DNA from: Clostridia bacterium | Lineage (GTDB): Bacteria; Bacillota; Clostridia; Oscillospirales; CAG-272 | Direction of reading: 5' to 3' | Assembly: GCA_017461475.1 (NCBI GenBank) | Contig: JAFTXX010000003.1 | Coordinates: 43,171 to 107,170 of the forward strand | DNA length: 64,000 nt | In this document: in pieces, positions 1 through 64,000 of the stretch | How positions within the stretch are numbered: position 1 is the first letter of the stretch | How the letters are laid out: each line of letters begins with the position of its first letter | Program-made: the position numbers and the translations under genes | Notes under the pieces: generated by a model | Database searches by the model: none | What the model saw: only the letters and a program-made list of their open reading frames with translations | What the model was told of the DNA's origin: nothing

Positions 1-1
1 C

Positions 2-3000
2 GGACCCGAAAGCGCGGACCTTCCCGCCGACCTTGACTCAAACATAACCATAAACAGCGGTACATTTTATAAGGTCTGCGGCTTCTCCCGCAACAAGGGC
101 GTTGCAACGATGACCTACACGGGCACCTCGCACATCACTGTAAACGACGGCACTGTCGGTGAGATTTACGGCGGCTCCCTCGTCAATCACTACGGCGGCA
201 GCACCGAAATCACCGTAAACGGCGGTACCGTTTCGGTAATCAACGCAGGCGGCGACGCAACCCGTCAACTTCTCGGCAACGCGAAAGTTACAATAAACGG
301 CGGCGTTGCAGGTACACTCAATGTCAACAACGTTGTCGGCAATGCCGATGTATACCTCATCGGCGGCAAACTCGGCACCGCCAGTATAACATACGCAAAC
401 GACAACATCAAAAAGAGTGCGGAAAAAGCGCTCTCCACGAAGACTGTCTACTGCGATTCAAGTCTGTTCGGCACTTCGCAGATAGAAACTTTCAAGGGGA
501 TTTTCGACAAGTACGAAAATCTCGCCAAGGTTTATGTAGCCGCGGGCGGCACGGGCGACGGTTCAAACTCCGCAAGTCCCCTCGGTACTCTCGCCGCAGG
601 CTATGACGCACTGCACGAAACAGGCGGCACGGTATATGTCGTCGGCAGTGTGCCTTTCGGCGACATAATGAGTTACAAAAAAGCCGAGGAAACCGTCACA
701 TTTGAAGGTGTTGACGGCGGCGAAATCGTTTTCGGCGCGGGAACATTTGCATTTGAGGGCAACGTAACCTTTAAAAATGTGCGCATTTCCTCAACAGGTG
801 CGCTCACACTTGCGGCGCAGAACGGCGAACTTACAATAGGAGAGGGAACCGTCACTTCCTACACGGGATTTGAACTTGCGGGAGTTGGCTCTGAGTCATC
901 CCTCACCGTAAAGGCGGGCAGTATTGCAAACATTACCGTCGGTATGTCGGGCAGCGGCACGCATAACCTCTCGGTTCTCGGCGGCGCGATAGGCAATGTC
1001 ACCGTTACACAGAGCGGCTCGGTTGCAGGTGCCGAAATCGTTGTTTCGGGCGGTAGCATAAACAACCTCACTGTCGGCGCAAACAGCGTAAGCAAAAAAC
1101 TTGTGCTTCGTCTGCGCGGCGGCAATATTGCAAGCGTTACTGTTGGCGCACTCACTGCAGAAGTGCTTTGTGATATCGAAAGCGCGAGAATTGAAAAGTT
1201 TACGATAACTTCTCAGCTTGAAAACGGCTCGCTCATGTACGGCGACAACTCGGATATGACGCTTATAAATTCCATCTCGCAAAAGTTTGGCGAACAGATA
1301 AGCGCAAACCTTGTTTACCTCGCAGACGGCGGTGCGGGCGACGGTTCAAGCCCGTCAAGCGCACTCGGCGACTTAAGCGCCGCAATAAGCGCACTTGGCG
1401 GCGAGGACGGCACGGTTGTAATCTGCGGTACGTACACAATTGACAGCGCATATACCGTGAAAAACCACACGGGCAAGGTAACAATTACTTCATATGATTA
1501 TATAACCGACTACCGTGAAAGCGGAGCGGCGATAGTAATGAGCGCGGCTCTTACCCTCGGCGGCGAAACCGTATTTGAAAAGGTCAACTTCAAAGCGGCG
1601 GCGGCAACGCTGATTTATGCAAAGGGCAGTCCGCTCACAATTGAGGAAGACGTTAACTGCGAACTCACAAACAGCAATACGTCTTACATCGGTCTCGTCG
1701 GCGGTCACAACAACCTGCTTGCGTCAAAGACTGTAAGCGTCACCGTCAAGAGCGGCGACTGGGGTTCGCTCCGCGGCGGTTATAACTCCACAAAACTTAT
1801 CGCCGACGGGCTAAAGCACAACGTTACAATAAGAGGCGGCACATTCCACAGTTATGTTGCACTCGGCTCGCGCGGCAACACCTCGGGAACTATCAATGCA
1901 GACATCAGCGGCGGTACATTCCTCTGCGGCTTGTATGCGCTCTATGAGGAAGACAGCGCAGGTTACAGTCTAAACTACAATGTCACCGTCAGCATCACGG
2001 GCGGCGACTTCCAGGGCATCATTGCTCCCGCAAAGGATTTTGATACCGAGCTTCACGGCTCGTACACTCTGAACCTTGACGGCGGCGAATTTATGCACCT
2101 CACCGACATTCTCGGAACCGAAGTGTTTGCGGGTGACATGACAAGCAAACTCAATATAGGAAACAACATCAACCTCGACGAGGAAGAGACGGGCACGACT
2201 TCGTTTACAAACCCCATCCGTTACAACAACGCCGACCCTAACCTTTTCTACTACGACGGTTTCTATTACTACACATGTACGGGTTCGACCACGATAGGTA
2301 TTATCAAGGCGGCAAACCTTGCCGATATCAAGACCACAACTGCATACACCATTCTCGAGGAGACAGGCGGTATGAACCTCTGGTCGCCCGAAATCTGGTA
2401 CTTCACGGCTGAGGACGTGGGCGAAGAAAACGCGGGATGGTACATGTTCATCTCGTTTGACGACGGCACCACCGCAAATCAGCGTATGCACGTTGTAAAA
2501 TGCCTTGACGGCGACAATCTGCTCGGCACATGGGGCGATCCTGTCACGGGTGAACCCAACAAGCCGCGCAAGATAGTTTTCCCCGATGCTCCTTCTATCA
2601 ATGTTGAAAGCCTTTGCGGCGGTATGTCGGTGAGCAGGATAAACGGCAAGACCTACATCACCTATATCGGCGAGGCAGACCGCGGAACGTCAAACTTCCA
2701 CCAGACGGTCAATATCTGCGATTTTGACAATCCGTGGACGATGAAGGGCGTTCCCACCACCATTTGCGTTCCTACCGAGGAGTGGGAAATGGGCGGTTAC
2801 GGTCAGGATAAAAACGGTAACTGGTACCCGAAAGTTGTTGAGGGCGCGGCGGCTGTTTACGGCGATAACGGCGAGTATTACCTCATGTACACGGGCAGCG
2901 GCTACTGGACTGTTTACTATCAGTTAAGTTACTTAAAGTTTAAAGGCGGCGACCCGCTCAACTCATCCAACTGGGAAAAGTACGGCAAGCCTATCTTCGC

Positions 3001-3832
3001 ACGTTCAAGCGAAGTTAACGGCTGCGGACACGCGTCCTACATCACCGACCCGTTCGGCACCAAGTGGGCGGCATACCACGGCTACCTCGGTCCCGACGCA
3101 TCCGACCGCCGTTGGTCTCACTTTGAGCCTATGACCGTTGACGCAAACGGCGTTACCATAGGTAACGGCAGCGGCATGCCAAACAGCCTTGACACCGTTT
3201 ACACAGTGCAGGCAAATCCCATGCCCGTCCGCGAGAAGATAAGCGGTTTTGATACCACCAATGCAGGCGCGTTTATGCCTGCACGCACATATGAAGACCA
3301 ATTTACCGACGTTACCGCGGACAAGTGGTTCTACGAATATGTGAAACTTGCATACGAATACGCGCTTGCAAACGGTACTTCGGCGACTAAGTTTTCACCC
3401 GATAACAAGTTTACCGTAGCGCAGGCACTTACCGCGGCGGCAAACATCCACACCGCATATTACGGAAAGACCGTCCGCGCGGCGGCTTCGGGCGAAAGTT
3501 GGTACACACCTTACGTTGAATATTGCGTGGAAAACGGCATTATCACAAGTACGCAGTTTGGCGACTTCAATAAAAATATCACCCGCGGCGAAATGGCGCA
3601 AGTCTTTGCAAATATCCTTCCCGAGGGCGAGTACGCGGCTACCCGAAGCGGTTCAAACCCCGATGTCACAAGTGAAATGGCTTGTTACAGCGCGGTTCAG
3701 AAACTTTATAATGCGGGTATCGTAGGCGGCGACGCGGGAACAGGCAACTATCGTCCAAACGACGAGATAGTGCGCTCGGAGGCATGCGTAATCTTCACCC
3801 GCATAGCGGCTCCTTCAAAAAGAATAAAGTAA
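2..3832 (+). CDS. Large cell-surface protein, 5'-truncated by the window edge: Gly-rich beta-helix-like repeats + GH43-like module + C-terminal SLH-like wall anchor
   Basis: The frame of the listed ORF (110..3832) stays open back to nt 2, so the gene starts upstream of the window. It has repeated ..GG(T/S)..I(T/N)VNGG.. units. Nt ~2207-3150 encode GH43-type motifs (NADPNLFYYDGFYYY, WSPEIWYF, VVEGAAAV). The last ~180 aa are FTDV..W..YV-type SLH-like modules. Confidence 0.8.
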   Translation, partial: GPESADLPADLDSNITINSGTFYKVCGFSRNKGVATMTYTGTSHITVNDGTVGEIYGGSLVNHYGGSTEITVNGGTVSVINAGGDATRQLLGNAKVTINGGVAGTLNVNNVVGNADVYLIGGKLGTASITYANDNIKKSAEKALSTKTVYCDSSLFGTSQIETFKGIFDKYENLAKVYVAAGGTGDGSNSASPLGTLAAGYDALHETGGTVYVVGSVPFGDIMSYKKAEETVTFEGVDGGEIVFGAGTFAFEGNVTFKNVRISSTGALTLAAQNGELTIGEGTVTSYTGFELAGVGSESSLTVKAGSIANITVGMSGSGTHNLSVLGGAIGNVTVTQSGSVAGAEIVVSGGSINNLTVGANSVSKKLVLRLRGGNIASVTVGALTAEVLCDIESARIEKFTITSQLENGSLMYGDNSDMTLINSISQKFGEQISANLVYLADGGAGDGSSPSSALGDLSAAISALGGEDGTVVICGTYTIDSAYTVKNHTGKVTITSYDYITDYRESGAAIVMSAALTLGGETVFEKVNFKAAAATLIYAKGSPLTIEEDVNCELTNSNTSYIGLVGGHNNLLASKTVSVTVKSGDWGSLRGGYNSTKLIADGLKHNVTIRGGTFHSYVALGSRGNTSGTINADISGGTFLCGLYALYEEDSAGYSLNYNVTVSITGGDFQGIIAPAKDFDTELHGSYTLNLDGGEFMHLTDILGTEVFAGDMTSKLNIGNNINLDEEETGTTSFTNPIRYNNADPNLFYYDGFYYYTCTGSTTIGIIKAANLADIKTTTAYTILEETGGMNLWSPEIWYFTAEDVGEENAGWYMFISFDDGTTANQRMHVVKCLDGDNLLGTWGDPVTGEPNKPRKIVFPDAPSINVESLCGGMSVSRINGKTYITYIGEADRGTSNFHQTVNICDFDNPWTMKGVPTTICVPTEEWEMGGYGQDKNGNWYPKVVEGAAAVYGDNGEYYLMYTGSGYWTVYYQLSYLKFKGGDPLNSSNWEKYGKPIFARSSEVNGCGHASYITDPFGTKWAAYHGYLGPDASDRRWSHFEPMTVDANGVTIGNGSGMPNSLDTVYTVQANPMPVREKISGFDTTNAGAFMPARTYEDQFTDVTADKWFYEYVKLAYEYALANGTSATKFSPDNKFTVAQALTAAANIHTAYYGKTVRAAASGESWYTPYVEYCVENGIITSTQFGDFNKNITRGEMAQVFANILPEGEYAATRSGSNPDVTSEMACYSAVQKLYNAGIVGGDAGTGNYRPNDEIVRSEACVIFTRIAAPSKRIK
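3287..3832 (+). repeat. Copy 1 of a ~545-bp duplicated anchor-coding cassette
   Basis: Nucleotide and protein similarity to 5361..5906. Long identical runs, e.g. tctcccgataacaagtttaccgtagcgcaggcact and gcggttcagaaactttataa. Confidence 0.8.
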
Positions 3833-3845
3833 CAGGAGAAACAGA

Positions 3846-5906
3846 ATGAAAAAAAGAGTTCTTACCTTATTAGCGGCGGCAACACTCTTTGCACTAATAT
3901 TCTGCGTATCTGCTTTCGCATCCGACGCGGTGGTTATTACCACCGCCGAGGAACTGACAAGCATTATGCAGGACTCGGAAAAGTGGTCGGGCGACTACAA
4001 ACTTGGTGCCGACATCAATATGAGCGGTCACACACAGCGTGCCATCGGCTCTTATTCCGTGCCGTTTAGCGGCACTTTTGACGGCGACGGACACACCGTC
4101 AAGGGACTCAACATCCGCACAAGCGGCGCCGCGGGTCTCTTCGGAGTTGTAAGCGGTACCGTCAAAAACATTACCGTAGACGGCGCGGTTACCAATACCT
4201 TTGACGCAAGCAGCGCCGAGACCAAAATCGAGGGCAAATACCCCGGCACGGGCGGTATTGCGGGTGTGCTTCTTTCGGGCGCGGTACTTGAAAATTGCAC
4301 AAACTACGCCGAGATCACAGGCCCCGGCAACTGCGGCGGCGTAGTCGGTGTTGTGTATAACTTCAGTTATGATACTGTTACCGTTACAAACTGCAAAAAC
4401 TACGGCACACTTTACTCAAGCGCGGGTAACTGCGGCGGCGTATTCGGCAGAATTTATGTTTCCACCGCGGCATATCCCGCGGTAACAGTCAAGGGCTGTG
4501 AAAACCACGCGGCGCAGACTTTAAGCGTTGATAACCGCAACCGTCTCGGCGGTATCGTCGGTTATGTGCGCTCCGAGGCGGGCGTTGTAATCATTGAAGA
4601 CTGCAAAAACACCGCCGATATCACCGCCGAAAACGTCGGCGAAGCGGTAAGCAACGATTACCCCTATGCGGGCGGCGTTGTTGCAAGAATAGAGGCGGTA
4701 AGCGACCAGTCTTCCGCCGTAAGAGTTCTCAAATGCGCAAACTCGGGTAAGGTTACAAGCGGCAAGTACGCGGGCGGTGTGGTCACCTACATTCAGCGTG
4801 CCGATGTTGCTACCGAAAATGTTACCGACATTTCCGAGTGTATAAACACAGGTGCAGTCACTGCCCCCCGTTTTGTCGGCGGTATCATCGCCTACACTGA
4901 GAATAAGTGTGCGGCGGCAACCTACTCGGGCGTATACAACTCTGCAAACTACGGCACTGTCACAGGTGAATACTGCGGTGCGGGAATCTGCGGCCGCCAG
5001 TACGGTTTCTTCGTTGAAAATTGCTATAGCGCGGGCACCGTCAGCGGTACCACCAACACAGGCTCTCTTGTAGGAATGGCGGAAGGCGCTATCTACTGCG
5101 AAACCGACGCGTGCTATTACCTCGATACTTCGCATGCAAAGGCGGTAGGCAAGAGCGGTACACTTTGCATAGAACTTGCCAAAGTTCCCGTTTCTGCGGA
5201 GCAAGCAAAGAACGCATCCGCGTTCAGCGAACTCGATTTTGAAAACATCTGGACAATAGGTGAAAACGGCCCCACTCTCAAAATGCTCACGGGCGAAAGC
5301 AATTCTTCAGGTCTCGTAGGCAAGGACGACGAACCTAAATCTCCTTTTGTGCAGACACGCACATATGAGGGACAGTTCACCGACGTTACCGAGGACAAGT
5401 GGTTCCATAAGTACGTCAAGACTGCGTACGAGTACGCACTCGCAAACGGTACATCGGCAAATAAGTTCTCCCCCGATAACAAGTTTACCGTAGCGCAGGC
5501 ACTCACCGCGGCGGCAAACATCCACTGCGTATACTACGGCAAGACCGTCCGCGCGGCATACACGGGCGAAAACTGGTACGACCCCTACGTTTCCTACTGC
5601 ATCGATAACGGTATCATCCGCTACGGCATGTTCACCGATTATAACAAGAACATCACCCGCGGTGAAATGGCAATTGTATTTGCAAGCATTCTTCCCGACA
5701 GCGAGTACGCTCAAACCCGCACGGGCTCAAATCCCGATGTTACAAGCGACATGACCTGCTACAGCGCGGTTCAGAAACTTTATAACGCGGGAATAGTAGG
5801 CGGCGATGCGGGAACGGGCAACTACAGACCGAATGATGAAATAGTTCGCTCCGAGGCATGCGTAATCTTTACAAGAATAGCGCTCGCTGACGAGAGAATT
5901 AAATAA
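3846..5906 (+). CDS. Secreted surface protein with GLUG-like (GLFG / GG(I/V)(A/V)G) beta-helix repeats and a C-terminal SLH-like anchor
   Basis: AGGAGA RBS and signal peptide MKKRVLTLLAAATLFALIFCVSAFA. Recurring GGIAG/GGVVG/GGIVG units. The C-terminal ~180 aa are about four-fifths identical (by eye) to the C-terminus of the upstream gene. Confidence 0.85.
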   Translation: MKKRVLTLLAAATLFALIFCVSAFASDAVVITTAEELTSIMQDSEKWSGDYKLGADINMSGHTQRAIGSYSVPFSGTFDGDGHTVKGLNIRTSGAAGLFGVVSGTVKNITVDGAVTNTFDASSAETKIEGKYPGTGGIAGVLLSGAVLENCTNYAEITGPGNCGGVVGVVYNFSYDTVTVTNCKNYGTLYSSAGNCGGVFGRIYVSTAAYPAVTVKGCENHAAQTLSVDNRNRLGGIVGYVRSEAGVVIIEDCKNTADITAENVGEAVSNDYPYAGGVVARIEAVSDQSSAVRVLKCANSGKVTSGKYAGGVVTYIQRADVATENVTDISECINTGAVTAPRFVGGIIAYTENKCAAATYSGVYNSANYGTVTGEYCGAGICGRQYGFFVENCYSAGTVSGTTNTGSLVGMAEGAIYCETDACYYLDTSHAKAVGKSGTLCIELAKVPVSAEQAKNASAFSELDFENIWTIGENGPTLKMLTGESNSSGLVGKDDEPKSPFVQTRTYEGQFTDVTEDKWFHKYVKTAYEYALANGTSANKFSPDNKFTVAQALTAAANIHCVYYGKTVRAAYTGENWYDPYVSYCIDNGIIRYGMFTDYNKNITRGEMAIVFASILPDSEYAQTRTGSNPDVTSDMTCYSAVQKLYNAGIVGGDAGTGNYRPNDEIVRSEACVIFTRIALADERIK
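5361..5906 (+). repeat. Copy 2 of the duplicated anchor-coding cassette
   Basis: See copy 1. Both copies end ...RPNDEIVRSEACVIFTRIA....RIK*. Confidence 0.8.
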
Positions 5907-5935
5907 ATTCAATCAAATCTTTGGAGGGACTTACA

Positions 5936-7591
5936 ATGAAAAAGTATTTTATTTCTGCTTTCGCAGTCATGCTCCTCGCAGTCGCACTTTGCGTAAGCGC
6001 ATTTGCCGCCGACATTACCGTCGGCACCGCCGATGAACTCGTCGCGGTGATGAACAGTGTTGACGCATGGCGTGACAATATCACTCTTACCGCCGACATT
6101 GACCTCAGCGGCAAAGAGCAGACCCCCATCGGCACATACGACAATCCCTACAGCGGCACATTTGACGGCGCAGGCTTCACCGTAAGCGGCGTTGACATCA
6201 CAAGTGACGCGCTCGGCGTCGGACTCTTCGGCGTTATCGAGGGCGCAACCGTCAAAAACCTCACCGTGGAAGGCAATGTTACAAGCACTTTTGTCGCAGA
6301 GAGCGCGGAAACCAAGGTTGACGGTCTCTACAGTGCGACAGGCGGCGCCGTAGGCGTTGTGCTCACAGGCTCGACACTTGAAAACATCACAGGCAACGTA
6401 ACCGTTGCAGGTCCCTGCAACACCGGTGGCGTTGTAGGTATCATCTACAACTTCGACGAAACCCCCGTTACCGCATCCGCACTTGTAAACAACGGCACAG
6501 TTACCCCCTCTCTCGGCAACTGCGGCGGTGTATTCGGCAGAATTTACGTTAAGAGTTCCGCAAAAGTTGCGGCAACCGTTGACGGATGCGTAAACTACGC
6601 GGATGTAACTTCCTCTTCCGAGGACCGTAACCGTCTCGGCGGCGTTGTAGGCTATGTAAGAAGCGAAATGGGCGTTATCGAAATCAAGAACTGCCGCAAC
6701 GAGGGCACAATTACCGGTTCCAACTCCTCTGACTCGGGCTCCAACATCCCTTACGTGGGCGGTATCGTAGGCAGAGCGGAGAATGCCACGGGTGAGACCG
6801 CGGCACTTCAGGTAACCGACTGCGTAAACACAGGCAGAATTGACAGCACAAGATGCGGCGCGGGCATCGTTACATATTTCAGTTGCGGCGCAACCTGCAT
6901 TCTTGAACCCACTTATGTAAGCGGCTGTGTAAACACCGGCAAAGTAACAGGTTCTTACTACAACGGCGGTATCGTTGCATACACCGAGTGCGTTATTCCC
7001 GCGGCAGACGAGAGCGGCAATGCAATCGTAAATCCTGCTATTAAGGGTAACCTCAATGTAGGCGTAGTTGAAATGGGCGCTTGCTCGGGCGGCATTATCG
7101 GCAGAGTTAAAAATGTTGCCGTAGAGAATAACGTAACTCTCGAAAACATGGTATTCAAAGTATGGCAGACCGACGGCGGTGACCACTCCGTATTTGCAGA
7201 TAACTACTACATGGAAGGTACTTCCATGCTTGGTATCGTTGCTACAAACGACGTAGCAGTTAAGCACGCGGATGTTGCAAATCAGGCATCTTACGCAACT
7301 CTCGATTTTGAGAACGCATGGGTAATGGGCGATGTCTGCCCCATGCCTAAGAACCTCGCTGCAGAACCCGTAACCGTCAGCGCACCTATTGACGTTACAA
7401 GCATTATCCAGAACGCGGCAAAGGACGATGACATCTTCGTAACCGAGGAAGTCGCAGAAACCACCGCGGCAAGCGAAATTCTTATTGACAACGGCGGCGA
7501 GAGCGGCACGAACCCCGCGATTATCGTTGTAATTGTTTTGGTTATTGTTGTTATCGGCGTTGTAATCGTAATAGTTAAGAAAAAGAAGTAA
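5936..7591 (+). CDS. Paralog of the preceding GLUG-like surface protein, ending in a hydrophobic transmembrane anchor instead of the SLH-like anchor
   Basis: GGAGGG RBS 7 nt before the ATG at 5936 (the track start at 5921 is a TTG). Signal peptide MKKYFISAFAVMLLAVALCVSAFA. The N-terminal half aligns with the 3846 gene (YSGTFDG.G.TV.G, GLFGV..G.TVKN.TV.G). C-terminus is IIVVIVLVIVVIGVVIVIVKKKK. Confidence 0.85.
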   Translation: MKKYFISAFAVMLLAVALCVSAFAADITVGTADELVAVMNSVDAWRDNITLTADIDLSGKEQTPIGTYDNPYSGTFDGAGFTVSGVDITSDALGVGLFGVIEGATVKNLTVEGNVTSTFVAESAETKVDGLYSATGGAVGVVLTGSTLENITGNVTVAGPCNTGGVVGIIYNFDETPVTASALVNNGTVTPSLGNCGGVFGRIYVKSSAKVAATVDGCVNYADVTSSSEDRNRLGGVVGYVRSEMGVIEIKNCRNEGTITGSNSSDSGSNIPYVGGIVGRAENATGETAALQVTDCVNTGRIDSTRCGAGIVTYFSCGATCILEPTYVSGCVNTGKVTGSYYNGGIVAYTECVIPAADESGNAIVNPAIKGNLNVGVVEMGACSGGIIGRVKNVAVENNVTLENMVFKVWQTDGGDHSVFADNYYMEGTSMLGIVATNDVAVKHADVANQASYATLDFENAWVMGDVCPMPKNLAAEPVTVSAPIDVTSIIQNAAKDDDIFVTEEVAETTAASEILIDNGGESGTNPAIIVVIVLVIVVIGVVIVIVKKKK

Positions 7592-7621
7592 ACAATTTTA
7601 ATTCCAAAAGGAGATACAAAA

Positions 7622-8389
7622 ATGGAATTTCAACCAATGAATTTTGATTTTAGCGGCAAGACCGCCATCATCACAGGCGCAGGCAGCGGCATGGGTAAAC
7701 TCGCAAGCGAGCGTTTTGCCGCAATGGGCGCAAACGTTGTGCTTTGCGACGTAAACCTTGAAACCGCCGAGGCGGCTGTCGAGGGCATCAGAGCGAACGG
7801 CGGCAAAGCTATCGCCGTTGCGGTTGATGTCCGCAGTTTCGAGCAGATCGAGGCGGCAAAGAACAAGACAATGGAGACTTTCGGCTCTATCGACATTCTT
7901 GTTAACTTTGCAGGCGGCGCATCCTGCCGTATCAAGCAGGTTAAAGAGCAGTTCAAGGATTACCCCGTAGACGTACTCGACTGGGGTATCGATGTTAACC
8001 TCAAGGGCCCGCTTTATTTCACCAGAAGTGTCATCGGTCAGATGATCGAGCAGAAGAGCGGCGTTATCATTTACCTCGGCTCAATAGTAGGTTCCGAGGG
8101 CGGCGGAGGAATGTCCCTTGACTACAGCGTTGCAAAGAGCGGCCTTATGACAGGTATGGTCAAGTCCATTGCACAGTACGGCGCACAGCACGGTATCCGC
8201 GCGGTATGCGTATCTCCCGGCCCCGTCCTCACAAGAGAGGCAATGGCAAAGATGAAGACCCTTATAGGCAGAGCCGCAGAACCGATTGAGGTAGTAAACC
8301 TTATCACCTACCTTGCAAGCGAGCAGGCAGGTTCCATTACGGGCGTAAACATCCCGATAGACGGCGGCAGAAGCGCAATGAAAGTATAA
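7622..8389 (+). CDS. SDR-family oxidoreductase (short-chain dehydrogenase/reductase)
   Basis: GGAG RBS. TGAGSGMG cofactor motif near the N-terminus. YSVAKSG matches the catalytic YxxxK. Typical length of 255 aa. Confidence 0.9.
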   Translation: MEFQPMNFDFSGKTAIITGAGSGMGKLASERFAAMGANVVLCDVNLETAEAAVEGIRANGGKAIAVAVDVRSFEQIEAAKNKTMETFGSIDILVNFAGGASCRIKQVKEQFKDYPVDVLDWGIDVNLKGPLYFTRSVIGQMIEQKSGVIIYLGSIVGSEGGGGMSLDYSVAKSGLMTGMVKSIAQYGAQHGIRAVCVSPGPVLTREAMAKMKTLIGRAAEPIEVVNLITYLASEQAGSITGVNIPIDGGRSAMKV

Positions 8390-8396
8390 AAATAAA

Positions 8397-8424
8397 CAAA
8401 AAGCGCCCTCGTGGCGCTTTTTGT
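8397..8424 (+). terminator. Rho-independent terminator after the SDR gene
   Basis: aagcgcc-ctcgt-ggcgctt hairpin followed by tttttg. Confidence 0.75.
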
Positions 8425-8440
8425 TTAGCATGGACAGAGT

Positions 8441-8684
8441 AAATTAATGTTTATGTTACAAACATCTCCGCCCGAGATCGCAACGCTGACGCTCAAGGAT
8501 GACAAGGGGCGGGATTTAGCAAAGTGCTTTAGTTGCCTTATTTTATAGCATTGCAACAACCCCCGCCTGTCATCCTCGAACGGAGCACAAGGAACCGAAG
8601 GTTCCTGCCATACTCGCAAAGCGAGTATGGGCGGAGTGAAGGATCTTGCGGGGAGATGTTTGCTTATATGCTAAACATTAATTT
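8441..8684. repeat. Long imperfect palindromic intergenic element, copy A (MITE-like; no coding capacity seen)
   Basis: Terminal inverted repeats aaacatctccgcccgagatc / gatcttgcggggagatgttt. Inner inverted repeat ctcaaggatgacaaggggcggg / cccgcctgtcatcctcgaac. Outer arms aaattaatgttta / taaacattaattt. A second copy lies at 10800..10955. Confidence 0.75.
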
Positions 8685-8729
8685 CTCATCTTTACTTTCT
8701 ATTGCCAAAGTGCTAAAATATCCATAGAG

Positions 8730-10211
8730 GTGATTCCTTTGGAACAAAACGCTAAATTTATCAAAATGACTACCGAGCCGGTTGAAAAACTTATTGCAAA
8801 ACTCGCAGTTCCGACCATTATCAGCATGCTCGTTACGTCGTTTTACAACCTTGTTGACACGCTGTTTGTGCGTCAACTTGAAAATGACAGTATGGTTGCT
8901 GCTGTGGGAATCGTAATGCCGCTGATGTCGGTAATACAGGCTTGCGGATTCTTCTGCGGACACGGTTCGGCAAACTATATCTCGCGTGCGTTCGGCAGGC
9001 AAGATTATAAAAGCGCTGAAAAAATGGCGGCAACTGGGTTTGGCTTTGCTTTTCTTATCGGTATTTTTATAAGTGTGTTCGGACTTTTATTCCGCAATGA
9101 ACTTGTTGCGGTTCTCGGCGCAAAAACTCCCGATACCGTCCGCGAAAGCCTCAGTTATATGTTCTATATCCTGCTTGCAACTCCGTTTATGATGGGCGCT
9201 ATAGTTATGAATAACCAACTCCGCATGCAGGGCAACGCCTTTTTTGCAATGATAGGGCTGACATCGGGCGCGGTACTCAATATCGTCCTTGACCCGATAC
9301 TCATTTTTGAAAAGGGAACTGTTATTTTCGGCGGCGCTGTTACAATGCCGTTCGGCTTTGGAATGGGTGTCGGCGGTGCCGCACTTGCCACCGCGGCAAG
9401 CCAACTTCTCAGCTTCGTTTTGCTTGCAATAGGCATGGGCAGAAGCGATAATGTAAAGATCAAACTGAAAAACTTCACACCAAGTAAGTATTACATAGGC
9501 GGCATTGTTCAAGGCGGTCTGCCCTCGCTTGCGCGTCAGGGACTCGGCAGTGTTGCCACCACCTGCCTTAACAATTCTATAGGATATTTCGTCACCCCCG
9601 CAATGATAGATGCGGCTCAGGCGGCAATGACGGGTACGTCGAGGATTATGATGTTTCTCTATTCCGCCGTTATCGGCTTCGGACAAGGTTTTCAACCCGT
9701 ATGCGGCTTCAACTACGGCGCAAAAAAGTATGACCGCGTCATTAAAGCATATTATTTCTGCATAAAAGTCGCCTTTGTCGTACTGCTGGCGCTCTCGGGT
9801 CTTGGAGTAATATTCGCAGGACCTATTACCGATGCCGTCGCGGGAAGCAGTAAAACCTCGGCTGAAATCGCCGCGTTTGCCTTCCGTGCGCAACTTGCCG
9901 TTTTCCCGCTTATGGCATGGGTGACAATGAGCAATATGATGTTGCAAAATATCGGTAAAACCGCAAGTGCAACGCTTGTTGCAATGCTCAGAAACGGTAT
10001 TGCATTTATCCCCGCGGTACTGCTTTTGCCGCTTATAACACGCGCACTGTGTCTTGATGCACTGCTCGGTATAGAACTTTCTCAACCCGTAGCCGATGTT
10101 ATAGCCTTCGCCATATCCGCCCCCATAGGCCAAGCCGCGATAAATGAGATGAAAAAGGAAGAAGTAAAGATAAAGTACGGTTTAGACGAACCGATAGTGA
10201 GGAACAAATGA
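8730..10211 (+). CDS. MATE-family efflux transporter
   Basis: N-terminus ...LIAKLAVPTIISMLVTSFYNLVDTLFV is typical of MATE. About 12 hydrophobic segments. The start is ambiguous: GTG at 8730 or ATG at 8766. Confidence 0.9.
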   Translation: MIPLEQNAKFIKMTTEPVEKLIAKLAVPTIISMLVTSFYNLVDTLFVRQLENDSMVAAVGIVMPLMSVIQACGFFCGHGSANYISRAFGRQDYKSAEKMAATGFGFAFLIGIFISVFGLLFRNELVAVLGAKTPDTVRESLSYMFYILLATPFMMGAIVMNNQLRMQGNAFFAMIGLTSGAVLNIVLDPILIFEKGTVIFGGAVTMPFGFGMGVGGAALATAASQLLSFVLLAIGMGRSDNVKIKLKNFTPSKYYIGGIVQGGLPSLARQGLGSVATTCLNNSIGYFVTPAMIDAAQAAMTGTSRIMMFLYSAVIGFGQGFQPVCGFNYGAKKYDRVIKAYYFCIKVAFVVLLALSGLGVIFAGPITDAVAGSSKTSAEIAAFAFRAQLAVFPLMAWVTMSNMMLQNIGKTASATLVAMLRNGIAFIPAVLLLPLITRALCLDALLGIELSQPVADVIAFAISAPIGQAAINEMKKEEVKIKYGLDEPIVRNK

Positions 10212-10765
10212 AAAAATTGATAATCATAGCCTTATGTGCCGTATTTCTTTTTGGTTGCGGCAAAAATGAAGTTGCAGAAACAGATGCAACACAAACAAGT
10301 GCGCCCGATACAGCTGTAACAACAGCCGAAACCACCGCGCAGATAGGCGGATTTATCATAGACGGCATAGAGTTTGACACATACCCCTGCGAGGATTTCG
10401 AGCCTTTGTTTGTTCACACGGTTTTTCCGAGCATGGGAAATTATATGGTCTTTGGACTCGTTGAGGACAAGCCAAAAGAAATATTTGCATATTATATAAA
10501 CAGCGTTGATAAGTGCTTTGAGCGTGTAGTCTGTCCTATTCCCGAAGATATTGAATATGACCGTGTGATACCTGTGTATGCCGGACACGGTGCAGGAAGC
10601 GGAGAAATACAGTTCGCCGTGGTACTTGAAAACGGCAACGAAAAAATATATATCGCATATAATAATTTCACTTATACAGATTATAGCGATTATCTTGTAT
10701 TTACCTGCGAGGGCATAATAACTCCCGAAACACACGACTATATTTTTAAAGAGATAAACCGTTGA
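10208..10765 (+). CDS. Lipoprotein of unknown function
   Basis: Start overlaps the MATE stop (ATGA). Lipobox in MKKLIIIALCAVFLFGCG, followed by a Thr/Ala-rich linker. Confidence 0.7.
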   Translation: MKKLIIIALCAVFLFGCGKNEVAETDATQTSAPDTAVTTAETTAQIGGFIIDGIEFDTYPCEDFEPLFVHTVFPSMGNYMVFGLVEDKPKEIFAYYINSVDKCFERVVCPIPEDIEYDRVIPVYAGHGAGSGEIQFAVVLENGNEKIYIAYNNFTYTDYSDYLVFTCEGIITPETHDYIFKEINR

Positions 10766-10799
10766 AAAATGATGTGTAATTGATTGTTTATTGAACTGC

Positions 10800-10955
10800 C
10801 ATCTCCGCCCAAGATCCTTCGCTTGCGCTCAAGGATGACAAGGGCGGGATTAAGCAGAGTGCTTAAAAAGCCTTGTTTTATCGTATTGTAACATCCCCCG
10901 CTTGTCATCCTCGAACGGAGCGTAGCGGAGTGAAGGATCTTGCGGGGAGATGTTT
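10800..10955. repeat. Palindromic intergenic element, copy B
   Basis: Same ends and inner arms as copy A (catctccgccc...ctcaaggatgacaagggcggg...cccgcttgtcatcctcgaacgg...gtgaaggatcttgcggggagatgttt). It lacks a ~45-nt insert that copy A carries. Confidence 0.75.
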
Positions 10956-10972
10956 GTTTTTATCCACTAAAT

Positions 10973-11000
10973 AAAAAAGCCGCCCACAGGCGGCTTTTCT
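10973..11000. terminator. Bidirectional hairpin terminator between convergent genes
   Basis: aaaaaagccgcc-caca-ggcggcttttct. Confidence 0.7.
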
Positions 11001-11007
11001 ATTTGAC

Positions 11008-11739
11008 TTACAATACTTTTGACAAAAAGTCCTTGAGTCTCGGGTTTTTCGGATTCGCAAAGAATTCCTCAGGGGGCGCTTCTTCCAGAATCTTACCCTC
11101 GTCCATGAATATTACGCGGTTTGCAACCTCGCGGGCAAAACCCATTTCGTGGGTGACAATAACCATTGTCATGCCGTCGTCCGCAAGAGACTTCATCAGG
11201 TCGAGAACCTCACCGACCATCTCGGGGTCGAGCGCGGAAGTAGGCTCGTCAAACAGCATAACGCGCGGGTTCATTGCGAGCGCACGCGCAATTGCGATAC
11301 GCTGTTTCTGACCGCCCGAGAGTTGCGCGGGGTAAGCGTTTGCTTTGTCGGGGAGTCCGACTTTTTCAAGCAGCTCTTTTGCCTTTGCTTCTACCTCCGC
11401 CTTGCTTTGCTTTAAAAGCTTGATAGGCGCAAGCGTGATGTTTTCCATAATAGAAAGGTGAGGGAAGAGGTTGAAATGCTGGAACACCATGCCCATGTGC
11501 ATGCGGAGTTTGTTAATGTCGCATTTTTTATCGGTTATGAGTTGACCGTCAAAGTATATCTCACCTGCGGAAGGTTCTTCGAGGCGGTTGAGACAGCGGA
11601 GGAAAGTTGACTTGCCGCTACCCGACGGGCCTACGACAACCACTTTTTCACCTTTTGCAATGTGCTGGTCAACACCTTTTAAAACCTTTATCTCGTCGTT
11701 TTCGCCGAAATTCTTGTAAAGATTTTTAACGCTTATCAC
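11008..11739 (-). CDS. Polar amino-acid ABC transporter ATP-binding protein (GlnQ-like)
   Basis: Walker [10 protein letters not shown], signature [15 protein letters not shown], Walker [12 protein letters not shown]. Confidence 0.95.
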
Positions 11740-13129
11740 TCTTGCTCATCCTCCTTTCAAGGATAGATACACACTTGGAAAGACCGAGTACCACAACAAG
11801 ATAGATAAGTGCAACCGCGATAAGCGGCATGTAGTTACTGTATGTGATGGAACGTATCTTAATACCGCCGAGCGTAAGGTCGGCAACGCCGATGTAGAAC
11901 GCAACGGACGATTCTTTGAGCAGTGTGATAAACTCGTTTGCGAGAGAGGGAAGTACAGCTTTGAACGCCTGGGGAATAATGATGTACCACATCGTCTTGA
12001 TGTAACTGAAACCAAGGCTTCGTCCCGCCTCGGTCTGTCCCTCGTCAATAGACATGATACCGCCGCGGACTATCTCGGAGACGTACGCGCCCGAGTTAAG
12101 ACCGAAACAGATAACTGCAGCGGGGAACTTTTCAACTCCAAGCGGGAGCAGGATTACAAAGTACATGATAAGAAGCTGCACCATGACGGGAGTGCCGCGC
12201 ATAATGGAAAGGTAAACTTTGCATACTCCCGATAAGAAATTCAGTTTGCCTGTCTTCTGATTTACGCATCTGATAACAGCGACAACAAAGCCGATAAGTA
12301 TACCGAGGAGTACCGCGAGCGCGGTGATCTCAAGCGTTGTCAAAAGACCGTTTGTGAGGTACTTGTACTGGTCGTTTTTGATGAAGTTACGGTGAAAATC
12401 GTACTTCAGCGTGTTCCACAGCTTCTCGATCGGAACACTTGTATCGGGCATTGCGCTGTCGTAGTTTTTAAGCGCAATGTAGTCGCCGAGGCCTGTTCTC
12501 AGTGTGTTGAGGTTTGAAATGTTTACAGTCTCGCCGTTGTATGTCACAGTCTCTGCGGAGTTTATAGTGGTTTTCGCGTCAAGTATTCCGCCGAAAATTG
12601 TGTTTACAAGTTCATCGCTGAGATAGGGGGTAAACACGCCCGGCTCTGTTTCATAGAGGTAGAAAGTTACGTTGCCCTCCACTTTTTCGGCGGCGGCAAG
12701 GTCGGCTTCAACGAGGTCGGCAATGTACAGTTTTATCTTGGTCGCGTTGGTTTTTATACCCTGCGCAGTGTTGTCAAGATAAAAACCGTATACGCTTTCA
12801 AGATACTTGTCAAGATTGCTTTCAACAGTCGAGCCGATGTTTACGGTCTCGTAGGTACACTCAAGCACAATATCCTTTTCGGTACCGTATGTGAGTTCCT
12901 CAATTACAACCGATGTGTTGTCGGCAACAAATTTTGCTCCCGTCGAAACATTACCGGGAAGGTCAGCGAAGGTAGCGTCAATCAGAGTTTGCGCGTCTTC
13001 AATTGAAATCTCGGTGTCAATTTTGTTGTTAAGTTTCTGAATAAAGTATATTGCGAATACGATAAGGACGGCCAATGCTACGCATATAAGCGCGGTCAGC
13101 AGCCCTTGGTATTTCTTTTTCTTTTTCAT
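11726..13129 (-). CDS. Amino-acid ABC transporter permease with a ~240-aa N-terminal extracytoplasmic extension
   Basis: The C-terminal ~220 aa are HisM/GlnP-type permease ([15 protein letters not shown]). It has an N-terminal TM then a long soluble region. It overlaps the ATPase gene by 14 nt. Confidence 0.9.
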
Positions 13130-13200
13130 TAATTTCTCCGTATATTACAAACGGGAATGTCAAGCATTCCCGTTTGTGTATGTACTTAGGATATTTTCAA

Positions 13201-14058
13201 TTACTTGATGTACTTAGCAACGATAGCGTCGATAGTACCGTCAGCGGTGAGCTCGTCGATTGCAACATTGATTGCATCGAGAAGTTCGGTGTTTTCTTTT
13301 GCTACGCAGATTGCATAGTCTTCGTCAGCGTATGCGGTGTCGAGAAGAACGAGACCTTCGTTTTCAGCAACGAGTGCCTTTGCGGGCTCGTTGTCGATGA
13401 TAACGCAGTCAACATCGCCGCCTACGAGTGCAAGAACTGCCTCGCTGCCGTTGGAGTAACGCTGAACGTTTTCGTCGCCGAAGTCGTCGGAAGCGTAGAT
13501 ATCACCGGTGGTTGCAAGCTGAACGCCTACCTTGTAGGTAACGCCCTCTGCATAGAGGTCGTCAACAGATGCGATAGCGGAGCCTTCCTTAACGATGATG
13601 GACTGAACGCCGTTTGCATAGCTGGAAGAGAAGTTGATGCTCTGGAGACGCTCTTCGGTAACAGTCATACCTGCCATACCGAAATCAGCCTCACCTTCCA
13701 TAACAGCGGTGATGATGGAGCCGAATTCCATGTCGGAGATAACGAGTTCCTTGCCGAGCTTTTCAGCGATAGCTGCAGCGATCTCAGCGTCGATACCGAT
13801 GATCTTGTCGCCTTCGTAGTATTCGTAAGGCTGGAAGAATGCGTTGGTAGCCATGATGATAACATTGTCATCAGCGTCGTCAACTACCTCAGCGGTGGTC
13901 TCAGCGGCAGTGGTTTCTGCTGCGGTGGTGTCAGCAACAGTTTCGCCGGCAGTCTCTTCTACGGTTTCAGCAGTAGTGTCAACTACTTCGGTCTCGCCGC
14001 AAGCCGCAAATGCAAATACAAGCATAGCTGCGAGAAGAACGGATAAAAACTTTTTCAT
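13201..14058 (-). CDS. Amino-acid ABC substrate-binding lipoprotein
   Basis: AAGAGGA RBS before the ATG at 14058 (the track ORF extends to 14184). Lipobox MKKFLSVLLAAMLVFAFAACG. T/E/A-rich linker then a family-3 SBP fold (IIMATNAFFQPYEY, GIDAEIA, ADFGMAGMT). Confidence 0.9.
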   Translation of the reverse strand: MKKFLSVLLAAMLVFAFAACGETEVVDTTAETVEETAGETVADTTAAETTAAETTAEVVDDADDNVIIMATNAFFQPYEYYEGDKIIGIDAEIAAAIAEKLGKELVISDMEFGSIITAVMEGEADFGMAGMTVTEERLQSINFSSSYANGVQSIIVKEGSAIASVDDLYAEGVTYKVGVQLATTGDIYASDDFGDENVQRYSNGSEAVLALVGGDVDCVIIDNEPAKALVAENEGLVLLDTAYADEDYAICVAKENTELLDAINVAIDELTADGTIDAIVAKYIK

Positions 14059-14112
14059 TGTGTTTTTCCTCTTTTCTGATTTTGGGCAGTGCCCTTTTAA
14101 TTTATCGGTATG

Positions 14113-14141
14113 ATTATACTCTTGCACATTCATAATGTCAA
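14113..14141 (-). promoter_or_regulatory. Sigma-A-type promoter for the amino-acid ABC operon
   Basis: On the minus strand: TTGACA, 17 nt spacer, TATAAT. Confidence 0.6.
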
Positions 14142-14251
14142 GGTTTTTGTGATATTTTTTTACTATAATTATATATTCTTGCATAAATATTCAAAATGAA
14201 TAAAGGAAAGTGGAAAAAATTTTTTTGGGGGAAATAATGTTTAGCGCACTA

Positions 14252-14400
14252 TCTGTCATCCTTCGGAAAAGTATCGGGATGACAGGTAAAAGCATCCACA
14301 TACTCGTAGGGGCGATTAGTAATCGCCCGCTTGTAAAACATCTACGCCCTGCTTTTCGGGCGATTAATAATCGCCCCTACATGGTTTGTGCGTCGCCGTT
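14252..14400. repeat. Cluster of REP-like hairpins
   Basis: ctgtcatcc..ggatgacag hairpin, then ggggcgattagtaatcgccc (14309..14328) and gggcgattaataatcgcccc (14358..14377) in mutually inverted orientation. The same pair recurs at 24352..24420. Confidence 0.75.
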
Positions 14401-14481
14401 ACCTCACAACATCTACCAAACACAAACACCTTACAAATTCCAAATGGACTTTGTAAGGTGCTGTAATTTTTTATAGAACAA

Positions 14482-15390
14482 TTATTTCTGCTCAGCGGTG
14501 ATGATGCCGTCTTTTACATTAAGTTTGCAAATGCGCGCGGTGCGTCTTTCCGCCGCCTTGTCGGCGCTGTCTCGTACAACGTCGCGCCCGTGGTAAACGG
14601 CATAATAATCATTTCCGAGTTTTATCACGCTGTGGTGGCCGACACCTTCCTCAACCTCGCTTCTGAACATTGTGGGAACCCACTTGCCGCCGTCGGTGTG
14701 CTTGATAAAATCAACCTTTGTGAGGTCTTCTTCGTCCGACTTTGCAGCCGCATAGCCGATGTGATAGGTTTCATTTTCAAAGCATGCGCCGCTGAACATA
14801 ACGTACTGCCACTCGCCCTCACGGAACCAGAAAGGACCTTCAAGCGTGTGCCAGTCCTTGCCGTCGCCAAAGCGGTTGCGCTTGAAAATTTCCTCATCGA
14901 AAGAGGGAACTATAACTTCCTTGCAGATATTGGCAGGCGTCATGGGGTCAAGGAGTCTGTCAACAAAAATACGGGTACCTACGCGGTCAGTGTTGCAGTT
15001 GTCCTCGGCGTACCAAAGGAAAATGCCCGCTTTGGTTTCAACAACGTGCGCGTCAATGGAAAAACGCTCGTAAAGGCATTTCTTCTTTGTGAACGGACCG
15101 AGCGGACTTTCGCTCTCGGCAACATGGAGATACTGGAAGCAGTCTTTTGTCTGGCAGGAGAAATAGAGGTAATATTTGTCCCCGATTTTGGCCATGCAGG
15201 GCGCCCAGTAGTATTTCCAACCGTCAACCGAGCATATAACGCCCTCATGCTTCCACTCGCCGAAAACATCGTCAGCCGAGTACGCTTCAACACCGTCGTT
15301 TGCGGTAACATATATGTAAAACTTGCCGTTGTCCTCGAAAATAAAAGGGTCGGGCTGAGCTTTCCCGATAATATCAAACTTGAGTTTCAT
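14482..15390 (-). CDS. Glycoside hydrolase family 43-like enzyme (xylosidase/arabinofuranosidase-type)
   Basis: N-terminus ..PDPFIFEDNGKFYIYVT, then YWAPCM, LEGPFWF and GHHSVI. Length of 302 aa. Confidence 0.8.
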   Translation of the reverse strand: MKLKFDIIGKAQPDPFIFEDNGKFYIYVTANDGVEAYSADDVFGEWKHEGVICSVDGWKYYWAPCMAKIGDKYYLYFSCQTKDCFQYLHVAESESPLGPFTKKKCLYERFSIDAHVVETKAGIFLWYAEDNCNTDRVGTRIFVDRLLDPMTPANICKEVIVPSFDEEIFKRNRFGDGKDWHTLEGPFWFREGEWQYVMFSGACFENETYHIGYAAAKSDEEDLTKVDFIKHTDGGKWVPTMFRSEVEEGVGHHSVIKLGNDYYAVYHGRDVVRDSADKAAERRTARICKLNVKDGIITAEQK

Positions 15391-15499
15391 ATTAATTTCC
15401 TTTCACAGATATGATGAGATAATTATAAATCAATTTTTAATATTTGTCAATCAAACGGCTTTGTAAAAAGCAATAAAGAAAGTGGAAAAAATCATACTG

Positions 15500-15528
15500 T
15501 TGACATATCAGACAGTTTGGTATAAAAT
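15500..15528 (+). promoter_or_regulatory. Candidate promoter placing the transcript start next to the radical SAM ATG
   Basis: TTGACA (15500-05), 17 nt spacer, TAAAAT (15523-28). The ATG lies at 15536 with no Shine-Dalgarno in between. Confidence 0.45.
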
Positions 15529-15535
15529 CAAAAAT

Positions 15536-16375
15536 ATGAAACGTTTTAATAAAATTTATCTTGAAATATCAAATATCTGTAACCTTTCATGTGCCTTTTG
15601 CCCAGGTACGCGCCGCACACCGCGCTCAATGAGCGAGGATGAATTTTTGTACATCCTTCCGCGCGTAAAACCGTACACCGATTACCTATATTTTCATCTG
15701 ATGGGTGAGCCGCTCTGCCATATGAAACTTGAAAAATTTCTCAAAGCGGCGGGAGACCAAGGTTTTAAAGTTATCTTAACCACCAACGGTACATTGCTCC
15801 GTCGGCAAAAGGATATGCTCCTTGCGGCAAAGGGCTTACACAAGGTCAATATTTCGCTCCACGCATTTGAGGCAAACGACCTTTCCGTTCCTTTTTCGGA
15901 TTACCTTGACGGCGCTTTTGACTTCGGCAAAGCCGCCGAGGGCAAAAAAATAGTGGTCTTTCGACTTTGGAACAACGGCGGCGACGATGCTCTCAACGGT
16001 GAAATACTTGCCGCAATGGAAAAACATTTTCCAAAACCGTGGGTAAACGAGCGAAAGGGCGTCCGCATAGGTCAGAAAGTATACCTTGAATACGGCGACA
16101 AATTCGATTGGCCGAGCCTTGCCGAAAAGGAGCAGGGGGAAAAGATGTTTTGCTACGGACTGCGCGACCAGATAGGCATACTTGCCGACGGAAGCGTCGT
16201 TCCGTGCTGTCTTGACCACGACGGCGACATAACACTCGGCAACATTTTTGAAAGCGACCTCGGCGACATTATCACTTCCGACCGCGCGGCGGCGATAATT
16301 GACGGTTTTGAGCACTTCACCTCCGCCGAGGAACTTTGCCGCCGCTGCGGTTATGCGCATGCTAAGTTTAAATAG
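15536..16375 (+). CDS. Radical SAM protein with a C-terminal SPASM-like Cys cluster
   Basis: CNLSCAFC (CxxxCxxC) at residues ~15-22 from the ATG at 15536. C-terminal CYGL...VPCCLDHDGD...CRRCGY. The track start at 15482 is a GTG without a good RBS. Confidence 0.8.
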   Translation: MKRFNKIYLEISNICNLSCAFCPGTRRTPRSMSEDEFLYILPRVKPYTDYLYFHLMGEPLCHMKLEKFLKAAGDQGFKVILTTNGTLLRRQKDMLLAAKGLHKVNISLHAFEANDLSVPFSDYLDGAFDFGKAAEGKKIVVFRLWNNGGDDALNGEILAAMEKHFPKPWVNERKGVRIGQKVYLEYGDKFDWPSLAEKEQGEKMFCYGLRDQIGILADGSVVPCCLDHDGDITLGNIFESDLGDIITSDRAAAIIDGFEHFTSAEELCRRCGYAHAKFK

Positions 16376-16502
16376 GCATGTGTAAAAAACTTGCTAAAAT
16401 ACGCTTTTTTGTTTACAAAATGTTGGTCTTTTTCCGATATGGTTGAATTTGTAAAATATAAATGGTAAATTTAAAGTATAATCTTCCGTCGGAGGTAGAG
16501 AT

Positions 16503-18503
16503 ATGTATATTGTAAAAAACGGCAATACATTTGCACTGTCCGAGACCGCGAAAAACGCGGTTGTAAAAATTTCTTCGCCTATCATTGAGGAAAACGGCAA
16601 GGAATATAATATTTTTGAAAACGCACGAGGATTTTCTTATCAGGAAAGCATTTCCGATGAGGGCGACGGGCTTTTTAAAGTTACCCGCACAGTAAAAAAC
16701 GAGGGCTATACGCCGCGCGTAATCAAGATTATTTTTGAGACCGTAACCGAATACGCACCGACACACTATCTCATACCCTGCGTAAGTTACAACGGCAATG
16801 TTTTCGGCGAGGGCAACGAGCCTAAAGGCATGGTCTGCAAAGAAAACGGCGAGCCGTGGATTCACTCATTCGAGCGCACCTCTGTCCCCTCGTGTTCGGT
16901 TACCGAAACCAAGGATGTTGCGTTCTCTCTCTTTGCGTCAAATGAGAGCAAGGAGAGCCTTGTTTCCTCTGTTTCGCTCCGCCCCGTCGGCGATAAGATT
17001 TCACAGCGTATTTACTGGCCCGTTACCGAAGCGCCGTTTACCTACCATGAAAATGACAAGTACAACGAGCCGCTTCATACATATATAACACTCGGTGGCG
17101 GTGAGGAATTCACCACCTCCGTTTACATGCTCGCGTCGGTTCCCATGTGGGAAAACTACGGCATTTGTCAGACGCTTGACCGTACGCTTGAGCTGTTCCC
17201 GTTTGCACACGGCAAGAGCCGCACCACCGACGATATCTGGCGTCTCGGCATTGCATACAGCAGATTTCTGCAGCGCGAGCACAACGGAAAACTGCTTTTC
17301 TCAAGCGGTATTCACCCCACAAAGAACGGCCCCTATTTTGTACCTCACTATGAAATAGGCTGGTGCGGGCAGAACATAATGAACGCGCGTATGCACGTCA
17401 TTGAATATCAGCGCACAGGCGAAAAAGCGTTGCTTGACAACGCACTTAAAGTGTGCGACAACTGGCTTGAAAAGCAGTCCGACTGCGGTCTTGTACTTGC
17501 TCACTATGAGTGGTATACCGAGGGCAAAAACTGGAACTATAAGCCGCGCGACTATTCAAAATCATGGGCAAGCCACGTTGATTACAAAACAGGCTGGCTC
17601 CCCGAGACCTGCAACACCGCCTGGGCAGGATGTGAAATGCTCAAGATGTGGGATCTGCTCCGCACAATGGGCATTGACCGCCCCGACTACAAGGAGTTCG
17701 CACTCAAAATTTTTGACTTCTTCTGCGACCGCTACAGCGCAAAATTCGCTTTCGGCAAGGCTTGGGATTTCGACGGCAGTTGCGCCGAGGAAAACGGCAC
17801 AATAGGCGCGTTTGTAACAATGGCACTTACCGAAGCCTACAGAATTTTAGGCGAGCGAAAGTATCTTTACTACGCCGAAAAATCGCTTAACTTCTACATG
17901 GAGCGCGACGTTGACAAGTTCATCTGTACCGCCGGTGCTATTGACTGCACCTGCGAGGATAAGGAAACCGCGGGTCCCATTATTATCGCCGCGCTTGACC
18001 TCTACGAGTTCACGGACGACAAAAAGTATCTCGAATACGCCACAAAAGCGTCATACTACTTTGCGTCATGGATGTATGTGTACGACGGATATTACTCCGA
18101 GGATAAGGAGTTTACAAAGTACGGTTATTACACCTCGGGTTCCACCGCGGTTTCGGTTCAGCACCCTGCGCTTGACCAGTGGGGCGAACTTATGTGCTGT
18201 GAGTGGCTCCGCCTTGCCGACTACACGGGCGACGAGCGTTGGAGACACCGCGCAATTATGATGTGGTATAACGCGACGCAGTGCATAGCCGATGAAAACA
18301 ACCGAATTTTCCACGGCCTTGAGCGTCCGATAGGCGCACAGAACGAAGCCTTCTATCAGGCACGCTGGGGTCACCGCAAGAACTGCAACGAAAGCGGTCA
18401 CCTCAACGACTGGTGCGTATCATGGGTAAACGTGTTCAGACTCAATGTCCTCGACCGCCTCACCCGCATCAACGGCTACGCCGACCGCAGCGCACTTGAA
18501 TAA
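16503..18503 (+). CDS. Hypothetical 666-aa protein; possibly an alpha/alpha-toroid glycosidase-like enzyme
   Basis: GGAGG RBS and a long uninterrupted ORF with host-like codon usage. The W/Y-rich helical C-terminal half carries a vicinal Cys pair (ELMCCEW). No family recognised with confidence. Confidence 0.7.
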   Translation: MYIVKNGNTFALSETAKNAVVKISSPIIEENGKEYNIFENARGFSYQESISDEGDGLFKVTRTVKNEGYTPRVIKIIFETVTEYAPTHYLIPCVSYNGNVFGEGNEPKGMVCKENGEPWIHSFERTSVPSCSVTETKDVAFSLFASNESKESLVSSVSLRPVGDKISQRIYWPVTEAPFTYHENDKYNEPLHTYITLGGGEEFTTSVYMLASVPMWENYGICQTLDRTLELFPFAHGKSRTTDDIWRLGIAYSRFLQREHNGKLLFSSGIHPTKNGPYFVPHYEIGWCGQNIMNARMHVIEYQRTGEKALLDNALKVCDNWLEKQSDCGLVLAHYEWYTEGKNWNYKPRDYSKSWASHVDYKTGWLPETCNTAWAGCEMLKMWDLLRTMGIDRPDYKEFALKIFDFFCDRYSAKFAFGKAWDFDGSCAEENGTIGAFVTMALTEAYRILGERKYLYYAEKSLNFYMERDVDKFICTAGAIDCTCEDKETAGPIIIAALDLYEFTDDKKYLEYATKASYYFASWMYVYDGYYSEDKEFTKYGYYTSGSTAVSVQHPALDQWGELMCCEWLRLADYTGDERWRHRAIMMWYNATQCIADENNRIFHGLERPIGAQNEAFYQARWGHRKNCNESGHLNDWCVSWVNVFRLNVLDRLTRINGYADRSALE

Positions 18504-18528
18504 TAATGAATATGAAAAAGCCGCCATC

Positions 18529-18556
18529 GGGGTACCATCCGTAAGGATGGTACCCC
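18529..18556 (+). terminator. Strong hairpin after the 666-aa gene
   Basis: ggggtaccatcc-gtaa-ggatggtacccc. The following T-run is weak. Confidence 0.5.
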
Positions 18557-18663
18557 GGTTATATTCGCCTGCGGCGAGTGATATTGCTTTGCAGTGATAT
18601 ACGGCTTTGCCGTGTGGTATTCGGTTACGCCGAGTTTTTAGGCGAATATCACTTACAAACGAT

Positions 18664-18697
18664 AAGCAGAGCAAAACGCTCTGCTTGCTTTATTTTA
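18664..18697 (+). terminator. Rho-independent terminator
   Basis: aagcagagc-aaaac-gctctgctt followed by gctttatttt. Confidence 0.65.
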
Positions 18698-18710
18698 TAT
18701 TTCTAAAATC

Positions 18711-18739
18711 TTGAAAATTCCGCCTTAATATTATATAAT
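18711..18739 (+). promoter_or_regulatory. Sigma-A-type promoter for the sugar ABC operon
   Basis: TTGAAA, 17 nt spacer, TATAAT. Confidence 0.55.
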
Positions 18740-18780
18740 ATACTTTAATAACATTTTATCCCTGCAAAGGAAATGACAAA

Positions 18781-19872
18781 ATGAAGGTTGTATTAAAAAA
18801 TCTTACGAAAAAATTCCCGCCGATAAATAAAAAGGCGGCAGAGGGCGTTACCGCGGTCAATAATTTCACCTTTGAAATTCCCGACGGTAAACTTGTCGGA
18901 CTGCTCGGACCCTCCGGATGCGGCAAAAGCACCGCGCTTAACCTCATCTGCGGATTGCTCACTCCCACATCGGGTAAAATTTTCTTCGGTGACGACGACG
19001 TGACCGAACTTCCTCCCGAGCGCCGCGGTGTCGGACTTGTGTTCCAGAACTACGCGCTTTATCCGCACCTCACCGTAAGACAAAATATCATATTCCCGCT
19101 TGAAAATCTTAAAGGCAAGGACAAACTTACAAAGGCGCAGATGAATGAAAAAGCGCTCGAAATCGCAAAACTCGTGCAGATTGACAGTCTCATGGACCGC
19201 AAACCCGGCGAACTTTCGGGCGGTCAGCAGCAGCGAGTTGCCATTGCCCGCGCACTTGTAAAAATGCCGCGCGTTCTGCTCCTTGACGAGCCGCTTTCAA
19301 ACCTTGATGCGCGTCTTCGCCTGCAGACCCGTGAGGAAATCAGCCGCATACAGAAAGAAACGGGCATAACCACGGTTTTTGTAACGCACGACCAGGAAGA
19401 AGCAATGAGCATTTCGGACATTATCGTTGTTATGAAAGACGGCGTTGTTCAGCAGGTCGGCAAGCCGCAGGATGTGTACGACGAGCCGACAAATCTTTTT
19501 GTCGCCAAGTTCCTCGGCACTCCGCCTATCAATGTTTTTAGCGGCTGTGTCAAGGACTCAAAACTTTACATCGGCGAGGATTTTGTGCTTGACGCAAACG
19601 GCGTTTCCGACAGGGAAGTGTACGTCGGCATCCGCCCCGAGGGGTTTGTGCTTACCGAGAGCGGCAAGTTCAACTGCGAACTTTCCCGCGTTGAGGTGAT
19701 GGGGCGCGACATAAGCGTTGTCGCAACCAATGCACACTCCGAAAATCCCACCGTCCGCGCCATTATCAGCGCCGAAAACAAGCTTGACCTTGCGGCAAAG
19801 ACAGTAAGTTTTGATTTAAAGCCGAATAAAGTCTTTATCTTTGACAAAACCACCGAAGAAAGAATAAAGTAA
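18781..19872 (+). CDS. Carbohydrate ABC transporter ATP-binding protein (MsmK/UgpC/MalK type)
   Basis: [35 protein letters not shown], plus a C-terminal MalK-like regulatory/TOBE region. Confidence 0.95.
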   Translation: MKVVLKNLTKKFPPINKKAAEGVTAVNNFTFEIPDGKLVGLLGPSGCGKSTALNLICGLLTPTSGKIFFGDDDVTELPPERRGVGLVFQNYALYPHLTVRQNIIFPLENLKGKDKLTKAQMNEKALEIAKLVQIDSLMDRKPGELSGGQQQRVAIARALVKMPRVLLLDEPLSNLDARLRLQTREEISRIQKETGITTVFVTHDQEEAMSISDIIVVMKDGVVQQVGKPQDVYDEPTNLFVAKFLGTPPINVFSGCVKDSKLYIGEDFVLDANGVSDREVYVGIRPEGFVLTESGKFNCELSRVEVMGRDISVVATNAHSENPTVRAIISAENKLDLAAKTVSFDLKPNKVFIFDKTTEERIK

Positions 19873-19873
19873 A

Positions 19874-20764
19874 ATGAAAAACAACAATTTAAAAGCGTGG
19901 CTGTACCTGCTGCCTGCACTGATTTTCCTCGGCGTGTTCATGGTATACCCGCTTATTGACGTGTTTATCTACTCGTTTGAAGAGGGCTACAACTTCGCTT
20001 CGCAGTCATATTACGGTACGGGTACATATAATTACTCCTATGTCCTGCGCGACCCGTACTTTCTGCAGGCGCTCAAAAATACATTTATCCTCGTTGTTAT
20101 AACCGTTCCGCTTTCGACCTGCATTGCACTGCTCATATCCACGGGACTTGCCTCGATAAAGCGTTTGCGCAACCTTTTCCAGACGGTGTATTTTCTCCCA
20201 TATGTAACAAATACGCTCGCCGTCGGACTTGTGTTTATGATTCTGTTTAAAAAGACCGAGTATTCACCGGGACTTGTAAACGCGGTAATCGAAGCCTTCG
20301 GCGGCGTCGGAATTGACTTTATCGACGGTCCGTACTGGGCGAAAATGTTTGTGCTTTGTTTCTATACTGTCTGGGTAGTAATGCCGTTTAAGATACTCAT
20401 TCTTACAAGCGCGCTCTGCTCGGTAAAGCAGGACTATTACAACGCCGCAAAAATCGACGGCACATCGAAATTCAGAATTTTTAGAAAAATCACGCTCCCC
20501 ATGATTTCGCCCATGCTATTCTACCTTGTTATCACAGGCTTTATCGGTGCGTTCAAAGCGTATAGCGACGCTGTTGCACTGTTCGGAACCGACCTCAACA
20601 CCGCCGAGATGAACACCATTGTAGGCTATATCTACGATATGCTCTATGGCGAGGGCGGCGGCTACCCGTCTTTTGCCTCCGCCGCGGCGATAATTCTGTT
20701 TGTAATCGTGCTGACGATAACGTGTGTAAACCTCACCGTCAGCAAGAAACACGTACACTATTAA
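19874..20764 (+). CDS. Carbohydrate ABC transporter permease (MalF/UgpA-like)
   Basis: Six hydrophobic segments. EAA-type loop ..YYNAAKIDGTSKFRIFRKITLP. Confidence 0.9.
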   Translation: MKNNNLKAWLYLLPALIFLGVFMVYPLIDVFIYSFEEGYNFASQSYYGTGTYNYSYVLRDPYFLQALKNTFILVVITVPLSTCIALLISTGLASIKRLRNLFQTVYFLPYVTNTLAVGLVFMILFKKTEYSPGLVNAVIEAFGGVGIDFIDGPYWAKMFVLCFYTVWVVMPFKILILTSALCSVKQDYYNAAKIDGTSKFRIFRKITLPMISPMLFYLVITGFIGAFKAYSDAVALFGTDLNTAEMNTIVGYIYDMLYGEGGGYPSFASAAAIILFVIVLTITCVNLTVSKKHVHY

Positions 20765-20788
20765 ATTTAATGAATCCGCAAACCCGTA

Positions 20789-20808
20789 GGGGCGATTATT
20801 AATCGCCC
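20789..20808. repeat. REP-like hairpin between the two permease genes
   Basis: ggggcgattattaatcgccc, the same family as 14309/14358/24352/24401. Confidence 0.7.
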
Positions 20809-20850
20809 GTTTTACCTTACGATGTTGGTGGATTGGGATTGATTTAAACT

Positions 20851-21726
20851 ATGACTAAACAAACCGATTTTGATAAAATTGAAAAGCGCGCCAAAGCGGG
20901 GGAACTGTGTCTCAGAATTGTGACATACGCCCTCCTTGCTTTGTGGGCGACCATAGTGCTGTTTCCGTTTTACTGGATGATACTCACTTCGGTAAAGAGT
21001 TTCAGCGCGTACAACGCGGAGTACATTCCGCAGTTTTACACAACGTCTCCGACGCTTGCAAACTATACCACCGCGTTCACCGCGGTTCCGCTCGGACAGT
21101 ATTTTTTAAACACGCTCATCTTTACCGTGGCTACCACCGCGATAATGATGGCGGTGATTATCCCCGCGGCATACGCGTTTGCGAGACTTGAGTTCAAGGG
21201 GAAAAACCTTTTGTTCACCCTCTTTCTCTCGCTGATGATGATACCTAATGAACTTGTTGTAATCACCAATTATGTTACGGTAACAAACCTCGATATGCGC
21301 AACACCTTTGCAGGACTTATCCTGCCGTCGGTAATGTCGGTGTTCTATGTCTATCTTTTAAAGGAAAACTTTGCGCAGATTCCCGACCAGCTTTACTATG
21401 CCGCAAAGGTCGACGGCACAAGCGATTTCAAATACCTTTTCAAGGTAATGATACCCATGTGTAAGCCGACTGTTATCACCATAATAATTCTCAAGGTCAT
21501 CGAGTGCTGGAACTCATACGTATGGCCCCGCCTTGTCACCGACGATGAGGCGTACTACCTTGTTTCAAACGGTATACAGACCATTCGCCAGAGCGGTTTC
21601 GGACGTGAGAACATCCCTGCGATGATGGCGGCGGTTGTTGCAATCTCGCTCCCGCTTATCGTGCTGTTCCTCGTCTTCCGCAAAAAGATAATGGCGGGCG
21701 TTGTGAGAGGAGGACTCAAAGGATGA
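20851..21726 (+). CDS. Carbohydrate ABC transporter permease (MalG/UgpE-like)
   Basis: EAA loop ..LYYAAKVDGTSDFKYLFKVMIP, six TM segments. Confidence 0.9.
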   Translation: MTKQTDFDKIEKRAKAGELCLRIVTYALLALWATIVLFPFYWMILTSVKSFSAYNAEYIPQFYTTSPTLANYTTAFTAVPLGQYFLNTLIFTVATTAIMMAVIIPAAYAFARLEFKGKNLLFTLFLSLMMIPNELVVITNYVTVTNLDMRNTFAGLILPSVMSVFYVYLLKENFAQIPDQLYYAAKVDGTSDFKYLFKVMIPMCKPTVITIIILKVIECWNSYVWPRLVTDDEAYYLVSNGIQTIRQSGFGRENIPAMMAAVVAISLPLIVLFLVFRKKIMAGVVRGGLKG

Positions 21727-23321
21727 AAAAACTGCTTTGTATCTTGCTTGCACTGTGCCTATGTCTGCCCCTTTTCTCCTGCCACGGCTCAAACGAGCGC
21801 AAGAGTTTTGACATTCCCAAAGACTTTGACGAAACCCGAGAGTACAGCATAACCTTTTGGGCAAAGAACGAAAATAACGAGACCCAGCGCGCGGTTTACG
21901 AACAGGCTATTGCTGATTTTGAGCAGATTTATCCCAATATTCACGTTACGATAAAGCATTACACCGATTACGGCGCGATTTATAACGACGTTATCACCAA
22001 CATCGCCACCGATACAACGCCAAATGTCTGCATCACATACCCCGACCACGTTGCAACATACATCACGGGCGAAAACGTAGTTGTTCCGCTTGATGATTTG
22101 TTTGCCGATGAAAAATACGGTCTCGGCGGCAGTGAAGTTAAGTTTGACTCACCGCGGGGAGACGAAATGATAAGCAAGTTCCTCGACGAGGGTTACCAAA
22201 GCGGCTATTATTACTCGCTCCCGTTTATGCGTTCCACCGAGGCTTGCTATGTCAACAAAACTTACGTCGAGGCACTCGGATACACGCTCCCCGAAACCCT
22301 TACATGGGACTTCGTGTGGGAAGTTTCCGAGGCGGCAATGGAAAAAGACGCTGACGGCAACTTTGCTTTAAACGGGCAGAAAACCCTTATCCCGTTCATC
22401 TATAAGTCCACCGACAATATGATGATTCAACTGCTTAAACAAAAGGGAAGCGGCTACTCAAATCAAAACGGCGAAATTTTCATCTTTAACGATGATACCG
22501 CAGAGATTCTCCACGAAGTGTATTCCCACGCAAAGTCGCGTGCGTTTTCCACTTTTAAAATATCGAGTTACCCCGGCAACTATTTAAACCGCGGTCAGTG
22601 TATTTTCGCAATTGATTCAACCGCGGGCGCAACATGGATGGGAACCTCGGCTCCTCACCTTGACGTAGATGTCGAAAGCCTTGTTGACTTTGAACTGGAA
22701 GTAATGGCAATCCCGCAGTACGACGTGGAAAATCCGCAGATGATTTCGCAGGGGCCCTCGCTTTGCATATTTAATAAGGAAGATGAGAGCGAAGTTCTTG
22801 CGTCGTGGCTGTTTGCGCAGTTCCTGCTTACCGATGATGTACAGATGGCGTACTCCATGACCGAGGGATATACCCCCGTCACCGCAAAAGCACAAAACTG
22901 TGAGGAGTACCGCGATTACCTCTCGCACGCAGGCGAGGACAACGACGCATATTATAAGGTAAAAATAGACGCAACCAAACTCCTTATGGATAACACCGAT
23001 AACTCATTTGTTACCCCCGTATTCAACGGTTCAACTTCGCTCCGCGATACCGCGGGAGAACTTATCGAAAGCGTTGTAAAATCTGCAAGACGCGGAGAGA
23101 CAGTCGATGATGCTTACATCGAGGAACTGTACAGCGAAATGACCGCACTTCATCACTTAAACCTCGACGGCACTGACTTTGGCGGCAAAGTTCTGCTCGG
23201 TGAAATGCCCGCTGCGTCTGTTGTGCTCATTAGTGCAATATGTGCAGTTTGGCTGATACTCGCACTCAACATGATTGTTACAAAGGTAAAAAATAATAGG
23301 AAAAAATCTCCAAGATATTGA
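21723..23321 (+). CDS. Extracellular sugar-binding lipoprotein with an extra C-terminal TM helix
   Basis: Overlapping start (GGATGA). Lipobox LCLPLFSC. About 460 aa of SBP-like body. C-terminus is AASVVLISAICAVWLILALNMIV then a basic tail. Confidence 0.85.
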   Translation: MKKLLCILLALCLCLPLFSCHGSNERKSFDIPKDFDETREYSITFWAKNENNETQRAVYEQAIADFEQIYPNIHVTIKHYTDYGAIYNDVITNIATDTTPNVCITYPDHVATYITGENVVVPLDDLFADEKYGLGGSEVKFDSPRGDEMISKFLDEGYQSGYYYSLPFMRSTEACYVNKTYVEALGYTLPETLTWDFVWEVSEAAMEKDADGNFALNGQKTLIPFIYKSTDNMMIQLLKQKGSGYSNQNGEIFIFNDDTAEILHEVYSHAKSRAFSTFKISSYPGNYLNRGQCIFAIDSTAGATWMGTSAPHLDVDVESLVDFELEVMAIPQYDVENPQMISQGPSLCIFNKEDESEVLASWLFAQFLLTDDVQMAYSMTEGYTPVTAKAQNCEEYRDYLSHAGEDNDAYYKVKIDATKLLMDNTDNSFVTPVFNGSTSLRDTAGELIESVVKSARRGETVDDAYIEELYSEMTALHHLNLDGTDFGGKVLLGEMPAASVVLISAICAVWLILALNMIVTKVKNNRKKSPRY

Positions 23322-23379
23322 CTTAAAATTATTTTGATGTATAATGGTATCATCTTTTATTAAAAAAGGAGAACAAAAA

Positions 23380-24186
23380 ATGAAGAAGATTATATCCGTA
23401 CTTCTCGCGGCAATGCTTGTATTTGCATTTGCGGCATGCGGCGAGACCGAAAACGTGGCAGACACCACCGTCGAGACAACCGAGGAAGTAGTTGATACTA
23501 CCGCGGCTGATACTACCGAAGCAGTAGTTGATACTACCGCTGTTGAGACAACCGCTGACGAAGCTGTTGAAGCTCCCGCTGTTATGTCTTATGCAGAATA
23601 TGCGGCAGCAGAACTCGATACCGCAGTTACTGTTGAAGCATACGTTCAGGGTCACCAGTCCTGGTGGGACAACAAGATTACCGTTTACGCACAGGATGCT
23701 GACGGTGCTTACTTCATTTACGAGATGGCTTGCTCCGAAGAGGACGCTGCTAAACTTGTTGCAGGTACCAGAATCCTTGTAAGCGGTTACAAGGCTGAGT
23801 GGGCAGGCGAAGTTGAAATCGTCGACGCTACTTTTGAGTTCGTCACCGACGGTGAGTCCTTCGTAGCAGAGGCTATGGACGCTACCGCACTTCTCGGCAC
23901 CGAAGACCTCATCGCTCATCAGAACAAACTCGTTGCTTTCAAGGGCATGACCGTTGAAGCAGTTGAGTTCAAGAACGGCGAAGCAGGCGACGATATCTAC
24001 GTTACCCTTTCCAAGGACGGCGCTTCCTACAATTTCTGTGTAGAAGTTTACCTCACCGGTACCGATACCGAGGTTTACACAACCGTTTCCGCTCTTACCG
24101 CAGGCACCGTTGTTGACGTTGAAGGCTTCCTCTACTGGTACGAGGGCATGAACCCCCACATCACCGCAATTACCGTTGCTCAGTAA
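23380..24186 (+). CDS. Lipoprotein of unknown function
   Basis: AAGGAGAA RBS before the ATG at 23380. The signal/lipobox MKKIISVLLAAMLVFAFAACGETE is nearly identical to that of the 13201..14058 SBP. T/E/V-rich linker. Confidence 0.7.
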   Translation: MKKIISVLLAAMLVFAFAACGETENVADTTVETTEEVVDTTAADTTEAVVDTTAVETTADEAVEAPAVMSYAEYAAAELDTAVTVEAYVQGHQSWWDNKITVYAQDADGAYFIYEMACSEEDAAKLVAGTRILVSGYKAEWAGEVEIVDATFEFVTDGESFVAEAMDATALLGTEDLIAHQNKLVAFKGMTVEAVEFKNGEAGDDIYVTLSKDGASYNFCVEVYLTGTDTEVYTTVSALTAGTVVDVEGFLYWYEGMNPHITAITVAQ

Positions 24187-24202
24187 GTCAGTTTAACAAA
24201 AC

Positions 24203-24234
24203 AAAAACCTTGCGAAAGCAAGGTTTTTGTTTTA
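24203..24234 (+). terminator. Rho-independent terminator
   Basis: aaaaaccttgc-gaaa-gcaaggttttt followed by gtttt. Confidence 0.8.
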
Positions 24235-24351
24235 TGTGGGGTAAGAATTATTGTTTAGCGAAGTGACCGTGAATTGTAGGGGACGACGTCCTCGACGTCC
24301 CTAAAGGTAAAATATTTAATCGGCGCATATGGCTGTTATCAAACCAACGTA

Positions 24352-24420
24352 GGGGCGATTAGTAATCGCCCGAAAAGCAAGGATTAGATGTCGTACAAAC
24401 GGGCGATTGATAATCGCCCC
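24352..24420. repeat. Pair of inverted REP-like hairpins
   Basis: ggggcgattagtaatcgccc (24352..24371) and gggcgattgataatcgcccc (24401..24420). A related hairpin gggacg..cgtccc lies at ~24279..24300. Confidence 0.75.
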
Positions 24421-24526
24421 TACGAGGTTGGTGCGTCACCGTTACTTCGCTAACCATTCATTTACTTTGTCATTCCCCCACAAAAATAGCAGGACACTGA
24501 CATGTCCTGCTGTTTTTGTATCATTA

Positions 24527-25210
24527 TCATGTAACGTGCCTATGGGTAAACTTTTCTTTCCACCACTTGCCGTAGACAATTGCTTCCGCGAGGATGCACA
24601 CAGGGATAGCGGCGAAGAAATCGACAGCGGAATGTTGTTTTATAAACATCGTTGAAAGGCAAATCATTATAACGGCGAAGACCACAAACGCTTTCCACCA
24701 CTTTGACACGCCTTTTTCTCTCAGCCACACCGACGCAATTCCTATCGAATACGCCACATGCAGCGAGGGGCAAACGCCCGTGCTTGTGTCAAACGAGTAA
24801 AGCAGATTTACCACGAAGGTGAAAACATTCTCCCTCGCAAATTCGTCGGGGCGAAGGTTCTGGCAACTCGGGTAAATGATGTACACCGCCATCGCCACCA
24901 CTTGCGTGATGATGATGTATGTCTGCAGTTTCTTGAAACTTTCGACATTGTAAAACATGAAGTATCCGAGCGAAATTACGATAAGCACATACCAGAATAC
25001 ATACCACACGACAAATCCCTCGCAAAAGGGAATGAGGTCGTCTAAAAATGAGTGTATTACATGGCATTTTTCGCGCGGAATAAGGTTTTCTGTGAGAAAG
25101 TACATCACAAAATATCCCGGCCAGCCAAGCAACAGTAGCAGGTGTGAAAACTTAGGGTCACGCAGTTTTGACAGTTTAAATCCGCTGTAGTCAACAGTCG
25201 GTTTTCTCAT
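24527..25210 (-). CDS. PAP2-superfamily membrane protein (phosphatase / sphingomyelin-synthase-like PAP2_C)
   Basis: Multi-TM with CPSLHVAYS and KQHSAVD motifs (SxH ... HxxxD pattern). Likely start is the ATG at 25210, overlapping the upstream gene by 20 nt. Confidence 0.65.
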   Translation of the reverse strand: MRKPTVDYSGFKLSKLRDPKFSHLLLLLGWPGYFVMYFLTENLIPREKCHVIHSFLDDLIPFCEGFVVWYVFWYVLIVISLGYFMFYNVESFKKLQTYIIITQVVAMAVYIIYPSCQNLRPDEFARENVFTFVVNLLYSFDTSTGVCPSLHVAYSIGIASVWLREKGVSKWWKAFVVFAVIMICLSTMFIKQHSAVDFFAAIPVCILAEAIVYGKWWKEKFTHRHVT

Positions 25211-25973
25211 CGCGAGCCACCTCCTGCTTGTTTGACGGATAGTATTTTTTAGGAATGTTTCTGTAGGGAATAACCGTATGCTCGGGCAGTGCGCGAGCAA
25301 TCTCGGTTATCTCACGCATAAGGTGCTTGCAAATACGGTGGCGCTCTTCCTCAATGGGTGCGTCATGGCAAAAACGGATAGGCTCTCCGAGATACATCTT
25401 TTTCAGTTTCGGCGCTATGTACATCGGCACAAACAAGAGTTCATTGCCGCTTCGCTTGTAGTAGAGCTTTGCAATGTCGATAAACTTTTCCTCAAACTCA
25501 TAGATGATGTTATTGTACTTCACATCATGCTCGGGGAAAATCACGATGTCCGCGCCCTCGTTCAATCTTTCAAGCGTTGAGCGAAAGGTGGAAATTATGC
25601 GCGAGTCGCGGTATACCGCAACGGTGTTCGCGTTGTTGAAAATAACTACCGAAAGCGGTGCGATGAGATAGGACAGCACCTTGTAAAACGGCTGCGTGTA
25701 CTTTGACTTCTGTGACCAGAAATCCTCAAACGCGTATGCGGGAACCTCTTTGAGGTTCATCATTTCGCCGCGACACCATGTGTATCTGTGACGGGGTGAG
25801 TAAAGTTCGCACGCAATGGGACCGTTAAGTTGCGTGTGGTTTCCCACAATTATAACTGGTTCATCGGGCAGCTTATCCGCACCGACAACTTCCATTTTTG
25901 GATAGAAAACCTTAAGCAGCGCCTTTATAACTTTAAAAAGCGGATAGTCTTTTCTTCTTTTTTCTTCCTTCAT
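25191..25973 (-). CDS. Lysophospholipid/1-acyl-glycerol-3-phosphate acyltransferase-like protein
   Basis: VIIVGNHTQLNGP (NHxxxxD-like block) and IFPEH (the FPEG-like block) at typical spacing. 260 aa. Confidence 0.6.
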   Translation of the reverse strand: MKEEKRRKDYPLFKVIKALLKVFYPKMEVVGADKLPDEPVIIVGNHTQLNGPIACELYSPRHRYTWCRGEMMNLKEVPAYAFEDFWSQKSKYTQPFYKVLSYLIAPLSVVIFNNANTVAVYRDSRIISTFRSTLERLNEGADIVIFPEHDVKYNNIIYEFEEKFIDIAKLYYKRSGNELLFVPMYIAPKLKKMYLGEPIRFCHDAPIEEERHRICKHLMREITEIARALPEHTVIPYRNIPKKYYPSNKQEVARDEKTDC

Positions 25974-26368
25974 TCTTTACGCTCCTTTGCGGTATCAATG
26001 CTGCTGCCGAAAACCACAAAACGGTCGTAAATATATTCTGTAACAAAGTTTGTGACCATCGTAATTGCTAAAACCAGATATTCGTTCCACAAAAATCCCT
26101 CACCCGTCAGCACTGCTGTCCACCATGTAGACAGAGGGGTGAAAACAAGGTAAAAAGCGGCAACTTTCAGCATTGCCACGGGGACATTGTTTGCCGAGCA
26201 GAACGTAAATTTGCGGTTGAGCGTAAAGTTCCACAGCACCGATAAAATAAGTGCTATAAGATATGAAACCCACGGTACAAAATGAAAAACTTCAAGCATC
26301 AGCGCGTCAGCGCCTATCTGAATAAGTCCCGCACTTGCCGAGAATAAAACAAATTTCAATGTGCGCAT
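25970..26368 (-). CDS. GtrA-family membrane protein
   Basis: ~130 aa, four TM segments. MRTLKFVLFSASAGLIQIG... and NRKFTF are typical of GtrA-like proteins. The stop overlaps the next gene's start. Confidence 0.7.
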   Translation of the reverse strand: MRTLKFVLFSASAGLIQIGADALMLEVFHFVPWVSYLIALILSVLWNFTLNRKFTFCSANNVPVAMLKVAAFYLVFTPLSTWWTAVLTGEGFLWNEYLVLAITMVTNFVTEYIYDRFVVFGSSIDTAKERKE

Positions 26369-26496
26369 CAATTCTTTATTTTTCAAAAAAACACCTCGTT
26401 TCAATAACAAGATTATATCATAATATGTCGCCGAGTGCAATAAAAAGTATGTCTTTTTAACTTTCTGTTATAAGAATTTTAAAATTCATAGCGCAA

Positions 26497-26536
26497 TAAG
26501 AAAAGACTGCTTCAAAATGAAGCAGTCTTTTCTTGA
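26497..26536 (-). terminator. Rho-independent terminator (minus strand)
   Basis: 13-bp stem aaaagactgcttc/gaagcagtctttt with flanking T-run on the minus strand. Confidence 0.75.
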
Positions 26537-26543
26537 TATGTAA

Positions 26544-27005
26544 TTAGTTTTGTTCGTTGTTTTCCTTTTTGCCGAGCTTGTTGTTGATTTGAATAACATT
26601 TTTAACCAAAAGAACAAACATCAATATGGTTTCGTAAACAAGGCGAAGAGCGATAGGACCGAGGATAAGAAGCAGGAGCCCATGTCCGCCGTGCCACTCA
26701 ACCTGTATGCCGCCCCAGCTGCCGTAGTCGTAAACGGTAAATGAAAGCAGGGAGAATACTCCTACGCAAACAAACGCTACGGTAAACAGAACGTATAAGA
26801 ATTTCAAAATCTTTTCAATGAAAAGTGTCTTGAAATTGAAAATGTCGTGTGCTATCTGACCAATCTTAGGCAGATTTTCTCTGCGCTTCTCGGGAATCAC
26901 AAAGATATAAAGCAGGACAACGGCTGCGATTGCCGCGATTGCCGCGATGACAAGCATGGCGATAGAAGTGTCAAATGTTGCGTAATTGCTCATATAATTA
27001 CTCAT
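26544..27005 (-). CDS. Small integral membrane protein, function unknown
   Basis: GGAGG RBS 8 nt before the ATG at 27005 (MSNYMSNY..). Three to four hydrophobic segments. Confidence 0.65.
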   Translation of the reverse strand: MSNYMSNYATFDTSIAMLVIAAIAAIAAVVLLYIFVIPEKRRENLPKIGQIAHDIFNFKTLFIEKILKFLYVLFTVAFVCVGVFSLLSFTVYDYGSWGGIQVEWHGGHGLLLLILGPIALRLVYETILMFVLLVKNVIQINNKLGKKENNEQN

Positions 27006-27161
27006 AGAAGATGCCTCCTTCAAAGATTTACTTTATTTTACCACATATCCATAAAAATGTCAATAAATACATAAAAATCTGCTCGCCAATCGGGCAATAT
27101 CCGGGGATATCAGAAATTAAAATACTTTGAAAACTTTTAAGTAAAGAGTTTATTTTTTGAA

Positions 27162-27190
27162 TTGACTTTACGATCGAATTGCGTTACACT
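27162..27190 (+). promoter_or_regulatory. Sigma-A-type promoter upstream of the riboswitch
   Basis: TTGACT, 17 nt spacer, TACACT. Confidence 0.5.
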
Positions 27191-27204
27191 ACTAAATGAA
27201 CTTA

Positions 27205-27415
27205 ATATTCACACAGAGTGTCGGGTAAGCCGCAAAGGCTCGCTCGGTGAAAAGGGAACGTGGTGCGAATCCACGACGATACCAGTCGCTGTATACATCC
27301 GAATGTTTTTGTGCTCGTCGGCGAAAGCCGGTCATTGGGAAACTGAGAAGGCAGAGTATGAAAACGCGGGGCAATGCGCCCTATAGGATGTGAGTCAAAA
27401 GACCTGCTCTGATGT
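27205..27415 (+). promoter_or_regulatory. Cobalamin (B12) riboswitch aptamer
   Basis: Core ggtgaaaagggaacgtggtgcgaatccacg...cagtcgctgta, then gccggtcattgggaaactgagaaggc, and a B12-box-like gagtcaaaagacctgct. The 5' cagag and 3' ctctg can close P1. Confidence 0.8.
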
Positions 27416-27525
27416 TGCTCCGTCCGTGTGTTTTACATAGGAGCAATAGTTTTGTTTGGCACTATCATGGCTTTTGATAGGCTTTGTTGCGTTGCCTTGC
27501 AAAATGTGTAAGACACAGAAAAACT

Positions 27526-27568
27526 CTGCTGTGGTAATTTTTAAAAATTACCGCAGCTTTTTTGTTTG
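27526..27568 (+). terminator. Intrinsic terminator (riboswitch expression platform)
   Basis: gctgtggtaattttt / aaaaattaccgcagc stem (one G-U pair) followed by ttttttg, 50 nt before the ATG at 27619. Confidence 0.75.
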
Positions 27569-27618
27569 TCTTTTGTGACTGTTTTGGTTCAAATTCAATT
27601 TTTCAAAGGAGAATTACA

Positions 27619-30600
27619 ATGAAACTCAAAAAAATTGTATCGTTACTACTGAGTATGGTAATGATGCTAAGTATGTTGCCGATTACTATTGGTGCAGCAG
27701 AATTACCGATTAACGGTAACAAATTGGACATTGCCGACCAACAAGTCGGCCCATTCACCTTGCAGTATCTAGAAGTATATTTGCAAGAGTCTTATTTACC
27801 TGTATCTATCGTCAGCGCCGAGCAAAACGGCACTACGATAGACATTGCTCTGTCACCGGATACCGACCCGTCGGCAATGCTGCAGGCAGGCTTTGGCGGC
27901 ACAGGTATGGCCACTTTGTCTCATAGTAACAATAAATGTACTTTGTCTGACGGAAACGGAACCATGACTTGTTCGGTTACCGCATTTCAAGGACGGCCGG
28001 TTGCCGGTGCAAGCTTTACCATTAACTTTAGTCTGGCAACACCGGCAGGACCTGCCGTAAAGTTTACCTCAAACCTTTCCGAAGCAGAAGCGGTATATGT
28101 ACAGGGCAAACCCGCAACGCCCATAACGGTTTCTGCAGAGTACGTTGGCGGTGAAACCGAAGAAAACGTAACTTATCAGTGGTACAAAAACTCCGAAAAG
28201 AGTAACGTAGGCGGAATAGCAATAGACGGTGCAACTTCGAACAGATACACTCCTGCAACCGATGAAATCGGCATTGCCTATTACTATGTAACAGCCTCGT
28301 GCGAGGGCTTGAGCGCAACAAGTAAAATTGCGACAGTTACCGTAGAAGCCCCCGAAGTCAAATTTACATCCAATCTTAATGAAACCGAAATTAAGTGCAC
28401 TCAGGGCAAAGATGTTCCTGCTCTTACAGTAGCCGCAGAGTACACAGGTGTAACCGATAACGCCGTAACGTATCAGTGGTATTCAAATACAACCAAGAGT
28501 ACAGAGGGCGGCACTCTTATCGAAAATGCAACAGATGCAAGCTATACTCCCGCTTCCGATAATGTAGGAACTACATATTATTACGTTGTAGCTACTTGCG
28601 AAGAAAAGAATAGCGCAAGTAAAATTGCAACTGTTACCATAGAGGAGCCGATAGTAAAGATTACAAGCGACCTTGATGAAGAGGAAAAGTTCTGCATTTT
28701 CGGCAAGAGTGCTCCGAATCTTGCAATATCGGCGGAGTATACCGGAGTTACAGAAGAAGTCATTACATATCAGTGGTATTCAAATACAACCAAGAGCACC
28801 GAGGACGGTACGCCTATTGATAATGCAATCGAGGCAAGCTATACTCCTAAAACCGACGCATTGGGTACAACCTATTACTATGCGGTTGCATCTTGCGAAG
28901 GGAAGTCAGCCGTAAGTGCCATCGCTACGGTTACGGTAGAAGCAGACCTTTCACCCGAAAGCGGCTTGTGGCTTGGCATTGAGACATCCAATGGCAGTGT
29001 AAACTTTGTAAAATTCACCGATGCAAACGGCGAAAAAATCGATGGGCTCTATTCCGAACTTGACGGTACAAAAATAACAGTTACTTTGCCGCGAAGCTAT
29101 GGCGCAAACGAAAAAGTCACCGCCGACTTTAATTTGACACAGACTGCGACAAATGATGGAAAATTACCGTTCATTTCAGGCAGTAATGCATTTAATCAGG
29201 GCGTAGGAAGCACTACGGCATACACAGTAGCTCTTGCAAGCGGAAGAGCAACAAAGACGCTGTATCTTTATAATTCCAAGCCCCGCGCAACGAATAACAA
29301 TCCTGCTGTTTACATTATAAGCTATGCAATAGCCAATGAAATTCCCGCACTGGCTGACGGGCAGAATACAGAAGGAACTGCTGAGATCGTTGCAGGCAAT
29401 GCATACACGCTTGACCTTGCACCTGTTTTTACGGATGCTGACGGAGATGCTCTCACTTACAGCGTCAAGATAAACGGTGAAGCGGCAGTAGCGGCAGATG
29501 TAAATTACAGTTTTGCTCCTACACTCGGCGGAACATATACGCTTGAATTTTTTGCAAACGACTTCATGTCCGCTTCCGAGCAGTCGTATACGGTTACACT
29601 TGATGTAATAAATTCTACCGTAACATACGATATGTCCGTTTTGCTTCCGAGTGATATAGCTCCCGCATTTTATATCACAAACGGTTATGATAGCGGCACT
29701 GATGTTCTCGGTGACACACTTGTATTTGTGTCAGGCGAGACGGCAGACGGATATATTCCTTACACCGTTTCTGTCCCCGAGAATATTTCCGAAATTTCTG
29801 TAAGAGATGCCGCATACGGCGGCATGGCAATACCTGCTGCAAGTGAAAGCACCGTAACGCTTCAAAAGGTAGAAACGGAAATCATAGACTTTAGCGATAA
29901 AGAAATTTCGGGTACTGTCAGCGTTTCTTACGGCGAGAAAAAAGCCGTAGGTGTTGACGGCAAATTCCTGCTTGTACCGCAAAAGGAATATAAGTTTACG
30001 GCATCTCCCGAAAACACCTCAATATATAGTGCAAAAACAGAAACACTCACTTTAACCGAAGAAATCACCGCTGTAACCGTTAAAGTACCGTATAAAAACC
30101 CTAAAACGATCATTACTACCACGGGGGCAACCGCAAAAATGTTCAAGTATGCGGGTAACTATCATGTGCATACCGTATATGAACCTCTTGCAACCGTGGA
30201 AAACGGAAACGGCACCTCCACGCATTATTTCAGCGTAAGCGGAGATATCAGCTACCGTGTTTCAATGGAAGGCAAAATCACGAAGGCTGGATATCTCAAA
30301 ACTGGCAATTCTGTAACAGTGCTTCACAGTGAAGCGGACAAGCTCCCCACCGACAGAGTTGACTATACCACCGTAGGCACAAATGCCGCCGAGGTCGGTG
30401 ATGACAGCGTCCTTCTGGGTATCAATCAGCAAAACCATCTTTCTTTGTTGCTTGGTGCAACAAAAACACTCAAAGCATACAGAACATGGCAGATTATCGA
30501 CCTAAGTTACAATAACCACATTATTGAACCCGATTTCAGTTTTAATATAATTTCGGGTGAAGACGTTGTCAGCCTTGCGCCTTATGAGAATCAGCCCACA

Positions 30601-33093
30601 ACCAACGGCAGCGGAAACTGGCGAAAGCTTACTGCTATCGGAGAGGGTACTGCGGTTGTCGAGGTCACCTACGATGCTATCGACATCAGCGGCGGTTCGT
30701 ATAACGGCTTTTACGGTGCGGCAGATCCTGCAAGAACAGGACTTTTTATAGTTACCGTTGGTGAAAATGTTCCTGACGTTGATTTTGGCATAGACTGCAA
30801 AACCGGTGCCGACAGTATGGTTTATACTCCCTCGAATGCAAAGCCTTGGGACGCGGAGTTTGATACGCTCTACTTCCTTGGCGAAAGCGGAGAAATCAAG
30901 CTTTCCCCCACATTTGCAGATGGTAATATAACCGAGGTTGCAGTATCGGGCGATAAGGGTGAAAGCTATACCGTTCTTGAAGAAACCGACGGAGTTTATA
31001 CCGCACCTATTATATCTGGCAACAATATCATTCGTGTTACCACAGATAAAGGTATAGCATATCAGATAGTTCGAGGCGATAAAGTTGAACTTGCGATTAA
31101 GAACATTACAAATCCCGGTAAGCCCATATCTGCCGGCGATGAGATAAGCCTTACACTTATCGGTGTACACACACCTATACCGAAAATTGCAGGCACCTAC
31201 AATCCCGGATACAAAAACAACATGGACGGCGATGGCGGAGTACATCTCCATTACAGTTTCGGCGACGATACCATTAAAAGTGAGGGCAAGCAATACAACT
31301 TCTCATTGTATGGCACTACTGTAAAGTTTACTGTTCCCGCGGATAGCGAAGAAACCGAATTTACGCTTACAGACGGTTATATCGGTGTGGGCGTAATAGG
31401 AGTTACTACTTTCCCGAATGACGGAGAAAGCCACCGAAATATTCCCGATGCCGGAGGCACTACAAGAGGAAGCACAACTACATTCCACACACGTAGTCTG
31501 CTTCCGGACATTACAGTCAAAGTAGGTATGCTCCCGAGCGGCAATACCGCACCCTTTATCCGTGAAAATGCACCTAAGACCGCCACTTTGAATCTCGGCG
31601 GAACATATGCTCTCAGTATGTCGAAGGTTTTCACAGACCGCGAAAGTGACACTCTCACCTACACCGCGAAAGTCGGTAACGGCGAAGCTTCTTTGGTAGC
31701 GGATGCGTATTATACATTTACTCCCGACTCAGTTGGCACATGTACAATAGAGTTTACAGCAAATGACGGCACAGTGGACAGTGATATACACACTGTAACA
31801 CTTTATGTTAAAGAAAAACAAAGCACTTCCACGTCGTCAATTGAATTTGACATTGATGAAGATGATATTGCCGGCTATGTAAAAGTAAGCTTTGCGGACA
31901 AAGGAAAGCGCGTTGAGGGTGAAGAGAATATAACCTACCCGAAGGCGCTTGGTACAATCATTTCAACAAAACGTGTTCCTTTTGCAGACGGCGACACCGT
32001 TGCAGACGTCACTCTCCGTTTACTTGATGCGTACGGGTTTACATACGAATACACCGGAACAACAAAGGATGGCTTCTACCTTGCTTCAATTGGTGGTTTT
32101 ACACTTAAAGGCATAAGCTATGATTCGTTCGGCGAATTTGATGCAGGTACAGGCTCGGGCTGGATGATTACACTTAATAATGATTTCATTGAGTACGGAG
32201 CGTCCGAGTTTGAAGTAGCAAACGGTGATGTAATTAAATGGCAGTATACCTGTCAGCTTGGTTCAGACATTGGTGATCCATTCTATTCCGACTCATCTTC
32301 TTCCGAAAGCTCAACAAACACCTATACAGTTAAGTTTGAAACAAACGGCGGAAGTGCTGTAAGTAATCAAAAGGTTGACAAAAATGATACCGCCACAGAA
32401 CCCGAAGCACCTACCAAGGACGGCTATACCTTCGGCGGTTGGTACACTGACAAGGAACTGACCAAAGAGTATGATTTTGACACCAAGGTTACAAAGAGCT
32501 TTACACTGTATGCGAAGTGGACGGAAAAAGCTTCGGCAGACGAAAATCATTTCAGTGACATCGGCGAAAACGATTGGTACTACCTCTATGTACAGTATGT
32601 ATACGAAAACGGACTTATGCAGGGCACCGATGACGGTTTTGAGCCAGACGGCAACATGACAAGAGCTATGCTTGTTACCGTGCTGTACAGACTTGACGGC
32701 GCGGAGAACGGCAAAGACGGTTGCAGATTCACGGATGTTGCAGAGGGCGAGTGGTACGCGGACGCTGTTGCATGGGCAAATGAAAACGGCATCGTCGTTG
32801 GCATCAGCGAGACAGAATTTGCACCGAACGACAACATCACTCGCGAGCAGATGGCGGCTGTAATCTATCGCTATGCAAAGTTCAAGGGATATGATGTCAG
32901 CGACAAAGCAGACATTTCTGACTTTGCAGACGCGGATGAGATAAGCGGGTATGCACTCGACGCACTTGCGTGGGCAAATGCAAATGAACTTGTAAAGGGC
33001 ACTACGGACACAACCGTATCGCCTAAAGGCACGGCTACGCGTGCGCATGTAGCGGCCATCCTCATGCGCTTTTGCGAGAACATAGCAAAATAA
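27619..33093 (+). CDS. 1,824-aa SLH-anchored multidomain surface protein: Ig-like YQWY repeats, cadherin-like modules, a DUF4430-like module, a Listeria-Bacteroides-type repeat and 3 SLH
   Basis: AAAGGAGAA RBS and signal peptide MKLKKIVSLLLSMVMMLSMLPITIGAAE. Three tandem ~99-aa repeats. FTDADGDALTYS and FTDRESDTLTYT modules. GSGWMITLNN...NGDVIKWQYTCQLGSDIG. YTVKFETNGG...GYTFGGWYTD. Three canonical SLH repeats at the C-terminus. Confidence 0.9.
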   Translation: MKLKKIVSLLLSMVMMLSMLPITIGAAELPINGNKLDIADQQVGPFTLQYLEVYLQESYLPVSIVSAEQNGTTIDIALSPDTDPSAMLQAGFGGTGMATLSHSNNKCTLSDGNGTMTCSVTAFQGRPVAGASFTINFSLATPAGPAVKFTSNLSEAEAVYVQGKPATPITVSAEYVGGETEENVTYQWYKNSEKSNVGGIAIDGATSNRYTPATDEIGIAYYYVTASCEGLSATSKIATVTVEAPEVKFTSNLNETEIKCTQGKDVPALTVAAEYTGVTDNAVTYQWYSNTTKSTEGGTLIENATDASYTPASDNVGTTYYYVVATCEEKNSASKIATVTIEEPIVKITSDLDEEEKFCIFGKSAPNLAISAEYTGVTEEVITYQWYSNTTKSTEDGTPIDNAIEASYTPKTDALGTTYYYAVASCEGKSAVSAIATVTVEADLSPESGLWLGIETSNGSVNFVKFTDANGEKIDGLYSELDGTKITVTLPRSYGANEKVTADFNLTQTATNDGKLPFISGSNAFNQGVGSTTAYTVALASGRATKTLYLYNSKPRATNNNPAVYIISYAIANEIPALADGQNTEGTAEIVAGNAYTLDLAPVFTDADGDALTYSVKINGEAAVAADVNYSFAPTLGGTYTLEFFANDFMSASEQSYTVTLDVINSTVTYDMSVLLPSDIAPAFYITNGYDSGTDVLGDTLVFVSGETADGYIPYTVSVPENISEISVRDAAYGGMAIPAASESTVTLQKVETEIIDFSDKEISGTVSVSYGEKKAVGVDGKFLLVPQKEYKFTASPENTSIYSAKTETLTLTEEITAVTVKVPYKNPKTIITTTGATAKMFKYAGNYHVHTVYEPLATVENGNGTSTHYFSVSGDISYRVSMEGKITKAGYLKTGNSVTVLHSEADKLPTDRVDYTTVGTNAAEVGDDSVLLGINQQNHLSLLLGATKTLKAYRTWQIIDLSYNNHIIEPDFSFNIISGEDVVSLAPYENQPTTNGSGNWRKLTAIGEGTAVVEVTYDAIDISGGSYNGFYGAADPARTGLFIVTVGENVPDVDFGIDCKTGADSMVYTPSNAKPWDAEFDTLYFLGESGEIKLSPTFADGNITEVAVSGDKGESYTVLEETDGVYTAPIISGNNIIRVTTDKGIAYQIVRGDKVELAIKNITNPGKPISAGDEISLTLIGVHTPIPKIAGTYNPGYKNNMDGDGGVHLHYSFGDDTIKSEGKQYNFSLYGTTVKFTVPADSEETEFTLTDGYIGVGVIGVTTFPNDGESHRNIPDAGGTTRGSTTTFHTRSLLPDITVKVGMLPSGNTAPFIRENAPKTATLNLGGTYALSMSKVFTDRESDTLTYTAKVGNGEASLVADAYYTFTPDSVGTCTIEFTANDGTVDSDIHTVTLYVKEKQSTSTSSIEFDIDEDDIAGYVKVSFADKGKRVEGEENITYPKALGTIISTKRVPFADGDTVADVTLRLLDAYGFTYEYTGTTKDGFYLASIGGFTLKGISYDSFGEFDAGTGSGWMITLNNDFIEYGASEFEVANGDVIKWQYTCQLGSDIGDPFYSDSSSSESSTNTYTVKFETNGGSAVSNQKVDKNDTATEPEAPTKDGYTFGGWYTDKELTKEYDFDTKVTKSFTLYAKWTEKASADENHFSDIGENDWYYLYVQYVYENGLMQGTDDGFEPDGNMTRAMLVTVLYRLDGAENGKDGCRFTDVAEGEWYADAVAWANENGIVVGISETEFAPNDNITREQMAAVIYRYAKFKGYDVSDKADISDFADADEISGYALDALAWANANELVKGTTDTTVSPKGTATRAHVAAILMRFCENIAK
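28051..28944 (+). repeat. Three in-frame tandem repeats of ~298 bp inside the giant gene
   Basis: Units start at 28051, 28351 and 28648. Each encodes P.VK(F/I)TS.L.E.E....GK......(V/I).AEY.G.....VTYQWY.N..KS..GG..I..A..(N/A)(R/S)YTP..D..G..YYY....CE......S.IATVT(V/I)E. Confidence 0.9.
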
Positions 33094-33156
33094 CTTATAG
33101 GGATTGCGAACAGCCGCTATGGCTGCTCGCTTTTCCCGTTTTAGAAAGGGTATACG

Positions 33157-34716
33157 ATGAAGAAGATATTTTCACTCTTGCTGTGTCTGCTAATGTTTGT
33201 CAGCACGGTTTTACCTGCCTTTGCCGCGGAGAGTGACACAGTTTCCGACGTCGCGGCGTATGTATACAAAACTGTGGCTTCACCGCAGGTCGGCTCTGTC
33301 GGCGGTGAGTGGGCGGTGCTTGGACTTGCACGCGGCGGTGCGGATATCCCAAGCGAATACTATGCCGATTATTATGCAAACGTTGAGGCGTATGTAAAAG
33401 AGTGTAAAGGCGTTTTGCATACAAAGAAGTATACCGAGTATTCGCGCGTGATACTTGCGCTGACCGCAATAGGCAAAGACCCCTCAAATGTTGCTGGGTA
33501 TGATTTGATCGCACCGCTCGGCGACTTTGATAAAACTGTATGGCAGGGGGTAAACGGCGCGATATTTGCGCTGATTGCCCTTGACAGCGGCGATTATGAA
33601 AGTGACCTTCGCGAAAGGTATGTTGATTATATTTTGCAAAAACAACTCGCCGACGGCGGTTTTGCGCTCTCGGGCGAGAGTGCCGATGCCGATGTTACCG
33701 CTATGGCGCTGCAGGCGCTTGCAAAGTATAAAAATAACGCTGCGGTTAAAACAGCAATAGAAAAAGCACTCCTTTGCTTGTCCGAAATGCAAAACGCAAG
33801 CGGCGGTTTTTCAATCAGTGGAGAGGAAACCGCCGAGAGCGCGGCGCAGGTAACAGTCGCGCTTTGCGAGCTCGGTATTTCTCTTGACGATACACGCTTT
33901 GTCAAAAACGGCAATACCGTGCTTGACAATTTGATGACCTATTATGTCAATGGAGAGGGCTTTAGACATACGCATAGCGGCGGCACAAATCAGATGGCAA
34001 CAGAGCAATGCTTTTACGCGCTCGTTGCCGCCGAGCGTTTGGCAAGCGGCAAAAACAGCCTCTACTGCATGAGTGATGCGGCAAATCTTGTGGGTGACGC
34101 CGCAGGTCTTGCAGGCAAGCACGCCGATGTTAATGTAAAGCCGATAGTCGCCGTAAAAACATTTGCAGACATCAAAGGTCACAAAAATCAATCAGCAATA
34201 GAGGCGCTCGCGTCAAGAAAAATAATCAACGGCAAAAGCGATACATCGTTTGAACCAAGTGCAACGATGACACGCGCAGAGTTTGCAACGATAGTGGTAA
34301 ATGCACTCGGACTTCCTCGTCAAAGCAAAGCGGTGTTTGCGGATGTCACGGGCGGCGATTGGTACTACAGCTACATCAATACCGCGTATGCTTACGGCAT
34401 TATCAAGGGCGTATCAGACACCGAGTTTAACCCAGGCGGCACTATAACGCGCGAAGAAGCGGCAGTCATGGTAGCACGCGCGGCAAAGCTGTGCGGTATG
34501 GACACCGATTATACCGCGTATGAAGCGCGCAATATCCTTGCAGGATTTTCCGATTATGTAAAGGCGTCGGAATGGGCATATAGCTCGCTTGCATTTTGCT
34601 ATGATAAAGGCGTTTTGGACGACAGCGCCATGTCGATACAACCGAAAGCTGCCGTAACGCGCGGAGAGATCGCACAAATGCTTTACAATATGCTTTCGCT
34701 GGCAAAGCTTTTATAA
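33157..34716 (+). CDS. SLH-anchored protein with a prenyltransferase/squalene-oxidase-type alpha/alpha-toroid domain
   Basis: Signal peptide ..PAFAAE. Repeats of the type GGEWAVLGLARGG, QGVNGAIFALIALD, QLADGGFALSG, QNASGGFSISG. Three SLH repeats (FADIKGH.., FADVTGGDWYY.., FSDYVKASEWAY..). Confidence 0.8.
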   Translation: MKKIFSLLLCLLMFVSTVLPAFAAESDTVSDVAAYVYKTVASPQVGSVGGEWAVLGLARGGADIPSEYYADYYANVEAYVKECKGVLHTKKYTEYSRVILALTAIGKDPSNVAGYDLIAPLGDFDKTVWQGVNGAIFALIALDSGDYESDLRERYVDYILQKQLADGGFALSGESADADVTAMALQALAKYKNNAAVKTAIEKALLCLSEMQNASGGFSISGEETAESAAQVTVALCELGISLDDTRFVKNGNTVLDNLMTYYVNGEGFRHTHSGGTNQMATEQCFYALVAAERLASGKNSLYCMSDAANLVGDAAGLAGKHADVNVKPIVAVKTFADIKGHKNQSAIEALASRKIINGKSDTSFEPSATMTRAEFATIVVNALGLPRQSKAVFADVTGGDWYYSYINTAYAYGIIKGVSDTEFNPGGTITREEAAVMVARAAKLCGMDTDYTAYEARNILAGFSDYVKASEWAYSSLAFCYDKGVLDDSAMSIQPKAAVTRGEIAQMLYNMLSLAKLL

Positions 34717-34725
34717 GGAGAACGG

Positions 34726-35370
34726 ATGAAAAAACATATCAACAAGATCATAGCGGCTGTACTTGTCCTTGCGGTTTTGGTATTTGTATTTTGGTGGGGC
34801 GGCAATGCACCGAGCCTTCGCGGCTTCGGCAATGCCGAGGAGACGACAGCCGATACCGCCGTAACCGACAAGTACAAAACAAATACCGTGCCAGAGGATA
34901 AACCTTCTCCCGTCGAACCCGAGGACGCGGTCATTTCGGACAGGGAACTTACCTGTACGCTTTCGGTGCGGTGCGATACGATTTTGGATAACTTAAACTG
35001 GCTCGACCCCGAAAAGGTAGAGCTTGTTCCCAAAGACGGCGTTATCTACGCTGAAAAAACGGTCACATTTTACGAGGGCGAAAGCGTGTTTAATCTGCTT
35101 GTACGTGAGATGAAGCAAAATAAGATTCACATGGAGTTTGTCAATACCCCCATCTACAATAGCGCTTACATTGAGGGAATCGGCAATCTCTATGAATTTG
35201 ACTGCGGCGAGCTTTCGGGTTGGATGTACAAGGTGAACGACTGGTTCCCGAACTACGGCTGCTCGCGCTATCAGCTTTGCGACGGCGACAAAGTCGAATG
35301 GGTATATACATGCGACCTCGGCGAAGATGTCGGCGGCGGATATTCCTCGGGAGTACAAAAGGATGAATGA
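34726..35370 (+). CDS. Membrane-anchored DUF4430-like protein (transcobalamin beta-domain-like)
   Basis: N-terminal TM IIAAVLVLAVLVFVFWW. C-terminal LSGWMYKVNDWFPNYGCSRYQLCDGDKVEWVYTCDLGEDVG. Confidence 0.75.
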   Translation: MKKHINKIIAAVLVLAVLVFVFWWGGNAPSLRGFGNAEETTADTAVTDKYKTNTVPEDKPSPVEPEDAVISDRELTCTLSVRCDTILDNLNWLDPEKVELVPKDGVIYAEKTVTFYEGESVFNLLVREMKQNKIHMEFVNTPIYNSAYIEGIGNLYEFDCGELSGWMYKVNDWFPNYGCSRYQLCDGDKVEWVYTCDLGEDVGGGYSSGVQKDE

Positions 35371-36250
35371 GTTTAAGACATACCATCCGATTGTTAACTT
35401 TGCTTATTTTGCATTCGTTATCGGATTTTCGATGTTTTATATGCACCCCGTATGCCTTGCCGTCACGCTTGCAAGCGGCTTTGTCTATTCGGTAATGCTC
35501 AAAGGCCCAAAAGCGATAAAAACAAATCTTTTGTATATGCTGCCGACAATGCTTATAACGGCGCTTATGAATCCTGCGTTTAACCACGAAGGCGTGACCA
35601 TCCTCACATATCTGCCGAGCGGCAATCCGCTCACGCTCGAGTCGATATTGTACGGTCTCTCGGCGGCGGTGATGATAGTCAGCGTGATGTGTCACTTTTC
35701 GTGCTACAACGCCGTTATGACAAGCGATAAATTCATCTATTTGTTCGGTAGAGTGATTCCGTCGCTGTCGCTGATACTTTCCATGACGCTTCGCTTTGTG
35801 CCAAAATTTACGTCACAGCTTAAAGTGGTAACAAACGCACAGAAATGCATCGGGCGAGATGTTTCAAACGGCTCGCTCTTGCAGAGAGCGAAAAACGGCA
35901 TTTCCATACTGTCTGTAATGGTTACATGGTCGCTTGAAAATGCGGTAGAGACAGCAGACAGCATGAAGTCGCGCGGCTACGGTATGCGTGGGCGCACCGC
36001 GTTTTCGATTTTTAGATTTGACAAGCGGGACGCGGCGGCGCTTCTTTGCATTTCGTTTTTGGGAGTTTATGTGCTTGTCGGCGGTGTTGCGGGCGGTATG
36101 GATTTCAGATATTTTCCGTCTGTAAAAGCCACAGAACCGACTATATATACTGTCAGCATTTTTGCGGCATATTTTGCGCTGTGCGCATTGCCGATAGCGG
36201 TTGAAGTCTTAGAGGTGAGAAAGTGGAAAGCTATAAGATCCAAAATTTAA
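35363..36250 (+). CDS. ECF transporter transmembrane (T) component, CbiQ/EcfT family
   Basis: ATGAATGA start/stop overlap with the previous gene. About 5-6 TM segments. C-terminal ..VETADSMKSRGYG.. (conserved Arg-Gly coupling-helix-like motif). Confidence 0.8.
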   Translation: MNEFKTYHPIVNFAYFAFVIGFSMFYMHPVCLAVTLASGFVYSVMLKGPKAIKTNLLYMLPTMLITALMNPAFNHEGVTILTYLPSGNPLTLESILYGLSAAVMIVSVMCHFSCYNAVMTSDKFIYLFGRVIPSLSLILSMTLRFVPKFTSQLKVVTNAQKCIGRDVSNGSLLQRAKNGISILSVMVTWSLENAVETADSMKSRGYGMRGRTAFSIFRFDKRDAAALLCISFLGVYVLVGGVAGGMDFRYFPSVKATEPTIYTVSIFAAYFALCALPIAVEVLEVRKWKAIRSKI

Positions 36251-38661
36251 GTTTTACATATCCCAACCGCGCGTGTGCGGCACTCGTTGACATAAACCTT
36301 ACTGTCAATGAGGGTGAATTTGTCACTCTGTGCGGCAAATCGGGTTGCGGAAAAACAACGCTTTTGCGCCTGCTCAAAACTTCGCTTGCGCCGCACGGCA
36401 AGCTTTGTGGCAGTATCGATTTCTGCGGTACATCACTTGCTGACACGGATGCAAGAACACAGGCTTCCAAGATAGGCTTTGTCATGCAGAGCCCCGATAA
36501 CCAAATCGTGACCGATAAGGTGTGGCACGAACTTGCGTTTGGACTTGAAAGCCTCGGATGCCCCACCCCCGAGATACGCACACGCGTGGCTGAGATGGCG
36601 TCATTTTTCGGAATCCAAACATGGTTTCACAAAAGCGTGACCGAACTTTCGGGCGGTCAAAAGCAGCTTTTAAATCTCGCTTCAGTCATGGTTATGCAGC
36701 CGTCAGTGCTTATTTTGGACGAGCCGACAAGCCAACTTGACCCCATAGCCGCCGAAGAGTTTTTGAAAACGCTCGAAAAAATAAATCGCGAACTTGGAAC
36801 AACGGTGATATTGTCTGAGCACCGCTTGGAAGATGCGTTCCCTATATCCGACCGCGTTGTCGTTATAGACAGCGGCAGAATAATTGCGGATGCCGAGCCG
36901 AAGAAGGTCTGCGAGATCTTAAAAACAACAAGGCACGATATGTATGCCGCTTTGCCCGCACCGATACGCATTTACGGCGCTGTTGAGACCGATGCTGCAT
37001 TTCCGCTCACGGTTCGTGAGGGTAGAGGGTGGTTTTTGAAATATGCCGAGACGCATACGCCGAAAACGGACGCAATATTGCCCGAAAACAAGCCGCTTGC
37101 GACCGAGACGGCAGTTGAAATAAATGACGCATGGTTCCGCTATGAAAAAGAACTTCCCGATGTCATAAAAGGTCTCAGCCTAAAGGTGCAAAAAGGGGAA
37201 CTGTTCGCCATCCTCGGCGGCAACGGCACGGGAAAAACCACTGCGCTTTCACTAATAAGCGGTCTTAACACGCCGTATCGCGGAAATGTGCTCATAAAAG
37301 GTAAGTCTGTCGCAGATATCGCCGACTTGTATAACGGTACTCTCGGCGTGCTTCCTCAAAATCCGCAGTGTTTGTTTACAAAAAAGACCGTGCGCGCAGA
37401 CCTTTTTGAAATGACAAATAACGCAGAGCATATTCAAAACATAGCAGAGATCTGCAAAATAGCAGAACTGCTCGACAGCCACCCATACGACCTTTCAGGT
37501 GGTGAACAGCAGCGCGCGGCACTTGCCAAAGTGCTTTTGCTTTCGCCGAGAATTTTGCTGCTCGACGAGCCGACCAAAGGTATGGATGCGCAGTTCAAGG
37601 CGTGCTTTGCGGATATTCTGCAGGATTTAAAGGCAAACGGCGTTACTGTCATAATGGTGTCGCACGATATTGAATTTTGTGCCGAGCATGCCGATAGATG
37701 CGCGATGTTTTTTGACGGCAATATTGCATCAGTAGGCACACCGCGTGAGTTCTTCGCAGGCAAAAACTTTTATACCACCTCTGCCAATCGAATCGTGCGC
37801 GAAAAACTGCCACGCGCCGTGACCGCCGAGGATGTGATACTCGCTCTCGGCGGCAAAGTTGAAAAAAGAGAGCGTGTCCCAAGGCGCATAATTCCGCATG
37901 AAAAAAAAGAGCAACCCCAAAAAACGTTCAAAGAGAATATCCAACAACCGCAAAACAACCGCCGCTTAACGGGGCGCACCCTCGCAGCAATGCTTTTGAT
38001 ACTGCTCGTAATACCGCTCACAATTTTTGTCGGCATTGTCTATCTCGGCGACAGAAAGTATTATTTCATAAGCCTGCTCATCATCCTTGAAACCATGATA
38101 CCGTTTTTCATGGTGTTTGAGGGCAGAAAACCCAAGGCACGCGAACTCGTCGTGATAAGCGTGCTGTGCGCTATAGGCGTAGCAGGCAGAGCCGCGTTTT
38201 TTATGTTGCCGCAGTTCAAACCCGTAACGGCGCTTGTCATTATAGCGGGTGTATGTTTCGGCGGAGAAACAGGATTCCTCGTCGGTGCGGTAACGGGCTT
38301 TGTCTCAAACTTCTTTTTCGGACAAGGTCCGTGGACTCCGTGGCAGATGTTCGCTTTCGGAATTATCGGCTTTATAGCGGGAGTGCTGTTCCGCAAAGGT
38401 ATCTTGCGCAAGACAAAAATATCGCTCTGTATCTTCGGATTTATTGCAACGCTCATAATTTACGGCGGAATAATGAATACCGCATCCGTGCTTATTTGGC
38501 AGGCAACACCCAAAGCCCAAATGTTCCTCTCAGCAAGCACTGTGGGACTGCCGTTCGACCTTATCCACGCAGCATCCACCGCCTTATTCCTATGGCTCGC
38601 CGCAGAGCCCATGATCGATAAGCTCGAAAGAATAAAAGCCAAGTACGGTTTGATAGAATAA
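36223..38661 (+). CDS. Fusion protein: two ECF-type ABC ATPase domains + a C-terminal multi-TM S-component-like domain
   Basis: GTG start overlapping the T gene. Domain 1: GKSGCGKTT, LSGGQKQLLNLA, ILDEPTSQLD. Domain 2: GGNGTGKTT, LSGGEQQRAALA, LLLDEPTKGMD. From ~nt 37930 there are six hydrophobic segments (..GQGPWTPWQMFAFGIIGF..). Confidence 0.85.
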   Translation: MESYKIQNLSFTYPNRACAALVDINLTVNEGEFVTLCGKSGCGKTTLLRLLKTSLAPHGKLCGSIDFCGTSLADTDARTQASKIGFVMQSPDNQIVTDKVWHELAFGLESLGCPTPEIRTRVAEMASFFGIQTWFHKSVTELSGGQKQLLNLASVMVMQPSVLILDEPTSQLDPIAAEEFLKTLEKINRELGTTVILSEHRLEDAFPISDRVVVIDSGRIIADAEPKKVCEILKTTRHDMYAALPAPIRIYGAVETDAAFPLTVREGRGWFLKYAETHTPKTDAILPENKPLATETAVEINDAWFRYEKELPDVIKGLSLKVQKGELFAILGGNGTGKTTALSLISGLNTPYRGNVLIKGKSVADIADLYNGTLGVLPQNPQCLFTKKTVRADLFEMTNNAEHIQNIAEICKIAELLDSHPYDLSGGEQQRAALAKVLLLSPRILLLDEPTKGMDAQFKACFADILQDLKANGVTVIMVSHDIEFCAEHADRCAMFFDGNIASVGTPREFFAGKNFYTTSANRIVREKLPRAVTAEDVILALGGKVEKRERVPRRIIPHEKKEQPQKTFKENIQQPQNNRRLTGRTLAAMLLILLVIPLTIFVGIVYLGDRKYYFISLLIILETMIPFFMVFEGRKPKARELVVISVLCAIGVAGRAAFFMLPQFKPVTALVIIAGVCFGGETGFLVGAVTGFVSNFFFGQGPWTPWQMFAFGIIGFIAGVLFRKGILRKTKISLCIFGFIATLIIYGGIMNTASVLIWQATPKAQMFLSASTVGLPFDLIHAASTALFLWLAAEPMIDKLERIKAKYGLIE

Positions 38662-39288
38662 GGCAGAGAATGAATATCAATTTATTTCTGCATTGCGATT
38701 TTTAAACTCAGTATTTACTGAATATGCTTCATGAAGAGCGTTTTAATGCAACATGGAAGGATATATGTCGCGTGATGTCACTTCCAGGTGTTATTATATG
38801 ACGTCAGCGATTTCATCAAGGGAAAACGGATTAAATGCACTGAGATAGCGGTATCGATTACCAGCATATGTATATGATCTTTACATGCTTTCTACTTGCT
38901 TGTATTCGCCATTATTCCTATGTCCTTCTTTATCTTCCCATATTAGAGCTTTTTCGTACGAGTGTGAATATAACAAAAGGTATGTGGTTTCGCAGGATAA
39001 AAAGATTTTACAAGATTTGCTGAATGCATATCGCAATACTTAATCCTTCTGTTTAATATTAAAGTTTGAATATCGACTCCATTTATATATTAGAAAAAGT
39101 GGTAACGACGTACTCTATTTCTTTTGAAGTTAGGTGCTTAGGAAATTGAACATGAAAACTCCGCTTCAATTTGAAACGGAGTTCTTTTGTGCATTGAAAA
39201 ATAAAATGGTTTCCCACCTTAGACTCAGATTGTTATGGGGTTCTAAAGTGGGAAATCTTCAAAAATTAGAAAATTTTTCATTTACCTA

Positions 39289-39317
39289 TTGACAAGGTAG
39301 GCAATGTGTGTTATGCT
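39289..39317 (+). promoter_or_regulatory. Sigma-A-type promoter (extended -10) for the sulfur-amino-acid operon
   Basis: TTGACA (39289-94), 17 nt spacer, TATAAT-like TATGCT (39312-17) preceded by TGt. Confidence 0.6.
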
Positions 39318-39366
39318 AATACCAACCCAATCGGTAGGTAATTCGAGAAGAAAGGAGAACATAGTC

Positions 39367-39486
39367 ATGAAAGAGTTTAATTCCACCGCTATGATGATGG
39401 GGATGTGCATGCAGACTTGTTGTACGTGCATGATTTCTTGCGTCCAAAAATCCGATATGTTCTCCATCTCAGAAGTAAACGCATAA
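39367..39486 (+). CDS. 39-aa Met/Cys-rich mini-ORF (candidate leader peptide)
   Basis: AAAGGAGAA RBS 7 nt upstream. Peptide is MKEFNSTAMMMGMCMQTCCTCMISCVQKSDMFSISEVNA, with 8 Met + 5 Cys of 39 residues and 11 of 17 codons in 39391..39441. Confidence 0.55.
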   Translation: MKEFNSTAMMMGMCMQTCCTCMISCVQKSDMFSISEVNA

Positions 39487-39521
39487 GCCGCCCCATTTTT
39501 GCGGAACAACATTTGTTTACG

Positions 39522-39561
39522 ATCGGGAGAACTTTATCGGAGTCTCCCGATTTATTATTTT
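39522..39561 (+). terminator. Intrinsic terminator between the mini-ORF and metY (candidate attenuator)
   Basis: atcgggaga (39522-30) pairs with tctcccgat (39543-51), followed by ttattatttt. Confidence 0.7.
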
Positions 39562-39707
39562 GAAGGTAGGTAAAAACCTATGAAAAACTATTTTGAAAAG
39601 ATTGTCGTAGCAAATTTCCGATTCGGTCGAATGTGTCGATGTTGAAGATTAAGAAAAACATAACGAACAGCATCACGTATTTTTAATAATGAAAGGAAAT
39701 CAATATC

Positions 39708-40991
39708 ATGTCTAACTATAAATTTGAAACTTTACAGCTCCATGTAGGTCAGGAAAATCCCGATCCCGCAACCGATGCCCGTGCGGTACCGATTTACGCA
39801 ACCACTTCTTATGTATTCAAGAACTCTGCTCACGCCGCGGCTCGTTTCGGTCTCGCCGATGCCGGTAACATTTACGGCAGACTTACCAATTCCACACAGG
39901 ATGTCCTAGAACAGCGTGTAGCAGCTCTTGAAGGCGGCGTTGCTGCTTTGGCTCTCGCTTCCGGTGCTGCAGCAATTACATATACCCTTGAGGCACTCGG
40001 TCAGAATGGCGGTCACTTCGTGGCACAGAAGACCATTTACGGCGGTAGTTACAATCTGCTGGCACATACTTTACCTAACTTCGGTATTACCGCAAGTTTT
40101 GTCAACATTCACGACCTCGCCGAAGTCGAAGCGGCTATTCAGGATAACACCAGAGCGATATACATTGAAACCCTCGGTAACCCCAACAGCGATATTCCGG
40201 ATATCGACGCACTGGCTTCTCTTGCTCACAAGCACGGTTTGCCCCTCGTAGTAGACAACACCTTCGGTACGCCGTACCTCATCCGTCCTATCGAGCACGG
40301 CGCGGATATCGTGGTACATTCCGCTACCAAGTTTCTCGGCGGTCACGGTACCACACTGGGCGGCGTGATCGTAGACTCCGGTAAATTCGATTGGACTGCA
40401 AGCGGCAAGTATCCAGCAATCGCCGATCCCAATCCCAGCTATCACGGCGTATCCTTTGTGAAAGCAGTCGGTCCTGCGGCGTTTGTAACATATATCCGCG
40501 CTATCCTGCTCCGTGATACCGGTGCTACCATTTCTCCTTTCGCCGCATTCCTGCTCTTACAGGGCATCGAGACTCTGTCTCTACGTCTGGAGCGTCATGC
40601 TGAAAATACCAAGAAGGTTGTCGAATTCCTTGCAAACCACCCGCAAGTTGAAAAGGTCAATCATCCGTCTTTGGCAGATCACCCCGACAACGAGTTGTAT
40701 CAGAAATATTTCCCCAATGGTGGCGGTTCCATCTTCACTTTTGAGATCAAGGGCGGCGTGGCTGAGGCACACAAGTTCATTGACAGCCTGGAAATCTTCT
40801 CTTTGCTCGCCAATGTTGCTGATGTAAAGAGCCTTGTGATCCACCCGGCAACCACCACACACAGTCAGCTTAGTGCTGAGGAGCTTGAGGATCAGGGCAT
40901 TAAGCCCAACACCATTCGTCTTTCCATCGGTACCGAGCATATCGACGATATTCTCGCCGATCTGCAGCGTGGTTTTGACGCAGTAAAGTAA
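39708..40991 (+). CDS. metY: O-acetylhomoserine sulfhydrylase (aminocarboxypropyltransferase)
   Basis: N-terminus [44 protein letters not shown] carries the PLP-binding Lys. 427 aa. Confidence 0.9.
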
Positions 40992-41016
40992 TCGAATCTA
41001 TTTGGAGGTAACATTT

Positions 41017-41949
41017 ATGGCTAATATTTATACATCTGCCGATCAATTGATTGGCAAAACACCTCTCCTTGAACTTACACACATTGAAAAAGCCTTAGGA
41101 TTGAAAGCAAAGGTCGTCGCTAAACTGGAATATTTCAATCCGGCAGGTTCCGTTAAAGACCGTATTGCAAAGGAAATGATTGACGAGGCGGAGGCGAGCG
41201 GAAAGTTGAAGCCCGGTTCTGTTATCATCGAGCCCACCTCCGGCAATACCGGTATCGGTCTTGCGGCGGTTGCTGCTGCCCGCGGCTACAGAATTATTAT
41301 CGTAATGCCCGAAACAATGTCGGTGGAACGCCGTCAACTTATGAAGGCATACGGCGCGGAGCTTGTACTGACCGAAGGTGCTAAAGGTATGAAAGGTGCT
41401 ATTGCAAAGGCGGAAGAACTCGCCGCAGAGACACCCAACAGCTTCATTCCCGGACAGTTTGTAAACCCCGCCAACCCCAAGGCTCACAGAGAAAATACCG
41501 GTCCTGAGATCTTTGAGGATACCGACGGTAATGTGGATATCTTTGTTGCGGGTGTAGGCACCGGCGGTACGGTAACAGGTGTCGGGGAATATCTGAAATC
41601 CAAGAACCCTGCAGTCAAAGTCGTTGCAGTTGAGCCTGCCGCTTCTGCGGTGCTCTCTACCGGTGTTGCCGGTCCTCACAAGATCCAAGGTATCGGCGCA
41701 GGCTTTGTTCCCGATGTACTCAACACCGGCATTTATGACGAGATCATTCCCGTTTCAAATGAGGATGCTTTTGCTACCGGAAAGCTCATCGGCAAAAGTG
41801 AGGGCGTACTCGTAGGCATTTCTTCCGGTGCTGCCGCATTTGCCGCAATTGAACTCGCAAAGCGACCCGAAAACGAAGGAAAAACCATTGTTGTGCTTCT
41901 GCCCGATACCGGTGACAGATATTTATCCACACCGCTGTTTGCTGATTGA
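41017..41949 (+). CDS. cysK: Cysteine synthase A (O-acetylserine sulfhydrylase)
   Basis: GGAGG RBS before the ATG at 41017. [28 protein letters not shown] and GVGTGGT motifs. Confidence 0.9.
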
Positions 41950-42016
41950 TCATCAAGGCTCCGGTACTATTTACTGTATCGGAGCCTTTAGACTTGTTTA
42001 TTGTAGGTGATTTGAA

Positions 42017-42190
42017 ATGTTTGATAACTCACTTTTCAATTCAATCTATAGCCGAACAGATACCGGAGCAATTAAATACAATAATCTTCCTCCAAATACG
42101 ATTCATATGTGGATTGCAGATATGGGTTTCAAATCCCCTCCGGCAGTTACAGATGCGCTCACAAAAGCCGCTTACAAGTACGGCGAATAA
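42017..42190 (+). pseudogene. 57-codon N-terminal remnant of a PatB/MalY-type C-S lyase
   Basis: MFDNSLFNSIYSRTDTGAIKYNNLPPNTIHMWIADMGFKSPPAVTDALTKAAYKYGE* aligns with the N-terminus of the intact paralog at 53332 (..FDSVIDRRNTNSLKY....VLPLWVADMDFRAAQSVLDALHTAV). It stops after 57 aa, against ~390 expected. Confidence 0.55.
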
Positions 42191-42219
42191 ATTATGCAGT
42201 TAATAAAACGGAATGACTT

Positions 42220-43266
42220 ATGAGAAACATCGATTTAATTGAGAAACTAACGGCAGAGAGAAATCTTCCGAATGCGGCGCTAAAATTGCTGATTGAAAGC
42301 AATGAATACGATACGTTTCTCTTCGAAGCGGCGGATAGCAGACGCAAGGAAATCTACGGCGATGAGGTTTACATTCGCGGACTTATTGAGTTTACAAATT
42401 ATTGCCGCAATAACTGTTATTATTGCGGCATACGAAGAGATAATAAAAATGCACAGAGATACCGTTTAAGCAAAGAAGAAATCCTTGCTTGTTGTGAAGA
42501 AGGATATCGGCTTGGTTTTCGTACTTTTGTTTTACAGGGCGGTGAAGATCCGTATTATACAGACACTTTAATCTGTGATATTGTGTCTGAAATACGAAAA
42601 CGTTTTGAGGATTGTGCTATCACGTTATCTCTCGGTGAAAAATCCAAAGAAAGCTATAAAGCGTTCTTTGATGCGGGAGCTAATCGCTATCTGCTTAGGC
42701 ACGAAACCGCAAACGATCCGCACTATCGTAAGCTTCATCCTGACAATATGAGTCTGCAAAACCGAAAACAATGCCTATATAATTTAAAGGACATCGGATA
42801 TCAAGTGGGTTCCGGTTTTATGGTTGGCTCGCCATATCAGACAACCGATACTTTGATACAAGATATTCGTTTCTTGCAGGATTTGCAGCCTGATATGATC
42901 GGAATCGGACCGTATATCACGCATGAAGACACACCGTTCTCTTCTTTTAAAAACGGCAGCATGGCGCTGACTTTACGGCTTATTGCTGTTTTGAGGCTTA
43001 TGTTTCCGTATGCTTTGATTCCGGCAACGACGGCTCTCGGAACGATCCACGCTCAGGGACGTGAACTCGGGTTGAAAGCAGGCGCCAATGTGGTAATGCC
43101 CAACCTTTCGCCGGTCGGTGTACGAAAACTATATGCGCTTTATCAAAATAAAATATGCACCGGAGAGGAAGCTGCACAGTGCCGGGGTTGTCTGGAACGG
43201 CGCGTAAACTCTGCCGGATACCGTATTGTAACGGCAATCGGGAATGCAATGAAGGAGAATAAATAA
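42220..43266 (+). CDS. hydE: HydE-like radical SAM protein
   Basis: IRGLIEFTNYCRNNCYYCGIRRDN, LQGGEDPYY, TLSLGE, RYLLRHETAN, MVGSPYQT, MIGIGPYITHEDTPF, IPATTALGT, GANVVMPNLSP. 348 aa. Confidence 0.75.
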   Translation: MRNIDLIEKLTAERNLPNAALKLLIESNEYDTFLFEAADSRRKEIYGDEVYIRGLIEFTNYCRNNCYYCGIRRDNKNAQRYRLSKEEILACCEEGYRLGFRTFVLQGGEDPYYTDTLICDIVSEIRKRFEDCAITLSLGEKSKESYKAFFDAGANRYLLRHETANDPHYRKLHPDNMSLQNRKQCLYNLKDIGYQVGSGFMVGSPYQTTDTLIQDIRFLQDLQPDMIGIGPYITHEDTPFSSFKNGSMALTLRLIAVLRLMFPYALIPATTALGTIHAQGRELGLKAGANVVMPNLSPVGVRKLYALYQNKICTGEEAAQCRGCLERRVNSAGYRIVTAIGNAMKENK

Positions 43267-43384
43267 AACGCAGATATATCTTGATAATGCAGCGACCACA
43301 AAAATGAGCAAAACAGCAATAGACGCTATGATTCCCTCGGCGGCGGAACGATCATTGCCGGATAACTTTGTAAAGGATTCAATT

Positions 43385-44263
43385 ATGAAACTGACAGAAC
43401 TCTTTAGCAGAAATCAATTATCGCTTTCTTTTGAGGTGTTCCCTCCAAAAAACGAAACAACTTTTGAAAGCGTAAAGCACGCGACGGAAGAGATTGCGAG
43501 ACTGCATCCTTCGTTTATGAGTGTTACATACGGTGCCGGTGGTGGGACAAGCCGATACACTCTTGACATCGCAAAACAAATCAAAGATCTGTATGATGTT
43601 CCCTCTTTAGCGCATTTGACCTGTGTTTCCTCCACAAGGGAAACTGTCCGCGAAAGAATTAGGGACATTAAAAGTGCGGGCATACAGAATGTTATGGCTT
43701 TGCGTGGAGATATCCCCACAGAACTTCAAAATGCAGACCGCAGTCATTGGGATTTCAGGCACGCAATAGAGCTTATTTATGAATTGAAAGAATCAGGGGC
43801 GGATTTTTGCATCGGCGGGGCATGCTATCCCGAAATTCATCCCGAGAGTACAAATCAAAAAGAAGATATTCTGCATCTTAAGGAAAAAGTGGATGCAGGT
43901 TGTGAATTTTTGACGACGCAAATGTTCTTTGACAATAATCTTCTGTATAACTTCCTGTATAAGATCCGTGAAGCCGGAATAACCGTTCCTATAATTCCCG
44001 GTATTATGCCTATTACCAATGCAAATCAAGTAGAAAGAGCGATAAAACTTTCCGGCTCCTTTATGCCCCAGCGATTCAAGAGTCTCGTAGACAAATTCGG
44101 TTCTGACCCTGCGGCTATGAAACAGGCGGGTATTGCGTATGCTACCGATCAGATCATTGATTTGTATGCAAACGGTATTACGGGTGTCCATGTCTATTCT
44201 ATGAACAAGCCGGATGTGGCAGCGAAGATTCAGAGCAATTTGTCAGATATTTTGGGCAAATAA
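43385..44263 (+). CDS. metF: 5,10-methylenetetrahydrofolate reductase
   Basis: AAAGGA RBS before the ATG at 43385. LSFEVFPPK, SVTYGAGG, AHLTC and ALRGD motifs. The track ORF start at 43304 lies in a nifS-like remnant with no RBS. Confidence 0.85.
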   Translation: MKLTELFSRNQLSLSFEVFPPKNETTFESVKHATEEIARLHPSFMSVTYGAGGGTSRYTLDIAKQIKDLYDVPSLAHLTCVSSTRETVRERIRDIKSAGIQNVMALRGDIPTELQNADRSHWDFRHAIELIYELKESGADFCIGGACYPEIHPESTNQKEDILHLKEKVDAGCEFLTTQMFFDNNLLYNFLYKIREAGITVPIIPGIMPITNANQVERAIKLSGSFMPQRFKSLVDKFGSDPAAMKQAGIAYATDQIIDLYANGITGVHVYSMNKPDVAAKIQSNLSDILGK

Positions 44264-44301
44264 GTATATTTAATTTTGTTACATGAAAGGAAGAATGGCA
44301 A

Positions 44302-44523
44302 ATGATTTTGAGCCTTTCTGATATTTCCGAATTGAAAAAGCAAGTTGCCGAAAGATTTTCGGTAACAGTACACTTTTGCGATAGTTGCGGCGGACAAAGC
44401 TTTACGGTTGAAGAACCGACGGAGTCGTTGAAGGCTTTTATTACCGATTTCTTCTTTGCAAAGGATTTGAATGTTGTTTTTTCGGAAAACGGAGAGCACT
44501 TCACTGTGCGGAGGAATTCGTAA
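44302..44523 (+). CDS. Small hypothetical protein (73 aa)
   Basis: Stop overlaps the tcdA-like start (TAATG). It contains one CxxC. No family recognised. Confidence 0.4.
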   Translation: MILSLSDISELKKQVAERFSVTVHFCDSCGGQSFTVEEPTESLKAFITDFFFAKDLNVVFSENGEHFTVRRNS

Positions 44524-45290
44524 TGTTGAATCAATTTTCCAGAACTGAGTTGCTCTTTGGGAAAGAAGCGATGGAACGGCTTGCCAACGCCCGTGTTGCA
44601 ATATTCGGAATCGGCGGAGTTGGCGGATATACTGTTGAAGCATTGGTTCGGTCCGGTGTGGGTGCCGTTGACCTTATAGATGACGATAAGGTGTGTCTTA
44701 CCAATATCAACCGACAGATATACGCAACTCGTAAAACGGTTGGCAAATACAAGGTGGATGTTGCAGCCGAGCGTATTGCCGAAATAAATCCTGAAGCACA
44801 GGTGCGCACATATAAGACCTTTTACACACCCGAAACAGCAGAGCAATTTGATTTTTCCCAGTATGATTATATTGTTGATGCCATTGATACTGTAACCGGA
44901 AAAATAGCACTTGTTATGAATGCAAAAGCTGCAGGAACGCCGATCATCAGCTCTATGGGAGCAGGAAACAAGGTCGATCCCACCGCTTTTGAAGTAACGG
45001 ATATTTATAAGACCTCGGTTTGTCCGCTTGCAAAGGTTATGCGTTATGAACTAAAACGCAAGGGCGTTAAAAATCTAAAGGTCGTGTATTCAAAGGAAAA
45101 GCCTATTACACCGGTCGATGATATGGCAATCAGTTGTCGCACTCATTGTATCTGTCCTCCGGGTACGGCAAGAAAATGCACCCGGCGCAGACAAGTACCC
45201 GGCAGCAATGCCTTCGTGCCGTCTGTCGTGGGGCTTATTATCGCCGGCGAAGTGATAAAGGATCTAACGCATTTCAATGCAAACTTATAA
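44523..45290 (+). CDS. tcdA: ThiF/MoeB-fold tRNA threonylcarbamoyladenosine dehydratase-like protein
   Basis: FSRTELLFG..AMERL....VAIFGIGGVGGY..EALVRSGVG...LIDDD.VCLTNINRQ. Confidence 0.75.
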   Translation: MLNQFSRTELLFGKEAMERLANARVAIFGIGGVGGYTVEALVRSGVGAVDLIDDDKVCLTNINRQIYATRKTVGKYKVDVAAERIAEINPEAQVRTYKTFYTPETAEQFDFSQYDYIVDAIDTVTGKIALVMNAKAAGTPIISSMGAGNKVDPTAFEVTDIYKTSVCPLAKVMRYELKRKGVKNLKVVYSKEKPITPVDDMAISCRTHCICPPGTARKCTRRRQVPGSNAFVPSVVGLIIAGEVIKDLTHFNANL

Positions 45291-45317
45291 TGACTACAAA
45301 AAGAAAGGAGTATAAGA

Positions 45318-45773
45318 ATGACCATATCTTCAAAAGGCAGATATGCCTTACGTGTTTTGATCGATCTTGCAGAACATGATAACGGCTCATATATCCCAAT
45401 GAAAATTGTTGCCGAGCGGCATGGACTGCCTCTAAAATATTTGGAGCATATTCTACCCACTCTCAAACAAAACAATGTTGTCGAAGGCATGCACGGTAAG
45501 GGCGGTGGATACCGCTTGACCAGAAAGCCGGAGGAATATACCATTGGAGAAATTCTTCGTTTGGTGGAAGGTGATCTTGCTCCTGTTTCCTGTCTTGAAT
45601 GCGGAGCCAAGCCGTGTGAGCGAGCAGAACAGTGTCGCACTATTTCCATGTGGAAAAACCTGCAAAGTGTAATAGACGAATATTTAGACGGCATTACCCT
45701 CAAAGATTTGATGCATGATGCCTCAAATAGCACGAGTGGTATTGATATTTCATTTTTGGATGCAGCGCTATGA
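45318..45773 (+). CDS. Rrf2-family transcriptional regulator (CymR/IscR-like)
   Basis: MTISSKGRYALRVLIDLA N-terminal wHTH. Cys cluster CLECGAKPCERAEQC. Confidence 0.9.
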   Translation: MTISSKGRYALRVLIDLAEHDNGSYIPMKIVAERHGLPLKYLEHILPTLKQNNVVEGMHGKGGGYRLTRKPEEYTIGEILRLVEGDLAPVSCLECGAKPCERAEQCRTISMWKNLQSVIDEYLDGITLKDLMHDASNSTSGIDISFLDAAL

Positions 45774-46696
45774 CTATACAACAATTACATTATGTTATTA
45801 CCATCTCCGAAACCGGTTCGCTCAATAAAGCAGCGGAGATACTATATGTGGCACAACCATCTCTTACCAGCTCGATCAAGGAACTGGAAAAGGAACTGGG
45901 GATAGTGATCTTCCATCGCAGTGGACGCGGCGTGACCCTGACCAATGACGGCGTTGAGTTTGTATTATACGCCCGTCAGCTGTATCAGCAATATGAGTCT
46001 ATATTGCAGAAATACGGTAATAACGGTACACTGAAAAAGAAATTCGGTATCTCTACACAGCACTATTCCTTTGCGATAAAGAGCTTCGTTGAGATGGTAA
46101 AAAAATTCAATACAGCAGAGTATGAATTTGCCATCCGTGAGACAAAGACCATGGAGGTCATCGAGGATGTCAGTACATTGAAAAGTGAGATAGGCATCAT
46201 TTATTTAAGTGATTTTAACCGTATGGCTATTACCAAGCTGTTACATACCAAGGATCTGGAATTTCACCGATTGACAGAGTGCGACGCCTATGTATACCTG
46301 TGGAAAGGGCATCCCTTGGCGAACTGTAGTTCTATACGGTTTTCCCAGCTTAACGATTACCCCTGTCTGTCTTTTGAACAGGGTGATAACAGCTCTTTCT
46401 ATTTCGCTGAGGAGATACTCAGTACCAATGAATATGCCAGAACCATCAAAGCCAACGATCGCGCAACCATGTTGAATCTTATGGTCGGATTAAACGGATA
46501 CACTCTTTGTTCGGGCATCATCAGCGAGGAACTGAACGGAGATGATTATGTGGCCATACCCTTTGAGCATGAGGATGCCGAGTCGGTAGACAGGATGGAG
46601 ATAGGCTATGTTACTAAGAAGAATATGCTGTTAAGCCGTATGGGTGAACTCTATATCAATGAGATAAAAAAATACTTAAATCAATATAAGCAATAA
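45770..46696 (+). CDS. LysR-family transcriptional regulator
   Basis: MTIQQLHYVITISETGSLNKAAEILYVAQPSLTSSIKELEKELG HTH. 308 aa. ATGA overlap with the Rrf2 gene. Confidence 0.9.
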   Translation: MTIQQLHYVITISETGSLNKAAEILYVAQPSLTSSIKELEKELGIVIFHRSGRGVTLTNDGVEFVLYARQLYQQYESILQKYGNNGTLKKKFGISTQHYSFAIKSFVEMVKKFNTAEYEFAIRETKTMEVIEDVSTLKSEIGIIYLSDFNRMAITKLLHTKDLEFHRLTECDAYVYLWKGHPLANCSSIRFSQLNDYPCLSFEQGDNSSFYFAEEILSTNEYARTIKANDRATMLNLMVGLNGYTLCSGIISEELNGDDYVAIPFEHEDAESVDRMEIGYVTKKNMLLSRMGELYINEIKKYLNQYKQ

Positions 46697-46698
46697 TC

Positions 46699-46735
46699 AA
46701 TACCGTACTGCCGAGGCAGTGCGGTATTATTGTTT
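46699..46735 (+). terminator. Rho-independent terminator
   Basis: aataccgtactgcc / ggcagtgcggtatt stem followed by attgttt. Confidence 0.75.
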
Positions 46736-46939
46736 GGAGATATAGGTTTAATCTATAACTCAATATACTTTTACTGTATTGGACAGACGGCTGATTCAGT
46801 GCTATAATTTTGGTGTAGAAAAGATAAAGGAGGTAGGTGTTATGGTCACAGCAAATGTGAAAACAGGCAACAGATATATCATATATGACAAATTCTTCAG
46901 TGCTTGTCGAATGTGATACTGTGTGGGAGTTGATATACA

Positions 46940-48148
46940 ATGAATAAACTGCTTAAACAGCTTGAAGCGGAAGAGTCGGATCTGATAGAGACACGGAATT
47001 ATCTGCATCTTCATCCCGAGCTTTCAGGGGAAGAAATAAACACTCTGGCGCTGATAAGTCAGCGGCTGACGGACATGGATATTCCCTATACCGAGATAGA
47101 GAAGGGAGGAATACTTGCCGAGCTTACCAACGGTATCGGCGGTAAGACCGTTTTGTTGCGTGCCGATATGGACGCACTTCCTGTTCAGGAGAGCTCCTGT
47201 AATCTGGTTCGGGCAAAGAAAGTAGTATCGAAAAACGGTGGTGTGTCTCATGTCTGCGGACATGATGCCCACACCGCCATGCTGTTAACGGCGGCAAAGC
47301 TGTTAAGAGCACGTATATCAGAGCTGAACGGTACGGTCTTGCTTTGCTTTGAACGGGCAGAGGAAGGCGGCGGTCCCGGTCATAGCTTCGGAGTAAAACA
47401 GATACTCAGATATATGGATAGGAATAATATCCGACCCGACAGCTGCTTTGCACTGCATGTTGATCCGCGGCTCGATACAGGGAAGCTCTCTGTAGAGCGT
47501 GGCGGAGTGATGGCAGGGAGCTTTGGATTTGAGATAAGTATAAAAGGCACGGGAGGACACGGGTCACGTCCAGACCTTGCCAACAATCCTCTGGATTGCT
47601 TTACTGCCTTTTATCAATCCCTTGCTGCTATCCGACTTCGCAAGATAAGTCCCTATGGTCTTCTGACCTTCAGTATTCCGTTGGTCAGGACAGGAACTCT
47701 CGGAAATCTTATCGATAGCGAATTGTATTTTGAAGGGACGGCACGTTCCCTTGATATTAAGAGTCTTGAGATATTCAGGGACAGCTTTCTCAATCAGCTT
47801 GAACATTTTACCGCCGCTTTCGGCTGCGAATATCGGACAGAGCTTATCTACCTTGAAGCTCCGTTGTGCAATGATGCCGAGGTAGCGGATAATGCTCGCG
47901 GTGTCGTTAAGGAAATGTTCGGTGACGATCATTATCAAGCTATCGAACCTAACCTCGGTTCCGAGTCTTTTGCTGACTATACCTACAGATTCCCCGGAGC
48001 TATGGCATTTCTCGGCATCAGAAATGAAGAGCTGGGAAGCGGAGCAGGCCTTCATGCTGACAACTTTGATATTGACGAAAACGCACTGAAATACGGTGCG
48101 GGAGTGCTCGCAGGCTATGCGCTGAACGAGCTGACTGATAAAAACTAA
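46940..48148 (+). CDS. M20-family amidohydrolase (N-acyl-amino-acid deacylase type)
   Basis: LHLHPELSGEE, LLRADMDALP and HVCGHDAHTAMLL motifs. 402 aa. Confidence 0.85.
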   Translation: MNKLLKQLEAEESDLIETRNYLHLHPELSGEEINTLALISQRLTDMDIPYTEIEKGGILAELTNGIGGKTVLLRADMDALPVQESSCNLVRAKKVVSKNGGVSHVCGHDAHTAMLLTAAKLLRARISELNGTVLLCFERAEEGGGPGHSFGVKQILRYMDRNNIRPDSCFALHVDPRLDTGKLSVERGGVMAGSFGFEISIKGTGGHGSRPDLANNPLDCFTAFYQSLAAIRLRKISPYGLLTFSIPLVRTGTLGNLIDSELYFEGTARSLDIKSLEIFRDSFLNQLEHFTAAFGCEYRTELIYLEAPLCNDAEVADNARGVVKEMFGDDHYQAIEPNLGSESFADYTYRFPGAMAFLGIRNEELGSGAGLHADNFDIDENALKYGAGVLAGYALNELTDKN

Positions 48149-48172
48149 ATTACCGAAAGGATGTACATTACC

Positions 48173-48991
48173 ATGAAAAGAAATTTAATACGCATTATAT
48201 CACTGATACTTGTTGCTGTTTTTGCCCTCGGAGCCTTGGCTTCTTGCGGTACGAAGAAAGAGGAAGAAGAAAAGGACCAGCTTGCCGCTATACAGGAAGC
48301 AGGAAAATTTGTCGTAGGTATAGAGGGCGCATATCCTCCCTTCAACTACCATGATGACTCGGGTGAACTCACCGGATTCGACGTTGAGGTTGCTAAGGCG
48401 GTTGCAGAGAAGCTGGGCGTAACTGCTGAGTTTGTAGAGGCGCCTTGGGATTCTCTGCTTGCGGGAGTAGACAGCGGACGTTTTGATACTGTTATCAACT
48501 GCGTAAGTGTTTCGGATGAGCGTAAAGAAAAGTATGATTTCTCCGATCCTTATGTATACAGCCCCACACAGATACTTGTAAGGACAGCAAACGATTCTAT
48601 CAAGAGCATAGACGATCTGTCAGGTAAGAAGCTAGCAGGTAACAGTACCAACGTTCTTGCGTCCTGGTATGAATCTCTGGGTGTTGAACTGGTGCCTATC
48701 GACACAAGCTCTGAAGCTATAAATCTTCTCCTCTCCGACCGCGTTGATTTCCTGAGCTTCAGCGGTATCACCTTCAGCAGCTATCTTGACGAGCATCCTG
48801 ATACCGATATCAAGGTAGCATTTAATATCGATGACGCTGAGCAGCAGGTGGCTATCCCCATCCGTAAAGGAGAGACACGTCTGCTTGACAGTATCAATCA
48901 GGCTCTTGAAGAGCTCAGAGAGGACGGAACCATTGTCGCACTTTCCGAGGAGTTTTTAAAATCCGACTTTACGGTTTCAGCATCGGAATAA
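48173..48991 (+). CDS. Amino-acid ABC substrate-binding lipoprotein
   Basis: Lipobox LGALASCG. Family-3 SBP motifs (VVGIEGAYPPFNY, GFDVEVAKAVA, WDSLLAGVDSGRFD). Confidence 0.85.
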   Translation: MKRNLIRIISLILVAVFALGALASCGTKKEEEEKDQLAAIQEAGKFVVGIEGAYPPFNYHDDSGELTGFDVEVAKAVAEKLGVTAEFVEAPWDSLLAGVDSGRFDTVINCVSVSDERKEKYDFSDPYVYSPTQILVRTANDSIKSIDDLSGKKLAGNSTNVLASWYESLGVELVPIDTSSEAINLLLSDRVDFLSFSGITFSSYLDEHPDTDIKVAFNIDDAEQQVAIPIRKGETRLLDSINQALEELREDGTIVALSEEFLKSDFTVSASE

Positions 48992-49014
48992 TTATTTGAT
49001 CAGGTAGTATTGTC

Positions 49015-49719
49015 ATGAGTGAAAGATTATTAGAGATCCTGCTGTCTTCCTTTACCAAGATTCTGATTCCCTGTATCAAGGTCACGATACCGCTGACACT
49101 CATTGTTTTTGTTGTCGGGGTGGTGCTTGCCTTCTTCATTGCGCTTGTTCAGATATTGAATATCAAGGTCTTAAGACAGCTTGCACGAATATACATATGG
49201 CTCTTTCGCGGTACGCCGCTTCTGGTTCAGCTGTTTATAATATTTTACGGGATGCCTTCGTTAGGACTTATGATACCTGCCTTCCCATCTGCGGTCATAG
49301 CCTTCTCGCTGAACCTGGCGGCATACAGTTCAGAGACGATACGCTCGGCTATTCTGTCTGTCCCTGTGGGACAGACAGAGGCAGGTTACATGATAGGTCT
49401 GGGCTATCCTCAGATAATGCTGCGTATAGTTCTGCCGCAGGCGGCGCGTGTTGCATTCCCGACGCTGTTCAATTCTCTTATAGGTCTTACCAAGGATACG
49501 TCCCTTGCCTCCAGTATCACGGTAGTGGAAATGTTCAAGGCGTCTCAGCAGATAGCGGGAAGATATTTTGAGCCTTTTGCCCTTTATTGCGAAGCGGCTT
49601 TTATCTATCTGATAATAAGCTCACTCCTTACCTTGCTTCAGTCATATTTGGAAAAGAAGCTGGAATGGAAACAGAAGAAAGAAACTAAGATATTCACAAA
49701 GGAGAAAAAATATGCCTAG
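49015..49719 (+). CDS. Amino-acid ABC transporter permease
   Basis: RGTPLLVQLFIIFYG and GQTEAGYMIGL (EAA loop). Confidence 0.9.
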   Translation: MSERLLEILLSSFTKILIPCIKVTIPLTLIVFVVGVVLAFFIALVQILNIKVLRQLARIYIWLFRGTPLLVQLFIIFYGMPSLGLMIPAFPSAVIAFSLNLAAYSSETIRSAILSVPVGQTEAGYMIGLGYPQIMLRIVLPQAARVAFPTLFNSLIGLTKDTSLASSITVVEMFKASQQIAGRYFEPFALYCEAAFIYLIISSLLTLLQSYLEKKLEWKQKKETKIFTKEKKYA

Positions 49720-50224
49720 AATTACCGAAATAGACGTTGACAACGCCTCTCAGGAGGTAAAGAATGTCATTTCCGAACATCTCGCCCGGGGACACCGACT
49801 GACTGCAGAGAAACGCACGTTACTGCATAACGTAAAGGCTTTTCTGGCGCTCGAAGAAAGCTCATATGCTCTCGATGATGAACTGCAGAGGCTGATCGGC
49901 AAGCGTGCCGCTGATTTTTACGAGTACGCTATCTCTGTGCAGAACGATTGTCTCGTATGCAGTGCTTACTTTACCAATCTTTTGAAAAAGAATAACATTG
50001 ATTTCGAGACCTTTGATTTCACTGAACGCGAAAATCTGCTTATAGAGTACGGACGGGCGATAGCCAAGGATCCTAAGGGCGTCAGTGACGAGCTTTTCAA
50101 GAGATTGAAAAAGGAGTTTACCGAGGAGGAGATAGTTGTTATAACTACGATGGGTGTCCTTATGATAGCCAACAACTATTTAAACGATATCTTACAGGTA
50201 CAGCCCGAAGAAATAGTCGATTGA
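49712..50224 (+). CDS. AhpD/carboxymuconolactone-decarboxylase-like CxxC protein
   Basis: 170 aa, helical. [12 protein letters not shown] resembles the CMD/AhpD CxxC motif. Overlaps the permease stop. Confidence 0.55.
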
Positions 50225-50240
50225 AAAGGAATTTCATAAC

Positions 50241-50993
50241 ATGCTTGAGGTTAAGAACATCCGCAAAAGCTTCGGCAGAAACGAGGTGCTTCGCGGTATA
50301 AATTTCAAAGTGAATAAAGGTGAGGTCATAGCGCTTCTGGGCAGCAGCGGCTCAGGCAAGACGACTCTGCTAAGGTGTATTTCCTTTCTCGAAAGGGCTG
50401 ACGGCGGAGAACTGGTATTTGACGGATTCGAGAAGGATATCACCCGTCTGTCCAAGAAGGAGATACGTGCTTTGCGTATGAAGATGGGGTTCGTGTTCCA
50501 GAACTATAATCTGTTTCGCAACAAGACGGTATTCGGCAATGTTACTGAACCCCTCCTGGCGGCACGCAGGATGCCCCGTGCGGAATCGGACAGGATAGCC
50601 GCGGATATGCTTCGTAAGGTAGGCATGTCTGATAAAGCCGATTTTTATCCCGACTCGCTCTCAGGAGGTCAGCAGCAGCGCGTTGCCATAGCCCGCGCTA
50701 TAGCCAGCTCCCCTGAGGTGATATTGTTTGATGAACCCACCTCCGCCCTTGACCCCGAACTTACAGGAGAGGTACTTGACGTTATGAGGGTACTTGCTAA
50801 CGAGGGGACTACTATGGTGGTGGTTACCCACGAGATGGATTTTGCCCGTGAGGTAGCTGACAGAGTTGTGTTCATGGAGGACGGTGTTATAGTAGAGGAC
50901 GCGCCGTCAAAGGAGTTCTTTGCCTCCCCTAAGCAGGAGAGTACCAGGCGTTTTCTGAGAAGGGTACTACGTGACTATGATTATACCATCTGA
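50241..50993 (+). CDS. Amino-acid ABC transporter ATP-binding protein
   Basis: [35 protein letters not shown]. Confidence 0.95.
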
Positions 50994-51903
50994 CAGAGTC
51001 AAGGGGCACGCCGCCGCTGCATTCACGGTTCTTGTATGGGGCAGTACCTTCGTTTCGACCAAGGTACTGTTAGTCAATTTCGCTCCCGTTGAGATCATAC
51101 TGCTTCGGTTTATCATCGGTTTTGTTTTTCTATGCCTTGCAGCACCTGGAGGGATAGGCAAAGTTGATCGGAAAACAGAAGCACTGTTTGCTTTGGCGGG
51201 GCTCTGCGGTGTAACACTTAATTACCTACTTGAGACCTATGCTCTGCAGTATACCAAGGCATCCAATCTGGCTGTCATAGTTTCCGTTACACCGCTTATC
51301 GTAGGCATTACAGCTTCGATTATATACAGGGAGCGTATAAAAGCTAATTTTATCGTAGGATTTTTATTGTCTGTTACAGGTATATTCCTTATCAGCTTTG
51401 CTGACGGCTCGGAGTTTTCGTTTCATCTTCGCGGCGATATGCTTGGACTTTCGGTTTCCGTAGTATGGACGGTATATACCGTTGCATCTGAAAAACTATC
51501 GAAAAAAGGCTATAATGTCATACATATGACAAGGCGTATATTCTTTTATGGTATTTTATTTATGATACCTTTTGCCATACGCGAGCATGCCGTACCGAAC
51601 TTTGAACAGTGGGCAGAGCCGCGCAATCTGCTTTTGCTTTTGTATCTTGGTATTGCGGCATGCGCTCTAAGCTATATTACCTGGAATTACGCGGTACGTG
51701 TTTTGGGACCGATACGTTCCAATCTTTATTTCTATGCTTCGCCGCTTATTACAGTGTTATTTTCGGTTCTCATATTGAACGAGGTGCTCTCGCCACGTGC
51801 TTTGGTCGGTATGATGTTTACACTTCTCGGGGTGGGCGTTTCGGGGGATCTGATAGGAAATATCAGGACCATGATTGACGAAAAGAAAAGGAGAAAACGA
51901 TGA
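50971..51903 (+). CDS. DMT/EamA-family transporter
   Basis: Ten hydrophobic segments in two EamA-like halves. The start is GTG 50971 or ATG 50977. Confidence 0.8.
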
Positions 51904-52166
51904 TATATACTTTCAAACCAAAAGGGGTATGTCCCGCTGAGATCAGGATAGAGCTGGATGAAGATAATATCATCCGCGGGATAAACGCTGTCGGAGGCTG
52001 TAGCGGTAATCTGCAAGGGATCTCCGTACTGGCTGAGGGTATGTCGGCATCCGAAGCTGTAAAACGGTTAAAAGGTATACGATGCAGTTTTAAGCAGACC
52101 TCCTGCCCGGACCAGATAGCCCAAGCACTTGAAGAGTTCCTCAGCGAAAAAGCTGAACAGATTTAA
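51900..52166 (+). CDS. Small TSCPD-domain protein
   Basis: 88 aa with GGCSGNLQGIS and KQTSCPDQIAQAL. ATGA overlap with the upstream gene. Confidence 0.65.
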   Translation: MIYTFKPKGVCPAEIRIELDEDNIIRGINAVGGCSGNLQGISVLAEGMSASEAVKRLKGIRCSFKQTSCPDQIAQALEEFLSEKAEQI

Positions 52167-52183
52167 GATAAGGAGATATTACA

Positions 52184-53335
52184 ATGAAGGAAAGTTTTGA
52201 GACACGATGTATACACGGGGATCCTGATGCATCACTTCGCGACGCCAACAATGCTATCAGCTTTCCCATATATCAGACTGCCTCGTTTAGTCATATCAAA
52301 ACAGGGCATAACGACAGTGGATTTGATTATACGAGAGAATCAAATCCCACCCGCAGCAAGCTTGAAGAGGTTGTTTCTTCTTTGGAATCGGCTGTAGGTA
52401 CGGTGGCTTTTTCCTCCGGCATGGCGGCAATCAGCGCCTGTTTTGAGTTGTTTCGTCCCGGAGACCGCATCCTATGCTCAGAGGATTTGTACGGCGGTGC
52501 GATCCGTCTGCACAATTTGATCAGCGCAAAGAACGGTGTTACGGCGGACTATGTTGACACTTCTGATCTTAAGACTGTAGAAAAGTCCATTACGCCGGAC
52601 ACTAAGGCTATTTATGTGGAAACTCCCAGTAATCCTATGATGAATATTACGGATCTCAGGGGGTGCGCAAAGCTGGCGCATGATAACGGGCTTTTACTTA
52701 TTGTTGATAATACCTTTCTTTCACCGTATCTTCAAAATCCCTTGTTGTTGGGCGCGGATATCGTCATTCATAGCGGAAGCAAATTCCTTTCCGGACATAA
52801 CGATACCATATCCGGGTTTGTTTCAGCGGGGGATGCGAATCTCATAGATAAAATACGCCTTATTTCAAAAACAACAGGCGGTGTTCTTGCTCCGTTTGAC
52901 AGTTGGCTCGTCATGAGAGGAATCAAGACATTGGCGGTCCGTATGAAACAGCAGCAAGAAAGTGCGATGAAAATTGCCGACTGGTTGTTCGACTGTCCGC
53001 AGGTTACGAATGTCTATTATCCGGGGCTCAAGGATCATCCGGGATATGAGATCAACGCAAGTCAAGCAAAAGGCTCCGGAAGTATGATCTCGTTCCGTGT
53101 GGATAATGAAAAAACAGCGCTTAGGGTGCTTCAAAAGGTAAGGCTTGTTACCTTTGCGGAAAGTCTCGGCGGAGTGGAATCCCTTATTACCTATCCGGCA
53201 CTTCAAACTCATCCTGATGTACCGCAGAAAATGCGCGAACATCTCGGTATCACGGAAACGTTGCTGCGTCTCTCTGTAGGTTTGGAGAACGCTGACGATA
53301 TTATTTCTGATCTAAAGCAGGCACTGGAGGAGTGA
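52184..53335 (+). CDS. Cys/Met-metabolism PLP enzyme (cystathionine gamma-synthase / beta- or gamma-lyase family)
   Basis: TRCIHG..., PIYQTASF, YTRESNPTR, HSGSKFLSGHND (PLP Lys). 383 aa. Confidence 0.9.
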   Translation: MKESFETRCIHGDPDASLRDANNAISFPIYQTASFSHIKTGHNDSGFDYTRESNPTRSKLEEVVSSLESAVGTVAFSSGMAAISACFELFRPGDRILCSEDLYGGAIRLHNLISAKNGVTADYVDTSDLKTVEKSITPDTKAIYVETPSNPMMNITDLRGCAKLAHDNGLLLIVDNTFLSPYLQNPLLLGADIVIHSGSKFLSGHNDTISGFVSAGDANLIDKIRLISKTTGGVLAPFDSWLVMRGIKTLAVRMKQQQESAMKIADWLFDCPQVTNVYYPGLKDHPGYEINASQAKGSGSMISFRVDNEKTALRVLQKVRLVTFAESLGGVESLITYPALQTHPDVPQKMREHLGITETLLRLSVGLENADDIISDLKQALEE

Positions 53336-54516
53336 AAATGGTAACATATGATTTCGACAGTGTGATCGATCGCCGAAACACCAATAGCTTGAAATACGAT
53401 TTTGCAGTAGAACGTGGATGTCCGGCAGATGTCCTTCCTCTATGGGTAGCAGATATGGATTTCCGCGCGGCACAGTCGGTGCTTGATGCACTGCATACAG
53501 CGGTCGATCACGGTATCTTCGGATATAGTGACGTAAAAGAAGAATACTACAGAGCAGTTTCTTCGTGGTTCAAAAAACATTTTGATTGGCAAACAAAATC
53601 TGAATGGCTAATTAAGACTCCTGGTGTGGTATTTGCCTTGGCAATGGCAATTCGAGCTATGACAGAACCGGGAGACGGCATACTGATTCAAACTCCGGTG
53701 TATTACCCGTTCTACTCGGTCATAAAGGACAACAATCGCAAACTTGTGGAAAACCAACTGCTTTATCGAGACGGGCGGTATGAGATCAATTTCGATGACT
53801 TAGAAGAAAAGATACAGAAAGAGCGTGTCAAATTATTTATTCTTTGTTCCCCCCACAATCCGGTAGGCAGAGTTTGGACAAAGGAGGAGCTTCAAAGGAT
53901 CGGAACGATCTGTGAAACATACGGTGTGACCGTTGTGTCTGATGAGATCCATTGTGATTTTGCATTCCCGGAACATCCGCACACGACCTTTGCAAAAGCA
54001 TGTCCGAGACTGGAGGAATGTTCCATAGTCTGCACTGCTCCGAGCAAGACGTTCAATTTGGCAGGATTACAGGTTTCAAATATCTGGATTCCAAATGCTA
54101 AAATCAGACGAAAGATTCAAAATGAAATCGATCGCAGCGGATACTCTCAGCTTAATTCTCTCGGCTTAGTGGCGGCAAAAGCCGCATATGAAAGCGGCGA
54201 GGAGTGGCTTTTGCAATGCAAAGACTATCTGCGCGGAAATTTGAATTTTTTACGTTCTTTTTTGCAGGACAAGCTTCCCGAAATTAAGCTTGTGGAACCG
54301 GAAGGTACCTACTTTGCATGGCTTGACTGTTCGGGTCTGGGACTTGACCGCACAGAGCTCAATGACCTTATTGTTAATAAGGCAAAGCTTTGGCTTGATG
54401 CCGGACACATATTCGGGGAAGAAGCGTCAGCATTTCAGCGCGTTGTATTAGCTTGCCCGCGTAAAACACTGGAACAAGCGTTGATACAATTGGAAAAAGC
54501 AGTTCGGAATACTTAA
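53332..54516 (+). CDS. PatB/MalY-type aminotransferase-fold C-S lyase
   Basis: DRRNTNSLKY, LWVADMDF, CSPHNPVGRVW, SDEIHCDF, SKTFNLAGL. Confidence 0.85.
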   Translation: MKMVTYDFDSVIDRRNTNSLKYDFAVERGCPADVLPLWVADMDFRAAQSVLDALHTAVDHGIFGYSDVKEEYYRAVSSWFKKHFDWQTKSEWLIKTPGVVFALAMAIRAMTEPGDGILIQTPVYYPFYSVIKDNNRKLVENQLLYRDGRYEINFDDLEEKIQKERVKLFILCSPHNPVGRVWTKEELQRIGTICETYGVTVVSDEIHCDFAFPEHPHTTFAKACPRLEECSIVCTAPSKTFNLAGLQVSNIWIPNAKIRRKIQNEIDRSGYSQLNSLGLVAAKAAYESGEEWLLQCKDYLRGNLNFLRSFLQDKLPEIKLVEPEGTYFAWLDCSGLGLDRTELNDLIVNKAKLWLDAGHIFGEEASAFQRVVLACPRKTLEQALIQLEKAVRNT

Positions 54517-54734
54517 TAACTTTTAGTTTCGTAGTTTTTGAATTTTTGCTGGACTTTGGGAAAGTGTTGTGGTAATTCTTCATTTTTGATTTCGCTTGGT
54601 AAGATCTCAATTCGTTTAGTAATTCTGCAGCCTTCATATTTTGTTTCTCTCCGTATAGTTGATTATATCATTCGAACAAGGTCCTTTTTTCTTTAGAAAT
54701 TTCGTGAAGAACGCTTGTAAATTGCTTTGTTACA

Positions 54735-54767
54735 CAAAAAGTCGTCCGTGAGGACGACTTTTTTTAG
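54735..54767. terminator. Bidirectional terminator between convergent genes
   Basis: aaaaagtcgtcc-gtga-ggacgacttttttt. Confidence 0.8.
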
Positions 54768-55786
54768 AGCCATTTTGCGATTTCGAGGAGTTGTTTTCTC
54801 GAGGAAACGCCGAGTTTTCCATAGAGGTTCTTATTGTGGAATTTGAGCGTGTTTTCTTTGATACCCATGGCGGCGAGCACATCCTTTGTGCCTTTACCCT
54901 CGGTATAGAGGTCATAGATTGCCTTTTCGGTAGGAGTAAGGGTTTCAAGCCCCTCGATAAAACGGCGGCTCTGCTCAATAAGTTCTTTTGGGAGCGGATC
55001 CTTTTGGGGCGGTTCATTTACAAAATGCGGTGAGAACAGTTTGTCACCCTCCTGAATCATAAGACAGAGTCCGAGCAGGAAAATTTCGCTGATAATATAG
55101 GAAACCGACAAAATTTCAAAGTCTATTTTCACAAGTTGTTCAAGCATCCAGACGCACAGGTTTACAAAAACGGCTGCTGCAAGGAAAACGGCTTGAATAT
55201 TGGTTGCAACGAGTTTTTTACGCATTGCGTAGACAATTACCGCAACGATAGCGGCAAAGTATCCGAGCAAAAACACAAGATAGATAGGATGCAATACACC
55301 GTAGACCTTCTTAAGAACCGTAACTCCGTCTATGATCTGCAGAGAAACTTCCTTATAATAAATGTCAAGATACCCGGGGGAGGCGGCGATAAGAAAAACG
55401 AAAATGCTGACACATACAAGCAAAACGGGTAAGGAACGCTTGTAATGGATGTGGCTGACCTTGATAATCGCCATCAGCATTGACAAGGGTAAAAACACGC
55501 TTCCGAGATAGGAGATGCGGTTTGCCATGAGCGCCGCAGAAAGGGTAGGTGCGAGCGAAAGTGTGAGATAGCCGATATTGACAACAATGGTTGATGCAAA
55601 TAAAAGCATCATCCATTTTTCTTTTTTGCGGATAAGCGAGCAGTAACCGATGAGCATAATAACAGACAGAACAGCGGTTGCTATGTATGCTGCCGACATT
55701 GTCAGCGCCTTGTCACCCATGGGAGAACATCCCGAAAGTAAAAGCATGGCAGACAGTGCGGTAGCAGTGAGTAAAAATTTCTTCAT
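54764..55786 (-). CDS. Membrane-embedded LuxR-family transcriptional regulator
   Basis: AAGGAGAG RBS before the ATG at 55786. About 7-8 hydrophobic segments. The C-terminal LuxR/GerE HTH is LTPTEKAIYDLYTEGKGTKDVLAAMGIKENTLKFHNKNLYGKLGVSSRKQL. Confidence 0.8.
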   Translation of the reverse strand: MKKFLLTATALSAMLLLSGCSPMGDKALTMSAAYIATAVLSVIMLIGYCSLIRKKEKWMMLLFASTIVVNIGYLTLSLAPTLSAALMANRISYLGSVFLPLSMLMAIIKVSHIHYKRSLPVLLVCVSIFVFLIAASPGYLDIYYKEVSLQIIDGVTVLKKVYGVLHPIYLVFLLGYFAAIVAVIVYAMRKKLVATNIQAVFLAAAVFVNLCVWMLEQLVKIDFEILSVSYIISEIFLLGLCLMIQEGDKLFSPHFVNEPPQKDPLPKELIEQSRRFIEGLETLTPTEKAIYDLYTEGKGTKDVLAAMGIKENTLKFHNKNLYGKLGVSSRKQLLEIAKWL

Positions 55787-55904
55787 ATTGCTCTCCTTTT
55801 TATGTGCAACCCCACTTCCCACACTATTTCCCACACTTTTGCGTACAAAAATAGTGTCATCCCACACTTTTATTTTGTGTTTGTGTGGCGACTTTGGGTA
55901 AGTT

Positions 55905-55926
55905 TGTAATTTAAAATTAAATTACA
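55905..55926. promoter_or_regulatory. Perfect 10-bp inverted repeat (candidate operator) in the divergent intergenic region
   Basis: tgtaatttaa-aa-ttaaattaca. Confidence 0.35.
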
Positions 55927-56203
55927 GGGTATAGAAGGAGGGTATATAACCTTGCCTTGTAAAAAGGGGTACCCCGTTTGCATTCTAATGCAAATGTCTC
56001 TGTGGCGCGCCAACGAAACAGAGACCGCCCCTATAATTTTATATCTCAGGCTTGACGAATTTTCCGTATTTTTCAAAATCGACGGTGTTTAGCCGTCGAG
56101 GAAAATTCATAAAGCGGCGGAACTGGAAGTGTATTTATGCTGAGAGTCTAGTGCCGCTATTATTATAACATAGATATAACTTTAAGTCAACGGAGGAAAA
56201 GTT

Positions 56204-59200
56204 ATGAAAAGACGTATTGCGTATGTTTTTGCGATTGTACTGCTTGCGCTTGTGTTTTCGTTTGCTGTTTTTGCATCGGACGACGGCGCAAACTGTATGT
56301 ACTGCGGCGCATATCGCTACGGCGATTGGCTTTGCGACTGCGGACTTTGCAGTATAGAAGCCGAGCCTGCGGATTGCTGGGCAGCTACGCACTGTTGGGA
56401 ATGCGGCGCTTGCTTTAACACAATGACAAAGTTTTGTGTCGAGTGCCATTATTGTGAAGAATGCTACGTAGCAGAGGGTACGCACTGCCTTGGTTGCGAG
56501 GAGTGCCACATTTCCGACTATCAGGATGAGCTTTGCGGCGAGTGCTGGTTTTGCGCTGACTGCATGGGCGGACTTTGCGACGGTTGCGGCTTTTGTGCGG
56601 GATGCCAGGAGCTTGACGGTGGCGTGCATTGCCCCGAGTGTGGAGGTTGCTACGGCGAGTACGGTGCATGCGAGGAGGATGGAGCAGAGCATTGCAAGGA
56701 GTGCTGCCTTATCTGTGAGCAGTGCGAGCGATGCGTTTTTGACGACGGACTTGAACTTTGCTCGGAATGTAACTTTTGCGAGGAGTGTTGCAGACATGCG
56801 GCACAGAGCGAGGGCTGCGACTGCGGCGAATACTGCGTGGAGTCGAGCGATTGGTACGACCACGTCTGCCTTAATTGCGGAACTCCTTACTGTCAGATAG
56901 ACCAGTGTGACCTGTGCGAGCTTTGCCTTGACTGTTGCGAGTCGAACTCCGATTGCTCGGAGGGACTTTGCGTCATGGACGATGAATATGATTATCATTT
57001 CTGCGAGGATTGCGGAATTTGCTTCCACGAGGTTGACGCTTGCGAGGATTGCGGAGACGCGGGCGAGCTTCGCTGCGAGGATTGCTCCGCCGCTATTACC
57101 GAGGACGCGGGCTGCGACTGCAGCGATATGTGCTTTAACATGGCGGGGTTTGACACCCACGTAGCAACCGAGCACAAGGGCGCGGACGGCAGCCATACCG
57201 CAAAGCCGCAAAAAACATGGACTTACGACATGAACTATCACTGGAGGGATTGCTCTCTTTGCAGTGAAGCGGCGCATATAACCGTAAAGGAAAAACACGC
57301 ATTTGACTATTTCGGCATTTGCGCTGTGTGCGGATTTGACTCCAAAACCAAAATTGTTATTCTCCGTCAGCCGAATAGCCGCATAGTAGAGGTGTCGGAT
57401 AATGATGCGGGAGCAGGCGAGCCGTATAACATCGAGGACAATCAGGTTTCGTTTTCGGTAGCGGCGGTGGGGACGGGCACGCTTACCTACCAATGGTACG
57501 AAAAGCGCGGCATGTCCGAGTGGAAACCTATGAAAGACGAAATGAACTACTTTGTCGCAAACAGTAAGTTCTACACGGTCTACGGCACAAAAACAGACAG
57601 ACTCACGATTGCGGTTCCCGTGGACGTGTGCTATACCGAATACGCATACCGTGTGGTGATCACCGATGCCGAGGGCAACACGGTGACGAGTGCGGCGGCG
57701 CAGATCGCCTCCAAGCACATCTACAAAAAGGCAATTGCACATAAGGGTGCGCTTATCGGCACGATCCGTCAGTCAAACAAGAGCGATAACATCGGCGTTT
57801 ATGCAACAAACGGTCATTACATCCTTTGTCAGGGCGACGGTTGCGAAGCCGAAAAGATTGTTTCTCACAACTACGGCAAGGGCGTGCGTGAATACGTCGA
57901 TAATACCGATTACAGCGTTTGGACCGAGTTTGTGTGCAAGGATTGCGGATTTGTAAATTATATCAAAAACCATGACCACTACTTCTACGATCCCGAAAGC
58001 GGAGAGTGCGAGGTGGACTATACATACAAAAATTCAGTAAATCACCGCTTAAAGTGCCTCTATCCTGATTGTGAAAAGACAACGCTTGAAGCACACGTCT
58101 TTATGCCATGGGGCAATCACGGCACACCGCACACTGCAAGCGGCGGTGTCGGCATTGCGTTTAAGGAATGCGCACTTTGTGCTTATTCTTACACGAAAAA
58201 GCCCCAGTATTTTGACTTTGTCAAGGAGGAGAACATTACTACCGACTGGACAAAGGCAAATGACCTCGTGTATGTACGCTACGGATTTGCAAGCGGAGAT
58301 ATTTACACAGTCGGCGACAGCATGTACATCACCTTTGCACCGACTGTTACGGATAAGAGAGACCACATAAAAATGACCAATCCGAAGTGTGTCGGCTGGA
58401 AGGTATTTTACAGTGGTAACAATGTTTCGGATATAGACGTTACAAGTGCCTGCACCTTTGAAAAGCTAGAGGGTGAGGCAAAATGGGTAGTGAAGATTTC
58501 AAAATTCCTGACCCATACGGGCGGCGGCACATTTGCCTTCGTTCCTACTATAGATACAAAAGAGTGTGAGCATATAAATGGCTCAAGGATTTTCGGTGCA
58601 TACAAGCCGATCTGTACGACCGACGGCTACACGGGTGACCGCAAGTGTGTGGACTGCGGCTACGTTGTGCAGTACGGTGAAGCCATACCGGGCGGTGAAG
58701 AGCATGCAGGAGAGCTTAAACTTGTAAGCGGTACTTCGAGAAATGGCACTTGTGAGCAGCGTGGCTACGAGGGTGACTACAAGTGTTCCCACTGCGGTGC
58801 AAAAGTGAAGGGCAAGACCACGCCTAAGGTGCACACGGGCAAAACCACCGTGAAAAATGCAAAGAAAGCAACCTGCACATCCTTTGGCTACACGGGCGAC
58901 ACATATTGCTCCTGCGGAGCCATGATAAAAGAGGGCGACCTTATTGTTCCCACGCACAGCAATATTGTAACACTTAACTACAAAGAGGCAACCTGTAAAA
59001 ATGACGGCTACAGCGGTGATATGCAGTGCAAGGATTGCGGTATCTTCGTCCGCTACGGTCACACTGTCAAGGGCGGCGAGCATGCATGGTCAGACTACAA
59101 GGTGCTTGATGCGGTAAATCACAAGTGTTATTGCAAGGTAAGCGGCTGTAACGAGATCATGACCGAGGCGCATACCGATGCGGACAGAAATCTCGTCTGC

Positions 59201-60217
59201 GACACCTGCGGCTATTCCTGGGGCGAGGATGGAGAGTATATTTCGAGTATCGTGTTCAACATCGATCCGCCCGAAATCGGTGCAAAGGCCGATTATACCA
59301 AGTTTGACGGTAAGCGTTTTGCAAGCGACAATTCGGGACTGAGCGCATCGAGATACAAGAACGGCATTGCATGGGAGAACACAACAAGCGGCAAATTCCT
59401 GCTCCCCGGCGGCACAGAGGTGTTCGCGGAGGGCAACGTTTATAAAATCTATATTTCTTTCCGTACCAATGGCGACTATAAGTTTGCAACTAATGTTACC
59501 GCAACAATTAACGGCACTACAGCAAAGACAGAGTATATCAGTGAGCAGTTTGTAAATGTTGAATATACATTCCCGAAGCTCGACCACAAGCATGATTACA
59601 CCTTGATGCGAAACGAAAACTCACATCACTACGAGTGTCTTGTTTGCAGTACAGTCAAGGATGCAGGCAGTCATACATTTGACGCAAACGGACGTTGCAA
59701 GACCTGCGGATACAGTAAAAATACGGGTAATCCCTTTACCGATATAAAGGCAAGCGACTACTTCTTCGATGCGGTAATGTGGGCAAAGGATACGGGACTT
59801 ACCGTTGGTACTACTGCAACCACGTTCTCGCCATACGACACCTGCACCAGAGCACATGGAATTACATTCCTTTGGCGTGCGGCGGGTAAACCTATAGCAA
59901 AGAATAAGGTAAATCCGTTTACCGATGTAAAAACCACCGACTACTATTACGATGCGGTGCTTTGGGGTGTTGAAGAGGGAATTATAGTAGGTACATCGAA
60001 GACAACTTTTACACCTCACCAGACCTGTTCAAGTGCCCACATTATCACAATGCTGTACCGAGCAATGAAGATAGGCAATAACGGCTGGTACGAGGAAGCA
60101 AAGTCTTGGGCAAATGGAGAGGGACTTCTTAACGGAACGAAGTTTGTCGTTTCACCCGATGAGCCTTGTCCGAGAGCAGGAATTGCATATTTCCTCTATA
60201 TGTTCTACGAAAAATAA
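56204..60217 (+). CDS. 1,337-aa secreted protein: extreme Cys-rich acidic N-terminal region, Ig-like YQWY module, Cys4 mini-modules, C-terminal SLH-like triple anchor
   Basis: GGAGGA RBS and signal peptide MKRRIAYVFAIVLLALVFSFAVFA. Dense CxxC arrays. C-terminus NPFTDIKASDYFFDAVMWA.. / NPFTDVKTTDYYYDAVLWG.. / WYEEAKSWANGEGLLNG. Confidence 0.85.
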   Translation: MKRRIAYVFAIVLLALVFSFAVFASDDGANCMYCGAYRYGDWLCDCGLCSIEAEPADCWAATHCWECGACFNTMTKFCVECHYCEECYVAEGTHCLGCEECHISDYQDELCGECWFCADCMGGLCDGCGFCAGCQELDGGVHCPECGGCYGEYGACEEDGAEHCKECCLICEQCERCVFDDGLELCSECNFCEECCRHAAQSEGCDCGEYCVESSDWYDHVCLNCGTPYCQIDQCDLCELCLDCCESNSDCSEGLCVMDDEYDYHFCEDCGICFHEVDACEDCGDAGELRCEDCSAAITEDAGCDCSDMCFNMAGFDTHVATEHKGADGSHTAKPQKTWTYDMNYHWRDCSLCSEAAHITVKEKHAFDYFGICAVCGFDSKTKIVILRQPNSRIVEVSDNDAGAGEPYNIEDNQVSFSVAAVGTGTLTYQWYEKRGMSEWKPMKDEMNYFVANSKFYTVYGTKTDRLTIAVPVDVCYTEYAYRVVITDAEGNTVTSAAAQIASKHIYKKAIAHKGALIGTIRQSNKSDNIGVYATNGHYILCQGDGCEAEKIVSHNYGKGVREYVDNTDYSVWTEFVCKDCGFVNYIKNHDHYFYDPESGECEVDYTYKNSVNHRLKCLYPDCEKTTLEAHVFMPWGNHGTPHTASGGVGIAFKECALCAYSYTKKPQYFDFVKEENITTDWTKANDLVYVRYGFASGDIYTVGDSMYITFAPTVTDKRDHIKMTNPKCVGWKVFYSGNNVSDIDVTSACTFEKLEGEAKWVVKISKFLTHTGGGTFAFVPTIDTKECEHINGSRIFGAYKPICTTDGYTGDRKCVDCGYVVQYGEAIPGGEEHAGELKLVSGTSRNGTCEQRGYEGDYKCSHCGAKVKGKTTPKVHTGKTTVKNAKKATCTSFGYTGDTYCSCGAMIKEGDLIVPTHSNIVTLNYKEATCKNDGYSGDMQCKDCGIFVRYGHTVKGGEHAWSDYKVLDAVNHKCYCKVSGCNEIMTEAHTDADRNLVCDTCGYSWGEDGEYISSIVFNIDPPEIGAKADYTKFDGKRFASDNSGLSASRYKNGIAWENTTSGKFLLPGGTEVFAEGNVYKIYISFRTNGDYKFATNVTATINGTTAKTEYISEQFVNVEYTFPKLDHKHDYTLMRNENSHHYECLVCSTVKDAGSHTFDANGRCKTCGYSKNTGNPFTDIKASDYFFDAVMWAKDTGLTVGTTATTFSPYDTCTRAHGITFLWRAAGKPIAKNKVNPFTDVKTTDYYYDAVLWGVEEGIIVGTSKTTFTPHQTCSSAHIITMLYRAMKIGNNGWYEEAKSWANGEGLLNGTKFVVSPDEPCPRAGIAYFLYMFYEK

Positions 60218-60240
60218 ATCAATTAAAAGGGAGCAAAATT

Positions 60241-61740
60241 ATGAAAAAACTATTGGCTTTTGTATTTGTAGCAATGCTGGTACTCGGCATGGCAGTGACC
60301 GCATTTGCGGCATGCGAGCATGAATTTTTGGCAATGAGAAACATGACATCTCACTATGAGGAATGTCAGAAGTGCTTCGAGCTCCGTAACGCAGGCAGTC
60401 ACACCTTTGAAAATGGCAAATGCACCGTTTGCGACTATGAGGAACCGATTATAAATCCCTTTACTGACGTACCAAACGATGCATGGTATGCGGCAGATGT
60501 TTTGAGCGCGGTTGCAACAGGTCTTATCACCGGTAAGACTACAGATAAGTATGCACCAAATGACAACCTCACCTATGCCGAAGCTGTAAAGCTTGCGGCT
60601 TGCATGAATGAGAAATATACAAAAGGCGAGGTCACGCTTGAAATCGGCGCCCCTTGGTATCAGACATATGTTGACTACTGCAAGAATAACAACATTATCC
60701 GCACCGAGTACAACTGGAACGACTTTGCAACAAGAGTGGGTTATATGTATATTTTTGCATACGCACTTCCCGAGGAGGCGTATGAGCCGATCAACACGAT
60801 CGAGGACGGCACTATACCCGACGTTCCGATGGACTCTCCCTATGCAGACATCGTTTACAAACTGTACAGAGCAGGTATTGTAACGGGCGTTGACGCACAG
60901 CACAACTGCAATCCCACGGCTAATATCACGCGCGCGGAGGTTGCGGTCATCGTTGCAAGAATGATGGACCCATCAAAGCGTATCAGCTTTGAAATGAAGC
61001 ACGTCTATGATTCTGTGCTGGATGATGGCTCGGATATCGAGATCGGCGGCGATCCTGCTATCGTAGTTGGCGGTGGAGATCAGGTAGACTATGACGTGAA
61101 CACGGGGGATTTCGTACTCGATGATACCAAGCTTCCGCTAAAGATCACTGCCGATCCCGAGTCTTATGAGGCAGAGGATTACGGCGAAAAAGCTGAGCTT
61201 AAGGTAGTTACAGACGGAGGCAAGCCATACTTTACCTACGAGTGGTACTACAATGCGTACAGAAACGAAAAGGTGAAAATTGAAAACGGCGACTTTGTAA
61301 GCGGCGCAGATACCGACACGCTCACTATTTTGGTTGAAAAGGACAACACTCTTCTCGGCTCTAAAATTTTCTGCAAGGTTACGGATGCAAACGGCGTAGA
61401 GGTAACCTCGAATAGCGCCTCGGTTTACGGACTGTTCTCTATGTCGGCTGAGGATGTGACGGTTGTTACAGCGACCAAGGAATATACTGTTGTCGGAACC
61501 GTGGCAGACGGAGTTCTCCGAAAGGGCGACAAGATTTCCGTGGAGATGAACGGCAAAATCATTTCTATCGGAACTGTCAAAGACATACAGATGTTTAACA
61601 AGTCTCTTGACGAGGCAGTAAAGGGTGACCGTGTGGGCGTTACGTTCGAGCTGACCGACGGTGTAAGACCGCAGTCGGGAAGCATAGTAATCAAGTACAA
61701 CGACGCACATGTTATTGACACAAGCGATATCGTAAACTAA
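60241..61740 (+). CDS. Secreted protein: Cys4/His mini-module + SLH-like anchor + Ig-like module + C-terminal EF-Tu domain-2-like barrel
   Basis: AAGGGAG RBS before the ATG at 60241 and signal peptide MKKLLAFVFVAMLVLGMAVTAFA. See findings for the motifs. Confidence 0.85.
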   Translation: MKKLLAFVFVAMLVLGMAVTAFAACEHEFLAMRNMTSHYEECQKCFELRNAGSHTFENGKCTVCDYEEPIINPFTDVPNDAWYAADVLSAVATGLITGKTTDKYAPNDNLTYAEAVKLAACMNEKYTKGEVTLEIGAPWYQTYVDYCKNNNIIRTEYNWNDFATRVGYMYIFAYALPEEAYEPINTIEDGTIPDVPMDSPYADIVYKLYRAGIVTGVDAQHNCNPTANITRAEVAVIVARMMDPSKRISFEMKHVYDSVLDDGSDIEIGGDPAIVVGGGDQVDYDVNTGDFVLDDTKLPLKITADPESYEAEDYGEKAELKVVTDGGKPYFTYEWYYNAYRNEKVKIENGDFVSGADTDTLTILVEKDNTLLGSKIFCKVTDANGVEVTSNSASVYGLFSMSAEDVTVVTATKEYTVVGTVADGVLRKGDKISVEMNGKIISIGTVKDIQMFNKSLDEAVKGDRVGVTFELTDGVRPQSGSIVIKYNDAHVIDTSDIVN

Positions 61741-61771
61741 AATGTTCCACTTTGCCGAAAGGAGCAAAATT

Positions 61772-64000
61772 ATGAAAAAACTGTTGATTGTCATACTTGC
61801 TGTTATGCTGGTATTCGGCATGGCAGTGACCTCATTTGCCGATGAAGAGATCCGCGGCGAGGGCGAGCATGACCATAAGCTGATGAACGGTGCGGATATG
61901 GACTACCACTTTGAAGAATGTCAGGTGTGCTTTGAACGTTTTAACGTGAAAGACCATATCTTTAAAGACGGTATATGCACATTCTGCGGATATTCCGAGC
62001 CGAAAAATCCGTTTACAGACGTAAGCGAATCCGCATGGTATTACAGCGACGTTATTACCGCTTATGTGGATAAGCTTATCAACGGTAAGACCGAAACTAA
62101 ATTTGAGCCCGACCTAAATATCACATATGTCGAAGCGATAAAACTTGCGGCATGTATGCACCAGAAATATACCACGGGCAAGGTAACTCTCACAGTTGGC
62201 AATCCTTGGTATGCGCCTTATCTTGAGTATTGCATCGAAAACGGCATCTTGCGCGAGGAGCACGGCTATGACCTAAGCGCTCAGGCAACAAGACAGGGTT
62301 ATATGCGTATATTTGCATATTCACTTCCTGCAGAGGCACTCGAAGAGATAAACTTTGTTGCCGAAAACGCAATCCCTGATGTAAAGAACGATCCTGCAAT
62401 CTACAAGCTTTACCGCGCAGGTATCGTAGGTGGAGTGGATGCGGCACGCAATTGCAATCCTAATGCAAATATCAAGCGCAGTGAGGTTGCGGCGGTTCTC
62501 ACAAGAATGATGAACAAGGCGGCAAGAATAGAGTTTACTCTCGGGGAAAAGCCTGTCGAGACCGAGCCGCTTCGCTTTACAGGCGCGTCATCCTATTCCT
62601 ACTACGGACAGTACGTATTCTCGGTTACCGCTGAGGGCGGCAAGGCTCCACACATATATACTTGGTACTGCAAGGACGGCGGCAAAGAAAGCGTTATTGA
62701 ACACGGTGCTTTTGCAATACTTGAAACCGAGAACGTGGGTAAGAATGACGGAATCATCGCATTCCCGTTCAAGGAAGACAACCCCTACCTCGGCAAGCAG
62801 TTAAAACTTGTAGTTACAGATGCAAACGGTGAAAGCATTGATACGGGGTATACCGATATTCCTGCATACTTCGAGGTGGAGGCACCCGAAGAGGAAGCTC
62901 CTACAGTAACATACGAAAAGCTTACAATAACAAAGCAACCCGAATATGTTGCAAAGGCTGAGGACGGTATGCTTATCTACTATGAGGTATCGGTAGATGG
63001 CGGCAAGGCGCCGTACAACTATGAGTGGTTCTATTACACGGGAACTAAAAACCTGACTGCTCCTATTGAAAACGGCGAGTTTGCACTTGTAGACGAGGGT
63101 AAACTCGGACTTGGATTTTATCTTGACAGCCCGTATATTTCAAAGCGTTTTGCTTGCAAAGTTACCGATGCAAACGGCGAAAGCGTTGTAACAAATATGA
63201 TAAAGATGCCCGATGCTCCATTTACTATGGAGATCGAGAGCATAGACAAAATTTCTCTCGGTACAATTGTGGTTGGCAGAGTTAAAACGGGCACTCTGCT
63301 GGTTGGCGAGTCGGTTGCCGTTTGCTATGACGACAAGTACACCTACGGTATAGGCAAGGTGGAAAAAATCGAAATGTTCAATAAGGCGCTTGACAAGGCG
63401 GAGGCAAACGACCGCGTGGGTATTCTTCTGCCCGATTTCGGCACGGTCACTACACGTGATAGCCTTATCAGAACATACGACGAAATGGGACTTATCGGCG
63501 ATAGTAAAAACATTGTTATTAAAAAGCCTGTGAGAGCCGGCATCAGCTATACGCCGAGAGGAGATATCGGTGACTGGACAACAGTGACTGCTTATGCCCA
63601 CGGCGGCAAAGAACCCTATACCTATGAGTGGCAGATAATGATACTTGACGGACAGTATATTTCGCTGAAGGACTTTACAAATTCTTCGGCATGGGCAAAC
63701 GGATTTGATAAAGACACTTTGAATTTGCAGGTACGCGAGGAGCAGTATACAAAGGGCTATGCCTTCCGTTGCATGGTGACTGATGCAAACGGCTCTGTTG
63801 CGTATACGGATGCGAAAATTCCCACACCGTATACGCTGATTGTCGGTAAGCATCCCGAGAGCGTGTATGCAAACTACGGTGAAAAGGTTGAATTTACCGT
63901 AAAGGCATACGGTTCGCGTGACAGCGAACTCAAGTATCAATGGCAGTATACTTATGACGGTGCCAAGACATTTAGGGACATTCTACCTACCGACTCATGG
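61772..64000 (+). CDS. Paralogous secreted protein (3'-truncated by the window edge) with the same N-terminal architecture, several GGK.PY.YEW...VTDANG modules and an internal EF-Tu domain-2-like barrel
   Basis: AAAGGAG RBS before the ATG at 61772. I translated the frame by hand to nt 64000 without meeting a stop. It is absent from the ORF track because it has no stop in the window. Confidence 0.8.
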   Translation, partial: MKKLLIVILAVMLVFGMAVTSFADEEIRGEGEHDHKLMNGADMDYHFEECQVCFERFNVKDHIFKDGICTFCGYSEPKNPFTDVSESAWYYSDVITAYVDKLINGKTETKFEPDLNITYVEAIKLAACMHQKYTTGKVTLTVGNPWYAPYLEYCIENGILREEHGYDLSAQATRQGYMRIFAYSLPAEALEEINFVAENAIPDVKNDPAIYKLYRAGIVGGVDAARNCNPNANIKRSEVAAVLTRMMNKAARIEFTLGEKPVETEPLRFTGASSYSYYGQYVFSVTAEGGKAPHIYTWYCKDGGKESVIEHGAFAILETENVGKNDGIIAFPFKEDNPYLGKQLKLVVTDANGESIDTGYTDIPAYFEVEAPEEEAPTVTYEKLTITKQPEYVAKAEDGMLIYYEVSVDGGKAPYNYEWFYYTGTKNLTAPIENGEFALVDEGKLGLGFYLDSPYISKRFACKVTDANGESVVTNMIKMPDAPFTMEIESIDKISLGTIVVGRVKTGTLLVGESVAVCYDDKYTYGIGKVEKIEMFNKALDKAEANDRVGILLPDFGTVTTRDSLIRTYDEMGLIGDSKNIVIKKPVRAGISYTPRGDIGDWTTVTAYAHGGKEPYTYEWQIMILDGQYISLKDFTNSSAWANGFDKDTLNLQVREEQYTKGYAFRCMVTDANGSVAYTDAKIPTPYTLIVGKHPESVYANYGEKVEFTVKAYGSRDSELKYQWQYTYDGAKTFRDILPTDSW

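Follow-up and report, generated by a model that had tools for sequence, protein, structure and literature searches.

A Cys-dense N-terminal block of an SLH-anchored surface protein belongs to an unnamed extracellular domain family of gut Clostridia and is a probable multi-zinc module

The ORF at 56204..60217 (+) of a 64,000-nucleotide stretch of a Clostridia bacterium genome (hereafter the window) encodes a surface protein of 1337 aa with an SLH anchor (NCBI MBQ8836127.1); it opens with an exceptionally Cys-rich block. The block is conserved among homologues and is joined to extracellular anchors, and on sequence comparison it is a large, previously unnamed extracellular domain family. We consider it probable that it forms a Sec-exported, acidic, structural multi-zinc head domain on a wall-anchored stalk, with expression that is likely LuxR-regulated.

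The block (aa 31-310) contains 62 Cys in 280 residues (22.1%). This is exactly the approximate count given for these residues in the original prediction, which placed the region at 56288-57140, corresponding to aa 29-312. The Cys residues form 32 overlapping CxxC motifs, and the translation contains the 7 CxxCG first counted as well as every Cys string then quoted. Longer runs include 16 CxxCxxC and 6 CxxCxxCxxC motifs, and there are three CC doublets. By comparison, 86 of the 6161 residues in 18 other window genes are Cys (1.4%), giving a binomial P of ~5e-54 for the block. It is acidic, with 66 D+E versus 6 K+R and a pI of 4.05, and includes 26 aromatic residues (13 Y, 8 F and 5 W) and 10 His. 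The exported protein as a whole has 103 Cys; in aerobic Firmicutes, Cys is mostly kept out of exported proteins, which average 0.5 Cys each (PMC2823432).

Table 1 Features of the window protein and of the adjoining genes, with positions in the window.
Feature	Residues	Position	Strand	Basis
Sec-type signal peptide (MKRR n-region, 19-residue hydrophobic core, VFA/SDD cleavage)	1-24	56204..56275	+	hydropathy and inspection
Cys-rich block (predicted knuckle-plus-helix metal-binding chain)	31-310	56294..57133	+	Cys counts, family alignment, AF2
Three homologous ~45-aa Cys-rich repeats, E, F and G	E 186-234; F 235-279; G 280-324	56759..57175	+	hhalign, AF2
ZBD-like His/Cys module 1 (H..W..D..HW..C..C...H.F...C..CG)	~325-385	57176..57358	+	profile match to 9qa6_A
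ZBD-like modules 2 and 3	~530-665	57791..58198	+	hhalign, conserved Cys/His
TCxxxGYxGDxxCxxCG repeats	~786-1005	58559..59218	+	sequence, family consensus; hhalign T1-T2 96.6%
ZBD-like module 4	~1125-1172	59576..59719	+	hhalign Z1-Z4 89.2%
SLH cell-wall anchor	~1175-1337	59726..60214	+	Pfam PF00395 1.1e-15, 2 stretches
Membrane regulator, HisKA_7TM + GerE/LuxR HTH, divergent from the Cys-rich gene		54764..55867	-	Pfam; homologues upstream in 9 loci
Downstream SLH protein with EF-Tu-domain-2-like barrel		60238..61740	+	Pfam; tblastn L008, L011-L014, L033; genes in L037, L038
Second SLH + EF-Tu-D2 + Ig_3 protein, runs past window end		61742..64000	+	Pfam; genes in L037, L038

Repeats E, F and G share the pattern CxxCxxCxxCC ... 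C ... C[VF] ... H[VF]CxxCG and match one another with hhalign probabilities of 97-99% when family sub-alignments are compared, whereas the same repeats score below 5% against the CxxC-containing ZBD-like modules, which served as a control. The ZBD-like modules in turn resemble each other (Z1-Z2 91.8%, Z1-Z3 96.1%, Z2-Z3 98.9%), and modules 2 and 3 conserve C578, C581, C618, C623, C656, C659, H538, H555, H614 and H631. Module 4 also appears to open the next gene, since HKHDYTLMRNENSHHYECLVCS...GRCKTCGY resembles, by eye, aa 26-70 of the downstream protein. The protein ends in SLH sequence (...MFYEK). Of the triple SLH-like anchor originally described, two stretches are identified by Pfam, with 57.7 bits against a gathering cut-off of 20.8; a third repeat at the C-terminus is likely. 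When the window protein alone was searched against PDB sequences, SLH was the only thing matched, and the matches to the Sap/SbsB SLH domains span aa 1172-1291.

By inspection and hydropathy, the N-terminus shows a basic n-region, a hydrophobic h-region and an AxA-like site, and nearly all family members have a hydrophobic N-terminus. The placement of the Cys-rich region outside the membrane thus agrees with both the predicted Sec-type export and the SLH anchor carried by the same protein. A Tat-like motif is present in 3 of 144 full-length family members, and the closest orthologues start MKKLGR..., without RR. The twin-arginine motif expected of a Tat-exported cofactor protein ([ST]RRxFLK) is therefore not conserved.

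It was found that eight separately assembled metagenome contigs carry a protein identical to the 1337-aa window protein, and orthologues at 64-71% identity with the same architecture occur at loci L008 and L011-L014 of our neighbourhood comparison. A 535-aa ORF on the opposite strand (56135..57742) overlaps the Cys-rich gene. It could be taken to favour an artefact, be it an assembly chimera, a shadow ORF or a mis-read cytoplasmic zinc-finger protein, but is itself treated as the shadow ORF because all homology lies in the + frame. Hundreds of homologues keep that frame, the family as a whole retains a signal peptide together with extracellular anchors, and a search for tandem or direct DNA repeats at the gene found none. 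Together with the recurrence on eight contigs, the homologues already refute the artefact reading, to which we assign a practically negligible probability. In the 5' region (55700-56400), no riboswitch or other RNA element was found at E ≤ 1.

A profile search with the block retrieved 1917 representative clusters at 50% identity, 487 of them at E ≤ 1e-10. Among the best 150 of these 1917, the block comes after a hydrophobic signal sequence at the N-terminus, and the proteins are 1000-2900 aa long. The proteins belong to gut and rumen Clostridia, with the block almost always directly after the signal peptide and with C-terminal anchors that vary between SLH, dockerin and TM. Pfam domains that co-occur with it in 30 family members are extracellular only (SLH 7, dockerin 7, Flg_new 7, BspA-LRR, CBM_X2, fn3, Big_3 and choline-binding). 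The original view that such CxxC arrays are foreign to the cell-surface proteins of anaerobes is thus contradicted by a widespread N-terminal module of gut Clostridia surface proteins. A single 10-residue pattern, taken from a 41-aa core alignment for a genome scan, finds 32 GTDB species, and cultured human-gut genera among the carriers include Vescimonas (V. fastidiosa), Flintibacter (F. porci), Pseudoruminococcus (P. massiliensis) and Hominimerdicola (H. aceti). Across 30 proteins of 24-45% identity, ~59 Cys and 6-7 His columns of aa 31-330 are at least 80% conserved. Pfam and NCBIfam searches returned nothing on the block, even at E ≤ 1, and Pfam likewise returned nothing on the block of 30 family members. 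This bears out the earlier statement that the region could not be assigned to a family and gives no match to a known cytoplasmic one. In the literature searched, no bacterial domain like this one is described.

AF2 models the whole block with a pLDDT of 83.1, rising to 91.0 (pTM 0.71) for aa 160-330. DSSP analysis of the model reveals recurring 'E------E HHHH' units centred on CxxCxxC. Foldseek, run with the full-block model on the PDB and a viral set and with the high-confidence sub-model on the PDB, gave no match at E ≤ 0.001. The best PDB match has E=0.31; the best viral match, at 4.6e-3 and TM 0.10, is to a pithovirus protein of unknown function. The structural similarities are only weak local ones, to RING, LIM, PHD, HNH and EndoVII zinc folds. 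The fold is thus predicted with confidence and has no significant PDB counterpart.

The way in which conserved Cys are replaced within the family bears on the choice between metal ligands and disulfides. At 60 conserved columns, His is the second commonest replacement for Cys, accounting for 19 of 174 replacements (10.9% versus a background of 1.9%), a 5.6-fold enrichment (p=1.3e-9). The swaps are in register (for example CEDC to CEEH) and recur in several representative sequences, and the columns equivalent to C101 and C114 co-vary in four sequences; several swaps are in related sequences, to which shared ancestry could contribute partly. Cys counts per block are odd in 33 and even in 30 of 63 non-redundant blocks, under a crude definition of the block. 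This is unlike disulfide-rich ectodomains, in which Cys are expected to be even in number, lost pairwise and never exchanged for His. At the level of the alignment, the substitution pattern at the conserved Cys is that of metal ligands. Metal ligation is favoured over disulfides on the basis of the His swaps, the missing even bias and the ZBD-homologous modules in the same protein. The Cys would be grouped into four-ligand sites. As the Cys content and the three CC doublets lie between those of zinc fingers and metallothioneins, the block may contain thiolate-bridged clusters or bind other thiophilic metals (Cu, Fe, Ni).

We propose that, after Sec export, the acidic N-terminal ~300 residues would fold around many tetrahedral metal sites, an estimated ~16, of Cys4 or Cys3His type and most likely occupied by Zn(II). 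Such folding would string knuckle-plus-helix units into an elongated chain that lacks disulfides. This head domain would top a long stalk of Ig-like and IgA-protease-type zinc-binding modules, fastened to the cell wall by the C-terminal SLH repeats. The zinc would play a structural part, an anoxic-gut stand-in for the disulfides of eukaryotic Cys-rich ectodomains. The domain would be an exposed head and probably a binding surface; it is topology that suggests such a head or adhesin role, and no match suggests a ligand. An adjacent membrane-bound LuxR-type regulator probably controls expression.

A comparison of 33 neighbourhoods is consistent with such regulation. GerE/LuxR regulators with membrane sensor parts adjoin the gene in 22 of the 33 loci, across three subclades: besides the arrangement found in the window, other subclades show HisKA_7TM + histidine kinase + RR-GerE (8 loci) or membrane GerE + SBP (5 loci). 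It is therefore likely that the regulator at 54764..55867 controls the Cys-rich gene. Only three clusters are common to the window and other loci, namely the Cys-rich gene, the 7TM-LuxR gene and the SLH/EF-Tu-D2 gene. Cys/Met-metabolism genes just upstream (52184-54516) were considered as a functional link and rejected, as they recur in none of the other loci. A role as substrate of radical-SAM or RiPP-type modification was rejected too, since the 33 neighbourhoods conserve no such enzyme.

Of the roles originally proposed, surface metal sequestration, a disulfide-knotted stalk and extracellular redox chemistry, metal coordination is the one that the evidence favours. A stalk in which the Cys oxidise after export to ~31 disulfides, giving a rigid N-terminal domain akin to EGF-like, furin-like or Giardia VSP-like ectodomains, is unlikely. 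It would fit the even number of Cys in the window protein and their very strong positional conservation, and the only literature analogues found are eukaryotic CxxC-rich surface proteins (Giardia VSP and HCMP, Entamoeba Igl). Nevertheless, both the in-register Cys-to-His swaps and the missing Cys parity speak against it, as does the abundance of CxxC motifs, because the two Cys of a CxxC, if joined to each other, make a strained, redox-active bond and not a structural one. The 33 neighbourhoods show no conserved Dsb, thioredoxin or CcdA gene. The block occurs in strict anaerobes of the gut, and the even-Cys signature that marks a disulfide system is missing from anaerobic Gram-positives (PMC2823432). 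Furthermore, the IgA protease (IgAse) of Thomasclavelia ramosa shows no disulfides although it has 24 Cys, and a Cys3+Glu zinc site in it is confirmed by anomalous diffraction (PMC12237041, PMC12415215). We consider unlikely, to a similar degree, a surface metal sink that captures or stores zinc against nutritional immunity, or buffers Cu/Cd/Hg in metallothionein-like fashion. The high-Cys, acidic character of the block and its CC doublets do favour the sequestration originally suggested, as would a high copy number on the wall through the SLH anchor. The genomic context does not, since no Zur, CsoR or ArsR regulator and no Zn/Cu transporter is conserved in the 33 neighbourhoods, where LuxR-type sensors are found instead. 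The aromatic and His content and the confidently ordered AF2 structure are unlike metallothioneins, no metallothionein Pfam matches, and the retention of every ligand position at 25% identity suggests a fixed fold.

The redox alternatives fare less well than these. Surface thiol chemistry, with free or zinc-masked thiols acting as an oxidant scavenger, a redox switch or a source of exchangeable disulfides with mucins or Cys-rich host targets, is highly improbable. Very many thiols would be exposed on strict anaerobes that meet mucosal oxygen gradients, and zinc-thiolate redox switches are known; positional conservation and the confident fold point to buried ligand roles, however, and no peroxiredoxin or thioredoxin partner is conserved nearby. 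An extracellular Fe-S array, with [4Fe-4S]-type clusters held by the CxxCxxC loops to form an electron conduit, is highly improbable as well. Ferredoxin CxxCxxC loops do wrap cubane clusters, the block is rich in CxxCxxC and CxxCxxCxxC motifs, and the habitat is anoxic and sulfidic. Yet the block contains no CxxCxxCxxxCP and matches neither Fer4 nor any other Fe-S Pfam family, and Foldseek shows no ferredoxin-fold match, the sole Fe-S protein among the matches listed being NcsA (E=6.9). Cofactor-loaded Fe-S proteins need Tat export, whereas the signal is of Sec type and the Tat-like motif is rare in the family. In addition, the 33 neighbourhoods show no conserved genes for Fe-S assembly or respiration, and the conserved His beside the knuckles together with the Cys-to-His swaps fit zinc better. 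A broader version, a redox-active extracellular metal-thiolate or Fe-S array that loads itself in the anoxic, sulfidic gut and serves as an electron conduit or as an oxygen-sensing or -scavenging layer, its expression tuned by membrane LuxR-type sensors, is very improbable.

If the structural multi-zinc reading is correct, the block would constitute a large unnamed domain family of ~1900 clusters at 50% identity, in which gut Clostridia would rely on dense zinc-thiolate sites to build rigid extracellular modules, a task that falls to disulfides in eukaryotes and aerobes. The fold would be new, since no PDB counterpart matches the pLDDT 91 model. The folding and display of surface proteins would be linked to luminal zinc, which is host-manipulated. 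Finally, many abundant, uncharacterised surface proteins of gut commensals would carry the block at their exposed tip, and it would be a natural candidate for recognising the host, glycans or other cells.

Comparison with known Cys-rich systems places the block apart from each of them. It shares CxxCxxC runs with 2x[4Fe-4S] ferredoxins and repeated CxxC knuckles with the DnaJ Cys-rich domain, and differs from both in being Sec-exported and in lacking their motifs: no Pfam family, Fer4 included, is found on the block at E ≤ 1, and the four CxxCxGxG of DnaJ are absent, with no CxxCxGxG and no Pfam DnaJ_CXXCXGXG match. A multihaem c-type cytochrome is equally inconsistent with the two CxxCH present (at 78 and 98), the His of which are kept in 13% and 7% of relatives. 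Like metallothioneins, it is high in Cys, carries CC and CxC doublets and could take up many thiophilic metal ions, but it has helices and bridges modelled at pLDDT 83-91, ligands conserved at low identity, and wall-anchored export. RING, LIM, PHD and RBR cross-brace or treble-clef fingers have in common with the block a CxxC knuckle that leads into a short helix, itself opening with another CxxC, and interleaved sites. They are, however, intracellular and bind 2 Zn per 40-60 residues, as opposed to the estimated ~16 sites of a continuous extracellular array, and the resemblance is local (Foldseek E>0.3, TM ≤0.41 on the target, no Pfam match to RING, LIM or PHD). Giardia VSP and HCMP and Entamoeba Igl are likewise extracellular, tethered proteins with tens of CXXC on the surface of an anaerobic gut organism. 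They are eukaryotic, with ~11-12% Cys compared with 22% here, and whether their CXXC motifs bind metal or form disulfides is debated. Pfam VSP does not match the block, and the window protein ends in SLH sequence without a CRGKA tail.

A close parallel exists for modules of the stalk. The family profile matches the T. ramosa IgAse structure 9qa6_A at E=1.2e-8, over residues 865-969 and 1053-1135, which lie within or overlap the zinc-binding domains ZBD1 and ZBD2. Four modules of the window protein are of this type, one by profile (aa ~325-385) and three by hhalign to that module (aa 530-600, 600-665 and 1125-1172). The Cys-rich block itself is unlike the IgAse ZBD, with hhalign probabilities of 0.4-4% for aa 31-324 (repeats or N-terminal half versus ZBD-like modules). 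It is mostly of Cys4 type rather than His2Cys2, has a 3-4x higher ligand density and short helices, and is N-terminal instead of forming part of the stalk. In IgAse, ZBD1 and ZBD2 (the CTD2/CTD4 'periscope' modules) have His2Cys2 zinc sites that are themselves only predicted (PMC12237041). These related Cys/His zinc modules, recently described in the wall-anchored T. ramosa enzyme (PMC12237041, PMC12415215), share with the window protein an extracellular setting in a wall-anchored gut Firmicute protein, predicted structural tetrahedral Zn and a disulfide-free make-up, the last only probable for the window protein.

Translation of the Cys-rich gene yields 62 Cys within the 280 residues of aa 31-310 (22.1%), arranged in 32 overlapping CxxC and 7 CxxCG motifs. 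The Cys and CxxCG counts agree with the original prediction, and every string quoted there is present in the translated 1337-aa protein. Across the whole protein, 42 of 102 Cys-to-Cys gaps have a spacing of 3. The block is acidic (66 acidic versus 6 basic residues, pI 4.05), and its Cys density has a binomial probability of ~5e-54, with Cys averaging 1.4% in 18 other window genes. The N-terminus, MKRR followed by a 19-residue hydrophobic core and VFA|SDD, is by inspection a predicted Sec-type signal peptide, as first proposed. The proposed C-terminal SLH-type anchor is likewise borne out, both by Pfam (1.1e-15) and by PDB matches to the Sap/SbsB SLH domains spanning aa 1172-1291.

An artefactual origin of the ORF has a negligible probability. 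The identical protein occurs on 8 metagenome contigs, each assembled independently, which speaks against the assembly chimera considered at the outset, and NCBI lists it under MBQ8836127.1 ('S-layer homology domain-containing protein [Clostridia bacterium]'). The DNA contains neither tandem nor long direct repeats, and the full architecture is common to five species-level orthologues (64-71% identity). A 535-aa ORF antisense to the coding region (56135-57742, minus strand) was rejected as a gene: since all homology lies in the plus frame, it is a shadow ORF stemming from biased TGC/GAG-rich codon usage.

Neither Pfam nor NCBIfam has a model that matches any part of the block. With aa 25-345 as query, a word-indexed search returned 56 relatives, 34 of which were used to build a family profile. 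Against 1.84 billion cluster representatives this profile, which extended over the signal peptide and the module following the block as well, matched 1917 proteins at E<=1e-3, 487 at E<=1e-10 and 160 at E<=1e-30. Nearly all of the best 150 of the 1917 possess their own N-terminal Cys-dense block of ~300 (up to ~750) residues; these proteins are mostly 1000-2900 aa long with a hydrophobic N-terminal signal sequence. When GTDB species genomes were searched with a single 10-residue pattern, 32 species were found, all gut/rumen Clostridia, including Oscillospiraceae, Ruminococcus, Acutalibacteraceae, Tyzzerella and Acetatifactor, with Pseudoruminococcus massiliensis, Flintibacter porci and Hominimerdicola aceti represented by isolates. 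The family member from Vescimonas fastidiosa is annotated 'hypothetical protein'. In 30 diverse full-length members, Pfam recognised nothing in the block itself and only extracellular modules downstream (SLH, dockerin, Flg_new/InlB-B, BspA LRR, CBM_X2, fn3, Big_3 and choline-binding repeats), while the C-terminal anchors differ between SLH, dockerin, or a TM segment with a basic tail. From this architecture, the block is a mobile N-terminal extracellular domain; as the family proteins are tethered at the C-terminus, it lies at the distal end of the wall-anchored proteins.

Some members are greatly enlarged. In locus L016 (Oscillospiraceae bacterium SIG575, SVOW01000002.1), the ORF containing 5422-5541 encodes 1221 aa with 270 Cys (22% of the whole protein) and 139 CxxC; the Cys-rich units occupy nearly the entire length and the C-terminal end is dockerin-like. 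Comparable expansions of 700-750 aa occur in profile-search proteins P0091, P0103, P0183 and P0199.

Features of the Cys-rich protein, its neighbourhood and the riboswitch-led locus
Feature	Location	Strand	Remarks
Cys-rich surface-protein gene	window 56204..60217	+	ORF, 1337 aa
ZBD-like module 1	aa ~325-385		profile match to 9qa6, E=1.2e-8
Three further ZBD-like modules	aa 530-600, 600-665, 1125-1172		hhalign 89-99%
TCxxxGYxGDxxCxxCG repeats	aa 786-1005
HisKA_7TM-GerE protein	window 54764-55867	-	367 aa, divergent; arrangement in 9 loci
Co-oriented HisKA_7TM protein, HATPase_c kinase, receiver-GerE regulator and 128-aa protein			8 loci
Membrane GerE proteins and SBP_bac_8 protein			5 loci
Further membrane-linked GerE/LuxR system examples	L017 3253-7350; L021 5207-6982; L026 4023-7338		the window protein at 54764-55867 (-) is also an example
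SLH + EF-Tu domain 2 proteins	window 60238-61740 and 61742-64000	+	also L011 11421-14288
ORFs after 1843-aa SLH protein	window 33157-34716, 36223-38661	+

Within aa 31-330, 59 Cys columns and 6 His columns reach 80% conservation or more among relatives at 24-45% identity, with H94 and H163 conserved at 70-77%; a CxxC directly follows 4 of 7 conserved His. Profile-profile self-comparison revealed three homologous ~45-residue repeats (aa 186-234, 235-279 and 280-324; probability 97-99%), whereas the N-terminal CxxCxxC(xxC) units resemble one another less strongly. To control for Cys bias, the three repeats were compared with other CxxC-containing modules of the protein, scoring <5%. AlphaFold2 with the family alignment gave a mean pLDDT of 83.1 and a pTM of 0.48 for aa 25-345, the latter fitting an elongated shape, and a pLDDT of 91.0 with a pTM of 0.71 for aa 160-330. 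DSSP identifies a recurring 'bridge, six-residue loop, bridge, short helix' unit with CxxCxxC at its centre; in the model this is the predicted form of a zinc knuckle leading into a helix that opens with the next ligands. Foldseek of the block models yielded no significant match in the PDB or a viral set. Weak PDB matches are mainly RING, LIM, PHD and RBR zinc folds; viral matches are mostly uncharacterized proteins, the annotated ones including HNH, endonuclease VII and RING folds. A known cytoplasmic family was found neither by Pfam or NCBIfam nor as a significant Foldseek match.

An HMM of the block was used to align 63 non-redundant domains (<=80% identity). Among 174 substituted cells in 60 conserved Cys columns, 19 contain His (10.9%, versus 1.9% in ordinary columns), a 5.6-fold enrichment (binomial p=1.3e-9). 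The same columns are affected repeatedly in several representative sequences, and the swaps are in register (CEDC to CEEH, CDDCGEC to CPFCKEH) and are no alignment slips onto adjacent conserved His. HMM columns 93 and 132, which the consensus register places at C101 and C114 in the window protein, jointly change to His in four sequences (P0174, P0185, P0186 and P0161). Conversion of a single Cys4 site to Cys2His2 would be in keeping with this, though shared ancestry may also account for it. His can substitute for Cys as a metal ligand, never in a disulfide.

Metal ligation by the block Cys is therefore probable, given these swaps, the mixture of odd and even Cys counts, the knuckle geometry, the conserved His, structural echoes confined to zinc fingers, the precedent of the IgA protease ZBDs and the strictly anaerobic hosts. 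A disulfide knot is unlikely in view of the enriched in-register swaps and of Cys counts split between odd (33 domains) and even (30), with block delimitation being crude. Clustering of ORFs within +/-8 kb at 32 loci plus the window revealed no conserved Dsb, thioredoxin, metal transporter, metalloregulator, Fe-S assembly or radical-SAM genes. The lack of a nearby transporter or metalloregulator makes a metal sink similarly improbable; surface thiol chemistry is less probable again. An Fe-S conduit is less probable still, as a defining feature is absent, a Tat-like motif occurs in only 3/144 members and no Fe-S assembly gene is conserved nearby. Haem, DnaJ-type and metallothionein assignments were also rejected, each missing a defining feature. 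For metal ligation, the 66 conserved ligands correspond to ~16 tetrahedral sites, provided none is shared, with zinc the default for Cys4/Cys3His sites whose assembly has to await Sec export and take place extracellularly.

In three subclades (22/33 loci), the Cys-rich gene adjoins GerE/LuxR regulators that include membrane sensor parts. The three differing kinds suggest that dedicated signal-dependent control was kept or re-invented, and the neighbouring membrane LuxR-type sensor may govern expression of the gene. No RNA element was found upstream of it. The upstream Cys/Met-metabolism genes of the window are not conserved in other loci. Downstream, in the window and orthologue loci, two secreted SLH proteins contain an EF-Tu-domain-2-like barrel (PF03144, E 4e-8 to 2e-6) and also SprB/Ig_3, the cell surface being an unusual setting for a translation-factor beta-barrel.

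Elsewhere, a cobalamin riboswitch (RF00174, 59.8 bits, 27201-27425, plus strand) lies directly 5' of an ORF (27562-33093, plus strand) for an SLH-anchored surface protein of 1843 aa in which Pfam recognises DUF4430, Flg_new and Big_9. This ORF is followed by those for an SLH protein bearing a prenyltransferase-like alpha-alpha toroid and for a fused ECF transporter ATPase/S-component, and the locus (27201-38661) looks like B12-regulated surface capture and uptake in a Gram-positive. A Gut-1 sRNA (RF01706, 18556-18625, plus strand; 53.8 bits versus a gathering score of 50) is consistent with a gut-metagenome origin. Positions 110-3832 (plus strand) encode another SLH-anchored protein, which includes a GH43 glycoside hydrolase domain. 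With at least six SLH proteins encoded in 64 kb, SLH is the organism's main surface-display route.

The Cys-rich block represents a genuine domain family, conserved and exported, whose predicted fold is defined and whose substitutions follow a ligand-like pattern. As to metal identity and function, we infer that ~16 structural Zn(II) sites could stand in for disulfides, and that the block may serve as the exposed head of a surface protein resembling a periscope. Structural zinc sites of the Cys/His type are already known, since 2025 also in extracellular modules of gut Firmicutes; the block's density and family breadth are likely to surprise specialists. The family profile matches the Thomasclavelia ramosa IgA protease (IgAse; PDB 9qa6) through the module just after the block, the matched residues lying inside or overlapping ZBD1/ZBD2 (CTD2/CTD4). 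From models, these domains have His2Cys2 or Cys3His structural zinc sites and possibly a new fold, and one of two 2025 papers names them 'periscope' modules; the extracellular IgAse has 24 Cys yet no noted disulfides, and a Cys3+Glu zinc site confirmed by anomalous diffraction (PMC12237041, PMC12415215). The first ZBD-like module and the three further ones resemble the IgAse ZBDs. In contrast, the Cys-rich block shows no homology by hhalign to the ZBD-like modules of its own protein, has a ligand density several times higher than the IgAse ZBDs and no solved structural counterpart, and founds a very large unannotated family.

Follow-up and report, generated by a model that had tools for sequence, protein, structure and literature searches.

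What does a piece of elongation factor Tu (EF-Tu) do in proteins equipped with an export signal and a cell-wall anchor? EF-Tu is a textbook cytoplasmic protein that has repeatedly been reported on bacterial surfaces, and how and why this occurs is disputed. The question is raised by two neighbouring genes, A and B, at the end of a 64,000-nucleotide stretch of DNA (the window) from a Clostridia bacterium (contig JAFTXX010000003.1). A first-pass annotation had described in their products beta-barrels resembling EF-Tu domain 2, embedded in secreted proteins with S-layer homology (SLH) anchors and lacking any GTPase domain. The peptides quoted there were reproduced by translating 61432-61737 and 63218-63485.

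Architecture of genes A and B

Both genes are long + strand open reading frames that start with an ATG (at 60241 and 61772, respectively), preceded at a distance of 8 nt by a ribosome-binding site of the GGAG type. As B runs past the end of the window, its full length was taken from an identical contig (L001) showing 0 mismatches over 60241-64000. The features of both genes are as follows.

60241..61740, + strand: gene A, 499 aa; signal peptide, Cys/His module, three SLH domains, disordered linker, Ig-like domain and C-terminal EF-Tu domain-2 barrel
60241..60309, + strand: Sec-type signal peptide of A, MKKLLAFVFVAMLVLGMAVTAFA followed by A, by inspection of the sequence
60310..60450, + strand: Cys/His-rich module of A, HxH...H.EEC..C...H.F..G.C..C; family profile 87 bits
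60451..60990, + strand: triple SLH cell-wall anchor of A; Pfam SLH E 4.7e-17, Foldseek match 3pyw
60991..61131, + strand: tether of A, disordered and poorly conserved; pLDDT <50 for residues 255-295
61132..61425, + strand: Ig-like domain of A (SprB/Ig_3 type), always before the barrel; family profile 140 bits, Foldseek Ig matches, architecture counts
61426..61737, + strand: EF-Tu domain-2-like beta-barrel of A; limits from the family profile, PF03144 38.7 bits on the segment
61772..64000, + strand: gene B, 743 aa in the window and 913 aa in full, stop expected at about 64513; signal peptide, Cys/His module, three SLH domains, two Ig domains, EF-Tu domain-2 barrel and three Ig domains
61772..61840, + strand: signal peptide of B, MKKLLIVILAVMLVFGMAVTSFA followed by D, by inspection of the sequence
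61865..62005, + strand: Cys/His-rich module of B; family profile 71.6 bits
62003..62536, + strand: triple SLH anchor of B; Pfam SLH E 6.6e-14, family profile 250 bits
62561..63208, + strand: two Ig-like domains of B (62561-62860 and 62915-63208); family Ig profile
63212..63520, + strand: internal EF-Tu domain-2-like beta-barrel of B; limits from the family profile, PF03144 37.9 bits on the segment
63551..64000, + strand: further Ig-like domains of B (63551-63820, and from 63830 onwards, interrupted by the window end); family profile

The N-terminal signal peptides that had been proposed for both proteins were recognised again by inspection: both start with MKKLL, have an n-region with KK (MKK) and a 16-residue hydrophobic core, and end in AFA↓A (A-x-A at -3/-1) in A and in SFA↓D in B, a pattern that recurs throughout the family. 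Residues 2-21 of A form a helix in its AF2 model (mean pLDDT 84). The Cys/His-rich module of A could be assigned to no Pfam family and consists of three beta hairpins in the model. SLH anchoring, also part of the earlier description, agrees with the Pfam matches of both proteins and with the Foldseek alignment of the SLH model of A to 3pyw, the three-SLH structure of B. anthracis Sap (TM 0.71 over 183 columns). The tether shows a mean pairwise identity of 0.28 compared to 0.61-0.74 in the folded modules (0.71 for the Cys/His module). The Ig-like neighbours of the barrel were recovered by the family profile, Pfam and Foldseek, with Pfam SprB reaching 28.0 bits in the Ig region of B, which equals its cut-off. 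In A the barrel is the distal, C-terminal module.

An EF-Tu domain 2 without a G domain

Exactly one EF-Tu domain-2 barrel is present in each protein. At 33.9 bits (A) and 33.0 bits (B) for the whole proteins, both exceed the gathering cut-off of 30.3 bits of PF03144 (GTP_EFTU_D2), and the isolated segments are significant as well (E 1.4e-9 for A and 2.5e-9 for B), so the homology put forward by the first-pass annotation holds under the profile search it had suggested. The NCBIfam EF-Tu models align the B segment with profile positions 212-282 of 396 (E 4e-10), and in a phmmer search against all PDB sequences only EF-Tu, EF-1alpha, SelB and CysN-type chains matched, the best E-values being 6.7e-10 (B) and 3.8e-6 (A). 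The AF2 model of the B segment, with a pLDDT around 90 across most of the barrel, superposes on EF-Tu domain 2 from the PDB with an rmsd of 1.9-2.5 Å over 75-76 columns and 38-41% identity (Foldseek). All of its top PDB matches are domain 2 of EF-Tu or EF-1alpha, as expected for the translation-factor fold that had been predicted and not for an unrelated one; the A barrel is modelled with a pLDDT of about 90 or more. Both barrels resemble EF-Tu domain 2 far more closely than chance would allow, and the resemblance extends to the six-stranded topology and to the signature PF.M..E(D), G(R)V..G.(L/I).(K)G, (E/Q)MF.K.LDE and GDNVG.

In contrast to EF-Tu itself, A and B have neither a G domain (no match to PF00009 or another G-domain profile at E <= 1, in line with the GTPase-free architecture claimed before) nor a domain 3 (no match to PF03143). 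Their barrel is preceded by a signal peptide, an SLH anchor and Ig domains, and its location is predicted to be extracellular. The EF-Tu equivalog TIGR00485 scores 24-35 bits versus a cut-off of 522 bits and covers only positions of about 205-290. The barrels of A and B share only 33% identity with each other and 24-34% with EF-Tu. From the nine residues scored for the pocket that holds the acceptor end of aminoacyl-tRNA (E215, D216, F218, T228, E259, F261, R262, N273, R288), three are kept in A and four in B, with F218, T228 and R262 being replaced; judged by these positions neither barrel retains the conserved tRNA pocket of domain 2. Invariant among 88 distinct barrel copies are M260, F261, K263 and G234 (E. 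coli numbering); at position 257, where E. coli EF-Tu has Gly, Asp or Lys predominates in the family. With its acidic character (mean net charge -4.3) and few exposed aromatic residues, the barrel gives no pointer to polyanion or carbohydrate binding.

A domain-2 barrel without a GTPase is also known from Pbp11 (PF0907; PDB 4pgo, 7ANU), a stand-alone domain-2-like tRNA-binding protein of Thermococcales. This small archaeal protein resides in the cytoplasm, and its partners are tRNA and the proteasome activator PAN (PMC9540759). The A barrel model matches 4pgo with a TM of 0.80 and an rmsd of 1.8 Å, and there are weak matches to the NCBIfam Pbp11 model, but the sequence kinship to Pbp11 is much weaker than to EF-Tu and Pbp11 has no export signal or anchor.

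Family, synteny and origin of the barrel

In species-representative genomes 405 related stretches were found, all from Clostridia MAGs, and the barrel is present in 61 of the 77 loci examined; PF00395 and PF03144 occur together in the majority of the 120 best homologues of A. The combination of SLH, Ig and barrel defines a family of uncultured gut and rumen Clostridia. No protein carries more than one barrel, though between 1 and 6 Ig domains are present, and the barrel nearly always comes after an Ig domain. With mean pairwise identities of 0.66 for the barrel, 0.68 for the SLH anchor and 0.61 for the Ig domain, the barrel is, as far as these values tell, as conserved as the anchor and under constraint. 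Family members consisting of SLH and Ig repeats only do occur, so the scaffold can do without the barrel. Because the sequence comes from a metagenome assembly, an artefact was also considered, be it a chimeric assembly or the accidental read-through of a decaying tuf fragment. Such an artefact has nothing in its favour and can be ruled out, as the identical protein A is found on 7 independent public contigs, the family occupies 61 genome loci with conserved synteny, and the barrel keeps the reading frame, shares no more than 24-34% identity with EF-Tu and evolves under constraint.

Usually A-type and B-type genes lie side by side (adjacent in 27 loci), and in several loci the A-type gene stands alone. 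The pairs adjoin a gene for an SLH protein of roughly 1000 aa with a pectate-lyase-like ‘adhesive’ N-terminus. In the window, the same cluster includes an upstream gene:

56204..60217, + strand: 1337 aa, Cys-rich (103 Cys), with a C-terminal SLH anchor (Pfam SLH) and the same Cys/His module

The C-terminal third of its product is 30-47% identical to SLH proteins beside A-type genes in more than 15 loci, and those neighbours show weak matches to the Pectate_lyase_5 ‘adhesive domain’. Other SLH-anchored proteins, including a GH43 enzyme, are encoded in the same window.

The origin of the module can be addressed through SLH-anchored relatives from Clostridia MAGs (P0174, P0192 and P0341, among others) that carry EF-Tu domains 2 and 3 and are publicly annotated just as ‘S-layer homology domain-containing protein’. 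They share with A and B the SLH/Ig scaffold (57% identity between P0192 and B in the SLH region), the placement of the barrel behind an Ig domain and the taxa, but they have kept domain 3 and 6-8 of the nine pocket residues, compared to three in A and four in B. P0174, in which the pectate-lyase-like ‘adhesive’ domain, SLH, Ig and domains 2 and 3 are fused in one protein, is 36% identical to residues 211-385 of E. coli EF-Tu (E 1e-27) and scores 130 bits with the NCBIfam EF-Tu model versus 65 with that of EF-1alpha. Among the best 120 homologues of P0192 about 20 contain PF03143. Since domains 2 and 3 of these relatives clearly match bacterial EF-Tu, the module most likely goes back to the 3' portion of a tuf gene, and since they still occur together on the same scaffold, the ancestral recruit probably comprised both. 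According to a short-alignment NJ tree and identity gradients, from which this polarity was taken, domain 3 was most likely lost later in the lineage of the window. A possible remnant is its first strand, with which 10-14 residues of the near-invariant barrel tail Y..HV(I/V)DTSDI(V/I)N (61696-61737 in A) can be aligned. The idea that domain 2 alone had been recruited thus stands for the present state of A and B, which have domain 2 without domain 3, but probably not for its history, as there is a conserved family and no single event, with a probable recruit of two domains.

Possible role of the barrel

We propose, with a probability of roughly 55%, that A and B are exported, SLH-anchored proteins in which a tuf-derived domain-2 barrel acts as putative extracellular binding head. 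After Sec export the N-terminal triple SLH module would anchor both proteins in the Gram-positive cell wall. [quoted passage not shown] A flexible tether would then lead to an Ig-like stalk and to the single barrel, which probably descends from bacterial EF-Tu domain 2. A tuf-derived cassette of domains 2 and 3 would have entered the surface-protein family, and in the lineage of the window domain 3 and the greater part of the aminoacyl-tRNA pocket would have disappeared afterwards, so that the barrel would no longer work in translation. It may serve as a specific ligand-binding head, either adhesive or protein-docking, within a three-gene cluster of wall-anchored surface proteins, and binding would probably occur via the conserved hairpin face (E/Q)MF-K-LDE...GDNVG, which corresponds to the lining of the cleft towards domain 1 in EF-Tu. 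The invariant residues may also be structural (barrel core and turns) instead of forming a binding face.

The barrel might also be a mere structural spacer, i.e. an extra rigid beta domain that adds length or stability to the Ig stalk and binds no ligand, which we regard as a serious possibility albeit an unlikely one. Its position between Ig domains in B would fit such a task, but in A it is terminal and nothing is left to space. The eroded tRNA pocket in both proteins and the barrel-free relatives with the same scaffold are likewise compatible with a spacer, and the conserved motifs coincide with those that characterise the translation-factor domain 2 fold; yet a spacer does not account well for exactly one barrel per protein despite a varying number of Ig domains or for a conservation that matches the anchor and exceeds the Ig domain (0.66 vs 0.61). 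Taking these three features and the invariant residues together, a specific role is most likely preferred over a spacer. A docking module that pairs A-type with B-type proteins, or with the large SLH neighbour, into a surface complex would suit the adjacent gene pairs with one barrel in each, the third SLH gene as conserved neighbour and the fusion of neighbour-type and A-type modules in P0174. As solitary A-type genes exist and the A and B barrels are so dissimilar, we consider this pairing improbable.

Even less probable, and in our opinion very unlikely, is that the barrel still behaves like EF-Tu domain 2 outside the cell, either as a binder of aminoacyl-tRNA or RNA ends or as a decoy for agents directed at domain 2 (thiopeptides of the GE2270A class, CDI toxins, phage proteins or host antibodies). 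The relatives with domains 2 and 3 do keep most acceptor-end residues, and the fold matches 1d8t, 3u2q and 7vmc show domain 2 as site for GE2270A-type antibiotics and CdiA toxins. However, A and B have lost most of this pocket including F218, T228 and R262, they have no domains 1 and 3 to complete the tRNA site, and the viral fold search gave giant-virus translation factors only. The Asp or Lys at position 257 also speaks against a decoy, as substitution of G257 in E. coli EF-Tu leads to GE2270A resistance. A broader and rather doubtful suggestion is that the proteins of the window belong, as a diverged tip, to a widespread and so far unrecognised class of deliberately exported EF-Tu modules (domain 2 or domains 2 and 3) without a G domain. 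Candidate members are the SLH-anchored forms of Clostridia, lipoproteins from a Spirochaetaceae MAG and other sources, and fusions to Big_2, to a cold-shock domain or to the C-terminal domain of ribosomal L7/L12. As many of them keep 8-9 of the nine pocket residues, such proteins could be hard-wired ‘moonlighting’ adhesins, or they could act outside the cell by binding or diverting aminoacyl-tRNA-like ligands or EF-Tu-directed toxins.

The extracellular binding head that we favour for A and B can be compared with two known systems. With Bacillota SLH surface proteins such as Sap and EA1 of B. anthracis or SpaA and SlhA of Paenibacillus alvei they share the triple SLH module and its predicted binding to wall polymers, and they differ in the passenger domains; a description of an SLH protein with a translation-factor domain was not found in the literature. 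With moonlighting EF-Tu they would share an EF-Tu-derived structure at the cell surface. Full-length EF-Tu on bacterial surfaces binds fibronectin, factor H and transferrin, and in ExPEC every EF-Tu domain including domain 2 contributed to transferrin binding (PMC9037478, PMC6305414). That protein is a complete cytoplasmic one with neither signal peptide nor anchor, whereas A and B are separate genes with one diverged domain and both of these elements; going by their sequences they are not moonlighting EF-Tu, which is full-length, translation-active and free of a signal peptide.

In summary, a translation domain is predicted to be re-used outside the cell in a conserved manner, for which no earlier description was found in the literature. 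A piece of EF-Tu is written into genes with an export signal and a wall anchor and has been maintained by selection in many uncultured gut and rumen Clostridia. This offers a clear-cut natural case in which a core domain of translation was co-opted for (predicted) extracellular use, with intermediates that point to its tuf origin. The Ig-barrel unit and the barrel with domain 3 are defined, expressible constructs with which the adhesive and ligand-binding capacity of the EF-Tu C-terminus could be probed. A practical problem is that annotation and metaproteomic pipelines may take such proteins or their peptides for ‘elongation factor’ signals. For the fibre-associated gut Clostridia, the barrel would be a new passenger domain in their surface repertoire.

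Genes A and B and their surroundings

The two barrel-bearing genes, A and B, are consecutive on the plus strand, each with its ATG 8 nt downstream of a GGAG-type ribosome-binding site, and both peptides quoted in the first-pass annotation are exact plus-strand translations of 61432-61737 and 63218-63485. The full length of B was read from L001, a public contig that agrees with the window at every position of 60241-64000. The features discussed here are the following:

110-3832, +, GH43 enzyme with SLH, 1240 aa
3846-5906, +, SLH protein, 686 aa
27562-33093, +, protein with Big_9, DUF4430, Listeria-Bacteroides repeat and 3x SLH, 1843 aa
33157-34716, +, SLH protein whose match to a prenyltransferase-like toroid is weak and sub-threshold, 519 aa
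36223-38661, +, fused ECF ORF with two ABC ATPase domains and an ECF-transporter S component, 812 aa
54764-55867, -, regulator with a HisKA_7TM sensor region fused to a LuxR/GerE DNA-binding domain
56204-60217, +, upstream gene, secreted protein with C-terminal SLH anchor, 1337 aa
60241..61740, +, gene A, 499 aa
from 61772, open at the window end, +, gene B, 913 aa at full length
60310-60450, 61865-62005, 59582-59725 and 57209-57349, Cys/His-rich module of 47 residues, HxH...H(Y/F)EEC..C...H.F..G.C..CG

Protein A consists, in this order, of a signal peptide (MKKLLAFVFVAMLVLGMAVTAFA, cleavage before the residue A, judged by eye only), the Cys/His-rich module, a triple SLH module, a tether, one Ig-like domain and the C-terminal barrel. 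In the model of A the SLH module resembles the SLH structure of Sap from B. anthracis (TM 0.71) and the tether comprises 45 disordered residues with a pLDDT <50. B has the same N-terminal half, and behind it the barrel is preceded by two Ig domains and followed by three more. The export signals claimed for both proteins are present, as judged by eye, and domain profiles and structure matches bear out the SLH anchor and the Ig-like modules accompanying the barrel. Antisense ORFs over this region (61138..61821, 61425..61721 and 63140..63940, minus strand) found no support. B-type proteins, the homologues with the architecture of B, have a conserved C-terminal tail behind their last Ig domain, LLSDDA.VNLE.GH.PKD..IV(L/I)I(W/G/Q), which is not an LPXTG motif; in B it lies at 14190-14270 of L001, about 190-270 nt past the window end.

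In A and B the Cys/His-rich module comes after the signal peptide, in the upstream protein before the SLH anchor. It has no Pfam match, is modelled as three beta hairpins, occurs in up to four repeats in relatives and, with a mean identity of 0.71, is among the best-conserved parts of A-type proteins; it could be an extracellular zinc-ribbon-like module. The upstream protein contains 103 cysteines in dense CxxC-type repeats. Its homologues beside A-type genes elsewhere cover only the C-terminal third and carry weak 'pectate lyase-like adhesive domain' matches instead. The regulator gene lies divergently and directly upstream of the three-gene SLH cluster and is a candidate for its control. As the window encodes at least seven SLH proteins, one of them the GH43 enzyme, SLH display appears to be the general wall-decoration route of this organism, and much of its surface and enzyme repertoire is evidently displayed via such anchors. 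Elsewhere in the window, the S component of the 812-aa ORF belongs to ECF_trnsprt / ECF-ribofla_trS, an unusual fused ECF arrangement as a single ORF.

Identity and origin of the barrel

Both barrels (61426-61737 in A, 63212-63520 in B) match PF03144 above the gathering cut-off of 30.3 bits (A 33.9, B 33.0 bits; 38.7 and 37.9 bits for the excised segments), and NCBIfam EF-Tu models align at profile positions ~205-290 with E-values down to 4e-10 for B. A phmmer search against all PDB sequences returned matches limited to EF-Tu and its kin EF-1alpha, SelB and CysN (best E 6.7e-10 for B and 3.8e-6 for A). The AlphaFold model of the B barrel, a barrel-only model, fits onto the EF-Tu domain 2 seen in many crystal structures with an rmsd of 1.9-2.5 Å over 75-76 columns and 38-41% identity. 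Inside the model of whole A the barrel reaches a pLDDT of ~90 or more and resembles the stand-alone domain-2-like protein PF0907 (4pgo, TM 0.80); Foldseek with the whole model returned mostly Ig and antibody matches. Pfam profiles gave zero G-domain matches in A or B, in line with the claimed lack of a GTPase, and no match to domain 3. By every test used the two segments are EF-Tu domain 2, which confirms the earlier observation and supports its interpretation.

The placement of the barrel is based on profile scores, PDB matches and intermediates in which domains 2 and 3 of EF-Tu are both present. When 1.84 billion representatives were searched exhaustively with a profile, the family came first, followed by SLH/Ig proteins of the same scaffold with both domains. 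One of these, P0192, shares 57% identity with B over the anchor region and shows the order Ig - domain 2 - domain 3 - Ig; PF03143 is found in ~20 of its best 120 homologues. The last 180 residues of another homologue, P0174, are 36% identical to E. coli EF-Tu 211-385 (E 1e-27), and its C-terminus scores 130 bits with NCBIfam EF-Tu versus 65 for EF-1alpha and <=35 for SelB and CysN. Among the nine EF-Tu residues contacting the aminoacyl-tRNA acceptor end, the domain 2+3 forms keep 6-8, A 3 and B 4, and the identity to E. coli domain 2 is 34-46% in these forms, 24% in A and 34% in B. In the simplest history, with its polarity inferred from a short alignment, a bacterial tuf gene would have contributed its 3' part to an SLH/Ig surface protein by fusion, and in the lineage of the window domain 3 would then have been lost and the tRNA pocket decayed.

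Distribution and constraint of the family

Among the 120 best homologues of A, a majority have both SLH and PF03144 in precomputed domain annotation, and some without the PF03144 flag, e.g. P0091, are nonetheless strong matches to the barrel profile of the family. Scanning one genome per species gave 405 related stretches, all of them in Clostridia MAGs (Oscillospiraceae, Acutalibacteraceae, Feifaniaceae and others), and the MAGs with a named host are from ruminant or other herbivore guts. The barrel is present in 61 of the 77 fetched loci (87 barrel ORFs), and the modules always come in the order [Cys/His]n - SLH - Ig(n) - barrel - [Ig]n. No protein has a second barrel, and nearly always the barrel has an Ig domain before it. 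An A-type gene directly adjoins a B-type gene in 27 loci, with a ~1000-aa protein nearby that has a C-terminal SLH anchor, shares homology with the 1337-aa upstream gene over its C-terminal third and in several genomes shows weak matches to a pectate-lyase-like 'adhesive' domain. The barrel proteins are therefore a family and not a single curiosity, publicly named 'S-layer homology domain-containing protein' or 'hypothetical protein'.

Mean pairwise identity across 56 A-type proteins is 0.66 for the barrel, 0.68 for the anchor, 0.61 for the Ig domain and 0.28 for the tether. In E. coli EF-Tu numbering, G234, M260, F261 and K263 never vary across 88 distinct barrels, and F210, G229, G239, D266 and G275 hardly do; the conserved residues are the EF-Tu/EF-1alpha signature (E/Q)MF-K-LDE...GDNVG. 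The near-invariant C-terminus DTSDIVN of A-type proteins was considered as a sorting tag and ruled out: its counterparts in the alignments are a stretch inside B-type barrels and strand 1 of EF-Tu domain 3, and it is therefore part of the barrel module. The longer tail Y..HVIDTSDIVN aligns with the same strand, which is His-led.

Function of the barrel and comparison with known proteins

We consider it somewhat better than an even bet (about 0.55) that the barrel is an extracellular binding head, because there is one per protein, because in A it is distal with a flexible linker as tether, because it is as conserved as the anchor, because the conserved cluster includes an adhesin-like SLH protein and because P0174 fuses it to the adhesive domain of that SLH protein. 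Against this, the invariant residues could be purely structural, scaffold relatives without a barrel exist, and the acidic barrel surface suggests no obvious ligand class; polyanion binding was dropped for the same acidity. An inert spacer is conceivable but doubtful, and docking of A to B, the products of neighbouring genes, through their barrels is a less probable role still. Retained EF-Tu-like binding, or a decoy, including the thiopeptide idea, is very improbable with the pocket eroded in both proteins, and an artefact is excluded by recurrence and synteny. In a viral structure library only giant-virus translation factors matched, with no link to phage proteins.

As a domain, the barrel of A and B is a member of PF03144, whereas the proteins are not translational GTPases, failing on G domain, domain 3 and pocket, and instead belong with the SLH-anchored surface proteins. 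Among described proteins with a G-less domain 2, the nearest is Pbp11 of Thermococcales, a cytoplasmic tRNA-binding protein (PMC9540759). Moonlighting EF-Tu differs in being the complete factor and in lacking export signals. Every EF-Tu domain contributed to transferrin binding in ExPEC (PMC9037478), and antibodies to the EF-Tu of NTHi target the region around domain 2 (PMC6305414); these results show only that exposed parts of EF-Tu can bind host molecules. Our literature search found no paper on SLH proteins, or exported proteins of any other kind, that contain EF-Tu domains, and nothing relevant on SLH with an EF-Tu domain, PF03144 with secretion, or EF-Tu with SLH and Oscillospiraceae.

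Outside the SLH family the profile search also returned P0176, P0241, P0203, P0154, P0184, P0136, P0137, P0182 and P0142, G-less proteins with EF-Tu domain 2 or 2+3 and signal-peptide or lipobox N-termini. They include Big_2 with domain 2, two domain-2 barrels with a cold-shock domain, and a 749-aa protein in which a unit of ribosomal L7/L12 C-terminal domain and domains 2+3 occurs twice; in several proteins 8-9 of the nine pocket residues are kept, none has a name in public annotation, and a Spirochaetaceae MAG is the source of one cluster member. Two more G-less groups (P0177, P0187, P0214, P0238 and P0149, P0152, P0162, P0173) are probably not exported, one of ~300-400 aa with an N-terminal CxxC...CxxC zinc-ribbon before domains 2+3 and the other of ~120-150 aa with an 'MGW.FW...'-type N-terminus before domain 2 alone. 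P0197 (1002 aa), a further G-less setting, has no signal peptide; its long N-terminal region is followed by Cys-rich repeats of beta-helix-like type, a single predicted transmembrane segment and a domain-2 barrel with 7/9 pocket residues.

A and B are thus SLH surface proteins carrying an unprecedented translation-factor-derived passenger, and the evolutionary story of their barrel is unusual as well as clear. As lipoproteins and Big_2, cold-shock and L7/L12 fusions exist, many with the tRNA pocket kept, a widespread class of exported proteins with EF-Tu domain 2 or 2+3 and no G domain is conceivable, if less likely than not.
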